This document shows positions 1 to 64,000 of a stretch of 64,000 nucleotides of DNA, one piece after another. The notes below the pieces were generated by a model. The model had not been told where the DNA came from, searched no databases, and saw nothing but the letters and a program-made list of their open reading frames with translations. The stretch spans positions 80,642,970 through 80,706,969 of the forward strand of contig NC_068988.1 of the NCBI RefSeq assembly GCF_001194135.2, in the 5' to 3' direction. The stretch's first letter is position 1. The number at the start of each line of letters is the position of its first letter. The translations under genes and the position numbers were made by a program. This DNA is from Octopus bimaculoides (Eukaryota).

Positions 1-3000
1 TCCCCTCTCAGATTCACACTCTCATTGCAGCGGTCCTTCAGTTTTTCTAAGCCCTGTAAAAGAACTTGGAAGGTTTGGCCTCCAACCAGGCTTTTCGTGA
101 TATCTTTGAAGCCAGAAACTTTTCAGCAACCCCTCATATGCCAAGGAGTTGACAGATTTTACGTGGTTTTATTTCCATTGTGTTTATTGATCCCTTCTGA
201 TTGAGATATTGACATAAAGATGAATATCTTCTGCTTTTTCAAAGTCATGTTAAGTATACAAACTAGTATTTGTAAAGAAAGTAATATCAGCATAATTTGT
301 GTTATTGTTGTAATTGGTTAGTCATCATTTAACATGTTTTCTATGCTGGAATGGGTCAGATGGTTTGACAGGGCCCAATAAGCCACAGAGCTGCATTAGC
401 CCCCAATGTCAGCTTTGGCATGGTTTCTACAGCTGGATGCCCTTCCTAACAGCCACACCATAATTATCTTCAGTCCACATATAGCATTACAAAATTGAAG
501 GATGGCATTGAATGCCTCTTCTTCCACACACAGTGTGGTATCTTATCAAAAGCCACCTGCCTTACTGTTTTTGTTCTTTTCCAGTGCTTCCTGCCATTAA
601 TTTTATAACCAATTGCTACAGCAATGAGGACTGATTTGATCGTGCACACAGCAGTAAATAAACAATTTTGCTTTTAATATATTCTGGTAAATATAAAATC
701 TAGGCTAAATTTAGCTGGTCAACATTCATACAGGAATTGCTTCAGACTCCCATGAGGGATCACTATGGATGATGGGACCAAGTTAATAAATCCAATATCT
801 GGGACTGTTATCTAAGATAGACTAGCTTCTATATTTAACTTTCACCCTTTCTTCGTACAAGGAACAGAACATAATATTCCATATAGTTAGTCATTTAGAG
901 AACTAGTGAAATTCCTACCTCATTACACATTACAGCCAACTTTACATATAGCAAGTGTCCCTAGACATCTTCCTATCATTGTACTCTATATTAGCACAGT
1001 AAACCTAGCTGTCAATAATGGCTACCATATCTAGCAATATCACCTGTAAGTGTTCTATCAATATGAAACCCAAATCAATCAGCAGCTTTCAACACTCACT
1101 GCACCTCAGAGATATTTCATTTACATTTCGCTAAAACTATATTATTGTGTTTCTGACAAAGCACAGCAACCTTATATCTTAGAATAGGTTCTGATGGGTA
1201 AAAGTGAGTTATGATATTCATGCCTCATAAATTGAAATACACTGTCAGTAGAACATTAGTTTCAAGTAACCAACAGCTTACATCTTATTCCATAGATTTT
1301 ACATAACCAGGGAAAATAACATCTAAAATATCAAATCAATGACAGAACAGTTTACATAGTCATTCAACCAGATAGAATGAACAACCAAATCTTCCTCAAA
1401 TGACATCCTACTATCTTAAAGGACAGAGTATATAAGATGACACCATATGACTGAGCAAAACGAATAACACTATATCACACATCACATAAGATTGGTCCTT
1501 AATTCTAGGAGTCTATATTCTATATTTGTATAGGTTTTACTTAGTTGTCAGCTTTTGTTTGCAAACTGACTTAATCAACAATAGAATTAAGTGTTCCAAG
1601 AATATAAGAATCTTAGTAACAATGTGGATAGAGAAGTTCAGGGAGCTATTAGCTCTGCTGCTAACAAGTATTTTCAATGAATATAGAGAAAACTGTATGA
1701 TGCTTATGTACTATGATATTGCATGGCAATAAAACACACTGAAAGCAGACGATGTGTGAAGGCTGGGAAAATATTTTCTACTCTATGTACAGGTTATACT
1801 GCTACTCTCCACCTTTCCTGTACTAACACCTCCTTCCTAAGTCATTCCTACTTCTTTCGTCTCACCATACCCAACAGCTGTCTTGCACCACATCTAGTTT
1901 ACCATTCACTACATTCACCCATCTGTTACTTACCTCTTACTCTTGTGAACCTATCCACTCTCCCTTCTCTCCCTTATACTCACCTACTTGAACTTTGACA
2001 GTGCATTGACACATTGTCACCAGCATCTTTATCTTCTTTCCAGTTACTCCAACAAAACATTTTATTAATCCAAGGTAGCCATGTATCACATCTACAGCAA
2101 ACATTTGGCATAAAGTCACCTCCCTCTACTACACCCTCACCCACTCAGTTGAGGAGACCTTTTTCTATCATATGAGGTACTTGGCAACCTCACTAGTGTT
2201 GGTACCACAGAAAAGTACCCTGCACACTGTAAAGTGATTGACATTAGAGAGGGCATCCAGCCATAAAAAACATGCCAAATGCAGACATTGGAGCATGACC
2301 TTCCTGACACACTGAATACTGCCAAAACATCCAACCCATGCCAATATAAGAGATTGGCATTTATTGATGTTGATAATGACAATATATGTCTCCTTGCATT
2401 ATCATACAAGTGATACATTTGTTTGCCGTCTTCTGTGAAAACATTTCTGGACAAATATCAACTTACTTGGAAACAGATGAGGGTTAACAAAAAGTACATC
2501 TGGCCATGTAAAATCTGCCTTATAAAATTTCATCTGACCCATGAAAGTACTAAATAATGATGATGTATATAATGCTCTAGGTGGGTTTCTTAATATAACC
2601 TTAGGCCTGCATCTGCTACCCAGCTTTGTTACCTCTTTGAGTGACAAGTGAATGACATTGAGAAGAGGGCATCAAACTATTGCAAGCATTCTTATCACTT
2701 GTCTATCACACATCACCCTTTTACATGTTCTATCTTATTCATTGTATTCTGCTGCTCTGTTGTTACAAATTTTCTCATTTCTCTCAAACTTATCTCACTA
2801 ACTCTTACTCATGGCACCATGTTGCCTATGTAGTAAGAGATTCTACTAAACCTGTGCCTATTCTGCCACAATCTTATTCACTCTCAAAACATATGAAGAG
2901 GGACAACATTAGACCTGTTTGATGTTAACATTGTGTAATGTCAGCCATCACTTCCTCTCTCTCTATTGACATCCATTACTCTCTTCCACCATCACCCATC

Positions 3001-4156
3001 TGTTCCCATTCTCTCTCTCTCTCACACCGGCAACATAAAGCCTATATTACTCTCCCTTTCATTACTTTCCCCAGCACTAACTTTTCCATCTTCCTACCCA
3101 GGCCCCACTGTCCTCACTCTTCTACCCATTGCCTTGAATTATTAGAAACTCTACAAAGTTTATGTAACTAGTGTTAGCACCACAAAATACACCCAGTACA
3201 ACATAGAGGTGAGGAAAGAAAAGGGTATCCAGAAATAGAAACTGAACCAAAACTGGAATATATAAGTGAGATGTGGTCCACTGACCCATATAGAAGGGGA
3301 GTAACTGAATACTCAGAGAGCAAAAAAAGCAAACAAAATGATGATGATGATGCCACTGACAATGACATTGCCAGCATTGTATGTAAATAAAGCTCTGTGT
3401 AGAATACCATAAACTTCAAGGCAAAGTATAAAATGTTATCATGTGCAGATGTTTTATAGGTCTTCTGGACAGGTAAAGTGGGAAATGACCAAAATGTTCT
3501 AAGCAGCAAGATACAAAACAATCTCGAACAACAAGCAAGAAAAAATGAAAATATCAAACATATTTCTGCCAGTTTAGTATGGTGCTATACTTGTTTCTCT
3601 TCTTGAAAGTGACGAAAGACATCAGACAATAATTTGGCTGTCACCATGGATATCTGGAAAATTTATGTTGGTTAAGTACAACTGAAGGGAGTCTTAAAAC
3701 AGTATTGCATGTTTCAGAAGCCTTTATTGGCATTGGAAAGACACTTTACTGGATAAATAAATCTCATTCAAGACAGTTGCAACACAACAGCCTCTGCAAA
3801 CTGGATATGAATTCATTAAGTGCATGTATACGACAAAGTATCAAACTAAGAAATATTTCTATATTAACAAAAATGTACTATACAATTTGGAGGCATCATT
3901 AAAATTCAAATTTCTGCAATAAATAGAAGACTAAAATGAAGCAATATTCATTCCGAATACTTTTTATTTACTTTACATTTCTGTATATCAGTTTACTAGT
4001 AAAATTCTCTCATTTCTTGTCGATTGTATTAGCTATTATTATACATGTTTAGCTTTCAGAGATTTCATTTCATTAATAAAATGTCCAACCAATATTATCA
4101 AGGAAAAAATAAAGAAAAATTTTTAAATGCTAAATATTCTTAAAACTTCAACAAGG

Positions 4157-4250
4157 TATACAATACCTTCATTTCACACAATGCCAGTAACATATACACA
4201 TAGATATATGTATGCATTACTGGCATTGTGTGAAATTAAGGTACTGTATA
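4157..4250. repeat. Inverted repeat: 34-bp arms (32/34 complementary), 26-nt AT-rich loop
   Basis: 4157-4190 tatacaataccttcatttcacacaatgccagtaa versus 4217-4250 ttactggcattgtgtgaaattaaggtactgtata. Confidence 0.9.
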
Positions 4251-4267
4251 ATTGTCTGTGTATCTAA

Positions 4268-4300
<33 letters not shown>

Positions 4301-4857
4301 CTCTTTTACTTGTTTCAGTCATTTGACTGCGGCCATGCTGGAGCACCGCCTTTAGCCGAGCAAATCGACCCCGGGACTTATTCTTTGTAAGCCTAGTACT
4401 TATTCTATCAGTCTCTTTTTACCGAACCGCCAAGTGACGGGGACATAAACACACCAGCATCGGTTGTCAAGCCATGCTAGGACAAACACAGACACACATA
4501 CATANNNNNNNNNNNNNNNNNNNNNNNNNNNNNNNNNNNNNNNNNNNNNNNNNNNNNNNNNNNNNNNNNNNNNNNNNNNNNNNNNNNNNNNNNNNNNNNN
4601 NNNNNNNNNNNNNNNNNNNNNNNNNNNNNNNNNNNNNNNNNNNNNNNNNNNNNNNNNNNNNNNNNNNNNNNNNNNNNNNNNNNNNNNNNNNNNNNNNNNN
4701 NNNNNNNNNNNNNNNNNNNNNNNNNNNNNNNNNNNNNNNNNNNNNNNNNNNNNNNNNNNNNNNNNNNNNNNNNNNNNNNNNNNNNNNNNNNNNNNNNNNN
4801 NNNNNNNNNNNNNNNNNNNNNNNNNNNNNNNGCTACTTACCACACAGCCACTCCTGC
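4301..4857 (-). mobile_element. tRNA-derived SINE (head AGGAGTGGCTGTGTGGTAAGTAGC), split by an N gap, with (TA)n tail
   Basis: Head at 4832-4857 and 3' body at 4301-4504. Related copies near 16255-16400, 20170-20300, 22030-22190, 26285-26420, 27090-27225, 36360-36745, 42645-42710, 50135-50290, 58945-59270, 61490-61570 and 63570-63705. Confidence 0.7.
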
Positions 4858-4871
4858 ATACTTTTATTTAT

Positions 4872-4927
<56 letters not shown>

Positions 4928-6764
4928 CCACCCATCACACCCATCATCACCATATCACCACCACCACCACCACCACCACACACACACACACATATTTACT
5001 AGATTTAAATTTTCTTATATACCATGGATATTGCATGAATATTGTCTCCACACGGAGACACTGTAAAAGATAACTTCCTTCAACAATTACCTAAATTTGT
5101 TTAAAACAGTCTATTAAGTGTTTGGTTATGTTCAAGATCCACAAATAGAAACCAGCATCTAGTAAATTGATGGTTGAATTCAAATTCAAAAGAAAAATGA
5201 AAATATCAAGTTAAGACTATATCTTGGTAAATTTAAAAAAAAAAAGCTAAAACAAACTGCTGCCAAATATATTTTATTTAATTAAGACTATTTCAATCAC
5301 AAAATTATCAAAGAGTCATATTATATACATATATCACTTAAAATGCTAATTCAAACATCAAACTTTTAATGCTTTGTTCAGGTGATCATACCATGAATCC
5401 AGCACAATCTTGAAAATTACCCATTTTGGTACAGATGTCAAGAAGAGAAAACAGTTATAGATTTTATTTCTTAAAATCTTTACAGTATTGTAGTATCAAT
5501 CTTGTCATTACAATTGACAGCATGCAATAAATAGTTTGGCTTCTTATAACCTCAACCGTGGACTGCAAATGAAATTACAGACACATTCCATTTTATCCAG
5601 GATATCATAATTGGAGAGACACTAATAATTGTGACAGCCACTTCCCATCAGTCACATTGTCATTTCTTGATGAAACAATGAAATTGCTGTGATTATTACC
5701 TCAGCTAATGAGCTGCAGTTACTGACAGCAGAACATGGCAAGACCGAGCAATTTACCAACAAAGCTTATACCAATTCTCTAAACTAATCCCAAGCTTCTA
5801 AGTGGAATTCAGAAGCACAGATTTTATGACAGAACAAGAAATTGTCAAAATTATCAATGTCTGGTCTTCCTTATTAAAAATAAGGAGTTAAAACTCAAAT
5901 GCAAAAGTCACAAACAAAAACAATTTTTCTAAGTTAATGATTTTCTAAAGGAGAAAAAATACTGTCAACCTCTGAGGTACTATGAAACTGCTTGAAGTTA
6001 GATACAACCAGACTATTGAGTTGAACACTTAAATTTATAAACTACCATTTAGGATAAAACTGGTGTTTAATATATTTAATGCAACCCTATATAGTGAAGT
6101 GGCTGTATTATACAGAGTTATTGTTCTTAATGATCAGCACCAAGAGACAGCCAATAAGAGGAAAGAAGAATTCAATTGTTCTCTTCAAAAATGGAAAGCA
6201 ACTTTAGATAAATTAGCAAATAATTTTCATCAGATGGCAGAGTAAAAAGTACAGAAACTCAATTGATGAATAATGTGTATGATGCACTAAAATCTTGCAG
6301 AAAAATTAGGCACCTAAGGGGACAGAGAATGCTATTCTAATAACAGATTCTTGAAAATTAATCTATATCACTTAAAGATAAAAGACTTTTGAACCAGAAG
6401 GAAAATAATGTAAAAGTTTAAAAACTAATATCTCAAGTCTAGGATACTTACAAAGTTATTTAATAACAAACTTTTTAAATATATCTTATGACAAAGCAGG
6501 GAAATTGCTCAAAATTTTTAAGGAAATAATGTAAAAGCCAAAGTAACATTGTGTCAGTCACAATATGGAGCAGTCAAATTAATAGATTGGGTCATTACAC
6601 AGAAGTAAGAAAAAAATATGTAATGAAGTGCATAGCAGTTCAAGTAGTTTGTTAGTTGATTTAATAGCTTTGGAGCAGTTTCAATATATGTAGCTTATTC
6701 AAAACAAGTTTTGAACGTTTTTTTCTTTTTTTCTTTTTTTTCACTTGACTTGAGTATAAATCAT

Positions 6765-6953
6765 TCACATGCTGCCCGACTGATTTTGATTTAAATTCAA
6801 ATCAAGTTTCCGTTGGATGTTATCAAAACTATCTTGCCCCATATAGTCAATCTCACCATGCTCCCATGCCATACGTTTTTCAAATTCATCCATTGCTGCT
6901 CTTTGTCCTTGACAGCTTAAATCTGCACCAATGATTGGACCAGTAAGAGCAAT
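6765..6953 (-). CDS. GYG1: Glycogenin last coding exon (IALTGPIIG...[33 protein letters not shown])
   Basis: tttgcag|ATT, phase 0. Conserved glycogen-synthase-binding tail. TGA at 6765-6767. Confidence 0.95.
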   Translation of the reverse strand: MALTGPIIGADLSCQGQRAAMDEFEKRMAWEHGEIDYMGQDSFDNIQRKLDLNLNQNQSGSM

Positions 6954-9900
6954 CTGCAAACGAGAAATTTATTCAAATTAACAAAAGAAAATATTAATAA
7001 TGTAAGCATATAGAAAAGCTTATGAAAATTAAGCTCTACAGGGAAAAATAGAAAAACAAAAAAGGAAAACTGTTTAAAATTTTGAATTATATTCTACAAG
7101 CAAAATATCTTTTTTTATTTCTACAATTATCTTTGAATAGTAAAACCAAATTCAATATATGAATAATTTCAAATTAACATGTAGTATTAAATTGAATTTA
7201 TATAGTATTTTAAATGTTTAAGGATTCTAAAATTTCTACACAAAAATCCAACATTGAAACTTACCCTAGAAAGTGGGGGAGGAGAAGGAGAAGAAGGAAG
7301 AAAAGAGGGAGGGGCAGTTGACAAATTAAAATCCTTGAAAGCATTTTAAAAAAGGAAAAAAGGCAATATAAATTAAAAGAACATAATTAGTGCATAACAG
7401 AATCCTGCCCCATAGTAATCAATGCATTAAATATACAGACATTATATGTATAAAACTATAAAAAATGTAAAGATATTAAACTATTCATAACTTTATTTCA
7501 TACAAATTGTTCACTTTGATTATATTTAACACTCCGTTAACTAGTGTAGATCAGTGAAACAAGAAACGATTAATGATTTGGTATGTTCAATGAAATGCAG
7601 AAAATATATTAATGTTATAAATCATATATATATATATATATAAATTTAATGAATGGAGTGAAATGCATATTTTAACTGCATACTTTTATTGGAAATAAAA
7701 GTATGCAGTTAAAATATGAGTTTTACTCCATTCATTAGATTTATATATACTGAAGTACCCAAAATATCAAGGAGTTTCTACCTCATAAACAGGAGTTACA
7801 CCACAGTTATTTTGTGATCTTTGCACCCTGGTATCTATTAACCAATTTATTTTGTCCGAGTTATTTATTAATTAGGAGAAAATAAACACATAATAATTAT
7901 ATATATATATATATATAGAAAATAATTAATCAAAAACCATTTCATTAATTCTCTAATATCGCTAAATTCCACCTTTTTTCATGTTAGTATTTGCAATGTA
8001 TTTATACCATAAAACAGGTTCACTTCAGGAGGTACAGATTTATGTGGCTTATCTATTTATCTATCAATTGCAGTACTGATTTGCTTTTTTGTTTTTTTAG
8101 TAGACAAAAGATTTCATTGAGCCAAAATATATTTTATAACATTCCACTATATTTTAAAACTACAATAAAAGTTATCAATTATTAAAACTTAGCATTCCTT
8201 TTAATCAATGAAAACAGAATTTAGATAGACTGTTCATAAGTAAAAGTGTCATAATTAATCAAATGATTGCCCATACTACAGAACTGAAGGGAGAGCTCAC
8301 TTATCAAAGATCAAATTTGACTTTTCATCATCTTACAGAACTACCACTATAAAATAGTTACAGGACTAGAGTTTCATTTTACAGTAACATCATATCCTTC
8401 AAGTGATCAAAAAAGCAGAAACATTCAAATAAACAACTGAGAAATAAAATTTTAGCAAAGAAGAAAAAAATTGAATAAAATGCAAAATGAAATTTATGGA
8501 AATAGATTGAATTTTAGTTTATAAATTCCAAAATGATAATTTTACACTGAATTTATGGTAAAATAAAGGTACAAAAATACAATTAAACACTTTTTTTAAT
8601 TTGTAAATGGTAAGCCAAAATATATCACATTTTTGCTTTGCTTATAAAAAAGAGAAGAATTGGTTTTTAGAATATTTTATTTTAAGAAATATTAACTTTT
8701 GTATCAAATTCATTTTTCTTTATACTGATATTTCAAACTTTCAAAAACTAAAACTCATTTATATATGAAAAATAAACACTAAAAAGTGTAACTAGAAAAA
8801 GATAATAATAGTTGGCACTTTATTTTGTTTAGTTACAAATGTTTCTTGTGTTTTTCTTGCTTTTTCTTTTCGAAGAGAGGAGTCCAGTTTATTTTATATC
8901 AAGAAAATGTTAATTAATGGCTCAATGAAAGAATCATTTCAAAAGAAGCCTTCTTATAAATTTGATAATAGTAAATTCTAGTAAATTTCTGGGGTTGCAT
9001 GTTTAGAAACAGAGGTAGATAACTAACAATGCTATACTAAATTCTTGTCTTAGTAAGCTTTCAAGTTATTTTTATGTAGACTTCACACAAGTTCAAAGCA
9101 CATCCAAATTATTCTGCAATCAAATAATCAACAACTCGGCCCAAAATCGAAAGTTTGTAACAACTGTATCACACACCAAGCAAAGTAATTTGGTTGAAAC
9201 AACAACCATGTTAACTACATTCAAAGATTTGGTTTAAAATGAAATGACAGGTTCCACCTAGTTCAAAAAATTTAATATTAATTATCAGTACACTAGCAGG
9301 TTTTACTACTTTCAGTACTTATCTAATAACAGAGGGATGACAGAATAGGTAGGGTGTGGTACAAACTACTTTATGGTATTTGATTTACAATCCTTCACAT
9401 TCTGAGCTTATTCTATCTTGACCACTTTGCTATTATAAAATAAGTACTAGTTAATAATACAAATACTATGACCAATGTTGGTGACTATACCCTAAAAGTC
9501 AGCCAGTTGTATCTCATGTACCAATTAAGACTGGTGTTCATCATCATCATCATCATCGTTTAACGTCCGCTTTCCATGCTAGCATGGGTTGGACGATTTG
9601 ACTGAGGACTGGTGAACCAGATGGCAACACCAGGCTCCAATCTAATTTGGCAGAGTTTCTACAGCTGGATGCCCTTCCTAACGCCAACCACTCAGAGAGT
9701 GTAGTGGGTGCTTTTACGTGTCACCCGCACGAAAACGGCCACGCTCGAAATGGTGTCTTTTATGTGCCANNNNNNNNNNNNNNNNNNNNNNNNNNNNNNN
9801 NNNNNNNNNNNNNNNNNNNNNNNNNNNNNNNNNNNNNNNNNNNNNNNNNNNNNNNNNNNNNNNNNNNNNNNNNNNNNNNNNNNNNNNNNNNNNNNNNNNN

Positions 9901-12900
9901 NNNNNNNNNNNNNNNNNNNNNNNNNNNNNNNNNNNNNNNNNNNNNNNACTTGGCTTGCAGGGTCTTCTCACGCACAGCACATTTCCAAAGGTCTCGGTCA
10001 GTAGTCATCGCCTCGGTGAGGCCCAATGTACGAAGGTCTTGCCTCACCACCTCAGCCCAGGTCTTCCTGGGCCTACCTCTTCCACGGGTTCCCTCAACTG
10101 TTAGGGTGTGGCACTTTTTCACGCAGCTATCCTCATCCATTCTCACCACATGTCCATACCAGCGCAATCGTCTCTCTTGCACACCACAACTGATGCTTCT
10201 AATGTTCAGCTTTTCTCTCAAGATACTTACTCTGACGGGTATTCACATTGACATTAAATTTACCAGAAATATTAATATGTACCCAGATTAATCTAAGTAC
10301 TTCCAATAAGCCATTTAATAGAAATTTTTGTCAAGACAATATATCTAAAATTGAAAATTTTATCAAAATTAATGTCAGTCAGCTCAAAAGTGTTTAAAGC
10401 ACAAAAAACATTTGTAACAAACCAGATTGAATGAAACCATACCAAATTAGCACTAATACAATGGATAAGAAAATTTTTTTTAAAAAAGCTTTAAGCAAAA
10501 ATGAATGTAGCAGCAATAAAACAATTATATATATATATATATGCATGTATGTATGTGTGCGTGCATGTTCACACATACTAATAAAGAAAAGGACTATTCA
10601 CTACCAATTATAGAAAGAAAATAGGTCACTAATTAGATAATATAAGGATTAATTTGTCCTCAAAATAGTTACATACCTTTAATTCTTGTGATTTCTTTAA
10701 AATGTAACAATTACGAAAATAAAATAAAAAAAAGAAATTCAAATGAGATGAGGTTTTAGTTGCTATTTTTAAAGCAAAAAATCAGCCAAATTTAACATGT
10801 AAATAAATCATACCATTATTGAAGACAATGTTAGTTTTGTCAAACAAAATTCAGACATATTAGAATAAAACATTTCAAAACAACATGGGAATGCAAACAA
10901 AGCCATTGACAAGGTACCCCCCTGCACCTTTATCTGGAGGGCAATACAGAAGCCAGGGATAAATGAGCGGTTGGTGATAGTTGTACAAGCTATATACGGG
11001 GATGTTGTCAGTAAGGTGAAAGTTAGCAATGATTATAGCAATGAATTTGGTCTACAGGTAGTTCACAAAGGATTAGCTCTCTGCCCCCTCTCGTTCATCA
11101 GTCCTCAAGGCCATAATAGAGGAATTTAAGACTGGCAGCCCTAGGGAGCTCCTCTATGCTGATGACTGTTCTTATAGCTGATTCACAACCAGAACAAGGT
11201 CTGGAAGCAAAAGGCTTTACAGTTAATTTAAGAAAGGCCAAAGTCCTCGTAAGTAGGAAAACAGGCAAACCACAAATCCCTTCAGGGAGATGGCCCTGCT
11301 CGATATGTAGAAAAAGTGTAGGTAGAAACTCCATAAGGTTAACCCAGTGCAAGCTATGAACATGTAAGAGGTGCAGCAATATCACAGGAAGGTTAACAGA
11401 GAACGTAGCCATTGTATGTGGCAGATACACAGGTACAATAAACACTGAGAATGTTCAGAAAATAGACCGTCAAATGCTCTGGGGGGTTACTTAGAAGTAA
11501 TAAATAGCTTCTGTTACCTCGGTGGATGTTCTGAGAGCATAGCTGATAGAATAGGGACAGGCTGGGCAAAATTCAGAGTTTCTACCTTTGCTGATGAAAG
11601 GCTTCTCCCTCAGAGTGAAAGGCAGATTGTATGATGCCTGTGATGAACAGCCATGCTACATGGCAGTGAAACATGGGCTGTGACTGCAGAGAACAAGCAA
11701 AGGCTTGAAAGAAATGAAACCACCATGCTCTGCTGGATGTGTTATGCCAGTGTACATGTGCAACAGAGTGAAAGAATTTTAAGAAAAAGATTGGGTATAA
11801 GAAGCATCAGATGTAATGTGCATGAGAGAAGATTGTGCTGGTATGGCCATGTGATGCATATGGATGAGAACAGCTGCGTAAAGAAGTACCAATCTCTAAT
11901 TGTGGAGGGAACCTTTGGAAGGGCTAGACAACATGGGACAAGGTGGTGAAATATGATCTTTGGTTGAGCCTCACAGTGGCAATAACAAGTGATCGAGACT
12001 TCTGGTAATTTGCTCTGCCTGATAAGACACGTCAAGCTAAGTGAATCATAGTCACTGTCATTGCTGGTAATACATGAAAAACACCCAGAGCCCTCTGTGA
12101 AGTGGTTGACATTAGGAAGGGTATCCAGCTGTAGAGACCAAGCCAAACAGACAACTGGAGCCTGGTGTAGCTCTCTGGCTTACCAGTTCCAGTAAAACCA
12201 TCTAACCCATAACTGCATGGAAAATGGATGTATGATGATGATGATGAATTGGGTGAGATTAAAACATTTACAAAAACATTCCATAAAAATTAATTCAAAA
12301 CTGCCTTAATTCCTTCCACTAACTCTAGTAATAAATTGTATCCAAATAATATGTATCTAAACTAGCAGAATCAGTTTTCCTGCCATTATTTGAAGACACT
12401 GTAAAAAGTCAATCAAACTAAAACATGAACAACAAGATATTTTTTCATCAAAATTCTAACAGTTTTCCATTAAAAATACTAATTAATCCCTTACTAATTT
12501 CATAATCTCTAAATCTTTAAACTTCAAAACTGAGTTATAAAATGAGTGTTACCATCATACAACTAGTGTCATTCATTTCCAGTAGTCTGCCAAAAATACC
12601 TAGGAAATATTATCTTGCTTGGAAACAGTTGAAGGTTGATGACAGGAAAGGCATCCAGCCAAAGAAAATCAGCTTCAATAAACTCCATCTAAGCCATGGA
12701 AAAGTGGTTGTTAAAATGCTGATGGTTATGATGGAAATATTTCTCCAGTATTTTTAAAGAAAGATTTTTTTAATTAAACAAAAAAATCTTTAGCGATGAT
12801 ACAATTCTTGATCTGTTTCATTTTTTTTCAAATAAAATGTTCATCAACAACTAAACTGTCTTTTAATTGAACTAATAACAATTTTAAACCAGTTTTCTGA

Positions 12901-13905
12901 TCCTTTGCTATTTAAATAAGCAGGGACTGCTTATATGTATATTAACAGCTATCACTGCAACAAAATGATCATTATAAGACTGAAACCAGTCGATCTACTT
13001 TCTAAATCCCTCCCCATACAACTATAAATCTAAGGGTAGACCTTACAACAGATACTAGTAATGACTGTGACTGTACTATCTTAAAACTGTCATCTAAAAA
13101 AATTAGATGATAAAACTTCACAAGTTATAGTTATATTTTTAATGCCAAGCTATAAAGTTACTTATACAATACAAAACATGTTGACGTGCAATAAACTGTT
13201 TTCATGCAAGGTGATTGATTTTAGTTAAATCCCATAAAGAAACTTAAACATAATAAAAAGTCTACATACCCCATGATCAATTACAGGATGAACAGACTCC
13301 ATGAAAATGTTCCACCATCGCTGGAGGAAATCTGGATCATGACCAGAATTAGGCAGTGGGGTTACTGTCTTTGTTTTAGCATTATAACAGTGTTGCCAAG
13401 GTTTGATAGCGCCAAGAAAATGTACAATCTTTACGTTTTGCTTGAACCTGTGTATGAAAAATATATTATTGGTACTTTTTCCAAAAGTGAAGCATGAATA
13501 AAAATGGCCAGAATTCATAGAGAGCTTCAGGTAAAAAAAAAATTGCAGTTACAAAATAAAAGCATTCATATGAAATAAATTTAAAACTACACGCACAAAA
13601 ATCTTCTACATCAAATTCAAAATATCATTACTAAAGCCCAAAATTCAGTTACATATATTCTACACATTTGAATAGGATAAAATTGTAACAATCAGTTGAT
13701 TCTGGTTACTACAGATGTGATTATCTAAGTAATATTATATTAGCAGGACCTGTGAATATTTCACAGAATTAATGGTAAACTTATTGGGTTATTTCTGAAA
13801 ACTTTATCCCAAAAACCTGAAAGTGTAGCCTTTGTTGTGTCTATCACTTTGCTGCTAATCATTGAAAAGTCAAAGAAATTGCAATACGATGATTACTTAT
13901 TGCAC

Positions 13906-13947
<42 letters not shown>

Positions 13948-16900
13948 ACACACTATATATATTTTATGCATTGTTTTATAAACTTAATACACAGCACTCA
14001 TAAAATAAATACTCAATGTTCCATTTTCCCCATAAGCAAAAAAAAAAAAATATTCCGTACTTATGATGCAACCTTTAGTTAAATTGCATATATCTGCCAC
14101 ATAAATAAGCATGAATATTTCATGGAATTGCACTCATGTGCATGCATTAAGTGATAGGTGATATAAATAACTTAGTTCAATTAAAAAATACACTTTTCAA
14201 TATCCAATCACCACCACCACCTCCACCACCATCATCTCACTCCTTCCTCTCTGCCTTTCTTTAACCTCACCATCAGAACTCCACCCCTCTGCTACAATTA
14301 TATTTTTAGCTCTCCTCTACCTTCAACTAACTTCTTTAACCACATAATAAATGTCTCCCCTACCTCACATCATGGATGTTTCTCTCCCTCTTTTTCTGTC
14401 ACACTCTTCACATTATCCTCTTTTTCTCCTTTCTTTCCCTTCATCTAATCATGTGAAAGCATTACAATTACATTCCCTCTATCTTGCATCAAGGACACTT
14501 CTCTCCCTCGTTTTCTCTCCCCTTTTTTCTCTATTCAATGAAAGCATTACCAACAGGCTAAGTAACGCAATGGCAAGCAAAATTATCATAATACATTTCT
14601 GTTAACAGCAGCCAGACTGGACCAGTTTAAATGCATAAAACAGCTTGTTTTTTCCCTTCCCAAAATGTACCAAATAAGTTATTTCATCTACACCATTCAG
14701 TGTTTGATGAATAACTCATCATTTCATGCATAAAACAAATTCAAAAGTTATGCAGTATTGCATCATCATCATCGTCGTTTAACGTCCGCTTTCCATGCTA
14801 GCATGGGTTGAACGATTTGACTGAGGACTGGTGGACCAGGAGGCGACACCAGGCTCCAATCTGATTTGGCAGAGTTCCTACAGCTGGATGCCGTTCCTAA
14901 CGCCAACCACTCAGAGTGTAGTGAGTGCTTTTACATCCCACCAGCACGAAGGCCAGTCAGGTGGGTACTGGCGACGGCCACACTCGAAATGGTGTATTTT
15001 ACGTGTCACCTGCACAGGAGCCAGTCCATCGGCACTGGCAACGATCGCGCTCGGACGGTGCTCTTAGTGCTCCATTTTGAAAATTCATGCTTTCAAAACT
15101 GTCTTAATGTCTAAATTAAATTTATTGGAGACTTAAGTGTAAACCAATTATATCTAGTGAAGAAAATGAGAGAGAATTTCATAAAGAAATACATAAGCTA
15201 AATAAATTATTAATGTTGAAGAAATGTAACTTACTGCTTAAATGCTGGTAAGTAACTGTAAAATGCTTGAGAAACAACATTATAAACAAATGGCAGATGC
15301 TTCTTAATATCTTTTGTAGCCCAATCCTTAAAGAATAAATTCAATAATCCTTGGTCACCACCTACAGAGAAAGTTATAAAATATTAAATGGCATGAAAAG
15401 AAAGTATTTAATTTTAAGCAAAAATAAAATAAAATAACTCACTTCAGATTCCAAAACATTAACTGACAGAGGTTAAACTTTTACCAACTCATTTATTTCA
15501 AATGAGCATATGAAGTTACATATTTTCATACCAATCTTTTTACAATTTAGATTCTCTAAAAAGAAATAATGGGAAATGCAATTCTAGCAATGCTAATAAA
15601 TGCTTGCCTTGAAAATAGTTGAATTAAACAGTATTGATTCAACGTACTTGTGTAAAATGTATTGCAGACGTTTTTACTTTAGTGCAAACTATCATATGAG
15701 AATTTAGACTACTGCAATTTCAGTTTGAAAAGATTTAATAGGTTTTTCCCTAAAAACAAATATCCTAACTAAAATCAAGTTTTACTTCTAAATATCAAAA
15801 TAGAAAAGAAAAATAGACACTGATTTTGAGTTATGATATGACAGATACCAGTCTGAGGATGTCAACACACAGAGCCTGCAAATTATGTAAACTATTGCTT
15901 TCACCAAATCTATGGAAAAAGTTGAGCCTCACACTTATGTTGAAACCCATCACATCACTGCCTTTTCTACTGCTAACTACAGAAAACTTTTCAGTCCTGA
16001 CTGCTTTCACACAACCTCAACTCATCACTTTAATGTCCACTTTTCCATGCTTGCATTGGTCAGATGGAATTCCTTGAAGATTTTCTACAGCCAGATGCCC
16101 TCCCTGCTGCCAACTCAAATGTTTCTAAGTAAAGTAATTTTTCCCCATGGCCAGATGTTTTTCACTGATGATTGGAAACATCACTTGCACATTTACATCC
16201 ATCATTTGAAGTTAATAAAAAAAGTACTCATACACAAACACATATACACACAGTTTCCATTTACCAAATCCTTTCACAAGGCTTTGGTTAGCCTTACATC
16301 GGAAGACATTTGCCCTAGGTGTTATGCAGTGGGACTGAATCTGAAACCACATGGTTGGAAAACAAGCTTTTCAACCACATAAACATGATTGCACTGAGAC
16401 AAACACATACACACACACAGCTTCTACCAACCAGTTTCACCAGGTATTGAAGTGACAGTTATATTATAAAACATTAGCTAACAACATTCACACAGTAGGA
16501 CTGCAAAGCATTTTAGTCCTACACCTCATCTCGCTTATAGTGTCAACCTCCACCCAAACCACTTTTCCCAACCCTTCCTCTCTTAAGTCATTTCACAGGG
16601 ATTCCCTCCCTGCCTATGTTTTTCCTGCAGCTGCCAACTTACAACTGTTCAACAGAAAATTGAATCACATTAATATCACCAAATTCTGAGGGCCTACAAA
16701 AACTATGAGCACAGTCCCTTTGTCCAGACCAAACCAATGTAAAAATAAACCTCCATTAGATATAGTGCCCATAGCCAAGAGAAGTGAGCCCTTGTTAGTG
16801 ATATACCTTAGTAAAAAGATTTCCCCAAACAAGCATGAAACAATATTTCCAGCAGCTATTTAGATAAAATATATCAAATGCAACAGAGATAATCCTAGAG

Positions 16901-19900
16901 AAAAGGTTTATTTACCATCAAACGAGCCTTCAGTCTTAGCAAACTGAATCAATGACTTATATGTTTCTTCATTTGGTTGCATTACAAAAACACCAGAATT
17001 GAAACAATCAGGCCATCCTGGATCAGGAGCAGCAGAAAGTTCCTCCTTTTCAAAAAGCTCATCCACACTATCAAGAACCTGTAAGAGAAATTTGAGTTTG
17101 ATACACCATTCAGTTAGAAGGAAACAAGACTACCAAAACAGAGAGGGTATATATATATATATATTAAAAAAAAAAAAAGGAGGGGAAATATCTAGTCACT
17201 AAATGCATTCCAACAATTCATATTTAAATCTGTAGCACCATAAAAGATATAAAAAGTGTTCTTCAAGCTTATGCAGATAATTAATGGTTTCAATCTTTGG
17301 CACAAGGGCTCACTTCTAGGGAGGGAGTTAATCAATTACATCGACCCTAGTGCTCAACTGGTATTTTATTGATTCTGAAAGGATGAACGGCAAAGTCAAC
17401 CCCAACAGCATTTGAACTCAGATTTTCTTAATAGTGCAATAACAATTGTGATAGCTCACCACTATTTACGCAGATAATTATTACAAATAAAATATTAAAA
17501 ATCTGCTAACAATTTACTTACCAAAGTGTCAGCATCTAAAAACACACATTTCGAGTACTGTGTTAATTTCCAACAGTAAAGTTTTGTGAACGTTACATTG
17601 AGATCAGGCCTACCAAGGAGTTGAAGATTTTTGTAGTCATGACTAGAAATTATGTCAACTTCACAAACTTCATCAAAAACATCATAAAGATTTTTTCTAA
17701 AAATAAAAATGAAAAACAAAAATATCAAACAAGGGGGGGGAAAAATCACAACAGAAACACTAAACAAATAACTGATATAAATCAATAACGTTAATTAGTT
17801 TCCATTAAATTTATTAAAAAAATCTTTTAGTCCACTACAGAAAATAAAAATTATGAGCCCCAAATCTACTGGTACTCCTTAACTCTTTTCTCTCATTGCA
17901 GCCATCTTCTAATAACACTTGCTATCACCTCACAAATCTTTTACATAAGTTGATATTTCTTTCTCAGTCACAAAAGGTCCTGCTTGAAACAAGAGACTTC
18001 TCTTCCTTATAGCATGAAACTTTACCCACTATTTAACAGATACAGGACATCACTAGTTTGCTCAGATTCTACAGCTTTTATACATCTGGCATTCAGTTTA
18101 TTTAATATTCTAGTCTTTCTGCCACTTCATCAATATTTGTGAGAGAATTACCTGTGCCACATAAGGCTGCTAGCCAGAGATGTCTCACCTATTTGACAAT
18201 GAAGTTCATATCAACCTCTTGGACCCTTATTGCTAATTAGTAGAGTATATGTCCATGTTTTAATTAATGGCAGCTTTTGAAGAATCTATATTCCAAATTG
18301 TTATCAATTTACTTTATATAAACATTCTGCAGCAAGTGTGACTCATATTCATGATCAACATTGATATTATCAAAAATGAATGGAAGAAAACATTGGAAAT
18401 ATACAGAATGACAAATGTAATTAAGTAAAAAACAAAAATTACCTGAGACTCTCAGATACACCTTTTGTAATGAGCACAACTAACTTTCTTTGAGTTTTGG
18501 TTCTCCGTAAGGATTCTCCAAGGACCAAACATCCCAATACATAGGTATCATTTGTTGCTAAGGTCACAAAAGCCTCCTTACCTATAATATATTAGTAAAC
18601 TCCAATATTATGACATGTAGGCAACTTCAGTCTTTCATATTATCAAACTTTATAGAAAGAACATTACATGCAAATAAAGCAAGCAATTTGAGAATTGTGA
18701 TTTTGCTTCCTTGGCAAAACTGCTAAAAAGGAAAAAATCAAGATGATCCTTAAAACTTTTAGTATTTGAGAACACTTTATGCAAAAACAGAGGCTAGCTA
18801 GACAACAATGTTCACAAGATATAATTTATCTATTGCATTTGCCAATAAAAAGTAATAGGAATACAATAGAGTGGTGATTAATTTAATCAACTAATCCACT
18901 GGATGTGTTGGTCATAAATCAAACTAACTCTTGGTTGTGTACTGGTCAAAAATATAACTAACACACTGGTTATGTCGATTATAAGTAAAACTAATCTATT
19001 GGCTGTGTGTGTATATCATAAATGTAACACACTGACTGTGTTGATCACAATTAAAACCCATTGATTGCGTCTATTGATCATATACATAAATCAATCAACA
19101 TCCAACTAATACAGTAGCACTACTGTTGCCAAAAATAACTTGCACTTTTTTTTTTTTAATGTTATTTAAAAATACACGAATTACTAAATGTAACTTCCAA
19201 TTCAAGATAGCTGTGAAATAATACTGCATTTGATAGAAAATAAGATGCACATTTTTTTCCAACAAGTCTCAAAAATTTACTCCAAGTCCTATCTGCAAAG
19301 TCGGGCCTCCCATAAGCTTTTAAGAACTAACAATAATTTTTTACTGAATATGAGCAGCTGAAACTGGGTTGCATATAATATGCCCGTGCATCTTTTATGA
19401 TACTTTAAGCTATTAGTTAATTTTCATCAATATTATAAAGTAGTAAACATTTCACCTCAATAAAAATTTCAAATATATTGACTCTGCATTTCATTTTCTC
19501 TTCTCACACCCACTTTCGNNNNNNNNNNGGGGGGGGGGGGGTTCAGCGGGAATCTTGCCAGCAAACTGGATCATGAAGAGTTATGTACCTTGCACCAAGA
19601 TAAACAAAACATTTCCTGTTGCTCAAGATTATAAGCTAAGGTATCGGAAGTAAGCATTAATATGTCTGCATATATGCACAAATGTTTGCATCTAAGCAAA
19701 GTATGAGAAGTCTTCTCCAAACAGGCAATCAAAATTAGCAGACTAATTTGGAGATTATTTAAAATTAAAGTAAGGGACCAATACTTTGTAGTTCAGCTAC
19801 TTCAAAGTTACACCTAAAAAATTACATACTAAAAAGATATATATCAATTACAAATTTGTACTTGATACACAGGTCTAATTGTAGGTAGGCAATGAAACGT

Positions 19901-20141
19901 CAGAAAAAATATCACTATCATCACTGGGTTGAACACAATTCTTTGGGGCAGATTTTTTTTTATGGCTAGATGTCCATCCTGTCACTAACTTTCTCACCCG
20001 TTTTCATGCAAGACAATGAATATTCCCCATGAATAGACGTGTATTCACAGGAGACTGGAAATGAATGATGCTACTTGTAGGACAGTGATACTCATCATTT
20101 ACAACTATCATGATAAAGGGACGCTAACACACGTTCACCAC

Positions 20142-20175
<34 letters not shown>

Positions 20176-23100
20176 TGGGCTTTTAGTTTTCATGTATCAA
20201 ATCCACTCACAAGGCTGCAGTAGAAGACATTTGCCCAAGGTGCCATGCAGTGGGACGGAACTTATTGGGAAGCAAACTTCTTCACTAGACAGCTATACAA
20301 GCATCAAGGTATAATACAAATTGTATTTTCTTGAATATTGTGATGAATGGAAGAATTTAAATTTATCGTAATTACTGTATAAAATACATCAAAAAAGTTC
20401 ATCTATAGTAAACAAAGCAAAAACACACTTGAAAGTAACCTTTGAATACCACCAGTTTTGGTCATGGAAATTACATGTGTAAAATGTATGTGCATGTGAG
20501 TGTGCATGTACTCAATATTGTTTAATGAAAATTGTATTTTCTGAGTTGGGGGTCTAACAACACAACAATTGCAAAACTTGAAGAATCTGCATACAAAATT
20601 AAAAACCTGAATTGGAAACTGTTTCCACATACTGAACCCTTTAAATATGAAGCTATATAAACACAATAACGAATGTGTATGTTCACATTACAAAGAATGA
20701 TATCACACTAATAGATGTTTTAAGAAACTGTGCTGTTTTTAGTATATCTATCAAACAACCACTCATATTTTCTTTAAACAATACCCTACCGCCTTATGTA
20801 TTGTATGTTTGTATAAGCCAACAAGTGAAACTTCTACATGACAGCTGGACATGTGAATAGCAACCAATCCTCTAAATTGCAGGCATCCATGTATTTGCTG
20901 ACCAATGAGCAAAGCCTCTATCTACATAGTGGCTAAATATGTTAGAAATAGCAGCCAATTCTCTCTCATATCACACCATGTGTCTCATATTAGATTGATA
21001 AAGTAGTTGGGCCTTGCAAAATACCTGTCAGTTTTATTTAAAATGAAAGATTACCATTTTAAACTTTCTGATTTTTTAAACGTTTTTCACCATACTAATT
21101 TTTACTCTCTTCTATAAATATACAAATAAACAAGATGCAGGATTAGTGAGATGCTATTTTAAGCATATATTAATTCAGTTCTAGCCTGGCTAGCTATCAC
21201 ACAAATCAGTCAAACACTTTGGTTACCTATACTGAAAATCATTTTACGACTTACTGATGACTACCTCCAGACATCCTGAGCAAAGGAAACCAAATCAGGT
21301 TGAAATATCACTTTCCAATCTACCGGCATTCTCAGTAAATACCTATGTCTTTTTCTATACACGAGTCTTTGTAAAGTTTCTCTGAGACAGCTGTTCTATA
21401 TTAGTGCTGTTCCAGATTTGTATATTGAACGCTAAGTAGAATGGATTACATTTCGCTAAGTTCTTCTCCTTTCAACAGTCTTACTAGGCAATGGTATATC
21501 ATCAAAGCAGATTCTGCTCCTAAAGCTCTTTCTATAACCATCATAAAGTGGTCCATCAGTTTAATGCCACAATATCTGCCAATTTCTTTTCACCAGACAA
21601 ATTAAGTTAACAAAGAAAAAAAATGCCATACAAAATTTGCTAAACAACCAACCAACTATAAACATGCATGCAGGTCTCCACAATATCCTTATAATTGATT
21701 AGCAATTTTGAAATCAACATACTTTCATATGACTTTGCACTAAACCACTTAAATAACACTGATCTAGTTTTCTAAAAGTTTATTTTCTTCGATAGCTGCT
21801 ACCCATCAATACTTTTACTCATCTCCAAAGTATTAACTTTTGATTTTAATGTTGTAAGCAGTAAGATGCCACTACATTCCCTATGCAATAGTATTCCTGT
21901 TTCTACTTCTTTCCAAACGCTGTATTATGTCAGTTTCTGGGTACAATGAGCAACTTAAAAGCTTTCTTTTCACAGCTTTCCCAAACTGGTAGGAATATCC
22001 TTTACTGTTTGACCAATATATAACTAGGTGTGGTTGAGTGGTATGAAGTTTACTTCCAAACTGCATGATCTCAGGTTCAGCACCAAGGCATGACATCTTG
22101 GGCAAGTGCCAACTATAGCCCTAAGCCAACCAAAGTCTTGAGAGTGGATTTGGTACACAGAAACTGAAAGAAGCCCATTTGTGTGTGACTGTGTGCATGT
22201 TATTGTCTCCTTGGCTTGACTTCATGTAATAGTTGTAAACAAATGTCATTTTTATGCAAGCAGTGTTCTTCATTTCCAAATGTCAATGAAAATCTCTAGT
22301 CATGGAGTATATTACCTTACTTGGAAATTGAGGGTCGGCGACAGGAAGGAGATCCAACTACAGACAATCTGCCTCAACAAATTCCATCCAATCCATGCAA
22401 GCATCAAAAAGTGGACATTGAACAATGAAGATAAAAGTAAAATACTTAAACACTGACAATTGGTTTTTTTTTCAACTTGAATGTATAAACAGTTATGGAG
22501 TCATATCAATAACCAGTGACAGGATTAAAGAAAATAAAATTGGTGAATGATGAAAAGGGTATCAGATAATTGGATCTGAGACTATTGGACACGAGATTAA
22601 TGTACATTTATCATATGCACACACATACTATACATCACTTGTATATATTTATATACATGCTTTTTTTTCTCCATGTTGGAATGGGCTGGACAAAGACATT
22701 GAGGCAGTATTCTACAACTGGATGCCTTTCTGTCACCAACTTCAGTTTTTATTTCTGAAATAAGGTATTTAATTCTACTGGTCTTCATACAAACCTGCTG
22801 AATCACAGAACACATTGTATACAAGAAATACATGCACCATTGCTTAAAAAGGAGTCAATGTGGATATAAGGGAACAAATACTTGCACATGAACCACACAC
22901 ACACATTTCATATACATACATACATTACAAACATCTCAGTGTAAGTGATTTGAGAGGCAAACTGGGTATACAAGGCATCAGATGTAGTGTAAAAGAGAGA
23001 AGACTGCACTGGTACGGTCATGTAATGTGTATGAATGAAGACAGTTGCATCAAGAAGTGTCGAGCTCTAATTGTGGATGGAACATGTGGAAGGGGTAGAC

Positions 23101-26100
23101 CTAGGAAGATGTGGGACAAAGTGGTGATAAAAGATCTTCAGATGTTAGGCCTCACAGAGATAACAGGCGACTGAGACTTCTGGTGGCTTGCTGTACTTGA
23201 GAAGATATGTCAAGTTCAGTAAGTACATGGTCGTTTGCATACAGGCATTACTAATCTTGCATGCCAGTACCACATCAAAGCACCCATGCCAGTGCCGCAT
23301 AAAAGTACCCAGTACTCTCAGTAAAGTGGTTGGCTCTTGTCAAACAGTCCAACTCATGCCAGCATGGAAAACAGACATTAAATGATGTGTGTGTGTGTGT
23401 TTTTTTAACCATACAGCAATACCTGCACTTACACATGTTAAATATATGTATACGTGTCAACATATATGAACGTACATGTGCATATTATCATGCCTGTACT
23501 TGTACACATCACATAATAAACATGCCTTTGATTGGGTACCGAAAAGTAACAGGAAAGGTTCTCTGTGGGCCAAGTCTGTTGTAGTTCAGGCTTCCGCCAC
23601 TCGAAGCCACTTGATGCGACCCTCAGGTATCAGTATGCCAACCAGTGTCAAGTGTAGTCCTACTACCACGTGGTGCATCTTTGCTTTGCAGTGCTTCTCT
23701 CCAGTTCATCAACTTTTGCGATGGCTGAAATGAAGGAACAGCGTACTTCCATGAAATTCTGCTTTCTGCTGGGGAAAACGGCAGCCAAAACAGTTGTCAT
23801 ACTTCAAACAGCTTACAAAGAGGCTGCCATGAGCAAAACAAGTTTACACGTGGTTTTCACACTTTAGGAATGGTCACTTGAAGACCAACCTCCTGAATGG
23901 ATGAAAACATGAAAATTCATGAACTGATCTTGGAGGACCATCACCAAACAATTGACAAACTTGTTGATATGACCAGTATGTCCTGGAGCTCCTGCGAACA
24001 AATTTTGAGCAAGGAATTGCAAATGAAAAGTGTTGCAACAAAATTTGTACCTTGCTTGATCATGGAAGATCAAAAGCAGTCACGACTGAATGTCACAAAC
24101 TGAAAGAACAGTTGGAAATTGATCCAGACCTTTTTCCGAAGGTCATCACTGGTGACAAAAGCTAGTGCTATGGAATTTGCAGATGTGGAAGAGGTGAAGA
24201 GAGAAAAAATTTAATGTATTAAAAAAGGCCTCACTTTGCAAGAGTTTCAATACTGCTTCGAACAGTGGAAAATACGTCTGGATTGATGCGTTGCTTTGAA
24301 AGGAGAATACTTTGAAGACAATAAAAGTGTAAACACATAAGACTAAATGAATAAAATAACATTGCAAAATTCCGGTTTCTCTTGGGTACCCCTTTGTACA
24401 TAGCATTATATGAGAATGCCTAAGTTTAATGATTTGATTGGTTCCAAATATCCAGTTTGTGAGGGGCTAATTTACATACAAATAATGCTTTAAATAGTGA
24501 CTGCATTCTTGCTGAGATCTGACATTTTTGAAGTGTTAAATGTAAGGAACAATAAAATAATTTAGGCATAACCAATACTTTCATATCATTCACAGTAAAC
24601 AGATCCTTTATAAACAATAAACAATCACAAGTACTTTTTTTTTTTTCTATTTATCACTTAATGATCTTAGCTCCTCATATTTGGTTCAATGAAAGAAAGA
24701 GTTTATTGCTATGGCAGTCTTTTTAGTTCATAAATTCCTTGACACCAGGCATGACATTTATTTTAGTCTGCAACAATTTGTCTACTTCACACAAAACCTT
24801 TATATCTTGAAACTTTCAAATATGTGAAACAGCTTCATCTAATCCTTAAAGGATGAAGATAAAGAGGAATTCATGTTGCTTGATCTTTTCCAGATTTTTC
24901 ACCGTGATCTTCCATTTCAAAGAGATTTTATCATATAACTGAAATCTTGTAAATTAGTCACTGGAACATACAAGGTGTAACTAATTGTTGATATCGACAA
25001 TCATCTCTCTCTCTCAATTTCAATCATCTTTACTGATTCTACAAATACCTCTAAATTATTAATAACTTGAAAACATTTTTCCCAAAATATCTCATTTTTC
25101 TCTTCTCTTCATTCCACTCCTTTTATATGCAATTAGAATATTGTATCATTTCCATCATTTAGTTACCTTCCTCATCAATAGCATTCATTAATTCATCAAA
25201 TGTATGACAAAGAAAATATACTTTAAAGGTTGCAATAATACCTTGGTCTGTTGTTTCCAAAAGTTGGAGGCATAAACAATTTGAAGTTTAGATGCTGATA
25301 TAGAGACAGTAGATGACAGGATGCATTTTCTACAGTCAGTAGCAGATGAAATAGAATATTTTTGTCTTCAAAATATATATATATATATATTTTTTTTTTT
25401 TACTTGAGTTACAAAATGAATGCAAAATCCCATCACCAAATAATGAAGTTGTAACCCAAGCCTATTTGCTTTCTATAAGATTTCCATAAGTGTAGTTTTT
25501 ACAAAGCCTTTAGTTGCTCTTTGATTTAACACAACGCAGAAGCACAAATCTGAACTTAGTCTTCCTCCAAACAAGAAAAATGTTAACCAATTTTTAACAA
25601 CTTTAAAACTTAGCATCAATAATTTCTTTTGCAACATTGCTTCTTGATGGAATGTGCTTTTAAAATATGCACATTTCATCTAAATTAACAGTTTGTAAGC
25701 TCATGTAGCTATATTCTATTATTTCTTTTAATTGTTTTTGTTTAAATTTGTTATTTCAGTGCCTGCACTCACAGCTTCCACTTACCAACGAGCTCATTTT
25801 TCACATCTCTAAAACCAGACATTACATACAGTAAATGCGTTTTAACAGTTGGTTTTTTTTTTCTGGGTTTTTTTTAAGAACAGATGAACATTTATTACAA
25901 ATAACATCTAGATTAATAGGCATGCCTAATTAGATTTTATTATTTTTCCATGTTGAATGCAAGGACTTTAATAATGAAATTAAAATTGCACTTTTAATTC
26001 ATTCAAATATTTTTCTCTATCCATTAAACCAAAGATATTAGTTGATGACTCAGAGAAAATTTTAATACTACATCTGCAATGGTTGTCCTGACTTTTTGTT

Positions 26101-29100
26101 TAAAGTTTTGCTTTTTTTTTTTGTTTTTAAAGTTTTACATTTCTTTATATTGGACCTAGAAACATTTACAATCTTTACAGTAACTGAACTTTTAAATACC
26201 ACTAAAGATCATTAAGTATACATGTCTACATTAGGTACAAGATGTACATGTATACATAATATAACCAAAACCATAGCTGTAGATATATGGCTTTATGGTT
26301 AAAAAGTTAATTTTGCAACCACCTGGTTTCAGGTTCAGTTCATTGGGCAGCTGTCTACTACAGCCCTAGGTCAACTGAAACCATACAAGTGAATATGGTA
26401 GAGAGAGACTGAAAGAAGCCTATTGTGTGTGTGTCTCAGTGTTTGTTAACATTAGTGATCTACAAAAGTCACTTGCTACAAATGGTGTACTACTGTCAAC
26501 AAATCAACTGCACATTTTGGACCTTTGAAGACTTGTGTTCAATAAGAAGTCTCTTACATGAAAAGCAGGCATGGATTAATGATAGGAAGGGCATCCAGCT
26601 GTAAAACAATGCCTGAATAATATGTATAACCCATGCAAACATGGGAAAACAAGACATAAATGATAACTGTCATTTGAAATCAAGTATGACATGATAACAT
26701 GTATCATGCTTTCACTAATTGTTTTAGGTGCTTATATAGTCACAAACAGACATCCTTTCAGTCATTTTACGTTTAACCCAGCAGAACAACAAAGATGTGA
26801 CAGCAGAGAGAAGAGAGGGTGGCATTAAAACTCAGCTGATACTCATTTAAGTTTAGTGTACTGAAGCAATAAGTGCTTTGCCCAAGGACACATGTCTCCC
26901 AGTTCAGGAATCAGACCCATAACCTTATGATTGAGAGTCTAAGAGCCTAATCATCAGACCAGACACCACCACTGAACATAAATGGTATATATTTGTATGC
27001 ATGTCACTTCTGCTCAAGCAAATATACATACCAAATATGTACACACATGTATACATGCTATACACATATGAATAATATACTTATGTACCAGCATAGATGT
27101 GTGGTTACAAAGTTCACCTCACAATAGGTCATCAGGTCCCATCACACACTGTGGTAACTTAGACAAATGTCTTCTACTATAGCCCTGAGTTGATTTGGTA
27201 GATGGAAACACTACAGAAGCCCGTCATATATCTTGTAAAACACTTAAAATATCTATACACACAAGTGTGTATGTCCCCACATCTTTACAGTCACACTGTT
27301 TGAGTAGTAACATTTAATTTTGTCTCCCATAGCTCAGCAATATTGTCTGTTTCAATACGAGAAAACCAACGGAATAATGAGGGTGGGCTGAAAAGTTCAT
27401 AGGCTGGCTATGCAGGATTAATGACAGAGCTGTGAAATTTTGCATCCATTAATTTTAACTCCTCTTATTAATGACTGCACCGTTTCTTTCCAGCTAAACT
27501 GAACTCTGACTGTTCAAAGAAGACTTTAAAAGTAACAAGTAGCAACTACTCTTGAAAATCGACAAAATTTGGCACTGTGGGGTCACAAAGTACCTGCAGA
27601 AAAAGGCTTTAGCCCCCAAGGACATTCATGTTAACATGCTACATTAGAGGAGGACACTATAGCTTTATCAGCAGTGTAAACGTGAGCAGCTGATTTTTGG
27701 AAGGAAAAGGGGGAGTCTTGAAGATCAGCCAAGGTCTGGACCTCTGCAACCACTGAAGAAAACATTAACTGTGGTCACCACTTGGTGATGCATGACAAGT
27801 GATTGACTGTAAATCAAACAGCCAGTGCTATTAACATATGAGAGTTGGGAATATTCTGCACAATGAAATTGTCATAAGGAAGGTTTCTGCTTGGTGGATG
27901 CCACATCTTCTGATGCACATTTGAAAGTGCACCAGGCTGATCACATCATGGGAAAGTCTGACATTGTTTCAGGCAGATCCAGCTGGTTTCTTTGAATGAT
28001 TTCTAACCCAAAATGAGTGTTGGGTTCATCACTTTGAGCTAGAGACAAAGGGACATCCATGCAGTGGAAACAACCCACCTCACCTGCTCAAAAGAAAGCC
28101 AAGTTTGCTTCATTTGCAGGGTGTGTGATGGCCTTAGTATTTTGGAGATGCAAAAGGCATTGTGTTTATCGACTTCAAAAGGGTCACACCATCAATAGAG
28201 TGTACTATGCCAAATTGCTGAGGCAGTTCCAGAAAGCTATCAAGACCCAAGAAAACTGACAAAAAGAGTCTTGTTTCATCAGGACGATACTCCAGCACAC
28301 AAGTCCTTGGTTTCAATGGCTGCTGTGTATGACTGTGGCTTTGAACTGGTTGATCACTCTCCCTATTCTCCTGATTTCGCTCCATCTGACTATCATCTGT
28401 TCAACATGAAAAAACACTTAGCTGGGAACCAGTATTGCATTAATGATGATATCGTATCTATTGTTAACAGGATGAGAGCCAACAGGATGAGGCCAACAGG
28501 ATGAGAGCTTCTTCACCAATGAGATCCAAGCACTGCAACACTAATGGAATAAGTATGTGGAGTGCAAGGGGTACAATGTTGTAAAATAAACCTCATTTGG
28601 TCACATTCCATGAGTATTATGGTCACCCTATGAACTTTTCAGCCAACCTCATAAACTACCTTAATTAAAGATAAAACAACATGAAGGGCAGCAGGCCCTA
28701 CAATACTGCCTCAGTAAGTCTCATCCAACCCTTGCTAGCATAGAAAAAGTTGACGTAAAAACTACCATACTGATACAGACATACACATAATATGCACAAT
28801 AGACATGACTATATAAAAAGAAAAAATACATATATACATTTGTGAGTGCATCCTGCAAGTGTTTATGGTTTAAAACCTACTCTAGTTTATTCTAAGTCCT
28901 TTAATATCCCAAAATTTAACACTATGACAATAAGTATCAAACAGGAGTCAATACAATTGAGAAGGCCATTGAAGATAATGCCCTAGCATAATTACAATCA
29001 ACTAAATCAAACCAATTAGAAGAACAATAATACAGAAACAATATGCACAAAAATATGCACAGAATATTCTTATACAAGCTGCTGTAGCAATGAAAAAAAA

Positions 29101-32100
29101 AATTGTCAAGTAGCAGCCATGTTTGCAAGGGAAATGAAATACAAAACCAACAGATTTTACAATCATTTCAAATATTCAGAATTACACGAGAGTCTAATGG
29201 CATAGAAAAAAGACTATTCACAAATAGGTGTCTGTTGAACTTAGTTAAATTCCTTTTAGACGCAAAACATTTAATTACATTGTAACAGTTTACTTGTCCA
29301 GCCAAGTTCCCAACTGCAAATAGTAACTCAGGGTAATAATAGGCATGTTCTAATAGAATAGCTGACAACCACTTCCAACAGTTCCATTACCTAAGACTTT
29401 GCAAAATATTTGTTCTAAAATAAGAGACTCATCTTACTGAAATGTTGACAACTCAAAATAGAAATAAAACAGACATATATTTCACCAGTACAACTTTATA
29501 TTTGATGTTGTAAGCACAATATACAAACATTCAAATACCCTTAAAACCCAAGAAATTTAAATAGTAATTATTTTCAAAATAAACATGGAACTTTACGAAA
29601 AAGAAATTGAATGGTTGGAATTTAAAGAAATGTTAAACTAGAATTCAATAAATCACTTTCTACATAGTTTGCAAAATAGCTACATTACACCTGATTGTTT
29701 TACAAAGTCAGATCTGAACAGTAGGATCCATTTTTCTTCTAAGTCCTTCTAAACAAGAGACAGGGGCAACTGCACATGTTAAAACATTAAATCAGTCTGT
29801 TTGTGTAAGTTAATGATTAAGAGGAAACTGAGCAGGATGGGACTTCAAATGGATATGGCTATCGGAAGAAAGGATTGAGTAAAAAGTTTAACATTAAATT
29901 CTGAAGGAATACGACATAAATGTTGCATTTTTGGTTTGATGTACAGGAAGGGGTTGTGGCTACAGCCTTTGTAGGCGCTCTTTAACATTTTTCCTTTTGA
30001 ACAGTTGCAAGACAATGGCTGTAGGAAAAACATGCAGGAAAGGAATTCCAGAGAGCTGACATTCTAGACAGGAAGGACTAGGTATGATGGTTTATACTCA
30101 GGAGTGTCTGAATAGAAGTTGCACTAGACCAGCCAACTCTAAGCAGCAGGTGTCTCTATAGTAGTTGTTGAAAAAGTAGAGAGAAGACAGCATATCTGTG
30201 GACCAGATGTTGGCACATTCAACAAACTAGAGTAGTAAACAATAACTGTAGAAGAGACAAGATATTATTGGAAAGTAAAACAAGTAGAATTATTAAATAA
30301 AGGCCTTACCATTCTAGATTTACCTAAACAAGTGCATACACACAACCACCATCAATACTTGAACGATAACACTAAATATGGATAGAAGAATCAACTATTC
30401 ATGGTTAAAAAAATTTTCACTTTACAGAACAAGATCAAACTTTTGCAATGTTTTAGCCATGTGTGATAAGTGCTTACACCAAAAAAGAGCAGGTATTGTA
30501 AGGCTTGGCAATAGTTGAACATGTGGTATTAACCATGTTGGTAATTAGTGAATATAACATACCTCTTCGCAAGAATACATTTCTAAAAAGAAAAAACAAA
30601 TCAGTTTACATTTCAAGTAAATTTTTAAATATTGAAGTATCTAGAGCAATTTAGCAAACTGTATTAATTGGTGTATGAAACTGGTGTTTGGGACACAGTA
30701 GAAAGTTCTTGCATTAAATTATGGAGGGTTATAATATATATATGAACACTTCTTACTTGTATTACTACGGAAAGATCATTAGAACAGATCTGTGGAGGGC
30801 TAGTGGAGGAGTGGATAAACTAGCTACATTTAATAACCTAGTGAATGTGCATGAATGTTAATATTTCATGCTTATCACCAATCGAGTAAAATGATGGCGA
30901 CGTTGGCATTCCTTGTTGATATTATGCATTCAAGATCTCTAAATTAAAAAAAATTCCTTTACAGAAAAACAAGTGAGGATTGGCAAAAGGAAGGGCATCC
31001 AGTTAAAAATCCTGCCTCAAGGTAGCATGGAAAGGCAGATATTAAACAAGTGATATTTAAAAATCTCTATCAAAAAATTGAAGACTTGGACAGCCTTGTA
31101 AGAAAAGAATGAAAGAGTCTTTACATCCTTAATCATTTAACTATGCTTATCTAAAGATGGCTCTTCTTGATTCAAATAGAGCCAGACTATCCGTCTCATT
31201 TCTTAACCCTTCAGCATTTAAACTGGCCATATCCGGCCAAAAGTATTCTGCTTGTTTTATGTTCAAACTGGCCAAATCTGGTCTCTCACACCAACCCTAC
31301 AATATTGTTTTAAAAATTAACAGCTACCTCATCAAAATCTCATAGCTACAAGATAATGTATGATTAGTTTAAAACAATGTGGATGAAAAAGCATTAATTT
31401 TGGCAGAATAATGCAAACATTAAAGGGTTAAATGTCGATACTACAATGCTACTAACAATATCACCCTACTTCTGTATAATTTGAACAGTCTTACAACATA
31501 ATGCTTCTCAACTACTTGACACAATATTAACTAACCTATCACCTAATAACCTCAGTTGCTTGTTTGCAATCCTAAACCCATTTTCTTGTCACCTTATCCC
31601 CTATCACAATGCTTAATATGCAACTTGCAAGCCCTCCTCCACAACTGGTCAGCACAAGGTAACATCTCACTTTAGCATCATAATTCTCTAGGGATTTATT
31701 GTGAACATATTTCACAATTGATCATATATCTTGTCACAAACTTTAATTTCCTTAACATGCTATGGTTAAGAAAATGTAAACCAGAGATTTAACACCGATT
31801 GCCAACAACTGATTTTCAGATGATAGGTATACTGTAAAAGAGTTCTATCACCAAAGACTGTGAAAATAAATTACAAATATTAGCTGAGTTTGACTTTCAA
31901 ATAACATTTTAATATACAAAAGAACAATTCACCAAGCACTGCTAATCTACTCCAAAACTAGTGAATTGATGTAGCTATGATCAATTTAAACACCAAAGGT
32001 CAATGCTTGATGAAAAATGAGAAGTGATTCTAAAGGATTGCAATACTGGAGAAGGATGGCAAAATATTGTTTCCAATGTGAGTAGGGGACATTAAGGATA

Positions 32101-35100
32101 CAATAAAGAGAAAAGCAGACACATTTGCTAGATGTAGAAGAAAAGTATACGAGTAAAAAAAAAATTAACAGAATTAAAGAGCAATTACTGTATTGACTAT
32201 TAACTAGACGATCATTTTGTTTAACATTTGTCTTTACTGTATTTCTGATGAAATACACTGCCTAATGAAGAATTTAGTTTGAAGCATAAATTAATATGAA
32301 ATTTTGAAGGAAGATTTTAATTTAGATTATTTTAAAGCGGGTAGTTTGTATCATAAAACCAGGCGGGTAGGTCGCAAGAGGATAAAAGCAGAGCAAAATA
32401 CGTGCAACAACTACACCATCCCTGATATACAAGCAACTTGTAGTGGTTAGAAAATGTTAAAAGCTGAGGGGAAAACTAACCTCTGGAATTCACTCTAAGA
32501 ATTGTGTACAGTAGATGTGAACCAAAAAAAATGAAGTTAAATAACATTTATGGAAAATAAAGGGTGTATTTTCTTATCTTTCATATCCCAGACATCAACC
32601 TTTTCTTTCTTGAAATACAATCATTTCATACCAACTTCTAATGCTATTTCATTTAGTTCTTATCACATGCTTTTATTGCTCAAATTGTAAATTCTATGTT
32701 GGCATAGTTTGGACATTTTATTCAGCAGAGGGCTTTATCTTTTAACAATATTGGCTTAAAATATCAATCACACCATGAACTGACATGTTTCCAATCTGTA
32801 GTATACTTTGGAATATGCTACTTTTCACAATAGATTACCTTTATTGTAGCTTAGAGGAGTTACATCAACTTTACAAAGGAGTATGCAAGTAAAAGAAACC
32901 TAAGCAGAGAGAAACACTGATCAAAAATATTTTTTTAAATAGTGTAAAGTATAGCACAGGAAAGGGAACAGGATGAGTACAGGAGAGTTAAGGATTTACA
33001 CAAGAGTAACTCAGACTGAGTGACAGAGATTGTAGTGACACAGGATGATGTACAAGCAAAAGTAAATATTTGTTCATTGCAAATAAAGAGAATAAGACAT
33101 AAATGATCAGTCTCTTACACTGTAACAAGATACATCCATTTATAATATGGTATCAGTTAAGTAACATTATAGATAATTAGTAAGTAGGCAAGAGATTGCA
33201 ATGACAACAATGTGAAAAGATAGACTGAAAAGTAAAAACAGTGGTGTTAGCTTTCCAAATACAAGCAGAATAAATCCAGCTTTTAAAAAGCCAACTTCAA
33301 GTTTTAAGTCCTTCACTGATCGACGAAACAGAATTGAAAACCCGCCATGCTTGAGTAGAAGACCCATCAAGCCAAGTGAAATTGTAGTCATGGCAGATAT
33401 TAGTGTCGTGTTGACGGCACATTAAAAAACACCCATTACACTCTCAGAGTGGTTGGCATTAGGAAGGGCATCCAGCCATAGAAGCCATGCCAAATCAGAC
33501 TGGAGTCTGGTGCAGCCCCTCAGCCCTGGTCAAACTGTCCAACCCACAACAGCATGGACAGCGGACATTAAATGATAATGATGAATAGTGACAAAAACAA
33601 GATATTGTTGCATCCCTAAAACACACAATATTGTGGCTGTCTCAATTGATACATGCATTCTACTTTGTTAACAGGAAAAACTAAGCGTCAAAGAGAATCT
33701 ACTAACTATGCCAACCTAACAGGAAGGCTATCATCACAGAATATCATGAACTTTCTAAAATATCCAATTTATATCCTTACTAATATGCTGACCTGTTCTT
33801 TTTGAAAGGTTCTAATATAAAGAAAGAACAAAAATGGGAGGATGTGTAAATTCAATAGAAAAGATACTAATTTTTTTCTTGTCCTAAATTTACCAATATG
33901 ACTAGTTTTGACAGATAATCCAGGAGTATAATCAAATAAAAATACAAATGTTTTAGACTAATTGATAAGGTGGTTACAAGTCCAAAAGTCAGGAAAGTAA
34001 AGATTAAAGCTCATTGTCTTCATTGAGTTAAAATTGAAACACACTTTTAAAGTATTAAACTTCAGGAATTAGCAAACTTTTAACGATGGTAGATTTAAGC
34101 CTTTTTATTTCACAACTATTACAATTTACTATATTCTATTTCAGTAGGGCTTTCCTGAAAATGTAGATTTTTTTTACATTAGTGCTAGGAATAATAGCAT
34201 AACAAGGTAAAACATGCTCCAACAATGTAAGAAGTAAAAACTACTTTCCCGTTAAGCAGACACAATTAAGGATTAATTTGAGTAGAGCACAACAGCTTTC
34301 TTCCATTGGGGAAGACCAATTATACTTTATTTTTAGGATAACAGTGAATTGTTCAAAGTGAATTGCTGCACCATAAAACTCTTAACAAAAAAAAGTCCTT
34401 TTCAAAGTTAAGGCGACATATAATACATGTTATTCATGCCATTACCAAAAAATCCGGGTTGCTTGGATTTACATTACTCTGATCATCCACCCACCTCTAC
34501 CTTCCACTACATGTGATAGTATATTCATGAAATACAAAGTACTATAAAGTTTTTGAGACAATACAGGCCTCAAAATTTTGATGCATTTTACACGAAGATT
34601 TTTTTTAAAGTGTAAACGTGCAATAAGTAAATTCCAGTAAAAAGGACTGAAAAAAATACTTGGACGAAGTCTAAGGGATCTTCAGTGTAACAAATCAAAC
34701 AGTACAATATATTTAACATATAACAGCTTTGTACAGTTACAGTAACAATACACCATAGTTATTTTTTCACACTGGCCAGTAAATAACTGATGCCTAACAT
34801 TTTATTATTATTTCAATACACAAGATGAACAGCAATGTTAACCCAGGTAGCAATTGAAGTCAAGTTATATTGGGATGTAAGCACCCTTGTTTTCTGTTAT
34901 ATTAATTATAATTCTCACTGGTATCTGGCCACAACTTTGTAAGGAAAAGATATTGTCACAGAATTGATTCCAACAGATACCTGGATAAAGAAAAATGGTG
35001 AAAACAGCCCCATGTGATTTGAAATTATGTGATGAAATTATTCTAACACATCATAGCCCTGTCTTAGTCATTCACCTTTAACCAATCCAAAATAATTGAA

Positions 35101-37122
35101 ATAGCATGTTGAAAACAATATGCCAAATTCTAACCATTATTGAAATAGCAAAAAGAAAAAAGTTGCTGGCAGTTTCTAAAAATTGTACAAGTTGCCAGCA
35201 AGTTAGGATATTTTCAGTTAGTAACGGGAAGTTTCACAGATATGCTTAAAACATCAGTTTCATTCATTAACTACAAATATTTCAATTAATTAATCTTACA
35301 TATGGAGCATGGGTTTAGCATTATTCTATGAACTGCATACTTAGAAATACTGAAATATTCAGATTTTATCAAGAGCAAAAACCATGCATTTTAACAAACA
35401 TAAACATTCTAGAAACATATCAGCCAGCAAGAGAACGAAACATTTGCAACAACAATTTTCTACCTCAGCTGCTTAAAATAGCAAATACACGTTCACATAT
35501 ATACATTACACAGATTTCCCCTATTTATCAGTAGTACCTGCTAGGTCACACTAGTTTGATATTATAACCCATATAACAAGGAATTTATATATTATAAACT
35601 TATGACTAGAATCAATGTTTAGTACCCAGCAAATTATTATTTTCATATTTGTATGTGCTTAGGAAGAGTTATGTTTTATCCTCAGATTCGAAAAAAGGTT
35701 TCTCATGTAAAAATTTACAAAGGGGTGAAATAGTATCAGCCTTGAAGGCACGAAAAGCGAAATAAAGTTTTGTTACTGAGTGGAGTGCCAATCCCCGGGT
35801 TTGAAATTACCATTNNNNNNNNNNAAAAAAAAAAAAAAAATTAACGCAAGTAATACCTAAAAACACCACGTAACGATTTATGCAAGCAATCGAAATACAC
35901 AAAATGACATTGATTTCACATTTAGAAACCAGACTACAGCCCACGCAATGAACAGAGAAACATTCACGGACATGGTTAAATTTAAATTAAAGAATTAAGT
36001 ATTTTGGCACATTAAAATTGGAATAGAACTAGAACCTTCAATTAAAAATATAAGCTTGTAAATTAATTACGACAAATGGTTTTATAAAAGGTGATTTTGA
36101 ACTTGCGAGGATACGTCTGGTGTACTGTCACTTGAGAACAAACTTGATCTTTGACGTACATTTTTCATATGAAAACTAATTATGTCAACTCTTATAAAAT
36201 GTTAAGAGTCATTATTAACTCAGTAGAAATATGTTTCAAAGAACTGCATGTTCTCTTCATGTTCTCAGTAGATTTATTGATGTGGAAACAAAAAGGTGAA
36301 CCTTTCTACCCCACCTTTGGATGAAAATACACAGTATCTACAGCAAAGAACATATTTTCTTTTATTCTTTTACTGGTTTCAAGCATTGGACTGCGACCAT
36401 GCTGGGGCACCACCTTTATATGTTTAGTCGAGCATAGTACTTATTTCATCGATCTATATATATATATATATAGAACCACTAGTTTACGGGACACGAAGAG
36501 GAACATAACACCGAATTTTAAATCAGTGTAAACATAAACATATACGAGTAGAGAGAGATGCGCAGAAGCGTGCACGCGGTGGGCTTCTGTGCACTTTCTG
36601 TCCAAATTCTATTCACAAAGTATTAGCAAACCCAAGGCTATAGGAAAATACATGTGCCCAAGACGCCAGACAATAGAATCGAACCCAGAACTTTATGATT
36701 GGGAAGTGAAATTCTCAACCACACAGCCATGTCTGCGCCCTTACGTATATTTTTTAACATTATAAACGATTAAATTTTTGAAGTTCATTTAACGACGTAT
36801 AACAACAATGGAAACATCACTTACAATACAGCATACTGAGAGGGTTTGTAATAGAGAGGGATTTGAATAAGAGAAAACACAATTACGGATGAGTGGTGAC
36901 AAATCTGATCAATAAACATGAAACGAAGAAGTTCAACAGCAGCGAAAAATGGTGATATGGAGAAGTTGTTGGGACAGAGAAGAAGAAATATGGAATCACT
37001 TATTTCAGTAATGGTATAATGAAAAAGTATAGTTATATTACTGAGAAAGACGTTTTTTAAAGTTGTAAACCTGTCTGAAATAAAATATTATCAGAGCTGA
37101 GAGACCTACCTCCTTCTGCCAT
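6765..37122 (-). CDS. GYG1: Glycogenin (GT8, self-glucosylating glycogen primer). Spliced model join(37122-37110,18581-18443,17696-17522,17078-16916,15361-15235,13447-13270,7333-7265,6953-6765) = 1053 nt, 350 aa (327 aa without exon 7)
   Basis: Hand-assembled from GT-AG bounded exons with consistent phases. Motifs: [19 protein letters not shown] (DXD), [34 protein letters not shown] (autoglucosylated Tyr), VHFLG-KPW, and C-terminal [22 protein letters not shown] (glycogen-synthase-binding tail). Confidence 0.96.
7265..7333 (-). CDS. GYG1: Predicted glycogenin exon 7 (69 nt, phase 0/0; [23 protein letters not shown]), probably a cassette exon
   Basis: tgctttcaag|GAT...AGG|gtaagt (consensus donor). 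Open, frame-preserving, and at the position of the variable linker exon of vertebrate GYG1. No sequence homology support. Confidence 0.6.
7635..7749. repeat. Near-perfect palindrome/foldback: 56-bp arms, 3-nt loop
   Basis: 7635-7690 pairs with 7694-7749, 52/56 Watson-Crick when checked base by base. Confidence 0.92.
9538..10230 (-). mobile_element. RTE-clade LINE 3' fragment (ORF end, 3'UTR and (GAT)n tail), with an internal gap
   Basis: [21 protein letters not shown]...GRGRPRKTW motif typical of the RTE C-terminus. Tail (CAT)n on the + strand at 9539-9557. Confidence 0.88.
10905..12246 (+). mobile_element. 5'-truncated decayed RTE-clade LINE (RT C-terminal half, 3'UTR, (GAT)n tail)
   Basis: Fragments of [19 protein letters not shown] and [10 protein letters not shown], with frameshifts. 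Confidence 0.88.
13270..13447 (-). CDS. GYG1: Glycogenin exon 6 (178 nt; [17 protein letters not shown]...[16 protein letters not shown])
   Basis: cacag|G...GGG|gtatgt. Lies inside track ORF 13225-13518. Confidence 0.95.
14760..15060 (-). mobile_element. RTE 3'UTR-derived short copy
   Basis: Highly similar to 9540-9770 (catcatcgtttaacgtccgctttccatgctagcatgggttg...). Other 3'UTR copies near 2170-2400, 33390-33585, 42820-43030 and 60110-60605. Confidence 0.85.
15235..15361 (-). CDS. GYG1: Glycogenin exon 5 (127 nt; [43 protein letters not shown])
   Basis: ctgtag|GT...CA|gtaagt. Contains the acceptor tyrosine motif. Confidence 0.97.
16916..17078 (-). CDS. GYG1: Glycogenin exon 4 (163 nt; [54 protein letters not shown])
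   Basis: ttacag|GTT...GATG|gtaaat. Hallmark glycogenin sequence. Confidence 0.97.
17522..17696 (-). CDS. GYG1: Glycogenin exon 3 (175 nt; [10 protein letters not shown]...[11 protein letters not shown])
   Basis: ttag|A...TTG|gtaagt. Contains the DXD motif. Lies inside track ORF 17495-17785. Confidence 0.97.
18443..18581 (-). CDS. GYG1: Glycogenin exon 2 (139 nt; [46 protein letters not shown])
   Basis: tatag|GTAAGG...CTCAG|gtaatt. Translation matches the glycogenin N-terminus. Confidence 0.95.
18885..19110. repeat. Degenerate minisatellite, about 6 units of ~37 bp (ctaa-cactgg-tgtgt-g-tcata)
   Basis: Visible periodic re-use of actaa..ca.tgg.tgtgt..gtca.aa..aa. Confidence 0.55.
22936..23387 (+). 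mobile_element. RTE LINE 3' fragment
   Basis: ORF 22860-23174 contains [10 protein letters not shown]...GRGRPRK, followed by the shared 3'UTR. Confidence 0.85.
23527..24397 (+). mobile_element. Internally deleted mariner-type transposon relic
   Basis: [22 protein letters not shown] (mariner N-terminal HTH) and KVITGDKS (first catalytic Asp region). Imperfect TIRs gggtacc-aaaag-aac-ggaa at both ends. Confidence 0.8.
27377..28652 (+). mobile_element. Full-size (~1.28 kb) decayed mariner (DD34D-type) transposon
   Basis: TIRs tgagggtgggctgaaaagttcatagg / cctatgaacttttcagccaacctca. Peptides [15 protein letters not shown] and [16 protein letters not shown]. Multiple stops and frameshifts. Confidence 0.9.
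29790..30310 (-). mobile_element. Old CR1/L2-group LINE 3' fragment
   Basis: Degenerate ...SFLPIA..IW-type terminal motif (SFFPRT..LWN-like) and an upstream HIW-type motif. Heavily eroded. Confidence 0.4.
37110..37122 (-). CDS. GYG1: Glycogenin coding exon 1 (M-A-E-G + phase 1)
   Basis: Minus strand reads gaacATGGCAGAAGGAG|gtaggt. Phase 1 joins exon 2 (GT AAG GAG GCT) to give [12 protein letters not shown]. Vertebrate GYG1 also has a tiny phase-1 first exon. Confidence 0.8.
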
Positions 37123-37204
37123 GTTCAACTCAGTCTACAAGGCAACAACAGCAGCAGTAGACACCCGACCTTGACCAGAAGGGCAAAGAACGTAGAAATA
37201 CGTA

Positions 37205-37220
37205 ACTTCCGATCATGTGA
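37205..37220 (-). promoter_or_regulatory. Candidate glycogenin proximal promoter motifs: ETS core (CGGAAGT) next to palindromic E/M-box TCATGTGA
   Basis: Motifs lie 83-98 nt upstream of the ATG in a locally CpG-richer segment. Motif match only. Confidence 0.3.
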
Positions 37221-37656
37221 TGAGACAAGTAACAAACAGGTTCGAAGAGAAAACTACGGAAGACAAAAAGAGATACAATTTTTAAAACCCACGTCGCTGG
37301 CAAACATTCAGATATTCTTTAAAAATAGATTTTCGGGGAAAAAATATAGATCTTGTAATCTATGATTCATTAAATTATGAAAGCCTAATACTATAAAGAA
37401 AAAACGTTTTAAAATAAATTTCTTTTTCTTGCAAACACCTTTAGAATATATAATAAATTATATTTTATTGTTATCTAAGAGGGATTATATCTATAATTAT
37501 CCAATATTGATTTCAAATTTCGGCACAAGGCTAGTAATTTCGGGGGAGAGAATAAGTCAATTACATCGACCCAGCATTCAACAGGCATTTATTTTATCGA
37601 CCCTAAAAAGATGAACGGCAAGGTCGACCTCGGCGGAATTTGAACTCTGAACGAAA

Positions 37657-38180
37657 NNNNNNNNNNNNNNNNNNNNNNNNNNNNNNNNNNNNNNNNNNNN
37701 NNNNNNNNNNNNNNNNNNNNNNNNNNNNNNNNNNNNNNNNNNNNNNNNNNNNNNNNNNNNNNNNNNNNNNNNNNNNNNNNNNNNNNNNNNNNNNNNNNNN
37801 NNNNNNNNNNNNNNNNNNNNNNNNNNNNNNNNNNNNNNNNNNNNNNNNNNNNNNNNNNNNNNNNNNNNNNNNNNNNNNNNNNNNNNNNNNNNNNNNNNNN
37901 NNNNNNNNNNNNNNNNNNNNNNNNNNNNNNNNNNNNNNNNNNNNNNNNNNNNNNNNNNNNNNNNNNNNNNNNNNNNNNNNNNNNNNNNNNNNNNNNNNNN
38001 NNNNNNNNNNNNNNNNNNNNNNNNNNNNNNNNNNNNNNNNNNNNNNNNNNNNNNNNNNNNNNNNNNNNNNNNNNNNNNNNNNNNNNNNNNNNNNNNNNNN
38101 NNNNNNNNNNNNNNNNNNNNNNNNNNNNNNNNNNNNNNNNNNNNNNNNNNNNNNNNNNNNNNNNNNNNNNNNNNNNNNNN
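37657..38180. other. Assembly gap (others: 4505-4831, 9770-9947, 19519-19528, 35815-35824, 41942-42222)
   Basis: Runs of N. Track ORFs crossing them are artefacts. Confidence 1.
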
Positions 38181-41100
38181 AATCATCTCGCCACTTCTCG
38201 TCGCTCTTTTTGCATCCCCTCCACTAGCATCGCGCTAAGCACTGTACTTTGTCCTTGTTTACGAGAACATCAACAGTCTGAAATCTCCAGCCGATGTCAT
38301 ACTTACAGGTGTTGACCTGCAAACAATTTAAACAGAATATTAAGGGTATCGAGCTCAACCGTCTCGGAGTGACTACAGAGGCCGTGGGTTCTGCCCCTTC
38401 ATCATTTTTGTATCTGTTATGAATTTGAGGTCATATTATCTAGATCTTTATTTGTTAATCATATGAAGGATAGATCCCTTGTCATAAGGTCTTCTTGGAG
38501 ACATGACATGATGAAGTATTATTAATCCAATTACTGTTTGCTAAATTTTCATAGAGATTAACTTTATTTTGCTTTATACTTCATATGTAATGGCGGTACA
38601 TTATGGGAGAAGTCTTTCTGAGGTACGATTATTGTACATTGATAATAACAGTCGTCCAAACACTAGTTCTTTCTGACTAGTCTTATGTCTAGAATGGCCA
38701 AGGGTGATTGAGACTGAAAGCAGATGACGCTTATGATTAGGAGAGAGGAGGGTTTATAAAAGAATTTGGTCATTCGATTTGACAGAGTAATCACCATCAG
38801 CTAAATCACGTAATAAGACTTGTTGCTCAATGCTTGTTTCTCGGAACTACATTTTCCTGGGATTCTTTTTCAACCACAAACATTTAAAGGTTCCAACTGA
38901 ATATTTACCAAATTAATTTCTCCGACTGTCTTTGTCTTTAATATAAATGAGAATGGAAAGAAGATACTCTTCTGGCGATACTTACTAAGGAATAAAAGAA
39001 TGTATATTTCGAACTTAAACCATTAAAAGAATAAAAGAATACACGCATGTACGATTTCTCGTTTCATTCCGATACAAGAACATTTTTGCTTATATTGGGT
39101 TACACAATATCTTATACAATTATATATTTCATACTATAAAAACATAATTAATTGTTATCAATTGCTTTGCTGTTGCTTTTTTTTTTTTTGTAAAATTTAA
39201 TGATGTTTGTGCTTGTGCTAAGTATTCTTTTATTCTTTTACTAGTTCTGGTTTAAATTGTATATTCTCTTATTCTTTTGAGTTTAAAACCATAACGTAAA
39301 GGATTCCCCGTTTTCATTTACAGTTTGACTAAAAGATGATTCTATATTGTGAAATTAATGAAAAGAATGTCAAAAAGATAGCCAGAGCAACAGAAATGAA
39401 TGAAGTTTAAAAGTAGAATTACTTAAAATATAAAAGTAGGTATATATTTGAGCATTGTGAAGAAAAACGCAAACATACGTGTGTGCATGATCCCTAGGTC
39501 AGCTGTTATCAAATAGACTTCTAATTATAGTTATTCCCGCCGTGGTGGTTCCATCTCTCAATATATCCAGGTCTACGATGTGCAATGCATCTTTCCTTTA
39601 TAAAACAGTAAAGTATGAACTGAGGGAGATTTGACAACTATTTCAAACCAGTTCAACTGCGCCGCTCGAAGTGGTTCAGTAAAACGCTTGTCAATGGTGA
39701 CGTAGAGGAAAATCAAGAAAAACTCCAACTGATGGATATTGGAATGGATTCTAAGAATGGAAATGGTTAATTCCTGGCATAATCGGAACTATGTATGACT
39801 TCTGTTTATTTACAAATAATTATTTCTTTATTTATAACTCATTCAAACTTCAATATCTAAAAAACATACATTATTGAAAAAAAACATTAAAAGATAACTT
39901 CATACAATTCTTAAGTGACATTCCTGATTCCTGAACGACTTGCTAGTTAGCACCAGGTCAACGCTGATCAAATACATTCCAGACCTGACCATCTCATCTC
40001 TTTTTTAAAAAACTTTTTGGCAATCCCTCGGTATTTATAGATGACATCATTCAGCCACACAACCTTCTCTCATGACATAAAGAGGCAAGGCTGAAAAAGA
40101 ACGTGAATGACGTCGAGTCCTCATACCGACATTCTGTATACCAATACTGAAGGATCACATTTTTTAATAGTGTGTCCAGAGCTCCATTATCGAAAAAAAA
40201 AAGGGTTGGATTTGGCTGCTATATGTAGCAAATAGAGTTACCCACCCACACTCGTCCGGGATTTGCTGCACATCAGGAGCATAAGTTTCCAGGTCCAATA
40301 TCAATAGAGTGGTCACGGTTGGAAATCAGAACCAATTAATGACACTTGTACAGCCTTATTTACTAGATTACATGTTTCTAATAGAGGCCAAGGATTTCGT
40401 GAGAGGGTATTTTCGGTTAAAACATTTCCAGTACTTGACGGGTACTTTATTTTGTCGACCTTGAAAGGATAAAAAGTAAAGTAGACACTGGCTGAATTTG
40501 ATCTCAGATCGTAAAGAGCTGGAAGGAATACTGCAGGGCATTTTGTGCGATGCTCATTCTGCTAATCCATCGGATCCATCATGATGGCTGATGACAAAGT
40601 AAACTTTTATCTGGTCTTTTGTCCTTTCATTCTCCAAAAAAAAAAAAAGATATTTCACTCCATTTCTCAATAATATTCCAATTATTTTTCTACATGAACC
40701 TACTTGAAACTATGACACCCTGATGATAAAGACAACCGAAAGTTAAACCACGGGGCAACAATTTCTATTGGTGAGGTCTTTGAATTCCAGAAGCAAGATA
40801 ATATAATTGAATTTAAAAATTATAGATAAAAATTTTCACATTTGAAATGAAAAGACATTTCAAATGGAAATTATTCTCTGTGGCAGACTTTAAAACTTTG
40901 GCAGGTACTTAACAAATTCCACAGAGAACGAGAACCAAAAAGGGTAAATAACACAAGATAGAAAGTGAAATGAGAATCTAGCAGATATTGCAATTGTTCT
41001 GCGGTATACCTATGCCTATCCAGTCAGTATCTACTGCTGCTGTTATTAGAGAGAATGCGGCACGTAGGCAGTCGGTCTGGCTTGTTATCTTCACAACCTC

Positions 41101-44100
41101 GTGAAACGTGACTGTTCTTTTGATGAACGGGGCTTCACTGACCTTTTTCCGAATAACTGGAAACTTGAAATGAATGCTTATATTTAGTTTTAGAGTGTGT
41201 ATGAATACATATATACGAATAGATAGATGTGTATGTATATATACATATATATTTATGTATAGTATATCGCATGTATATATTTGTTTGTATGTATAGAGAG
41301 ACGGAAAGTTTGGTACAAGAGATATGTTTTGTCTATTTTTAGCTCTTGGAGAAATCTGTAGGAACAGCCTAACTTCATATTGTGTGTGTGTGTGTGTGTG
41401 TGCATGTATGTATATATATAAATATACTTACATCAGGTACACGCTTGCGCACGCACACAATCACACACATACGCACATTACACTTGCGTGCACTAGCGCC
41501 CGTAGTTAACCTATTGAACAGAATCGAAATTATCTTGTTTGCTAAAAATTGCTATTTCTTCAGATTTGTATGTTTTAAATATCGGGGATTACGACTCTGC
41601 AAAATTAAAAAATTCTTCGAATTTTGAATTTTTTCTAATTTTCACTCTCATCGCCTCTCCGAAATTTTTCAGGATCTTTTTCTGCAAAAAAAAAAAAGAA
41701 AAACCGAAGTTCCAAATTTTTCTTTTGCCAATTTTGCTCCATTACCCTCCTTTCTGTAACTTTTTCAGTTTTGACTATTTCTCAATTTTTTTAATCATCG
41801 AAAATTACAGTTATGCAGAAATAGAATTTTCACATTCAATTTACAGTTTCATCTGGATTTTTTACATACGTGGAATGTAGGCAAAAAATTCAAATTTTGA
41901 AACAATCTTGAGGGTGAGGGGCAGTATCGTAGTCTCTAATGNNNNNNNNNNNNNNNNNNNNNNNNNNNNNNNNNNNNNNNNNNNNNNNNNNNNNNNNNNN
42001 NNNNNNNNNNNNNNNNNNNNNNNNNNNNNNNNNNNNNNNNNNNNNNNNNNNNNNNNNNNNNNNNNNNNNNNNNNNNNNNNNNNNNNNNNNNNNNNNNNNN
42101 NNNNNNNNNNNNNNNNNNNNNNNNNNNNNNNNNNNNNNNNNNNNNNNNNNNNNNNNNNNNNNNNNNNNNNNNNNNNNNNNNNNNNNNNNNNNNNNNNNNN
42201 NNNNNNNNNNNNNNNNNNNNNNACAAAAAATGTAGAAAATTACAGTAGAATAGACATATTATAATTGTGGTAACATTTAAAATCCAAGTGGGAAGAAGAA
42301 TACATAAAAATCCATCTTGACATAGCCAAGGCTAGCAGGCTAGTAATTAGTTCTAGGTAGAATTCTAACTGTCTCTGATTTTATTGTCTCTTATCTAGTG
42401 GTTATAGTATAAGGGGCAATCACTTCTAAGGAAAGGGAAGGTGTAAGCATTATACATGGATATGGTTATAAAGGTTTCTCTGGTCAGAGTGGCAACACTA
42501 TTTTAGGTTGGGGTTTTTTTACTGCTATCATAATGTTGGGGAATTAAACCTTAAGCATTTAGGTCAACAGGGCTTTTTCTTTAGTCTGAATGAAGCATCA
42601 GTATTGTTTTACATATACTAAGTATGGGAAATTTATATATATACAGTGGGACTGTACCCGGAACCATGTGGTTGGTAAGCAAGCTACTTACCACACAGCC
42701 ACTCCTGCGCCTATATATGTGTGTGTGTGTGTGTGTATTGTGGCCATCCATACATACAGGTGTGTCCTTTATGGCCATAACCTCACTCCTTCTCCCAGCT
42801 GATAGGTCTTTGTTTTGCAAGTACCAGTGCCACATAATATGCACTTCTACTGGTGCCACATTAAATCCGTTCATGCCAGTGTCACATAAAAGTGTCAGTA
42901 ACATGGTTGGCATTAGGAAAGTCTCCAGCCATAGAAACCATGCCAAAACAATTGGAGTTAAACAATCCAATCCATGCCAACATGGGGAAACAGACGCTAA
43001 ATGCTGCTGCTGCTGCTGATGATGATGATGAATTATCATCATCTTTAAACATTCATCTTCATCTTCCATGTTGGTGTGGGTTAAATGATTTGGCAGGATC
43101 TGACAGGTCAGAACTGCATCATGCTCCAGTGCCTGCTTTGACATAGTTCCTATGGTTAGATGCCTTTCCTAACGCCAATCATTTTACAGTTTGTACTGGG
43201 TGCTTTCCTTCTGGCACTAGCACTAGCAAGGGCGTTATGCTGCTTGTAAGACTAAGGTACCTTTCAACTGAGTAAGGCTGCAGTTGAGAGGAAAGCATCC
43301 TTATGCCAGGAAGTGAGAGGGTAAAGTATGGAAGAAGGGGCCAGAACAGAATAGGTTTCTTGCTATGGAAAAATTACATAACTGCTCACATTATAGAAGA
43401 GTTGGTGTGAGTAACCAGGGTGGAACTAGAAAGAGAAATAAAATAGAGATGCAGTGTCAAAGTAGACCTTCAAGCTAACTAAAAGTGATTGAGAATCAGA
43501 ACAAAAAGTGAGTAGGGTTGCAAAAGTATGTGAAGAAAGTGAGAGAGGGTTAGAGATGGGGAATGAGTGAAGGGGCAGATATAAAGAACAATGACAGAAG
43601 GATGGTTGATGATAGATAGAGAGAGAAAAGTAGGTGATGACTAGTGATTGAGTAATGAATGGTAGACAAGGGTGGAGGACTGATCAATGATGCATATGAA
43701 TTGGGGGAAGGCAATAATTGATGACTGTCAGTACAGAAGTGTGTGAAGAGCAGCAGAATAGTAATGATAATACAGTAGACTGGCGAAGATGAGAGAGTGG
43801 GAAATGATGTGTGGGTGGGCAAGCTGTATGGGGGGGGGGTTAAGGGAGAGGAAGATGTAATATGTGAGGAGAGTGAGCTGTGTGGAAGTTGAGAAGGAGA
43901 ATAGTAGTACAGAAGTATGATCAGTGTAAAATATGAGTGGAGAAGGATAATATTAAGAATTAAAGATGGGTGACAAGTGAAGTAGTGCCAAGAAGTGAGA
44001 AAAAATAACTGGTGTCACAGTTATGAGCATAATTGAGAGGTCTGAAAGAGAGATGGGTGGTAAAGGCTTGAGGAAGAAACTGAACAAGGAGCAAGTTGTG

Positions 44101-44777
44101 TGTGTATATTTGTGTGGCTTAGTGTCTATTCTCCTTGTCTTCACATGTGTATGCTGATTATGAGCAAAGGTCATCAATCATTCAAAATGGTGTCATTTGT
44201 TTTTAATCCTGTGTGAAAGTATGTCTAGAGTGATCACTAGCTAGCCATCATGTTCTCATACCTCTGTTGTTGTTACCATGGTAAAATGCACTTTGTAAAA
44301 TGATTGGTAATAGGAAGGATAGCCAGCCATAAAAATCAAGCCAAAGAATGAAATGTGGACCACAACTTATCTATGAAAGCACCAACGACCTGTCTAACCC
44401 ATGCCAATATAACAATCAAACATGAAACACCACAACTGTCAATGATAAATGTTCACAGTAGCATTAAAGATAATTCTAAAGCTATGGTATTCCTAAAAGC
44501 AAATGTCCCAACATTTAAGAAAATGTGTTTCCACTGGAGATTATGGGAGGATCTGACATTTAGAAAATTACAAAACACTAATTAGATTTAAGATTGCAGA
44601 AGAAATAGTGAAATTTTAAAATTACCAAAATTATCAACTGCCATTTGTGAAAACCTGGATGACAGGTAGAAGTGAAAGAAATTTATTTAATGCTCGTTTT
44701 GAAGTGTTAGCAAGTATAAAACATGAAAAAATGAATATAATTTTTGGTCTTGTGACCAGAAATTTGTAGTGGGTTGT

Positions 44778-45545
44778 TAGTCAATTAAATCATCCCCAGT
44801 ATTTGACTGGTACTTTATTTATTGAACCTAAAAGGATAAAAGGCAAAGCTGACTTCAACAAAATTTAATCTCAGAATGTAAAGAACTGAAACAAATGCCA
44901 CAATGCTTTTTGTCCAATGTTCTAACCATTCTGCCAATTCATCATCATAATAATAATTCTATCTAATATTGGTACAAGGCTGGCAATTTTGAAGGAAAGT
45001 ACTTTTCTGGCTCAGTGTAATTTTATTGATCCCAAAGTTGACATTGGTGGAATTTGAGCTCAGAATGTAAAGAGGTGAAAAAAATACCACTAAGCATTTT
45101 TTCCAAATGTGCTAATGATTCTGCTAGCTTGCCATCTTAAATGGTTTCAAATTTTGGCTCAGCTCAAGGCCATCAATTTTAGGGAGAGTAAGTTGATTAT
45201 ATCAACCTTACTGTTCTACTGATACTTAATTTATTAAGCCCAAAAGGTTGAAAGGCAAAGTCAACCATGGCAGAATTTGAACTCAAAGCATAAAGAGTCA
45301 TAAAAAGTACCATTTTATATTTTATTCAGTGCTTTTACAATTCTTCCAGCTCACTACCTTCATCATCATTATGATAATAATAAGACCAGCAATTTTAGCG
45401 AAAGGGAATTAATTATATTGACAAAGTGCTTGTTACTAACTAGGCACAATGCTGGAAATTTGGAAGGAAGAGGGAACTAGCTGATTAAATTGATCCTAGT
45501 ACTTATTTTATTGATCTTAGAGGGATAAAAAGCAAAGTTGATTTC
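44778..45545 (-). mobile_element. Tandem cluster of 4-5 same-orientation SINE copies (family with the GTCGACTTTGCCTTTCATCC core)
   Basis: Repeated aaaggataaaaggcaaag...gaatttgaactcagaa blocks at about 44780, 44965, 45145 and 45445. Confidence 0.7.
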
Positions 45546-46289
45546 TGTTGCAAACATTCAGACCAAGTCTTGAGTTTTAGGATAACTCAGTATCTTCTTC
45601 CACTGAGTCCTTCTACTGCAGCAACAATCCAAGAGTTCTCGTTTCTCTACCTCTTCCCCGCCACTAGTCTGCACAGGATTATGGGTTCTACCTTACCTAT
45701 TTAAGCCACAAACAACAAAAACAAGGTATCTTGGTTTAAAACTCCAGTTTATTGGGTAACCATATAAGGAAGAAAGGAGATGTTTACTACATTTCCTCTC
45801 TCATGTCTCCTACCCTGTAATACTCTTCATTAGATGAGGAAGGGACTCACAAAAACTATAGAATATAAACCCACAAGAAATTTCTAACACCTCTTAAAAA
45901 TGAGAACTTCTCTATAGTTGTTTACCTTGCTAGATCTCCTTTAAATTGGACTCTATTGTCTTTTTAAATGTAAGACGTGTTAGATAATGTATTCCTAGAA
46001 TGACTGTATGAATAAAAGATGAGCTGGTCATTGCCATAATGCCTTTGGTATAAGCCGGCTTAATTATTGTTGACTTAGGAATTGATAAAAATTAAAATGA
46101 CTATCCATCTTTTAAAATGTTGGTGTATTGAGCATTGACAAGAAAAGTTAATTCTACATTAGATTTGAACTCAAGAAATAGAAAATGATGACTAAATACA
46201 GTTTGGTATTTACTATAACACTGCATCTCACCGACACAAAAAAATAAATAAAAATACTTTTCAGCATTATAAGAGTAATTTCATTTTCG

Positions 46290-47060
46290 AGGGCCTCTCC
46301 CTCAGAGAAAAAGGCAGACTGTATGAGGCCTGTATACGAACAGCTATGCTACGTGGCAGTGAAATGTGGACTGTGACTACCGAGGATGTGTGAAGGCTTG
46401 AAATAAATGAAGTCAGTATGCTCCACTGGATGGGTAATGTCAGCGTGCATATATAACAGAGTGTAAGTGATTTGAGAGAAAAACTGGGTATATGTAGCAT
46501 CAGATGTAGTGTGCAAGAGAGAAGACCGCACAAGAACGGTCATGTAATGTGTATGAATGAAGACAGTTGCATCAAGAGGTGCTGGTCTCTAATTTTGGAG
46601 GGAACATGTGGAAGGGGTAGATCCAGGAAGACATGGGTAAAGTGCTGAGAAAAGATCTTCAAATGTTGGACCTCATAGAGGGCATGACGGGACTGAGACT
46701 CCTGGTGGTTTGCTGTGCTTGAAAAGACACGTCAAGCTATATAAAAGCGTGGTTGTCATTGAAAAGAGGCATGACACCTGCATCCCTCTCCAGCTGAATG
46801 TTCCTAATCTTGTGGGCTCGTGGGTGCTGGTGCCACATAAAAAAGCACCCAAACTAGTGCCACGTAAATACACCCATGCTGGTGCTGCATTAAAGTACCC
46901 AGTACACTCTGTAAAGTGGTTGGCATTAGGAAGGGCATCCAGCTATAGAAACCAGGCCAAAACAGACATGGAGCCTGGGCAGCTCTTCAGTTGGTCAGCT
47001 CCTATCAAACCATCCAACCCATGCCAGCATAGAAAAGAGACATTAAATGATGATGATGAG
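46290..47060 (+). mobile_element. RTE LINE 3' fragment (decayed)
   Basis: KGRLYEAC...MLRGSE...GHVMCM...GRGR, then the shared 3'UTR and (GAT)n tail. Confidence 0.85.
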
Positions 47061-50000
47061 TAGTTACACTTCAAATATATTTTGTTAGTTTCTATTGAAA
47101 GTAAAGATTTAGCAGTCATGATTTAGTGGAATCAGCTCTATTTAAGACATTTTTCTTCAGTGTTTCCTGAAACAAAGCAGCCTGTTAAAACATGTCCCTC
47201 TCCAAATAACCACTAAAAGGGTGAACTTAGCACTGAGGACTACAGTTTTTCTGATGTTTATGGCAGCTACTTATCTAAATGGACATTATAATATCCAACT
47301 TAAAAAAGAAGACATATTTGATAATGTAACCTCAGATGCATTGTCTGTAAATGACAGGATGGTCATGACCAGAGTATCTTGGTTCAGAGAAAGAGCTGAA
47401 CTAAGGGAGTAGTCAACCCTGGCACAGATATAAAGGGGTGCAAAATTCTTCTGCACTATAATGCCTTTTAATAAAGGTGTAGGATGTCAAAAGTATCTTC
47501 ACCTTACCCCCAAGTATTGCTTATTACCTATTGACAGCCAAATGAACTGAGCAGTAGATAGTTGTGTATTTATTATGGACCTGCATTGTACCACCAATGC
47601 AAGGATATGACCCAGCAACCTATCAACTGAGCCAGTCAGATGAAACAAATTAAAGCTAAAGCTCCAATGTTATAGCAGTGAAATCATTTTTACACATTCA
47701 GTGATGGGGAAATGAATAAACAAATAAATAAACATATTGAAAGTTATAAAGAATGTGAGAAATGATAATGTAGAGATGTCTGCCATGAGGCAGTGAAGGC
47801 AAGAAATTTGATATGGAAGAAAGTTTACCACCTCAGGTAGACTTTTACTATGGAAGCTCTTAGAAGAGATATCAAAAAAGTCAGCTCTAAAGAGAGCCAT
47901 GCAGTAAAACTTTCTTTAAATAGGTGAAATAGAATGGTGTGTATGTGTGCACGTGTGTGTGTGCAGATGTGCAGGCAGGCATGCGTGTGTGTGTGTGTCC
48001 TTGTATTTATGTTCATGATTGTCTAAAATCTGATGTTGTCGTATGTATTGTGCCCCTTTATTCTTCATCAGTGATTGAACAGAGATAAATGATCTAAGTA
48101 CCAGAGTGAAATAAGAACTTGAGATAGTATGAATGACAGAAGACCCCTGGAGCAGTGCTTTGGCATGGCCCAATGATTAAAAACAGTAAGAAAGAGAATA
48201 AAAACATGTAAAATAATTCTTGATGAATATAGATAAGAAACATTAGATATGTGACAATGTTTATGCAGTGAAAAATCGTGTGGTGGTGGCAGCGGCAGCT
48301 GTATCAGCAGTAGCAGTCATAGTACTAGTAGTCTTTTGTCAAGTTATATTGTGCATATTGTGAAAAATAGGGCAACCAAGTGAAAATATGGAGCAAGCTA
48401 AAAATAAGAAGAATTGAGAAGAAAAAAGTTTTTTATTATGACCCTACTGTCCTTAAAAAAGTAGGTCTCTCATTCTTTTTGATGTTACTTTCATGAAAAC
48501 GTAACTCAAGCATAATTCATTAAACAACAATGAACTCTTCAATTCAAATTATGGTATTTCTTCAACACTGGTGACAAAATGCCAACAAAATGCAATGTCG
48601 ACGTTTTAGCCAGTCATGCTACATTTACTTAATATTCACTTATGCATGAGGAAAGAACGACTAAGAAGTACTTATATAAATTCATGAAATACAAGCAAAA
48701 ATTGGTGCTGGTATTAGATTACTAGTTTCTAAATCATGAGTTCACATCTTAGCATATCTCTGGCTAAGACTTACTTTTTGAATCAATGAGAGAGTCCTTA
48801 TGTAAGGCTTCTCAAACTTTTGACTTTATAGACCCTCCTCTTGCTGCAAAATTGAATTTCGATTCACCAACCCCAAGCAAATTAATTAAATATTAAATTA
48901 AAATAATAACAATTTATCAGTGTTTAATACAGTTTACATGAGAAAAGAATCAGTAAACCATAAATGCAAACATCACTTTTAATGTTTGAATTATTTTTTA
49001 ATGGGAATGATATTTTTGGTAGTCATATAGAAGATCATGAACATAAGGTTGTAAGTTTATGAGTTTGAGCTGAAAATCACCACATTCTGTATTCAAAAGA
49101 CTTTTCTATTTCCTTAGTAAATAATATACATGGCTAGACCCAAATTCCGCTTGAAAAGTCTAGTAAAATAGGCTCAACATTTGCAAAGCTTGGGATATTT
49201 TGCTTCTATAATTTATCTCCTGTGAATTTCTTATTTACTCAATTTCTTATTTACTCAAGTCCTTGAAAAGTCTATGGATCTTCTTATGGGTTTTTTTTTT
49301 CTTTCTGCTGAGATGCTAATCACTTTACAGAGTGTAGTAGTTGCATTTCATCATGGCACCAGCACAAAGGAGGTAGTCTTGTATGCAGTAAAATAAGAGT
49401 TCACATTAATCTGTGCTGATAATTAATGGGTCAGCGTGGAAGAAGGAGAGATGGGAATGACACTGTTAGGTGGAATAATGTAATTGCATGGTACGGAGAG
49501 AGAGAGGGAGAGACACACATACAATCACGCACACACTAACAGCAGCTACATGTTTGCATGTAGGAAAATGTGATGGATGTTAGAATTAAATGTAGATATT
49601 AATATAGTAAATAAAGATCCCTCTAGATGAAACTGATCAAAAAACATTGTGTATATATATATATATATCATCATCATCATCATCATCATCCTTTAATGTC
49701 TGTTTTCCATGCTGGCATGATTTATTGGAGATATATGTAAAAATGATATCTAGAGGTCAAGCTGATCAAAATATAGTGTAGTATTATATATATAGCTTAG
49801 TATATAATGATATTAATAAATACAAAGTTATTACCAGTTCAAATATGCTTGAGGCATGTTTGAACTCATAAGAAGGCTGTTCACTGTGTTTTGTCATGGA
49901 GAAAATTTCTCACTGTAGATAAATGGGTATTAATACATCAAATTAACATGCAGTACCACTTAACCAGACTGTGGGACTGCAAGCTGATGAGAGAGATTTT

Positions 50001-50512
50001 CTCTTTTATGATATTTCCATCATTGTTCAATCACTGGTAGTGCTAATTGGTGGCTCACCATAAACAAAATATGGGGTGACAGATTAATCTAAGAATAGAG
50101 CTTTGCTATGAAATTTTGCTGGGTACAGACATGTTGGTGTGGTTCAGAAGTTCATTTTGCAAATATGTGATTTTGAGTTTTACCCCATTACATGGCACCT
50201 TGGGCAAGTGCCTTCTGTCATAGCCCCAGGGTTGTCAAAACCTTGTAAGTGAAATTTGGTGGATGGAAATTGTATGGGAGTCTGTTAGAGAGACTGTTCC
50301 TGTTGTTGGGGTTATTATTCATCATCACGATTTTAGCACTCATACATGCATCAGTATTTATCAAAGTGTATTTTTTAGGGATGGATGCCCTTCTTGTTGT
50401 CAACCCTTGCCTGTTTCCAAGCAAGGTAATATTTCCCTATGGCCAGATATGTTTACACAGAATATTAGAAATGAATGACACTGTTTGTATGATAGTGATA
50501 TTTGTAGTGAAC

Positions 50513-50677
50513 ATTGGCGGTCAAGCAGGAAAGCAAAACGAAAAAGGGATTTAACAAGAGTAAACCTTCTAGAAACTTCTCAAACATTCTAGAAGCTTCC
50601 GGTTGATGTGAAAGTCAGGGACCTCTGGTTCATCACTTATATAAAGGAACACATTTCTAAATTCGCGCCACTCATTG
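50513..50677 (+). promoter_or_regulatory. Heat-shock-type Pol II promoter: inverted CCAAT (50513-50517), HSE array (50561-50600), TATATAAA (50638-50645), initiator-like CCACTCATT (50668-50676)
   Basis: tAAAc-cTTCt-aGAAa-cTTCt-cAAAc-aTTCt-aGAAg-cTTCc: 8 alternating pentamers in register, 6 perfect. TATA-to-initiator distance is 30-34 nt. Confidence 0.85.
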
Positions 50678-50934
50678 CCTGTTGGTTTTTCTTTCACAAC
50701 GTAAGCTGCTTGGAATATTGCTATTGTTGATACTAATTGTTTTATGTGTATTGTGGTTTCCCATTGTTTATTATTCCATTGGAAATAATTTTGTCTTAAT
50801 TTGTATCCTTCCTCTTGGGGGAGGGTAGAAAAATTAATATTTTGTTTAAAAATTTTTTTTGAACTGCATTCCCTTGTGAAACTTATTTCTTGTATGTAAT
50901 TTTTTGCACTTGCTTGTACAATTTTGTTTACAAA

Positions 50935-52535
50935 ATGGCTGAACAACAACCAAAGAAGTTAAACTTTGCTGCCGTTGTTGGCGGACCAGTGAAAATTGAA
51001 TTGTGTAAGGAAGAAATACAACAGTATTTCAGCATGATAACCGAAAAAGACGGAGACAACGCTATAATGCCTCTAAATGAGATGATTATAAAGACGAAAG
51101 AAACAAACTATTATATACAAATCATTCAACAATGAGAAAAAAAGTTCGAACATCTAGAGGAATCAACTATCGAAAAATGCCTCGGGCCAGTGTTAAAGGA
51201 GATTAAATACATGGCAAGAAGTTGCAGGTTCACTAAAATTGAAGCACGGTTCGAGTCGGTTGAGAAGGCCAGGGACTTCTCGACTCGAACCGTGCAAAGC
51301 AGGAATATTCTGCTTCTGTCCTTGTATTTGGGCAGAAGAACCTCCTGGATCAAAATTAAAAATATACCGCCAAAGGTAGAGGCAGTGTGGATAGCAGCTA
51401 CCATTCTCTTCAGCTGGGAGGAGAAGATAAACATCATCCAGATCACCAGAGATGCCCTGCAAAACTGGCGGGGTCAAACTCTGGAGATCCTGGCTCAGGC
51501 TTCTTTTGAGGACTTAGAAAACCTCCCTGAGACCATTCACATCTGGGAAGAGACGGTCTTGACAGTCAATGTGGAGGGAAGAAGACCACATTGCTTTAAA
51601 TGTAGTAAGTAGGGACATGTAAGACAGAAATGCCTGCAAAATAAGGATAAAGAAGAGGAGAACAAAGATGAAGTGGCACCCTCAGCCAAGGAGGCTGTTA
51701 CCCAGAGGGCAACTGCCTCCACCAATGTAAAAGAAACGCCAGCACCTCCAGCCAAGGAGGCTGTTACACAGAGGGTGTCGGCAAGCACCAAAAATTTAGA
51801 ACCAGCGCCCACAGCCAAAGAGGTTATTACTCAAAAGATGTCAGTGACTACCAATGCATCCCCCACCTGCCAAGAAGGCAGTTACAAGAGTGGAGGCCAA
51901 GGCCATCAACAAAGAGGTGGAGACGCCCCACCCACCAAGGATGTGGTTACACAGAGGGTAAAAATATAGAGGAGGAGATGCCCCCGCTAAGGAGGTGGTT
52001 ACACAGAGAGCGCCTACCTCCTCTAAAACAAATGCAGTGGCACCCCCAGCCATGGAGGCTGCTAAGAGGGCGTCCGCTGTGGACAAACTAACCATGACAC
52101 TGTCGGAAGAGGAAATGGAATTCCAGGTGGTGTCACGCAAATGTACAAAAAAAAATGGAGTCGCCACAAAAAAGTGATTAGAAAGATTGAGAAATCACAA
52201 TAATCCCCAACGAAGGACAAAATGGGTTTGAGATGGGTACAATTATCAAATAAGGAAGAAATTGTGGTAGCAGCATATAAAAAACACGATAAATACCTGG
52301 ATAGAGTTATTAAGCTGCACCATATAACACAATTAATAATAATGTAAATATAGTAAAGATGCTGAGAGAACTCTTTTTAGAGTTAAAAGAGAGACAAAGG
52401 AAAGACATTGTGGGAGTGAGGGATCTTCTTAAAATATTCAACCTGCCGATGGAACCATTTTTAGATGAGAAGGAAGAGGAGGAGGGGATGATCCTAGTGG
52501 TACTAAGGACTACCCAACTAGAAAAAACCAAATGA
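50935..52535 (+). pseudogene. LINE ORF1 (disrupted): RRM-like region, CCHC zinc knuckle, Pro/Ala/Thr repeat linker
   Basis: Starts MAEQQPKKLNFAAVVGG. Contains IKIKNIPP and CFKCSK*GHVRQKC (CX2CX4HX4C). In-frame stops at 51133 and 51610, frameshifts after about 51860. 3' end approximate. Confidence 0.8.
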
Positions 52536-52581
52536 GCAAGGTAAGCTCTGAATTTTTCTTCCTTTTTCACCTTAATATGAC

Positions 52582-55569
52582 ATGGCTGCACTACGTATTG
52601 GCTCTTTGAATGTGCGTGGCTTGGGATCGAAGAGGAAGCAGACCTGTTTCCTCGACGACCTCAGGACACACAGAATAGATGTGATGGTTGCTACAGAAAC
52701 CAAGTTGGACAAGCTACAGGCTTTCTCACCTCTCCTGAACAGCTATGAGAAAATCATGTCTCCTAGCCGAACCAGAGGGGGAGGAGGGGTCATATTTCTG
52801 ATCCAGAAAATCTTGGCTCTACAGATTCGTACAATCTTTGTGGACCCAGAAGGCGAGTCAGTCGTTCTGGCTCTAACTTTCAGAGGTAGGGCCTTCAGGT
52901 TGGTTGGCATTTACGTGCCTAATGCAACAGGCAAACAGAATGAGTTCTACCAACATCTGGAGAATTTCCTAGTGACATCGAAGACTTTATCTGTGTAAGG
53001 TGACTTTAATGCTATTCTTGATGCACGCATGGATAGCGTTGGCTCAAACAATAGGAAATGTGACTCACACCCCGTTGATCTGCTGAAGTGATTTAGGCTG
53101 GCAGATCAATTCAGACTTGATAATCTGAATGTGCCAATGTGGACGTGGACAAATCATGATGGATCAATCAGGTCTTATATACATAGGATCTTAGTTAATG
53201 CTGAAGATAAGTCTAGTGTTAGTTGTCCACAGTTTACCTATGTACCCTACACAGATCACAAATTAGTGATGTGTAGGGTGCATATAGACAAGGATCTGGC
53301 TACTGGAAGTTGAACAAGTCCCTATTGGATTGTGAAGCTTACCCTTGCCAGATTAAAGTGTTAGTTATGAGAACACTAACTGGCTCGCTCGGATGAAACC
53401 CATCATGGCGTGGATGCTACGATTAGGTCTGTGGTTAATGAACAAGGACAGAAGATCGAAGGACAGGAAGAGATGAGCAAGGCCTTTCATGAGCATTTTG
53501 CTGCGTTGTTCGGGAGGGGTGGGACGTTGGACCATGGAGATACCATATGAGATTTCCTGGCCGGTGGCCCACATCTTTTGGTGTGTGACAATGAGCACTG
53601 TGAAGGGCCGATCACAGCCAAGAAGGTTATAGAGGTGCTTTCCAAGTGCCCCGGGGACAAGTTGCTGGGATTGGATGGTCTACCTTACGAATTTTATAAG
53701 TGTATGCCAGACTTGTTCGGAAACATGCTGGCCAGTGTTTATGTAAATTGACAGCTCCACCCATTTCACTCCCAAATCTGTGAACCAAGGAGTTGTGACA
53801 CGCATCAGGAAAGACCTGAGCAAGAGGGATAACGTAAGTAATTTTAGGCCCATAACTCTGCTAAACACAAAGTTAAAGATTTTGGCCAAGGTATTAGCCA
53901 AGAGAATGAGAATTGTTGAAGGTGACCTGGTGGGAGAAGCGCAGACATGTGCCATCCCAGGAAGGACAATATTCGACAACCTTCATCTCATACGCTACAC
54001 CATAGAGTGGGTGGGTAAAGTTCCTGACAAAGGTGGGGCACTGGTGAATTTAGACCAATCTAAGGCATCAGTATCTGGAGGCAGTCCTCGAGGCGGTCGG
54101 ATTGGGCCCGACTTTCCAAGGCTGGATCAAAGCTTTGTATTGTAACATCAAATCTGTTGTCCGGGTGAATGGGTTCTTCTTGAACGCTCGGTTTGCCAGG
54201 ACTGCCCCTTGTCCCTGCACCTGCATATGCTGGCTCTCGAGCCACTACTGCGGAGACTGGGGACGTTGGGGGGGTAGAACCGTGTGATCTATCTTATGGT
54301 AGAAGTGTAACGGCATATACGGATGATGTTACCATCATTGTGTCTGATGAAGGACAGCTAACTCTTGTAGAAGACGCCATCAAAGGATATGAAGCGGTGG
54401 CAGGGGCAGAAATTAACCAGGAAAAATCAGTCGGCTTGCAACTCAGCACCTGGCATGACATGTCGATGCCTCTTGATAGCATCATCAGATGTTGGATGGA
54501 GGGCCTGGTTAAGCTGCTCAGGGTCTGGTTTGCATCAGATTACACAGGTGTTTATTGCATCTGTGATAACCTACCACCTAACCATCGTGCCTTGCCCCAG
54601 TTTATGACTGAACAAGCTGGAAAGGATCCTTTTCCGCTTTTTGTGGAAGGGGGAACCACCATTTGTGAGGTGCTCCATTTGTTGTCAGAAACCATTAAAG
54701 GGTGGACTAGGGATGCCTTGGCTGATGATGCGCAAATGTGTGTTGAGGCTGAGACATCTCCAGTGCTACCTGAATGGTGAGCAGGTGTGGTCACCGCATG
54801 CCAAGCAACTTTTTCCACATGGACCAGGCAGACTTAGGCACAAGGATCAGGCAGAAGCCTAAGATGGGGGAATAGCAGAGGGAGTGCAGACAAGCACTCA
54901 ATCTGTTCTCCCGAGTGAGTAGTGCCGGCAGTGAGGTTACCACTGTGGACTTTTATAGAGGGTTGGTAGAGTGTAAGTTTGACAACGTCCTGGAGAAAAC
55001 TCTGGGCTTTGACAACAAACAACTAACCAGCCTGTTTGCAAGGACATTCAGGTAGAGGTACCTGGATAATTAACAGAAATCCTTGGCTTGGTTGTGCTAT
55101 CGTTTGGCTTTACCAGTTCGGGAGAGGTTGTCCAGACACAGTTATAACGCCTCCCCCCACATGTCCGAGGTGCAGGCACATCAGTGAAACTGTTGCGCAC
55201 ACCTTTGTACATTGCGGAGAGTTGAGGGGGTTGGTGACCTATGTCGAACAACTGATGTTGGATGGGGAAAGAGTACAGCTTTCAACTGAATTCATAGTTA
55301 AGATCGCACCACCTCCCTCCTTTAACAAGGAAAGGAAGGCATCCTTTTTCTGCGTAGTAGCCATACTGAAAGAGACAGTGTGGTGAATAAGAGCAAACGG
55401 GATTGAGACAGGTCACTTCATCTCCGGACAGGGGTTGGAAAGTTGGTTCAACTTCCACCTCATGAGGAAGATCTGTCTGGAGAGAAAGTACCTGCCTCAT
55501 AGTGTGTATGAGAAAAGATGGAAAAATGTAGTAAGACAGTTGCATATGCATGGGGCCATGCTTGTGTAG
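52582..55569 (+). pseudogene. LINE ORF2 (disrupted): APE endonuclease, reverse transcriptase, C-terminal Cys/His finger
   Basis: EN: GSLNVRGL, ETK, GDFN, TDHKLV. RT: NFRPITLLN, GRTIFDN, LDQSKA, YTDDV (54316-54330). C-terminal CPRC...ETVAHTFVHC. Many stops and frameshifts. Confidence 0.92.
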
Positions 55570-56211
55570 CCGGTCAATGAAGAAAAAGGAGGAAAACAAT
55601 CTCTCTCGACCAAATATTAAAGAAAAGAATGAAGTTTCGAAACTGGCAGGTTGGAATAGAGCCTGGAGGGAAAGTTATATAAAATTCAATAGTTTTAATT
55701 ATACATTAATTAAAATTTTTAAACCATAACGTTTTTATCATCCTGATCCTCATATTGTAATCACAACAGTATGGTCCCCTCTCCCCTGTAAGACTGTCCA
55801 TTGTTTGTCCCTGACCCCTCGTTGTTATATCTATATATGCCATTATAGGTAAATAAAGAAATCATTCATTGCCTGTTGATTCTTCGACATGCATACGTTC
55901 ACCTCACTTACTTGGAGACGTAATTGCAAAAAAGAATATGTTCATGTAATGTTACAAGATTTCCTTCAATTAACTTTATATGTTAATGCATTACCTCCAA
56001 TAATAAATATGTTATGACTTATTACGAACATCTCGCGAATTCCTGTTTTCTTATTACGTACAAGATGGTGACCCCCTCTTTCTTTCATGCTTATTATATT
56101 ATAGGATGTCATTTAATCGACCCATTTTCACTATATACTCATTTACAACTTTCACATTGTCAAGACATGGGGACACAAACATGCACATATTTACACACAC
56201 ATACTCACATG

Positions 56212-56243
<32 letters not shown>

Positions 56244-58653
56244 TGCATGTATGTGATGGGCTTCTATCAGTTTTCTTCCACTAAACCCACTCACAAGGCT
56301 TTGGTTAATCCACATCTAGAGTAGATGACACTTGCCTTGCAAAGGTTACAGGTGCTGTCCTTCTCCAATTGAATAATTACAAAAGGGATAATAGCATAGG
56401 AAAAATATGTAATAAAGCATAATTTATTTGGGAACATTGTGTTTCATTGAATAATATTACATTCTATTGTTTCTAACTAAATACTATTAACACTGAGACT
56501 GCTAATTAATGGCCAAAATATTAAAGTATCTCAAACGCAAAATTTAGCCGATAAATAAATAGATTTCAACTTAGATCGCCCACTCTGTTTTCTGGAGGGC
56601 GGCCGAATGTGTCATTATTGAAGCTAAACAAGATAACGTATCTGATTTGAAAAGAGTCTACTAATGTATTTAGGTACTCACTCCACCTGTTAGAAATGAC
56701 AACCAATCATACATTATCCTTCTAACTAATGAAAGGTCACACCAGACGTAGTCCTACATACGCCTGAAAAGACACTTGCGCTGATAAGAGACGCTTCATG
56801 ATTGTTTTAGCGAATTTCAATTGCAATTGTTCCACAGAAATGACGTCAGCATTATGGCTTACTTCAAGAATTAAAACAAAGAAAGAAAAAAAAATATTAG
56901 GTTAATTTGTTCGGACGAAAAGAAAATCTCACAGAACAAAGGTCTTTATTTTATGGCGTGAACCCATTTTTGGAAATGAATCGCAATGGCTTAGATAAAT
57001 ATTTCCAATTGTAACTGTTTTGTCAACATTTTGCCCAAGAACATCGGACATGGAAATATGAAATTCACAACCTATTGAGATCGAGTCATAAAGGAAATCT
57101 GAAGTACTCTATATTAAAATAAGTATTTTAAACCAATGAAAACGGGTGTTTAGTTGGCTATTTCGTTGGTCAGAGACATTCCAGGATTCACGATCAAGTA
57201 AAATTATAACCTATAAAGTATTCTGTAGTTCAGAATAGTTAATCATTTTCTACTTCCGGTTTTCTATTTTATGTCCTCGAACTTTGATAGATAACCATTG
57301 GAGGTCATTTTAGATAGATGTAAACAATATATAACTACCTGATATAGACAGTAAGTACTTATGTATTTTTCTGGAATTTATGAAATATCTGATACTTTAA
57401 CAACAGCGTAATTTTCCTCTGAGAGGTTTCCATCTTTTTTGGCAGTTTACCGTCCTTGACATGGTTACCTTGACAACGAGTAATGTTCGAAACGATACAC
57501 CTCTCCATCACTTCAACTCTCATGTGCTTCTTTCAGTGGATTCTATTTTATATAATTATCTTTTTGTTATTGTATTTATTTCTATATAGGTAACTTTGTT
57601 TTGTTTAATTCTATTAACATATACAAATAGTAGGTTTATGTTAGTGGAAAATAAAATCAAAAGCGTGAAGGAAACGATAATGTATGAAGAAATCGCTATA
57701 ATTCACGTTATACACATATGTATGTTTTATAACGTCTAATGTACATATACACACACACATGTATACATATGTGTGCGTGTTTGAATGTGGGAACATGGTG
57801 AGAATAAAGTTGATACTCCTACATGACTTCGGAATGTTGTCTCTGATACATTTAATTATTTTATATTCTGCTCTATTTCTTACTGCGTGTTTGTTCTCTC
57901 CACAGGAATCTGTCCTGCTCTTTCTTTCTTCCTTCATTTCTTTTTTCCTTTTTGTCTTCGATAGGTGACACTTGTTGATGTCTTGTAAAATTTGATTTTA
58001 AACAAATCTTAACATTACGTGACATATATATACACACACACACATTACGTGATATATATATGTGTGTGTGTGTGTGCGTGTATACACACACACACATAAA
58101 AGGTACAAAACAGAATATAGTGTTAGATTACTTATTTCATATGTATTCTTTTGTCAGAATATATCATGTAGTTATACATTAGCGTATAGCCTCATTTTTA
58201 GTGTGGTGAAATTTGGACTGTTTCATACATCTCCGCATCTTTTTGTAAGTGGGGGACGAAACGATAGAGTGCACTTTCTCTCAAATGTTACCCTCACATT
58301 CCGGCGCTCATCACCAAAATAAAATCATTTATGTGTGTTACAATTTACACATGATATAGATCCAAAAGGCTCATTTAACTTGAAACACTAACATTCGGTA
58401 GAGATAAAAGGAAAAGTCGACCGCATTGAAACGTGATTGAATTTAAAACTCTTGGGATATAGATTTAAATACTACCAGACTTTGATCGGCTTTCTGTTTC
58501 AGATTTTAAAATATATTAATAACAAATGTATTTTTGGTAATTCTCTAAATGATTTCAGTGACGGCTCTGAAATATCACAAGAAAATATCACAAGAAAACT
58601 TCAATAAATAACTTCTTGCTTCATTGTTGTATTTTGAATATAACAGGGTTTTA

Positions 58654-58850
58654 GGGCGGCGAACTGGCAGAATCGTCAGCCTTTACGTTCTGAGTTCAAA
58701 TTCCACCGAAGTCGACTTTGCTTTCATCCTTCCAGGGTCGATTAAATAAGTACCAGTTACGCATTGGGGTCGATGTAATCGACTTAATCCCATTGTCTGT
58801 CCTTATTTGCCCCCTCTATGTTTAGCCCTTTCTGGGCAATGAAGAAATAA
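58654..58850 (+). mobile_element. tRNA-derived SINE with Meta-like central domain, head partly deleted
   Basis: ggcggcgaactggcagaatcg...gttcaaattccaccgaagtcgactttgctttcatccttccagggtcgattaaataagtaccagtt. Copies at 61813-62018 (-), 17290-17420 (-), 37510-37656 (-) and 40395-40570 (-). Confidence 0.75.
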
Positions 58851-61800
58851 ATATAACAGGATTTTTATTTCTCTACTGTGCTCGAGTTTCATGTATTATC
58901 ATTTAACGAATGATTTAAAATATTTATTTACTTTTTAACTATATGCAGGCGTGGTTAAGAATCTGGCTTTCCAGCCATATAGTCTTGGGGTCAGTCTCAC
59001 TGCGTGACACCTTGGAGAGGTGCAACCAAAGCCTTGTATGTGGATATATCTATGTGTGCGTGTCTTTGGCTTTTGTTTGCCCTCCACTACCGCGTGAAAC
59101 CAATGCTGGTTTGTTTACATCCCCGTAACTTAGCCGTTCAGCAGGACAGACTTACAAAATACGTATTGGGATCGATTTTCTCTATTATACCCCTCAAGGT
59201 GGAGTCCCCTCATGACTGCAGTCCAATGACTAAAATAAGTAAATGGTAAAAGATATTGTTTGTAGTAATTTAAATGAAATGCTACTTTTTTTCCCAAACC
59301 ATCTGTGACTTTCATTTTCCATGAATTTTGTTTTCGTTTGCCGACTAAAAGGACAATTAAGAGTCATAATTATTCAAGAACACCTGCCTCGTTAATCTCA
59401 TCCATCTCAGAAGTTACTTCAGAGATCATAAGTAGAGCACCTCTTCCTCCAGACCGACTTTAGATTGCTCTTGTGGTAGCATACCATACATCTCAGTTTG
59501 AAGACAGTGTCCTGTCTAGTTGGCAAATTTGTTTTGTTTATTGAAATGTCTCAGGCTTAAATTATAAGAAGGAAAAAGTAAAAATGTTAAAATAAACAAG
59601 GAGAGTCCTAACTCCTGTTATGCACAACTGAAATACAAAGTAACAAACTTATTCATTTCTTAGTTTAGTCTAAATCCAACACTATGTTTTTACCAGAGGC
59701 CCAGTGTGTGTGTGATTTAGTTATGTTGTAATAGCACTCACAAATCACAAATTAATAGGTATTGTAGTTAAAAGACATTTGACTTATTTCTAGATTCCAG
59801 GATTAAAAATGACTTATCTCTTTGATTATATATGGTTTTCCTACCTATGCTTGCCCTGTTTGTTTGAAGTTTAAAATCTTATTGGAGAAAAAAAGATACA
59901 GATAGCACATAAAGAAAATTAGATAATAATTTTTCATTCAAGCACCTATACCTATGGTATCAGTTTGAGCCAAAGAAATTATGGTACACCTATCTTATTA
60001 TATGTTACATTACATGGTTACTATACTTAGTTAACTCTAAAGCCATCTACATTCATGTCCAGAAAATATGCCATATGGACAATGATAAAGCATGAAGACC
60101 TGTTGAGGCAAGTGAAATCAAAATCAAAATCGCTGACGTGGCCAATGACAGTACTGCCTGGTTGACACTCATGCCAGTGGAACATTAAAAGCACCATCCG
60201 AGCGTGATCGTTGCCAGGGCCGCTGATTGGCTCCTGTGCAGTGGCATGTAAAAAGCACCATTCAAGTGTGATCGTTGCCAATGTCGCCTTACTGGTACAT
60301 GTGCCTGTGGCACGTGAAAAACAACATTTGCCAGTGCTGCCGGACTGGCTCCCATGCAGGTAGCACATAAAAAACATATTTTGAGTGTGGTCATTGCCAG
60401 AATCACCTGATTGGCCCTCATGCTGGTGGCATGTAAAAGCACTAACTACACTCTCGGAGTGGTTGGCGTTACGAAGGGTATCCAACTGTAGAAACATTGC
60501 GAGATCAGATTGGAGCCTGGTGCAGCCTTCTGGCTCACCAGTCCTCAGTCAAACCGTCCAACCCATGCCAGCATGGAAAGCAGACATTAAACGATGATGA
60601 TGATGTAAAAAAAAAAAAGTGATAAAAGGTTTTGTAAAAGTGTTGAATAGGCAAGTCTTTATTCAACATCAAACATTAAAAAAACTTGTTGAGATCATTT
60701 AAAATGAAATTTCTTACCATAAATTTTCCTGCAACATAAATGTTTACAGCAAAATTTCCTATAACCATTTACATTGTTTAATGATAGGCATAGTAGACTA
60801 GATTCCCATTAGAATCCAGCTTTATGAAAGCCATATTGGTGTTCATCAATAAGAGATAGAGAGAGAGAGAGAGAGAAAAATTTGGTGTTGGAGAGTGTCA
60901 TTAGTTGCTGTTTTCATTCCCTTTCAGATTCTGGAAACTAATTCATAGGATGATGGTTAGCAGAGCCAGATCAGGGTATAATCCTGTAGTGAGAGAGAGT
61001 GTGGGGAGGGATTAAAGAGTTTGGTGAGCATAGGGGTTAGTCATGAGAATATTCTTTGATGGTAATAGAAGAATCATTGTAGGGGCCAGTTGACTTTGAT
61101 GGTTTGAGAAAACCAGAGGTACTTTTGTACTTGGCATGTATGGATGATGGTGAGTCAGATGAGTAGAATATGATAGATTTGGTAGAGGTTTACTTAGTTT
61201 TGCAGTATGGAGTTGGATAGTAAGTGGGTGGTAAAGGTGGGGTTTGTCTCTGTGGAAGTACTACAATCAGAACCATCATGGTTTAAGAAATTGAGGAGAG
61301 GAAGATTCCTCAAAGCTGGTAGGGAACCTTTTGGCAAAGAACCAAACTGATCAGTTGCAGTTTAGTTGGCAGAGGTACTTGAGAGCTGTTTAATGTACAG
61401 AAGTGTCCATTATAGTTCAGCTATTGGTCTTACAAGAGTTGTGGTGATGGGTAGATGCTGTCCATTTCATGAAGGAAGACAAGATACTTGCTTAAGGTTC
61501 CATGCAGTGAGACTGAACCCAGAATGATGTGGTTGGAAAGCAAACTTCTTACCATACAACCATGCCTAATTTGCATTTTTTATGTTCACTACATTAGATG
61601 TAAACCCTAACTTGACTATTATTTTCCATTTCTTCAGTGATTCATTCTTCTTAGATATGCTAATTTTCACACTTACTGTACATTGATTGATAATTCACTT
61701 ATAATTCATACCGTTTTGAGGAGATCTAATATGTTCTAATCCTGTTCTGAGAAGATCTAATATGACCAAAGCATGTCTGCTATTGTTTTTCTGAAATAAT

Positions 61801-62865
61801 TGAAACAATATGGGTTTCATATTTTGGCACAAGGCCAGCAAGCTCAGAGGAGGGAGCAAGTCAATTATATCAACCCAGTACTCAACTGGTACTTATTTTA
61901 TCGACCTGAAAGGATGAAAGGCAAAGTCGACCTCAGCAGAATTTGAACTCAGAACATAGCGGCAGACGAAATACCGCTAAGCATTTCGCCCGGCGTGCTA
62001 ACGATTCTGCCAGCTCGCATAGCACCTTAGTTAAGTGACTTCTACTATAGCCTCAAGTCTATTAATGTCTGGAATGAACTTTGGTAGAAAGAAACACTAT
62101 AGAAGAAGTCCATCGCATGTGTGTGTGTTATGCATGCATGTGTGTGTGTGTATCTGAGAGAGAGAGACAGACAGACAGACAGAAAGAGTTTAGATTTACA
62201 TTTATGCTGCTTAAAACTATGACAACCCCTCTGCTCACCTACTGAAACAAGTGGATTGAGTACATTGAGTACATAATTGAGTACATTGAGTACATAATTA
62301 GTGCTGTTATTTAGCCACAGGTCAGTTTTAACGCATTTCCAGTTTCCATTGTTGAAATTTCACTCCTAAGATTTTGGTCAGCTTGGAAGACAGCATCAAG
62401 CACTTATCTAAATGGTTGCAAAATGAACTTGTTAACCAAAGAACCATCCCTTCTACACTCATGTATACATTACATTAGTGTATATTAACAAACGCACAAG
62501 AAAACTTGTCTTAATAGTGATATTTGTTGACTCTAATATTCGGTGGTAAACAACATTTGCTTTAACAAACAATACAAATAACTGAATTTGAAGAATCACA
62601 AGACATGCTAGCATGGGAAAAATGGTAGATAGAATATGTATAAATGTAATAATCTACAATATATATATTTTTTTAATTATTTAATATTTCTTAATCATTT
62701 GTACATTTGAAGAAAACATATCAGTGCATCCATATATAAAAAGTTTTGCTGTTTTTTCACCTTTCTGTAAAACAACAGAGTTCCTGTGGATGTTATTTGG
62801 CTTGATAACTGCTTTAGGATTTCAGCTCTGATAACAAGAACAAATTCCTAGCACTATCTCAGGTT

Positions 62866-62962
62866 TCAGTAATATAATTCAGCTTCCTGTGATGAAGATA
62901 CTTCTAGGTTAGAAATAGTTTGATCTAATGGTGTACTAACTGGGGTGTGGCTGGGTTTGCTT
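62866..62962 (-). CDS. Candidate terminal coding exon of an unidentified neighbouring gene (SKPSHTPVSTPLDQTISNLEVSSSQEAELYY*)
   Basis: ttatttctccttgtttttaag| acceptor, 97 nt (phase 2) open to TGA, unique non-repeat sequence, AT-rich UTR-like DNA downstream. No homology recognised. Confidence 0.4.
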
Positions 62963-63965
62963 CTTAAAAACAAGGAGAAATAAGTTATACAATTAAACAA
63001 TACATGTAATTAAGAGCCAAATTGAAGAAGCCTCTTTGCCAGTGGTGCAAAAGCTTTATAGTTAGCATCAGTGGGGTGAATTACAGGTACTTAGGAACAT
63101 TTGGGGATCACATCAGTGGTATGTAGACAATAATAAATCTTAAATTTTACAGATTCATTAGTAATTAAAATTCAATTATTGTTTGCTTTAAACAGATTTT
63201 TCCGTATGGACTTTTCAAAGATCTTGTCAGTAGGCAATTTCAGATTTGAATCATCATCAGCATCAGCATCATCATTATCATCAATGTCATTGTTATAATG
63301 TCCACCTTTCCATGCTGGCATGAGTTGAATGGGATTTATTGAGACAGATTTCCTATGATTGAATGCCCCTTTATCGCAAACCCTCATCTGTTTCCAAAAA
63401 TATTCCCCATGACTGGACATGTTTCTGTAGAAGATTGCAAACAAAGGAAACCATCTATATGACAGTGACACTTGTTTACAACTCTCATGCATTTCAACAA
63501 CAGGAGACACCAACTCACACATAGACACATGAATGTATATATATATATTCATGGGTTTGTTTGTTTCTTTTTTATGAAATCCACTCACAAGGCTTTGGTC
63601 AAGCTAGGGATATAATAGAAAATACTTCCTTAAGGGGCTATACAATGAGGTTGAACCCAGAACCAACTGGTTGGAAAGCAAGATTTTTAACCACATAGCC
63701 ATGCCTGAATGCAAGTGAAATTTTGCCTGTGAGTAAAATGATTCCCCGTCTCCCTGTTAACAATGAGTTTATTACATACAGTACTCAGGTGCACTACATG
63801 GTCACTTGATCTGCTACAAATAACTTCCAAATCTTCTTCAAATCACCATCTTTTTTTAAAAAAAGAGGACATATTACGTAATGAAGTTTAAGATAAAACT
63901 GTGTCTGAAAAGATGTGGATGGCTATTGTTAGAATATCATTTATGTGTGTATGTATGTATATATG

Positions 63966-64000
<35 letters not shown>

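Follow-up and report, generated by a model that had tools for sequence, protein, structure and literature searches.

A full-length Tx1-like LINE at the predicted start site of a heat-shock-type promoter within a candidate hAT-like element of Octopus bimaculoides

Introduction

Does a LINE that lies in sense orientation at the predicted start site of a heat-shock-type promoter owe its position to a single nested insertion, or to a specific association with the small transposon that carries this promoter? The question is raised by a locus in Octopus bimaculoides, found in a stretch of 64 kb (the whole of the DNA analysed, hereafter the window). Were the association to recur, it would clearly exemplify a transposon that borrows the inducible promoter of another by site-specific integration, and it would connect stress with the mobilisation of LINEs in animals whose genome is about two-thirds repeats (PMC13282606). 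If the association is specific, each integration would make a heat-inducible unit-length LINE unit, with a MITE family providing dispersed landing pads. A one-off event, on the other hand, would make this an ordinary nested-transposon site with coincidental geometry.

A first-pass annotation had described the locus as three nested layers, namely an older repeat, a shell with inverted repeats and a LINE. The nesting order is borne out by the continuity of the older repeat in its paralogs, by the inverted repeats of the shell and by a direct duplication around the LINE that matches at 14/15 positions.

The older repeat and the target site of the shell

The outermost layer is a SINE-like repeat of about 210 bp, with at least 10 copies within the 64-kb window according to an nhmmer profile, and its paralogs allow the empty site to be rebuilt. 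Alignment with these paralogs places the split at 50504/56142, and excision of the insert in silico rejoins the repeat.

50358..50504, + strand: older repeat, left part (nhmmer profile matches; paralog alignments)
56142..56254, + strand: older repeat, right part, with a CA-rich and (TATG)n tail (paralog alignments; repeat search)

With the LINE removed, the shell comprises 50505-50684 joined to 55879-56133, a total of 435 bp. Its two flanks carry the same eight positions of the older repeat, GATATTTG on the left and TATACTCA on the right. These copies agree at only 4/8 positions, two of the four differences falling at an inferred CpG (TG versus CA). Among the eight paralogs aligned there, TG is found in five and CA in three, and both dinucleotides may represent decay products of this CpG. 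The TA duplication of the first-pass annotation is present on both flanks, but probably belongs to a longer duplication of 8 bp that has since decayed.

50497..50504, unstranded: shell target-site duplication, copy 1, GATATTTG, including TA at 50499-50500 (shared older-repeat positions)
56134..56141, unstranded: shell target-site duplication, copy 2, TATACTCA, including TA at 56136-56137 (paralog alignment)
50505..50517, + strand: left terminal inverted repeat of the shell, TAGTGAACATTGG (11/13 against the reverse complement of 56121-56133)
56121..56133, - strand: right terminal inverted repeat of the shell, CCCATTTTCACTA (alignment to the left end)
50505..50684, + strand: left (promoter) arm of the shell, ending at the LINE insertion point (sequence)
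55879..56133, + strand: right arm of the shell, AT-rich, with AATAAA at 56002-56007 (sequence; six-frame translation)

The best inverted repeat under the 8-bp duplication pairs TAGTGAAcATtGG with TAGTGAAaATgGG at 11/13 positions, flush with both ends (offsets 8,8). A match of this quality was reached by 43 of 20000 random segment pairs (p about 0.002). Terminal inverted repeats of hAT elements start with YARNG, and the shell repeats, which open with TAGTG on the left and close with CACTA on the right, are consistent with this start. Beyond the 13-nt terminal repeats, inverted similarity in the subterminal regions is not significant, and six-frame translation of the right arm detected no coding capacity. 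As the 8-bp duplication sets the 11/13 TAGTG repeats flush with both ends, it favours a hAT-like over a mariner-like assignment, and the shell is probably a hAT-like non-autonomous DNA transposon, as judged from its decayed duplication and its termini.

Other classes were considered and set aside. A Tc1/mariner-type MITE would agree with the TA on both flanks, yet the inverted repeats would then begin 4 and 2 nt inside the ends, and the four surplus bases on the left (TTTG) match what the older repeat itself has there. An insertion without duplication, between TTTGT and TTTACAAC, was dropped once more paralogs had been aligned. Helitrons end in 5'-TC...CTRR-3', not in the TAGTG...CACTA read here on either strand, and the flanks of the shell appear to carry a duplication.

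The heat-shock-type promoter of the left arm

The left arm carries an array of heat-shock elements (HSEs) followed by a TATA box.

50561..50600, + strand: HSE array of eight in-phase pentamers (sequence; Tandem Repeats Finder, period 20)
50638..50645, + strand: TATA box, TATATAAA, 38 nt 3' of the HSE array (sequence)

The pentamers read tAAAc, cTTCt, aGAAa, cTTCt, cAAAc, aTTCt, aGAAg and cTTCc, six of the eight being perfect. The array is composed of a 20-bp tandem unit (Tandem Repeats Finder, period 20), in which TTCnnGAAnnTTC occurs twice, 20 bp apart; such a pairing appeared in 0/100 shuffles, and TTCnnGAAnnTTC has a single other match in the 64 kb. The predicted transcription start (+1) is A50670, 32 nt past the first T of the TATA box. 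A heat-shock promoter was defined by a core promoter preceded by a run of three or more inverted nGAAn pentamers without gaps, an arrangement present in the shell. On its motifs and their spacing, the left arm is predicted to hold a full RNA polymerase II promoter of the heat-shock type, which would be active and heat-responsive, and from which LINE RNA would have started. The shell contents listed by the first-pass annotation were recovered (eight pentamers, TATA box, imperfect inverted repeats); the sole CCAAT of the shell is inverted (ATTGG, 50513-50517) and lies within the left inverted repeat.

Anatomy and decay of the LINE

The innermost layer is a LINE of about 5.2 kb, with a 5'UTR of about 250 nt, two ORFs and a 3'UTR that ends in AATAAAGAAATC and has no poly(A).

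50685..55863, + strand: full-length L1/Tx1-type LINE with two ORFs (Pfam, PDB match, relatives, conserved 3' tail)
50670..50684, + strand: LINE target-site duplication, copy 1, ACTCATTGCCTGTTG (direct repeat; similarity over 50669-50691)
55864..55878, + strand: LINE target-site duplication, copy 2, ATTCATTGCCTGTTG (direct repeat; similarity to 55885)
50935..52200, + strand: ORF1 remnant, ATG at 50935 (translation; one homologue, 61% identity)
52582..55569, + strand: ORF2 remnant, ATG at 52582 (Pfam domains; translation; protein relatives)

The duplication that flanks the LINE, a hallmark of target-primed reverse transcription, matches at 14/15 positions, or at 20/23 when extended over 50669-50691. 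It begins at the predicted +1 (A50670), and the LINE is in sense to the shell promoter.

In ORF1, a CCHC knuckle (C-x2-C-x4-H-x4-C, CFKCSK*GHVRQKC) can be read directly at about 51590-51630, an assignment made by motif alone, as the broken ORF1 fragments matched no Pfam family. Six tandem units of about 63-66 nt follow at 51676-52089. The Pfam matches on the ORF2 fragments are Exo_endo_phos (E 2.6e-5), RVT_1 (E 4.3e-5) and a weak zf-RVT match, giving the order of an N-terminal APE-type endonuclease, a reverse transcriptase in which YTDD can be read and, at the C terminus, a zinc-binding region. The only match of ORF2 in the PDB is human L1 ORF2p (E about 1e-26). A type I ORF1 with a CCHC knuckle is, in animals, consistent with the Tx1 clade (PMC5203782). 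The ORF2 domains and this knuckle are consistent with a Tx1-type LINE of the L1 superfamily.

The copy is dead. ORF1 has two in-frame stops (51133 and 51610) and at least one frameshift, and ORF2 has nine in-frame stops and seven frameshifts. The first-pass annotation was therefore right about the decay of both ORFs, and also about a full two-ORF L1/Tx1 LINE in sense orientation whose duplication starts at the initiator, given the domains and the position of A50670.

Relatives of the LINE and the search for further copies

The nearest full relative of the LINE comes from Argonauta hians (L002), with 44% ORF2 identity, and the best ORF2 protein matches, at 44-45%, come from Argonauta hians and from GCA_024449705.1. 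These best matches are unnamed cephalopod and ENA proteins. Since the matches peak at this level, the LINE family itself is absent from the protein collection. The ORF1 protein search returned one match, which lies on a Logan contig of 955 bp without flanks and covers 45% of the query at 61% identity. The 3' tail AATAAAGAAATC is common to the Argonauta relative, where a 17-bp duplication also comes directly after it; this shared tail fixes the 3' end of the LINE.

The Argonauta element is the only relative with readable flanks. Its 5'UTR is similar in length to that of the window LINE, it adjoins microsatellites, and neither HSE nor TATA box was found upstream of it, an absence that speaks against a promoter derived from the 5' region of the LINE itself. 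A further two relatives from ENA, more distant ones (P0013 and P0007), likewise have neither HSE nor TATA box upstream, and no Rfam genes. Taken together, the three relatives indicate that this lineage does not generally lie behind such promoters. In P0013 and P0007 the LINEs are arrayed head to tail, in an organism of high GC content, and they are uninformative on shell association.

Searches of the 64-kb window with blastn and nhmmer found no second copy of the shell, the LINE or its UTRs, and no other shell copy appeared in the window or in the retrieved loci. Exact 22-24-mers of the shell gave 0 matches in the genome and viral contig collections. Six-frame ORFs of the empty shell, along with an ORF on the minus strand that spans the 5' junction, found nothing among proteins at E <= 1. 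In metagenomes the paired-HSE pattern had at least 120 matches, none of them shell-like outside the HSE itself; an HSP-gene motif check on these contigs was uninformative. Exact look-up of ten window ORFs found none of them in the protein collection. The absence of further shell or LINE copies mirrors the contents of the collections and says nothing about the source genome itself.

Origin of the nested arrangement

The best explanation, which is preferred only tentatively, is that three successive insertions built the locus, with the LINE as a single nested insertion of striking geometry, possibly at a favoured site. A non-autonomous DNA transposon of about 435 bp with inverted repeats would have entered the SINE-like repeat. 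Its layout, with a promoter on the left and AATAAA on the right, would fit an internally deleted transposon that retained its own promoter and 3' end. A full-length Tx1-like LINE may later have integrated in sense orientation by target-primed reverse transcription, with a first nick at the predicted +1 and a second one 15-22 nt further 3'. As long as the copy was intact, the HSE promoter would have driven an RNA of nearly unit length, led by 15-22 nt of shell sequence; the copy has decayed since. A random insertion into the shell would fall at most 5 nt from the predicted +1, in sense, with a chance of about 1.3% (11/435 x 1/2), and this figure counts against a plain single random insertion.

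Many LINEs of the Tx1 clade insert specifically at a single site of a single family of DNA transposons (PMC4494074, PMC1950540), which makes a specific association of shell and LINE a serious alternative. It is plausible, though less likely than not, that the two elements form a two-component partnership, in which the LINE endonuclease recognises the +1 of the shell promoter and the shells spread landing pads. Each filled shell would then be a heat-inducible LINE source, a composite of the Tx1L/Tx1D type with a stress promoter. Much of the anatomy is in keeping with this: an L1-superfamily LINE with an APE endonuclease and a Tx1-compatible ORF1 knuckle, a conserved 3' tail without poly(A), and a full-length sense insertion with a nick at the predicted +1 and a long duplication of 15-23 bp. 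Known Tx1 targets comprise piggyBac-type (Tx1D), Mariner-N4_AMi, Harbinger and LTR elements, and transcription from target flanks has already been discussed for Tx1 families (PMC4494074). Such published targeting makes a partnership reasonable, but does not demonstrate it. Target specificity has been assigned when more than 20% of flanks share the same position (PMC4494074), whereas here there is one dead copy, with no empty or second filled shell in the window or the collections searched, and the Argonauta element, the nearest relative with readable flanks, lies outside any such shell. It is somewhat unlikely that a Tx1-type LINE family of an octopod-like cephalopod nicks specifically at the heat-shock +1 of a hAT-like MITE family.

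Two further explanations change the relation between shell and LINE. The promoter block could belong to the 5' region of the LINE itself, in which case the apparent shell ends and the duplication would be coincidental; the first-pass annotation had named this 5'UTR reading as one that would undo its proposal. The promoter does lie immediately 5' of the LINE and in sense, and LINEs do have internal or 5' promoters. However, the 14/15 direct repeat encloses the LINE body within the promoter-bearing piece, the Argonauta-conserved tail sets the 3' end of the LINE 270 nt short of the insert end, the two insert ends are inverted repeats of each other that directly abut the 8-bp duplication, and in the Argonauta relative the 5'UTR is about as long and no HSE is present. 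This makes the explanation very improbable. Less remote, although still improbable, is a joint arrival, in which a transposase moved a shell that already contained the LINE, comparable to the Tx1 composites of Xenopus; the LINE would in that case have inserted at a different locus. The inverted repeats and the outer duplication enclose the whole 5.6 kb, and a single copy cannot tell the two orders of events apart. Nevertheless, no direct evidence points to joint arrival, and the contrast between the outer (4/8) and inner (14/15) duplications also fits an earlier shell and a later LINE.

Comparison with known transposon systems

The closest likeness is to Tx1L/Tx1D and Tx2L/Tx2D of Xenopus laevis, where a two-ORF APE-type LINE of the L1/Tx1 group resides in a small non-autonomous inverted-repeat transposon. 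The target duplication is long, as at the octopus locus; in Tx1L it is reportedly 23 bp. The Tx1L endonuclease is sequence-specific (PMC1950540, PMC4494074). Tx1L is known from many copies, all at one site, in contrast with the one octopus copy. Tx1D is of the piggyBac type, whereas the octopus shell looks hAT-like, and the target of the octopus LINE, the +1 of a heat-shock-type promoter, has no described counterpart in Tx1D. A favoured position inside one DNA-transposon family is also found in crocodilians for Tx1-Mar in Mariner-N4_AMi and Tx1-9_AMi in Harbinger, although this preference is statistical over many copies and no stress promoter has been reported in the target (PMC4494074). Transcription dependent on the flanking sequence of the target is discussed in the same work (Kojima 2015, PMC4494074).

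R2 in 28S rDNA and Keno in U2 snRNA genes likewise lie in sense 3' of a target promoter and may need none themselves (PMC4494074). Their targets are multicopy RNA genes of the host, while the octopus target is the RNA polymerase II promoter of another transposon. Hot spots of P-element insertion in Drosophila Hsp promoters were reportedly described by Walser, Chen and Feder in 2006 and attributed to constitutively open chromatin. P elements are DNA transposons entering host genes, unlike the octopus case, which concerns a LINE and target-primed reverse transcription. To our knowledge, no comparable bias towards heat-shock promoters has been established for LINEs using this mechanism.

Mobile elements that carry HSEs include ONSEN of Arabidopsis, an LTR retrotransposon with HSEs in its own LTR. 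In Caenorhabditis, HSE-bearing Helitrons can spread heat-responsive regulation (Garrigues et al. 2019, PMC6927752), although their 5'-TC...CTRR-3' termini and A/T insertion are not features of the octopus shell. Even alone, an inverted-repeat element with a complete HSE-TATA promoter would be a candidate vehicle for the spread of heat-responsive regulation in cephalopods, which would parallel these Helitrons (PMC6927752). The shell differs from both ONSEN and the Helitrons in that its HSEs are combined with a TATA box in a small inverted-repeat element that hosts a separate LINE.

The Host Repeat and the Ends of the Shell

The segment 50358–56254 is a nest of three layers, as the first-pass annotation had proposed, the outermost being a SINE-like repeat of ~210 bp. 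An nhmmer profile and blastn detected at least 10 copies of this repeat in the 64-kb window, ~70–75% identical among themselves, of which the following eight are examples:

22156–22380, minus strand, SINE-like repeat copy
63336–63550, plus strand, SINE-like repeat copy
19943–20175, plus strand, SINE-like repeat copy
12490–12681, minus strand, SINE-like repeat copy
16071–16263, plus strand, SINE-like repeat copy
44091–44345, minus strand, SINE-like repeat copy
26417–26620, minus strand, SINE-like repeat copy
2377–2526, minus strand, SINE-like repeat copy

The copy that hosts the nest is broken between 50504 and 56142 and becomes continuous again when both flanks are aligned with up to nine paralogous copies. 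At the insertion point, the host repeat has the sequence G-A-Y-A-Y-T-(TG or CA) and then TTTACAAC, with TG in five and CA in three of the eight paralogs aligned there, an alternation that points to an ancestral methylated CpG, since decayed. The left flank of the shell ends in GATATTTG (50497–50504), and the right flank opens with TATACTCA (56134–56141), then TTTACAAC. Since the same eight host-repeat positions are present on both flanks, they are read as an 8-bp target-site duplication whose copies now agree at 4/8 positions, two of the four differences corresponding to alternative CpG decay products.

The insert so defined spans 50505–56133. Its best inverted repeat, TAGTGAAcATtGG versus TAGTGAAaATgGG (11/13), lies flush with both ends, at offsets (8,8), the optimum of a scan of 81 offset combinations; only 43 of 20,000 random segment pairs from the window reached this score. 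Beyond these terminal repeats, the subterminal regions of the shell showed no detectable inverted similarity. The TA duplication proposed earlier (50499–50500 / 56136–56137) is present, but the paralog alignment favours the 8-bp duplication. In the TA reading, which would make the shell Tc1/mariner-like, the inverted repeats would be set in from the ends by 4 nt and 2 nt, and four extra left-hand bases would match the host repeat merely by coincidence. For these reasons we judge the shell, from one decayed copy, to be more probably hAT-like, with an 8-bp duplication and TAGTG at the start of its termini, than Tc1/mariner-like.

The Predicted Promoter of the Shell

The LINE separates the shell into two arms:

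50505–50684, shell left arm (promoter arm)
55879–56133, shell right arm, AT-rich, with AATAAA at 56002–56007

The heat-shock element (HSE) array of the left arm (50561–50600) comprises eight in-phase, uninterrupted pentamers, six perfect and two with AAA for GAA, arranged as 1.9 copies of a 20-bp unit. Two of the three occurrences of TTCnnGAAnnTTC in the window fall in this array, and the paired HSE pattern was recovered in 0/100 dinucleotide-preserving shuffles, even at two mismatches. A TATA box, TATATAAA (50638–50645), lies 38 nt downstream of the array, and this spacing predicts that transcription would start around A50670, 32 nt past the first T of the box. The sole CCAAT is inverted (ATTGG, 50513–50517) and, being within the terminal inverted repeat, may belong to this repeat rather than to the promoter.

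No convincing coding capacity was found in the right arm. Carrying a promoter in one arm and a polyadenylation signal in the opposite one, the shell would fit an internally deleted DNA transposon retaining its own expression signals. A 42-codon ATG-initiated ORF of the right arm (55889–56017), which in the empty shell would closely follow the predicted start, matched nothing as a protein query among the shell frames and is probably meaningless.

The LINE and Its Junctions

The innermost layer has the following features:

50685–55863, plus strand, LINE
ATG at 50935, plus strand, LINE ORF1, with a C-x2-C-x4-H-x4-C knuckle and six tandem ~63–66-nt coding repeats
ATG at 52582, plus strand, LINE ORF2, with Pfam Exo_endo_phos and RVT_1 and a weak zf-RVT match

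Its 5′UTR is ~250 nt long. The PDB matches to ORF2 were solely human L1 ORF2p chains (E about 1e-26), which places the LINE in the L1 superfamily. A CCHC knuckle in ORF1 of an animal element is consistent with the Tx1 clade (PMC5203782), to which this LINE likely belongs. The copy is dead, in agreement with the earlier description, ORF1 being interrupted by two in-frame stops and one or more frameshifts, and ORF2 by nine stops and seven frameshifts.

The six tandem units occupy 51676–52089 in the C-terminal part of ORF1, and the encoded repeats resemble APxAKEAVTQR. The ORF1 coding region also contains a perfect 15-nt inverted repeat, GCACGGTTCGAGTCG ... CGACTCGAACCGTGC, with a 22-nt loop (51244–51295; −35.2 kcal/mol as RNA). 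This hairpin keeps 9/11 pairs in a 66%-identical relative (L001, ~268–300) and possibly represents a structured element in the RNA of the LINE.

The LINE is bracketed by a direct repeat, ACTCATTGCCTGTTG (50670–50684) versus ATTCATTGCCTGTTG (55864–55878), matching at 14/15 positions and extendable to 20/23 over 50669–50691 and 55863–55885. It has no poly(A), and its 3′ tail, ...GGCTAATAAAGAAATC, is common to the Argonauta hians relative (locus L002), where it is immediately followed by a 17-bp duplication, TATTTTTAAAATTTGTA, found again at the 5′ junction of that LINE; the 3′ end of the window LINE is therefore independently fixed, at C55863. The duplication begins at A50670, the predicted +1 of the shell promoter, so the geometry originally proposed, with a near unit-length LINE RNA, is correct: a transcript from this promoter would comprise 15–22 nt of shell leader and then the entire LINE.

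Relatives and Competing Readings

The Argonauta hians LINE is the closest relative with readable flanks (ORF2 44%, ORF1 32% identical). It adjoins microsatellites, and its 5′UTR is similar in length to that of the window LINE, yet neither HSE nor TATA was found upstream; HSEs were also absent at two more distant ENA relatives. These flanks show that a shell of this kind is not a general requirement of the lineage. The same absences, together with a duplication internal to the insert and shell ends that pair with each other, disfavour the promoter being the LINE's own 5′ region, which we consider highly improbable.

The earlier interpretation, a mobile heat-shock promoter serving as landing pad and promoter for the LINE, is partly supported. 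The preferred account, at slightly under an even chance, is that one nested insertion took place here and that no rule holds across the family. A true site-specific LINE–shell partnership is a somewhat less likely alternative. Target preference in the Tx1 clade is a real prior for it, and a random in-shell insertion would fall ≤5 nt from the predicted +1 in sense orientation in about 1.3% of cases, which is suggestive. The arrangement was, however, picked for its meaningful look, and a single copy does not separate chance from endonuclease specificity. The relatives lacking HSEs weigh against this partnership. Transposition of an already filled shell to this site is unlikely.

No second shell or second LINE was found in the window. 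The protein collections yielded no member of this LINE family (best ORF2 matches 44–45% identical; sole ORF1 match 61% identical, on a 955-bp contig) and no exact match to ten window ORFs, and all open frames of the empty shell and the filled 5′ junction returned nothing at E ≤ 1. A metagenome scan with the paired HSE gave at least 120 loci, none shell-like outside the HSE itself, and no exact match to 22–24-mers of the shell turned up in the prokaryotic-genome or viral collections; these negatives bear on the collections searched, not on the source genome.

Relation to Known Composites

None of the components (a Tx1-like LINE, an inverted-repeat MITE, an HSE promoter) is new in kind, and composites of a LINE within a DNA transposon are likewise established. 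Tx1-clade LINEs frequently prefer particular targets (PMC1950540, PMC4494074): Tx1 inserts into Tx1D through a sequence-specific endonuclease (PMC1950540), while Tx1-Mar targets Mariner-N4_AMi, Tx1-9_AMi targets Harbinger elements ~300 bp in, and further families target LTR elements or microsatellites (PMC4494074). Target-flank-dependent transcription of such LINEs has been discussed (PMC4494074), and the annotation of Octopus vulgaris lists L1-Tx1 families as recently active (PMC13282606). None of the papers in the collection searched joins heat-shock elements, transposable elements and cephalopods. If the arrangement recurs, both the taxon and the target, a mobile heat-shock promoter hit at its start site, would be new; if not, this is an ordinary nested locus.

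Other arrangements were observed among the relatives. A distant one (L124/L125; ENA ERZ21867824, contig ctg88761c), 33% identical in ORF2 and from a cluster of 732 sequences, consists of complete ORF1+ORF2 LINEs arrayed in tandem, head to tail, with a ~6.8-kb period and no Rfam genes between units. In the Argonauta hians locus, 12020–12140 and 12420–12540 form an apparent ~120-nt duplication within the 3′UTR, GGTGAAGATGAGA...GGATTTCTTAA (judged by eye), and 529–1526 holds another fragment of this LINE lineage, in inverted orientation.

What the first reader, a model, noticed from the sequence alone, without database searches (positions are those of the whole stretch)
50513..50677. Exceptionally long, intact heat-shock element array with full core promoter and no heat-shock gene nearby
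Seen: taaaccttctagaaacttct-caaacattctagaagcttcc, a 20-bp duplication (16/20) giving 8 contiguous alternating pentamers, 6 perfect. It sits ~40 nt upstream of TATATAAA, with an inverted CCAAT further up. Established: three or more contiguous nGAAn units bind HSF1 trimers, and long arrays bind several trimers cooperatively, as at Drosophila hsp83. No hsp coding sequence is recognisable downstream in this window. The motifs remain intact while the adjacent LINE ORFs carry many lesions. Inference: an orphan or TE-borne HSF1 promoter that may still be active or under selection.
Basis: partly seen in the sequence, partly recalled or inferred. Interest (0 to 1): 0.78.

Follow-up and report, generated by a model that had tools for sequence, protein, structure and literature searches.

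The report
Heat-shock promoter carried by a transposon
The long heat-shock-factor binding array is real and sits in a complete promoter, but the promoter arrived inside a small cut-and-paste transposon that landed in a SINE and was later split by a LINE, which explains why no heat-shock gene follows it.

Summary
At 50561-50600 there are 8 in-register nGAAn/nTTCn pentamers, 6 of them perfect; no dinucleotide shuffle out of 100 matched this. TATATAAA lies 37 nt downstream, with an Inr-like site about 30 nt after it. No HSP70, HSP90, sHSP or DNAJ coding sequence occurs anywhere in the window.

The context changes the interpretation. The SINE-like repeat that ends at 50504 resumes at 56134, and the joined flanks align without a gap to other copies. 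The block 50505-56133 is therefore an insertion. It has terminal inverted repeats (TAGTGAACATTGG, and TAGTGAAAATGGG on the reverse strand) and an 8-bp target duplication, which are hAT-like hallmarks.

Inside the block, a dead L1/Tx1-like LINE (50692-55862) has its own 23-nt target duplication. That duplication starts at the predicted transcription start. The LINE therefore landed at about +20 of the promoter, in sense orientation, and cannot carry the array itself.

Without the LINE, the carrier is a 435-bp non-coding element containing TIR, HSEs, TATA, Inr and AATAAA. The promoter is therefore TE-borne, but by a DNA transposon and not by the LINE.

The intact motifs do not show selection: the neutral chance that all 18 core bases survive is about 0.3. 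Only one copy could be examined, and activity is untested. Interest is moderate to low.

The parts
50340..50504 (+). Left half of a SINE-like interspersed repeat, interrupted at 50504
   Evidence: It is 70-75% identical to copies at 12551-12682(-), 16094-16178, 19956-20090, 22239-22356(-) and 63318-63529.
50497..50504 (+). Left copy of the 8-bp target-site duplication of element X (GATATTTG)
   Evidence: Semi-global alignment of both flanks to SINE copies c22, c20 and c63 gives an overlap of exactly 8 nt. The two copies now match at only 4/8.
50505..50517 (+). Left terminal inverted repeat of element X (TAGTGAACATTGG). It begins with the hAT-type YARNG motif and contains the inverted CCAAT at 50513-50517.
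   Evidence: The first 7 nt are a perfect inverse match to 56121-56133, with 12/16 overall. Only 3 of 3000 random position pairs reach this, even with +/-8 nt slack on each side.
50561..50600 (.). HSE array of 8 in-register pentamers. It contains two perfect trimeric HSEs (50566-50580 and 50586-50600), each preceded by an nAAAn unit.
   Evidence: 6 of 8 units are perfect, matched by 0 of 100 shuffles.
50638..50645 (+). TATA box (TATATAAA)
   Evidence: Read directly from the sequence. It lies 37 nt downstream of the array.
50668..50677 (+). Inr-like sequence CCACTCATTG. The predicted transcription start is near 50670-50674.
   Evidence: It lies 30-36 nt after the first T of the TATA box. The start site is inferred from standard TATA-to-Inr spacing and was not measured.
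50669..50691 (+). Left copy of the LINE's target-site duplication (CACTCATTGCCTGTTGGTTTTTC)
   Evidence: It matches 55863-55885 at 20/23, with 13 nt exact (family D5). An exact run of at least 13 nt occurs in 22 of 2000 shuffles of the two junction zones.
50692..55862 (+). Degenerate L1/Tx1-like non-LTR retrotransposon, in the same orientation as the promoter. Its parts are a 5'UTR (50692-50934), ORF1 with a CCHC knuckle (50935 to about 52177), ORF2 with APE, RT and zf-RVT domains (52582 to about 55386), and a 3'UTR with AATAAA at 55852-55857.
   Evidence: Pfam hits: Exo_endo_phos E = 2.5e-11, RVT_1 E = 3.6e-5, zf-RVT E = 0.009. The closest proteins are 60-63% identical and include an Octopus bimaculoides protein. 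Stops and frameshifts are listed.
55863..55885 (+). Right copy of the LINE's target-site duplication (CATTCATTGCCTGTTGATTCTTC)
   Evidence: family D5. It directly follows AAATAAAGAAAT at the LINE's 3' end.
55886..56120 (+). Remaining interior of element X. It is non-coding, has a candidate 5' splice site GAC|GTAATT at 55918/55919, and carries AATAAA at 56002-56007.
   Evidence: Pfam found no family, and the six-frame peptides found no protein homologue.
56121..56133 (-). Right terminal inverted repeat of element X (reverse complement TAGTGAAAATGGG)
56134..56141 (+). Right copy of the 8-bp target-site duplication of X (TATACTCA)
56134..56310 (+). Right half of the same SINE-like repeat, with a (TATG)n microsatellite at 56209-56255
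   Evidence: It is collinear with c22 (22239-22128), c20 and c63. Joining 50440-50504 to 56142-56205 aligns across the junction without a gap.

Best explanation
The array is the upstream activating part of a compact, canonical heat-shock-type RNA polymerase II promoter. Two trimeric HSEs lie in one 10-bp phase, followed by a TATA box 37 nt on and an Inr about 30 nt after that.

The promoter is cargo of a 435-bp non-coding element, X, bounded by terminal inverted repeats. X has the hallmarks of a non-autonomous hAT-like DNA transposon: TIRs that start TAGTG and an 8-bp target duplication. X inserted into a SINE-like repeat. Later an L1/Tx1-like LINE inserted in sense orientation about 20 nt downstream of X's start site and has since decayed.

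The expected mechanism is as follows. On proteotoxic stress, HSF trimers bind the two nTTCnnGAAnnTTCn blocks cooperatively and recruit or release Pol II at the TATA/Inr. Transcripts would once have run through X's short leader towards its AATAAA. Now they would read into the dead LINE.

The most economical origin is that X is an internal-deletion derivative that kept the promoter/5'UTR end and the poly(A) end of a larger element. Alternatively, X captured a host hsp promoter.

Shown: the motifs, the nested insertion order (SINE, then X, then LINE), and the lack of any chaperone gene in the window.

Inferred: the hAT assignment, the start site, HSF binding, heat induction and the deletion-derivative origin.
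For: - The array is non-random, with TATA and Inr in promoter order and spacing.
- The block 50505-56133 is an insertion. Three other SINE copies are contiguous across the break, the flanks overlap by exactly 8 nt of SINE sequence, and the joined flanks align without a gap.
- The block's termini form an inverted repeat: 7 nt perfect and 12/16 overall, starting TAGTG. Only 3 of 3000 random pairs do as well.
- The LINE has its own 23-nt target duplication, which is preceded on the 3' side by AATAAA.
- The LINE is confirmed by Pfam and by octopus homologues.
- No HSP gene, Pfam family or Rfam family lies downstream or anywhere else in the window.
- hAT families are annotated in Octopus vulgaris (PMC13282606).
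- DNA-transposon-borne functional HSEs are established in Caenorhabditis Helitrons (PMC6927752).
Against: - Only one copy of X could be examined. No second copy exists in the window or in the 20.7-kb O. bimaculoides locus, so X is not shown to be a repeat family.
- The TIR is short, and the extended subterminal similarity is not significant (60 of 1000 shuffles reach it).
- The two 8-bp target-duplication copies now match at only 4/8. The duplication rests on alignment to diverged SINE copies.
- The inferred target octamer does not fit the weak hAT nTnnnnAn preference.
- No transposase partner is known.
- The 13-nt exact core of the LINE duplication has a chance probability of about 1% (2.8% among random pairs taken from the window), which is not negligible.
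- No binding or expression data exist.
Confidence: 0.55

Rival explanations
1. X is not a transposon. It is a fragment of a host heat-shock gene promoter plus leader that was pasted into a break in the SINE, as filler DNA or by template switching or ectopic repair. On this reading the terminal inverted match is fortuitous.
For: Only one copy was seen. The TIR is short, and the longer alignment is not significant. The promoter layout is exactly that of a chaperone gene.
Against: A terminal inverted match of this quality at the independently defined junctions occurs in 3 of 3000 random pairs. An 8-nt duplication of the target is recovered with three SINE copies. Filler insertions do not usually produce a clean target duplication together with TIRs.
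Confidence: 0.17
2. The promoter drives a real host gene. The TE-derived promoter has been exapted, exon 1 ends at the GAC|GTAATT donor at 55918/55919, and the coding exons lie beyond position 64000.
For: A plausible splice donor follows the leader. The 8 kb of downstream sequence available is short for an octopus-sized intron. Caenorhabditis Helitron HSEs do drive nearby host genes (PMC6927752).
Against: The promoter-bearing unit ends 248 bp after the LINE, where the SINE resumes. A 5.2-kb LINE with poly(A) signals sits in sense orientation within the leader. No coding exon of any Pfam family was found in 55880-63888, and no HSP was found anywhere.
Confidence: 0.12
3. The HSE/TATA region is the LINE's own 5' promoter. 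This is the LINE-borne version of the first reader's idea.
For: The promoter and LINE are adjacent and in the same orientation. ORF1 starts 265 nt after the predicted start site.
Against: The 23-nt direct repeat places the LINE's 5' end at 50692, downstream of the TATA and Inr. A retrotransposon can copy only what is transcribed, and the HSE and TATA lie upstream of the start they specify. The SINE break and the TIRs bound a larger unit that also includes 248 bp after the LINE's 3' end.
Confidence: 0.04
4. The motifs are a chance cluster in AT-rich DNA and have no regulatory meaning.
For: One other perfect 3-unit HSE (23910) lies inside a mariner remnant and is clearly a chance occurrence.
Against: None of 100 shuffles gives 6 of 8 perfect units. 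In addition, the array has a TATA and an Inr at canonical spacing and orientation.
Confidence: 0.04

Closest known systems
Helitron-acquired HSEs in Caenorhabditis (Garrigues et al. 2019, eLife, PMC6927752)
   Same: A DNA transposon carries clustered HSF-binding sites into places without chaperone genes. The authors suggest the HSEs originally served the transposon's own promoter.
   Different: That case involves rolling-circle Helitrons, with no TIRs and no target duplication, and thousands of copies with ChIP and expression evidence. Here there is a single TIR-bounded, hAT-like copy in a cephalopod. It carries a full HSE-TATA-Inr promoter, not just HSE clusters, and has no functional data.
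ONSEN (ATCOPIA78) LTR of Arabidopsis
   Same: A mobile element has a promoter containing HSEs, so that heat activates it and can make neighbouring sequence heat-responsive (cited in PMC6927752).
   Different: ONSEN is an LTR retrotransposon whose HSEs lie in U3 and are copied through the LTR mechanism. No second LTR-like copy exists here, and the ends are short TIRs with an 8-bp duplication.
Transposable-element insertions in Drosophila heat-shock gene promoters (Walser et al. 2006, PMC1592238; Haney and Feder 2009, PMC2793543)
   Same: A TE lands within the proximal promoter or leader of an HSE-driven unit. Those papers attribute this to constitutively accessible chromatin. The LINE here landed about 20 nt after the predicted start.
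   Different: The Drosophila targets are resident hsp genes, and the invaders are mostly P elements upstream of the start. Here the target is itself a transposon-borne promoter with no gene, and the invader is a LINE.
Canonical hsp70/hsp83-type promoters
   Same: They have contiguous inverted nGAAn units that can hold two HSF trimers, 40-100 nt upstream of a TATA box and Inr (established knowledge).
   Different: No chaperone coding sequence follows, and the unit is only 435 bp long.
Non-autonomous hAT elements (Ds-type internal-deletion derivatives)
   Same: They have short TIRs beginning YARNG, an 8-bp target duplication, no ORF, and a retained promoter-proximal end and poly(A)-proximal end.
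   Different: No autonomous partner or sibling copies were found, the TIR is imperfect (11/13), and a heat-shock promoter is not a described feature of hAT elements as far as I know.

Membership tests
HSF-responsive (heat-shock) promoter | At least three contiguous, alternately inverted nGAAn units | tested here: met
   Two perfect 3-unit blocks lie within an 8-unit in-register array at 50561-50600, matched by 0 of 100 shuffles.
HSF-responsive (heat-shock) promoter | HSEs placed upstream of a core promoter (TATA and/or Inr) in the same orientation | tested here: met
   TATATAAA lies 37 nt downstream, and CCACTCATTG lies about 30 nt after the TATA.
HSF-responsive (heat-shock) promoter | HSF binding and heat-induced transcription | not testable with these tools
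   This needs ChIP or CUT&RUN, EMSA, a reporter assay or nascent RNA.
Heat-shock protein gene locus | A chaperone coding sequence downstream of the promoter | tested here: not met
   Pfam found nothing in 55880-63888 on the + strand. tblastn with HSP70, HSP90, sHSP and DNAJ found nothing in the whole window. The promoter unit ends at 56133.
hAT-superfamily non-autonomous DNA transposon | 8-bp target-site duplication | tested here: met
   Both flanks cover the same 8 nt of three SINE copies, and the joined flanks align without a gap. The two copies have since diverged to 4/8.
hAT-superfamily non-autonomous DNA transposon | Short terminal inverted repeats beginning 5'-YARNG | tested here: met
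   The repeats are TAGTGAACATTGG and the reverse complement TAGTGAAAATGGG: 7 nt perfect and 12/16 overall. Only 3 of 3000 random pairs match this.
hAT-superfamily non-autonomous DNA transposon | Multiple genomic copies and/or an autonomous partner encoding a hAT transposase | tested here: inconclusive
   No other copy exists in the 84 kb available, and the six-frame peptides found no protein hit. No octopus genome could be searched with these tools.
Non-LTR retrotransposon (L1/Tx1-like LINE), for 50692-55862 | ORF2 with an APE endonuclease and reverse transcriptase, plus ORF1 | tested here: met
   Pfam found Exo_endo_phos, RVT_1 and zf-RVT. ORF1 has a CCHC knuckle, and octopus homologues were found.
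Non-LTR retrotransposon (L1/Tx1-like LINE), for 50692-55862 | Variable-length target duplication flanking an end that carries a poly(A) signal | tested here: met
   The duplication is 20/23 with 13 nt exact, and AATAAA lies at 55852-55857.
LINE-borne promoter (HSE array as part of the LINE) | The promoter lies inside the element's transcribed and duplicated body | tested here: not met
   The HSE and TATA lie upstream of the left target duplication and of the start site they specify.
LTR or solo LTR carrying HSEs (ONSEN-like) | A second LTR copy, or TG...CA termini with a 4-6 bp duplication | tested here: not met
   No second copy exists in the window. The termini are TAGTG...CACTA with an 8-bp duplication.

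The most novel reading that the evidence does not exclude
X is one copy of an octopod family of hAT-like DNA transposons whose own promoter is a canonical heat-shock promoter. Transposase expression would then be stress-induced, and deletion derivatives would scatter ready-made HSF-responsive promoters through cephalopod genomes. This would be an animal TIR-transposon counterpart of Caenorhabditis Helitron HSEs and plant ONSEN.
Probability: 0.2. Interest if true: 0.65.

Novelty: new member of a known kind. Interest (0 to 1): 0.35.

Why it matters
If X belongs to a family, it would be a mollusc example of a mobile element that carries a complete stress-inducible promoter. That bears on how heat-shock regulons are rewired by transposons. 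It also bears on whether transposition in TE-rich cephalopod genomes is coupled to thermal stress. The locus additionally shows a LINE landing about 20 nt after a heat-shock-type start site, which fits the Drosophila finding that such promoters are insertion targets. As it stands, this is one decayed copy in intergenic, repeat-dense DNA with no evidence of activity, so its weight is modest.

Tried and rejected
- **Close LINE copies.** I looked for close copies of the LINE to compare 5' ends. The best APE and ORF1 homologues are only 60-63% identical. Their loci are short Logan contigs or a truncated O. bimaculoides copy whose 5' region falls in an assembly gap. This was uninformative.
- **Other copies of X.** blastn with word size 7 and nhmmer against the window plus L001 found none. 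A weak 33-nt hit at 35390 is a lone TTCTAGAA dyad. A protein search with all six-frame peptides of X found nothing. That result is negative but weak, because such short ORFs are rarely called as genes.
- **Longer TIR.** An extended subterminal inverted repeat is not significant (60 of 1000 shuffles). Only the terminal 13-16 nt are claimed.
- **Downstream gene.** Pfam on open stretches of 55880-63888, tblastn with chaperone queries on both strands, Rfam and tRNA search all found nothing.
- **Metagenome scan.** The scan for the HSE architecture returned 20 eukaryote-like contigs. They share only the motif, not X, and contain no chaperone genes by tblastn.
- **Earlier hypothesis, abandoned.** My first idea was a resident hsp gene promoter hit by a LINE, with the coding sequence beyond the window. 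I downgraded it once the SINE was found to continue at 56134.
- **CACTA superfamily.** I considered and rejected it. The termini read TAGTG...CACTA, not CACTA...TAGTG, and the duplication is 8 bp, not 3 bp.

Full report
**Observation.**
Positions 50561-50600 read TAAAC CTTCT AGAAA CTTCT CAAAC ATTCT AGAAG CTTCC. These are eight alternating pentamers in one register: six perfect nTTCn/nGAAn units and two nAAAn units. An array with 6 of 8 perfect units occurs once in the window and in none of 100 dinucleotide-preserving shuffles. Perfect three-unit HSEs number three in the window against 0.82 expected, and two of them make up this array. TATATAAA is at 50638-50645, 37 nt after the array. CCACTCATTG follows at 50668-50677, 30-36 nt after the first T of the TATA, which is where an initiator is expected. 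ATTGG is at 50513-50517. The description is therefore accurate.

Two details need correction. The two 20-mers are identical at all 12 core positions but at only 4 of the 8 free positions. The 16/20 identity is thus what two independent HSEs would give, and a duplication is not demonstrated. If they were a duplication, finding all four differences at free positions would have a probability of 0.014. That would indicate constraint on the cores at some time in the past. The array is also not exceptional. A scan of metagenome contigs for TTCTAGAAnnTTCTnAAAnnTTCTAGAAnnTTC returned 20 eukaryote-like contigs, several with longer 10-bp-phased arrays.

**What lies downstream.**
From 50935 onwards there is a degenerate non-LTR retrotransposon on the + strand.
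- ORF1 has a CCHC knuckle.
- ORF2 has an Exo_endo_phos endonuclease (E = 2.5e-11), RVT_1 and zf-RVT.
- The closest proteins are 60-63% identical. One is annotated in Octopus bimaculoides and the others come from Logan assemblies, so the window comes from an octopus-like cephalopod genome.
- The element is dead. The ORF1 frame has 6 stops, the endonuclease domain has 3, and the longest open stretch in ORF2 is 198 codons.

A 23-nt direct repeat flanks the element: 50669-50691 CACTCATTGCCTGTTGGTTTTTC and 55863-55885 CATTCATTGCCTGTTGATTCTTC. The two copies match at 20/23, with 13 nt exact. The right copy directly follows AAATAAAGAAAT, which contains an AATAAA signal. An exact run of at least 13 nt between the two junction zones occurs in 22 of 2000 shuffles.

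I read this repeat as the LINE's target-site duplication, so the LINE body is 50692-55862. The duplication begins at the predicted start site. The LINE therefore landed about 20 nt into the transcribed leader, in sense orientation. The HSE and TATA lie upstream of the start they specify, so no retrotransposed RNA could carry them. This argues against a LINE-borne promoter independently of the repeat.

**The decisive context.**
The 140 bp just upstream of the promoter (about 50357-50504) belongs to a SINE-like repeat with at least seven copies in the window. In the copy at 22128-22356 (- strand), the sequence matching 50382-50505 is directly followed by the sequence matching 56142-56202 and 56256-56306. 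The copies at 19956-20216 and 63318-63599 show the same collinearity.
- Semi-global alignment of each flank to three copies shows that both flanks cover the same 8 nt of the SINE.
- Joining 50440-50504 to 56142-56205 gives a sequence that aligns across the junction without a gap to two copies.

The whole block 50505-56133 is therefore an insertion into a SINE, with an 8-bp target duplication: GATATTTG on the left and TATACTCA on the right. Both copies have decayed from a GAYAYTYR-type SINE octamer.

The ends of the block are inverted repeats: TAGTGAACATTGGCGG on the left, and TAGTGAAAATGGGTCG as the reverse complement of the right end. They match perfectly for 7 nt and at 12/16 overall. With +/-8 nt of slack on both sides, only 3 of 3000 random position pairs in the window do as well, and none do if the 8-nt offset is also required. 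TIRs beginning YARNG combined with an 8-bp duplication are the hallmarks of hAT elements (established knowledge). hAT families are annotated in Octopus vulgaris (PMC13282606).

**The carrier element.**
Removing the LINE and one copy of its duplication leaves a 435-bp non-coding element, X. Its layout is:
- TIR at positions 1-13, which contains the 'inverted CCAAT';
- HSE array at 57-96;
- TATA at 134-141;
- predicted start at about 166;
- a leader with a possible splice donor;
- AATAAA about 130 nt from the right end;
- the right TIR.

This is the layout expected of an internal-deletion derivative that kept the promoter end and the poly(A) end of a larger element. A captured host promoter would look similar.

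I could not decide between these origins. No second copy of X exists in the window or in the 20.7-kb O. bimaculoides locus. The six-frame peptides of X find no protein. No tool here searches an octopus genome by DNA.

**Why there is no heat-shock gene.**
The promoter came as mobile cargo. The unit ends 248 bp after the LINE, where the SINE resumes. Consistent with that:
- no Pfam family is found in any + strand open stretch of 55880-63888;
- no Rfam family or tRNA is present.

The only host gene recognised in the window is a glycogenin-like GT8 gene on the - strand at about 17-18.6 kb.

**Selection and activity.**
The LINE's duplication differs at 3 of 23 positions, or about 6.5% per copy. At that rate 18 core bases all survive with probability of about 0.30 (0.08 at twice the rate). 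A 5-kb ORF region, by contrast, is certain to collect stops. The two nAAAn units could themselves be decayed GAA. Intactness is therefore not evidence of selection. Whether the promoter still fires cannot be read from sequence.

**Mechanism proposed.**
HSF trimers would bind the two nTTCnnGAAnnTTCn blocks, which lie in phase and are bridged by a degenerate unit. That arrangement favours cooperative occupancy. The bound trimers would activate Pol II at the TATA/Inr, and transcripts would now read into the sense-oriented dead LINE. This follows from established HSE grammar and is not tested here. The LINE's landing about 20 nt after a heat-shock-type start resembles the Drosophila finding that hsp promoters attract TE insertions (PMC1592238, PMC2793543). 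It hints that X's promoter was accessible in the germ line when the LINE arrived, but this is inference.

**Comparison and novelty.**
In function, the closest known cases are Helitron-acquired HSEs in Caenorhabditis (PMC6927752) and the ONSEN LTR. X is a member of neither family, because it has TIRs and an 8-bp duplication. As a hAT-like element it meets the two structural criteria I could test. It remains untested for copy number and for a transposase partner.

I rate it a new member of a known kind, namely a TE-borne HSF promoter. It rests on one decayed copy. Confidence in the full nested-insertion reading with a hAT-like carrier is 0.55. Interest is 0.35. The score would rise if genome-wide searches show a family with conserved HSEs.

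Noticed in passing
window 16911-18591 (- strand): Exons of a glycogenin-like glycosyltransferase family 8 gene (Pfam Glyco_transf_8, E = 1e-18). This is the only host gene recognised in the window.
   Followed up: partly
window about 23650-28500 (+ strand): A degenerate mariner-type transposase remnant (Pfam Transposase_1, E = 2e-9). The window's only other perfect three-unit HSE (23910 TGAAAATTCATGAAC) lies inside its coding remnant and looks like chance.
   Followed up: partly
window 12551-12682, 16094-16290, 19956-20216, 22128-22356, 26345-26448, 63318-63599; L001 5127-5174, 17967-18016, 18685-18749: A SINE-like repeat of about 270 bp is present in at least 7 copies in 64 kb and also in the O. 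bimaculoides locus. Copies are 67-88% identical. ARAGORN finds no tRNA-like head.
   Followed up: partly
window 9760-10221(-), 11647-11946(+), 22848-23171(+), 46457-46645(+): Several fragments encode the ...[10 protein letters not shown]... C-terminal motif typical of RTE-like LINE tails. Pfam found no family for the one copy I scanned (the 10869-11946 segments), so the class is assigned by eye.
   Followed up: no
window 51676-52089: The C-terminal part of LINE ORF1 contains six copies of a repeat of about 63 nt (consensus peptide APPAKEAVTQR...), 60-80% identical to one another.
   Followed up: no
L006 and L010 (metagenome contigs ERZ1034377 and ERZ1034383), around the HSE match: A TTCTAGAA-phased HSE array is followed by TATAAATAGG. 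In L006, 287 nt further on, there is an ORF resembling the RNase H end of a copia-type polyprotein. This may be another retroelement-associated HSE promoter in an unidentified eukaryote.
   Followed up: no
window 4505-4831, 9770-9947, 19519-19528, 35815-35824, 37657-38180, 41942-42222: Runs of N mark assembly gaps, so the window is draft-quality sequence. None lies within 8 kb of the finding.
   Followed up: yes
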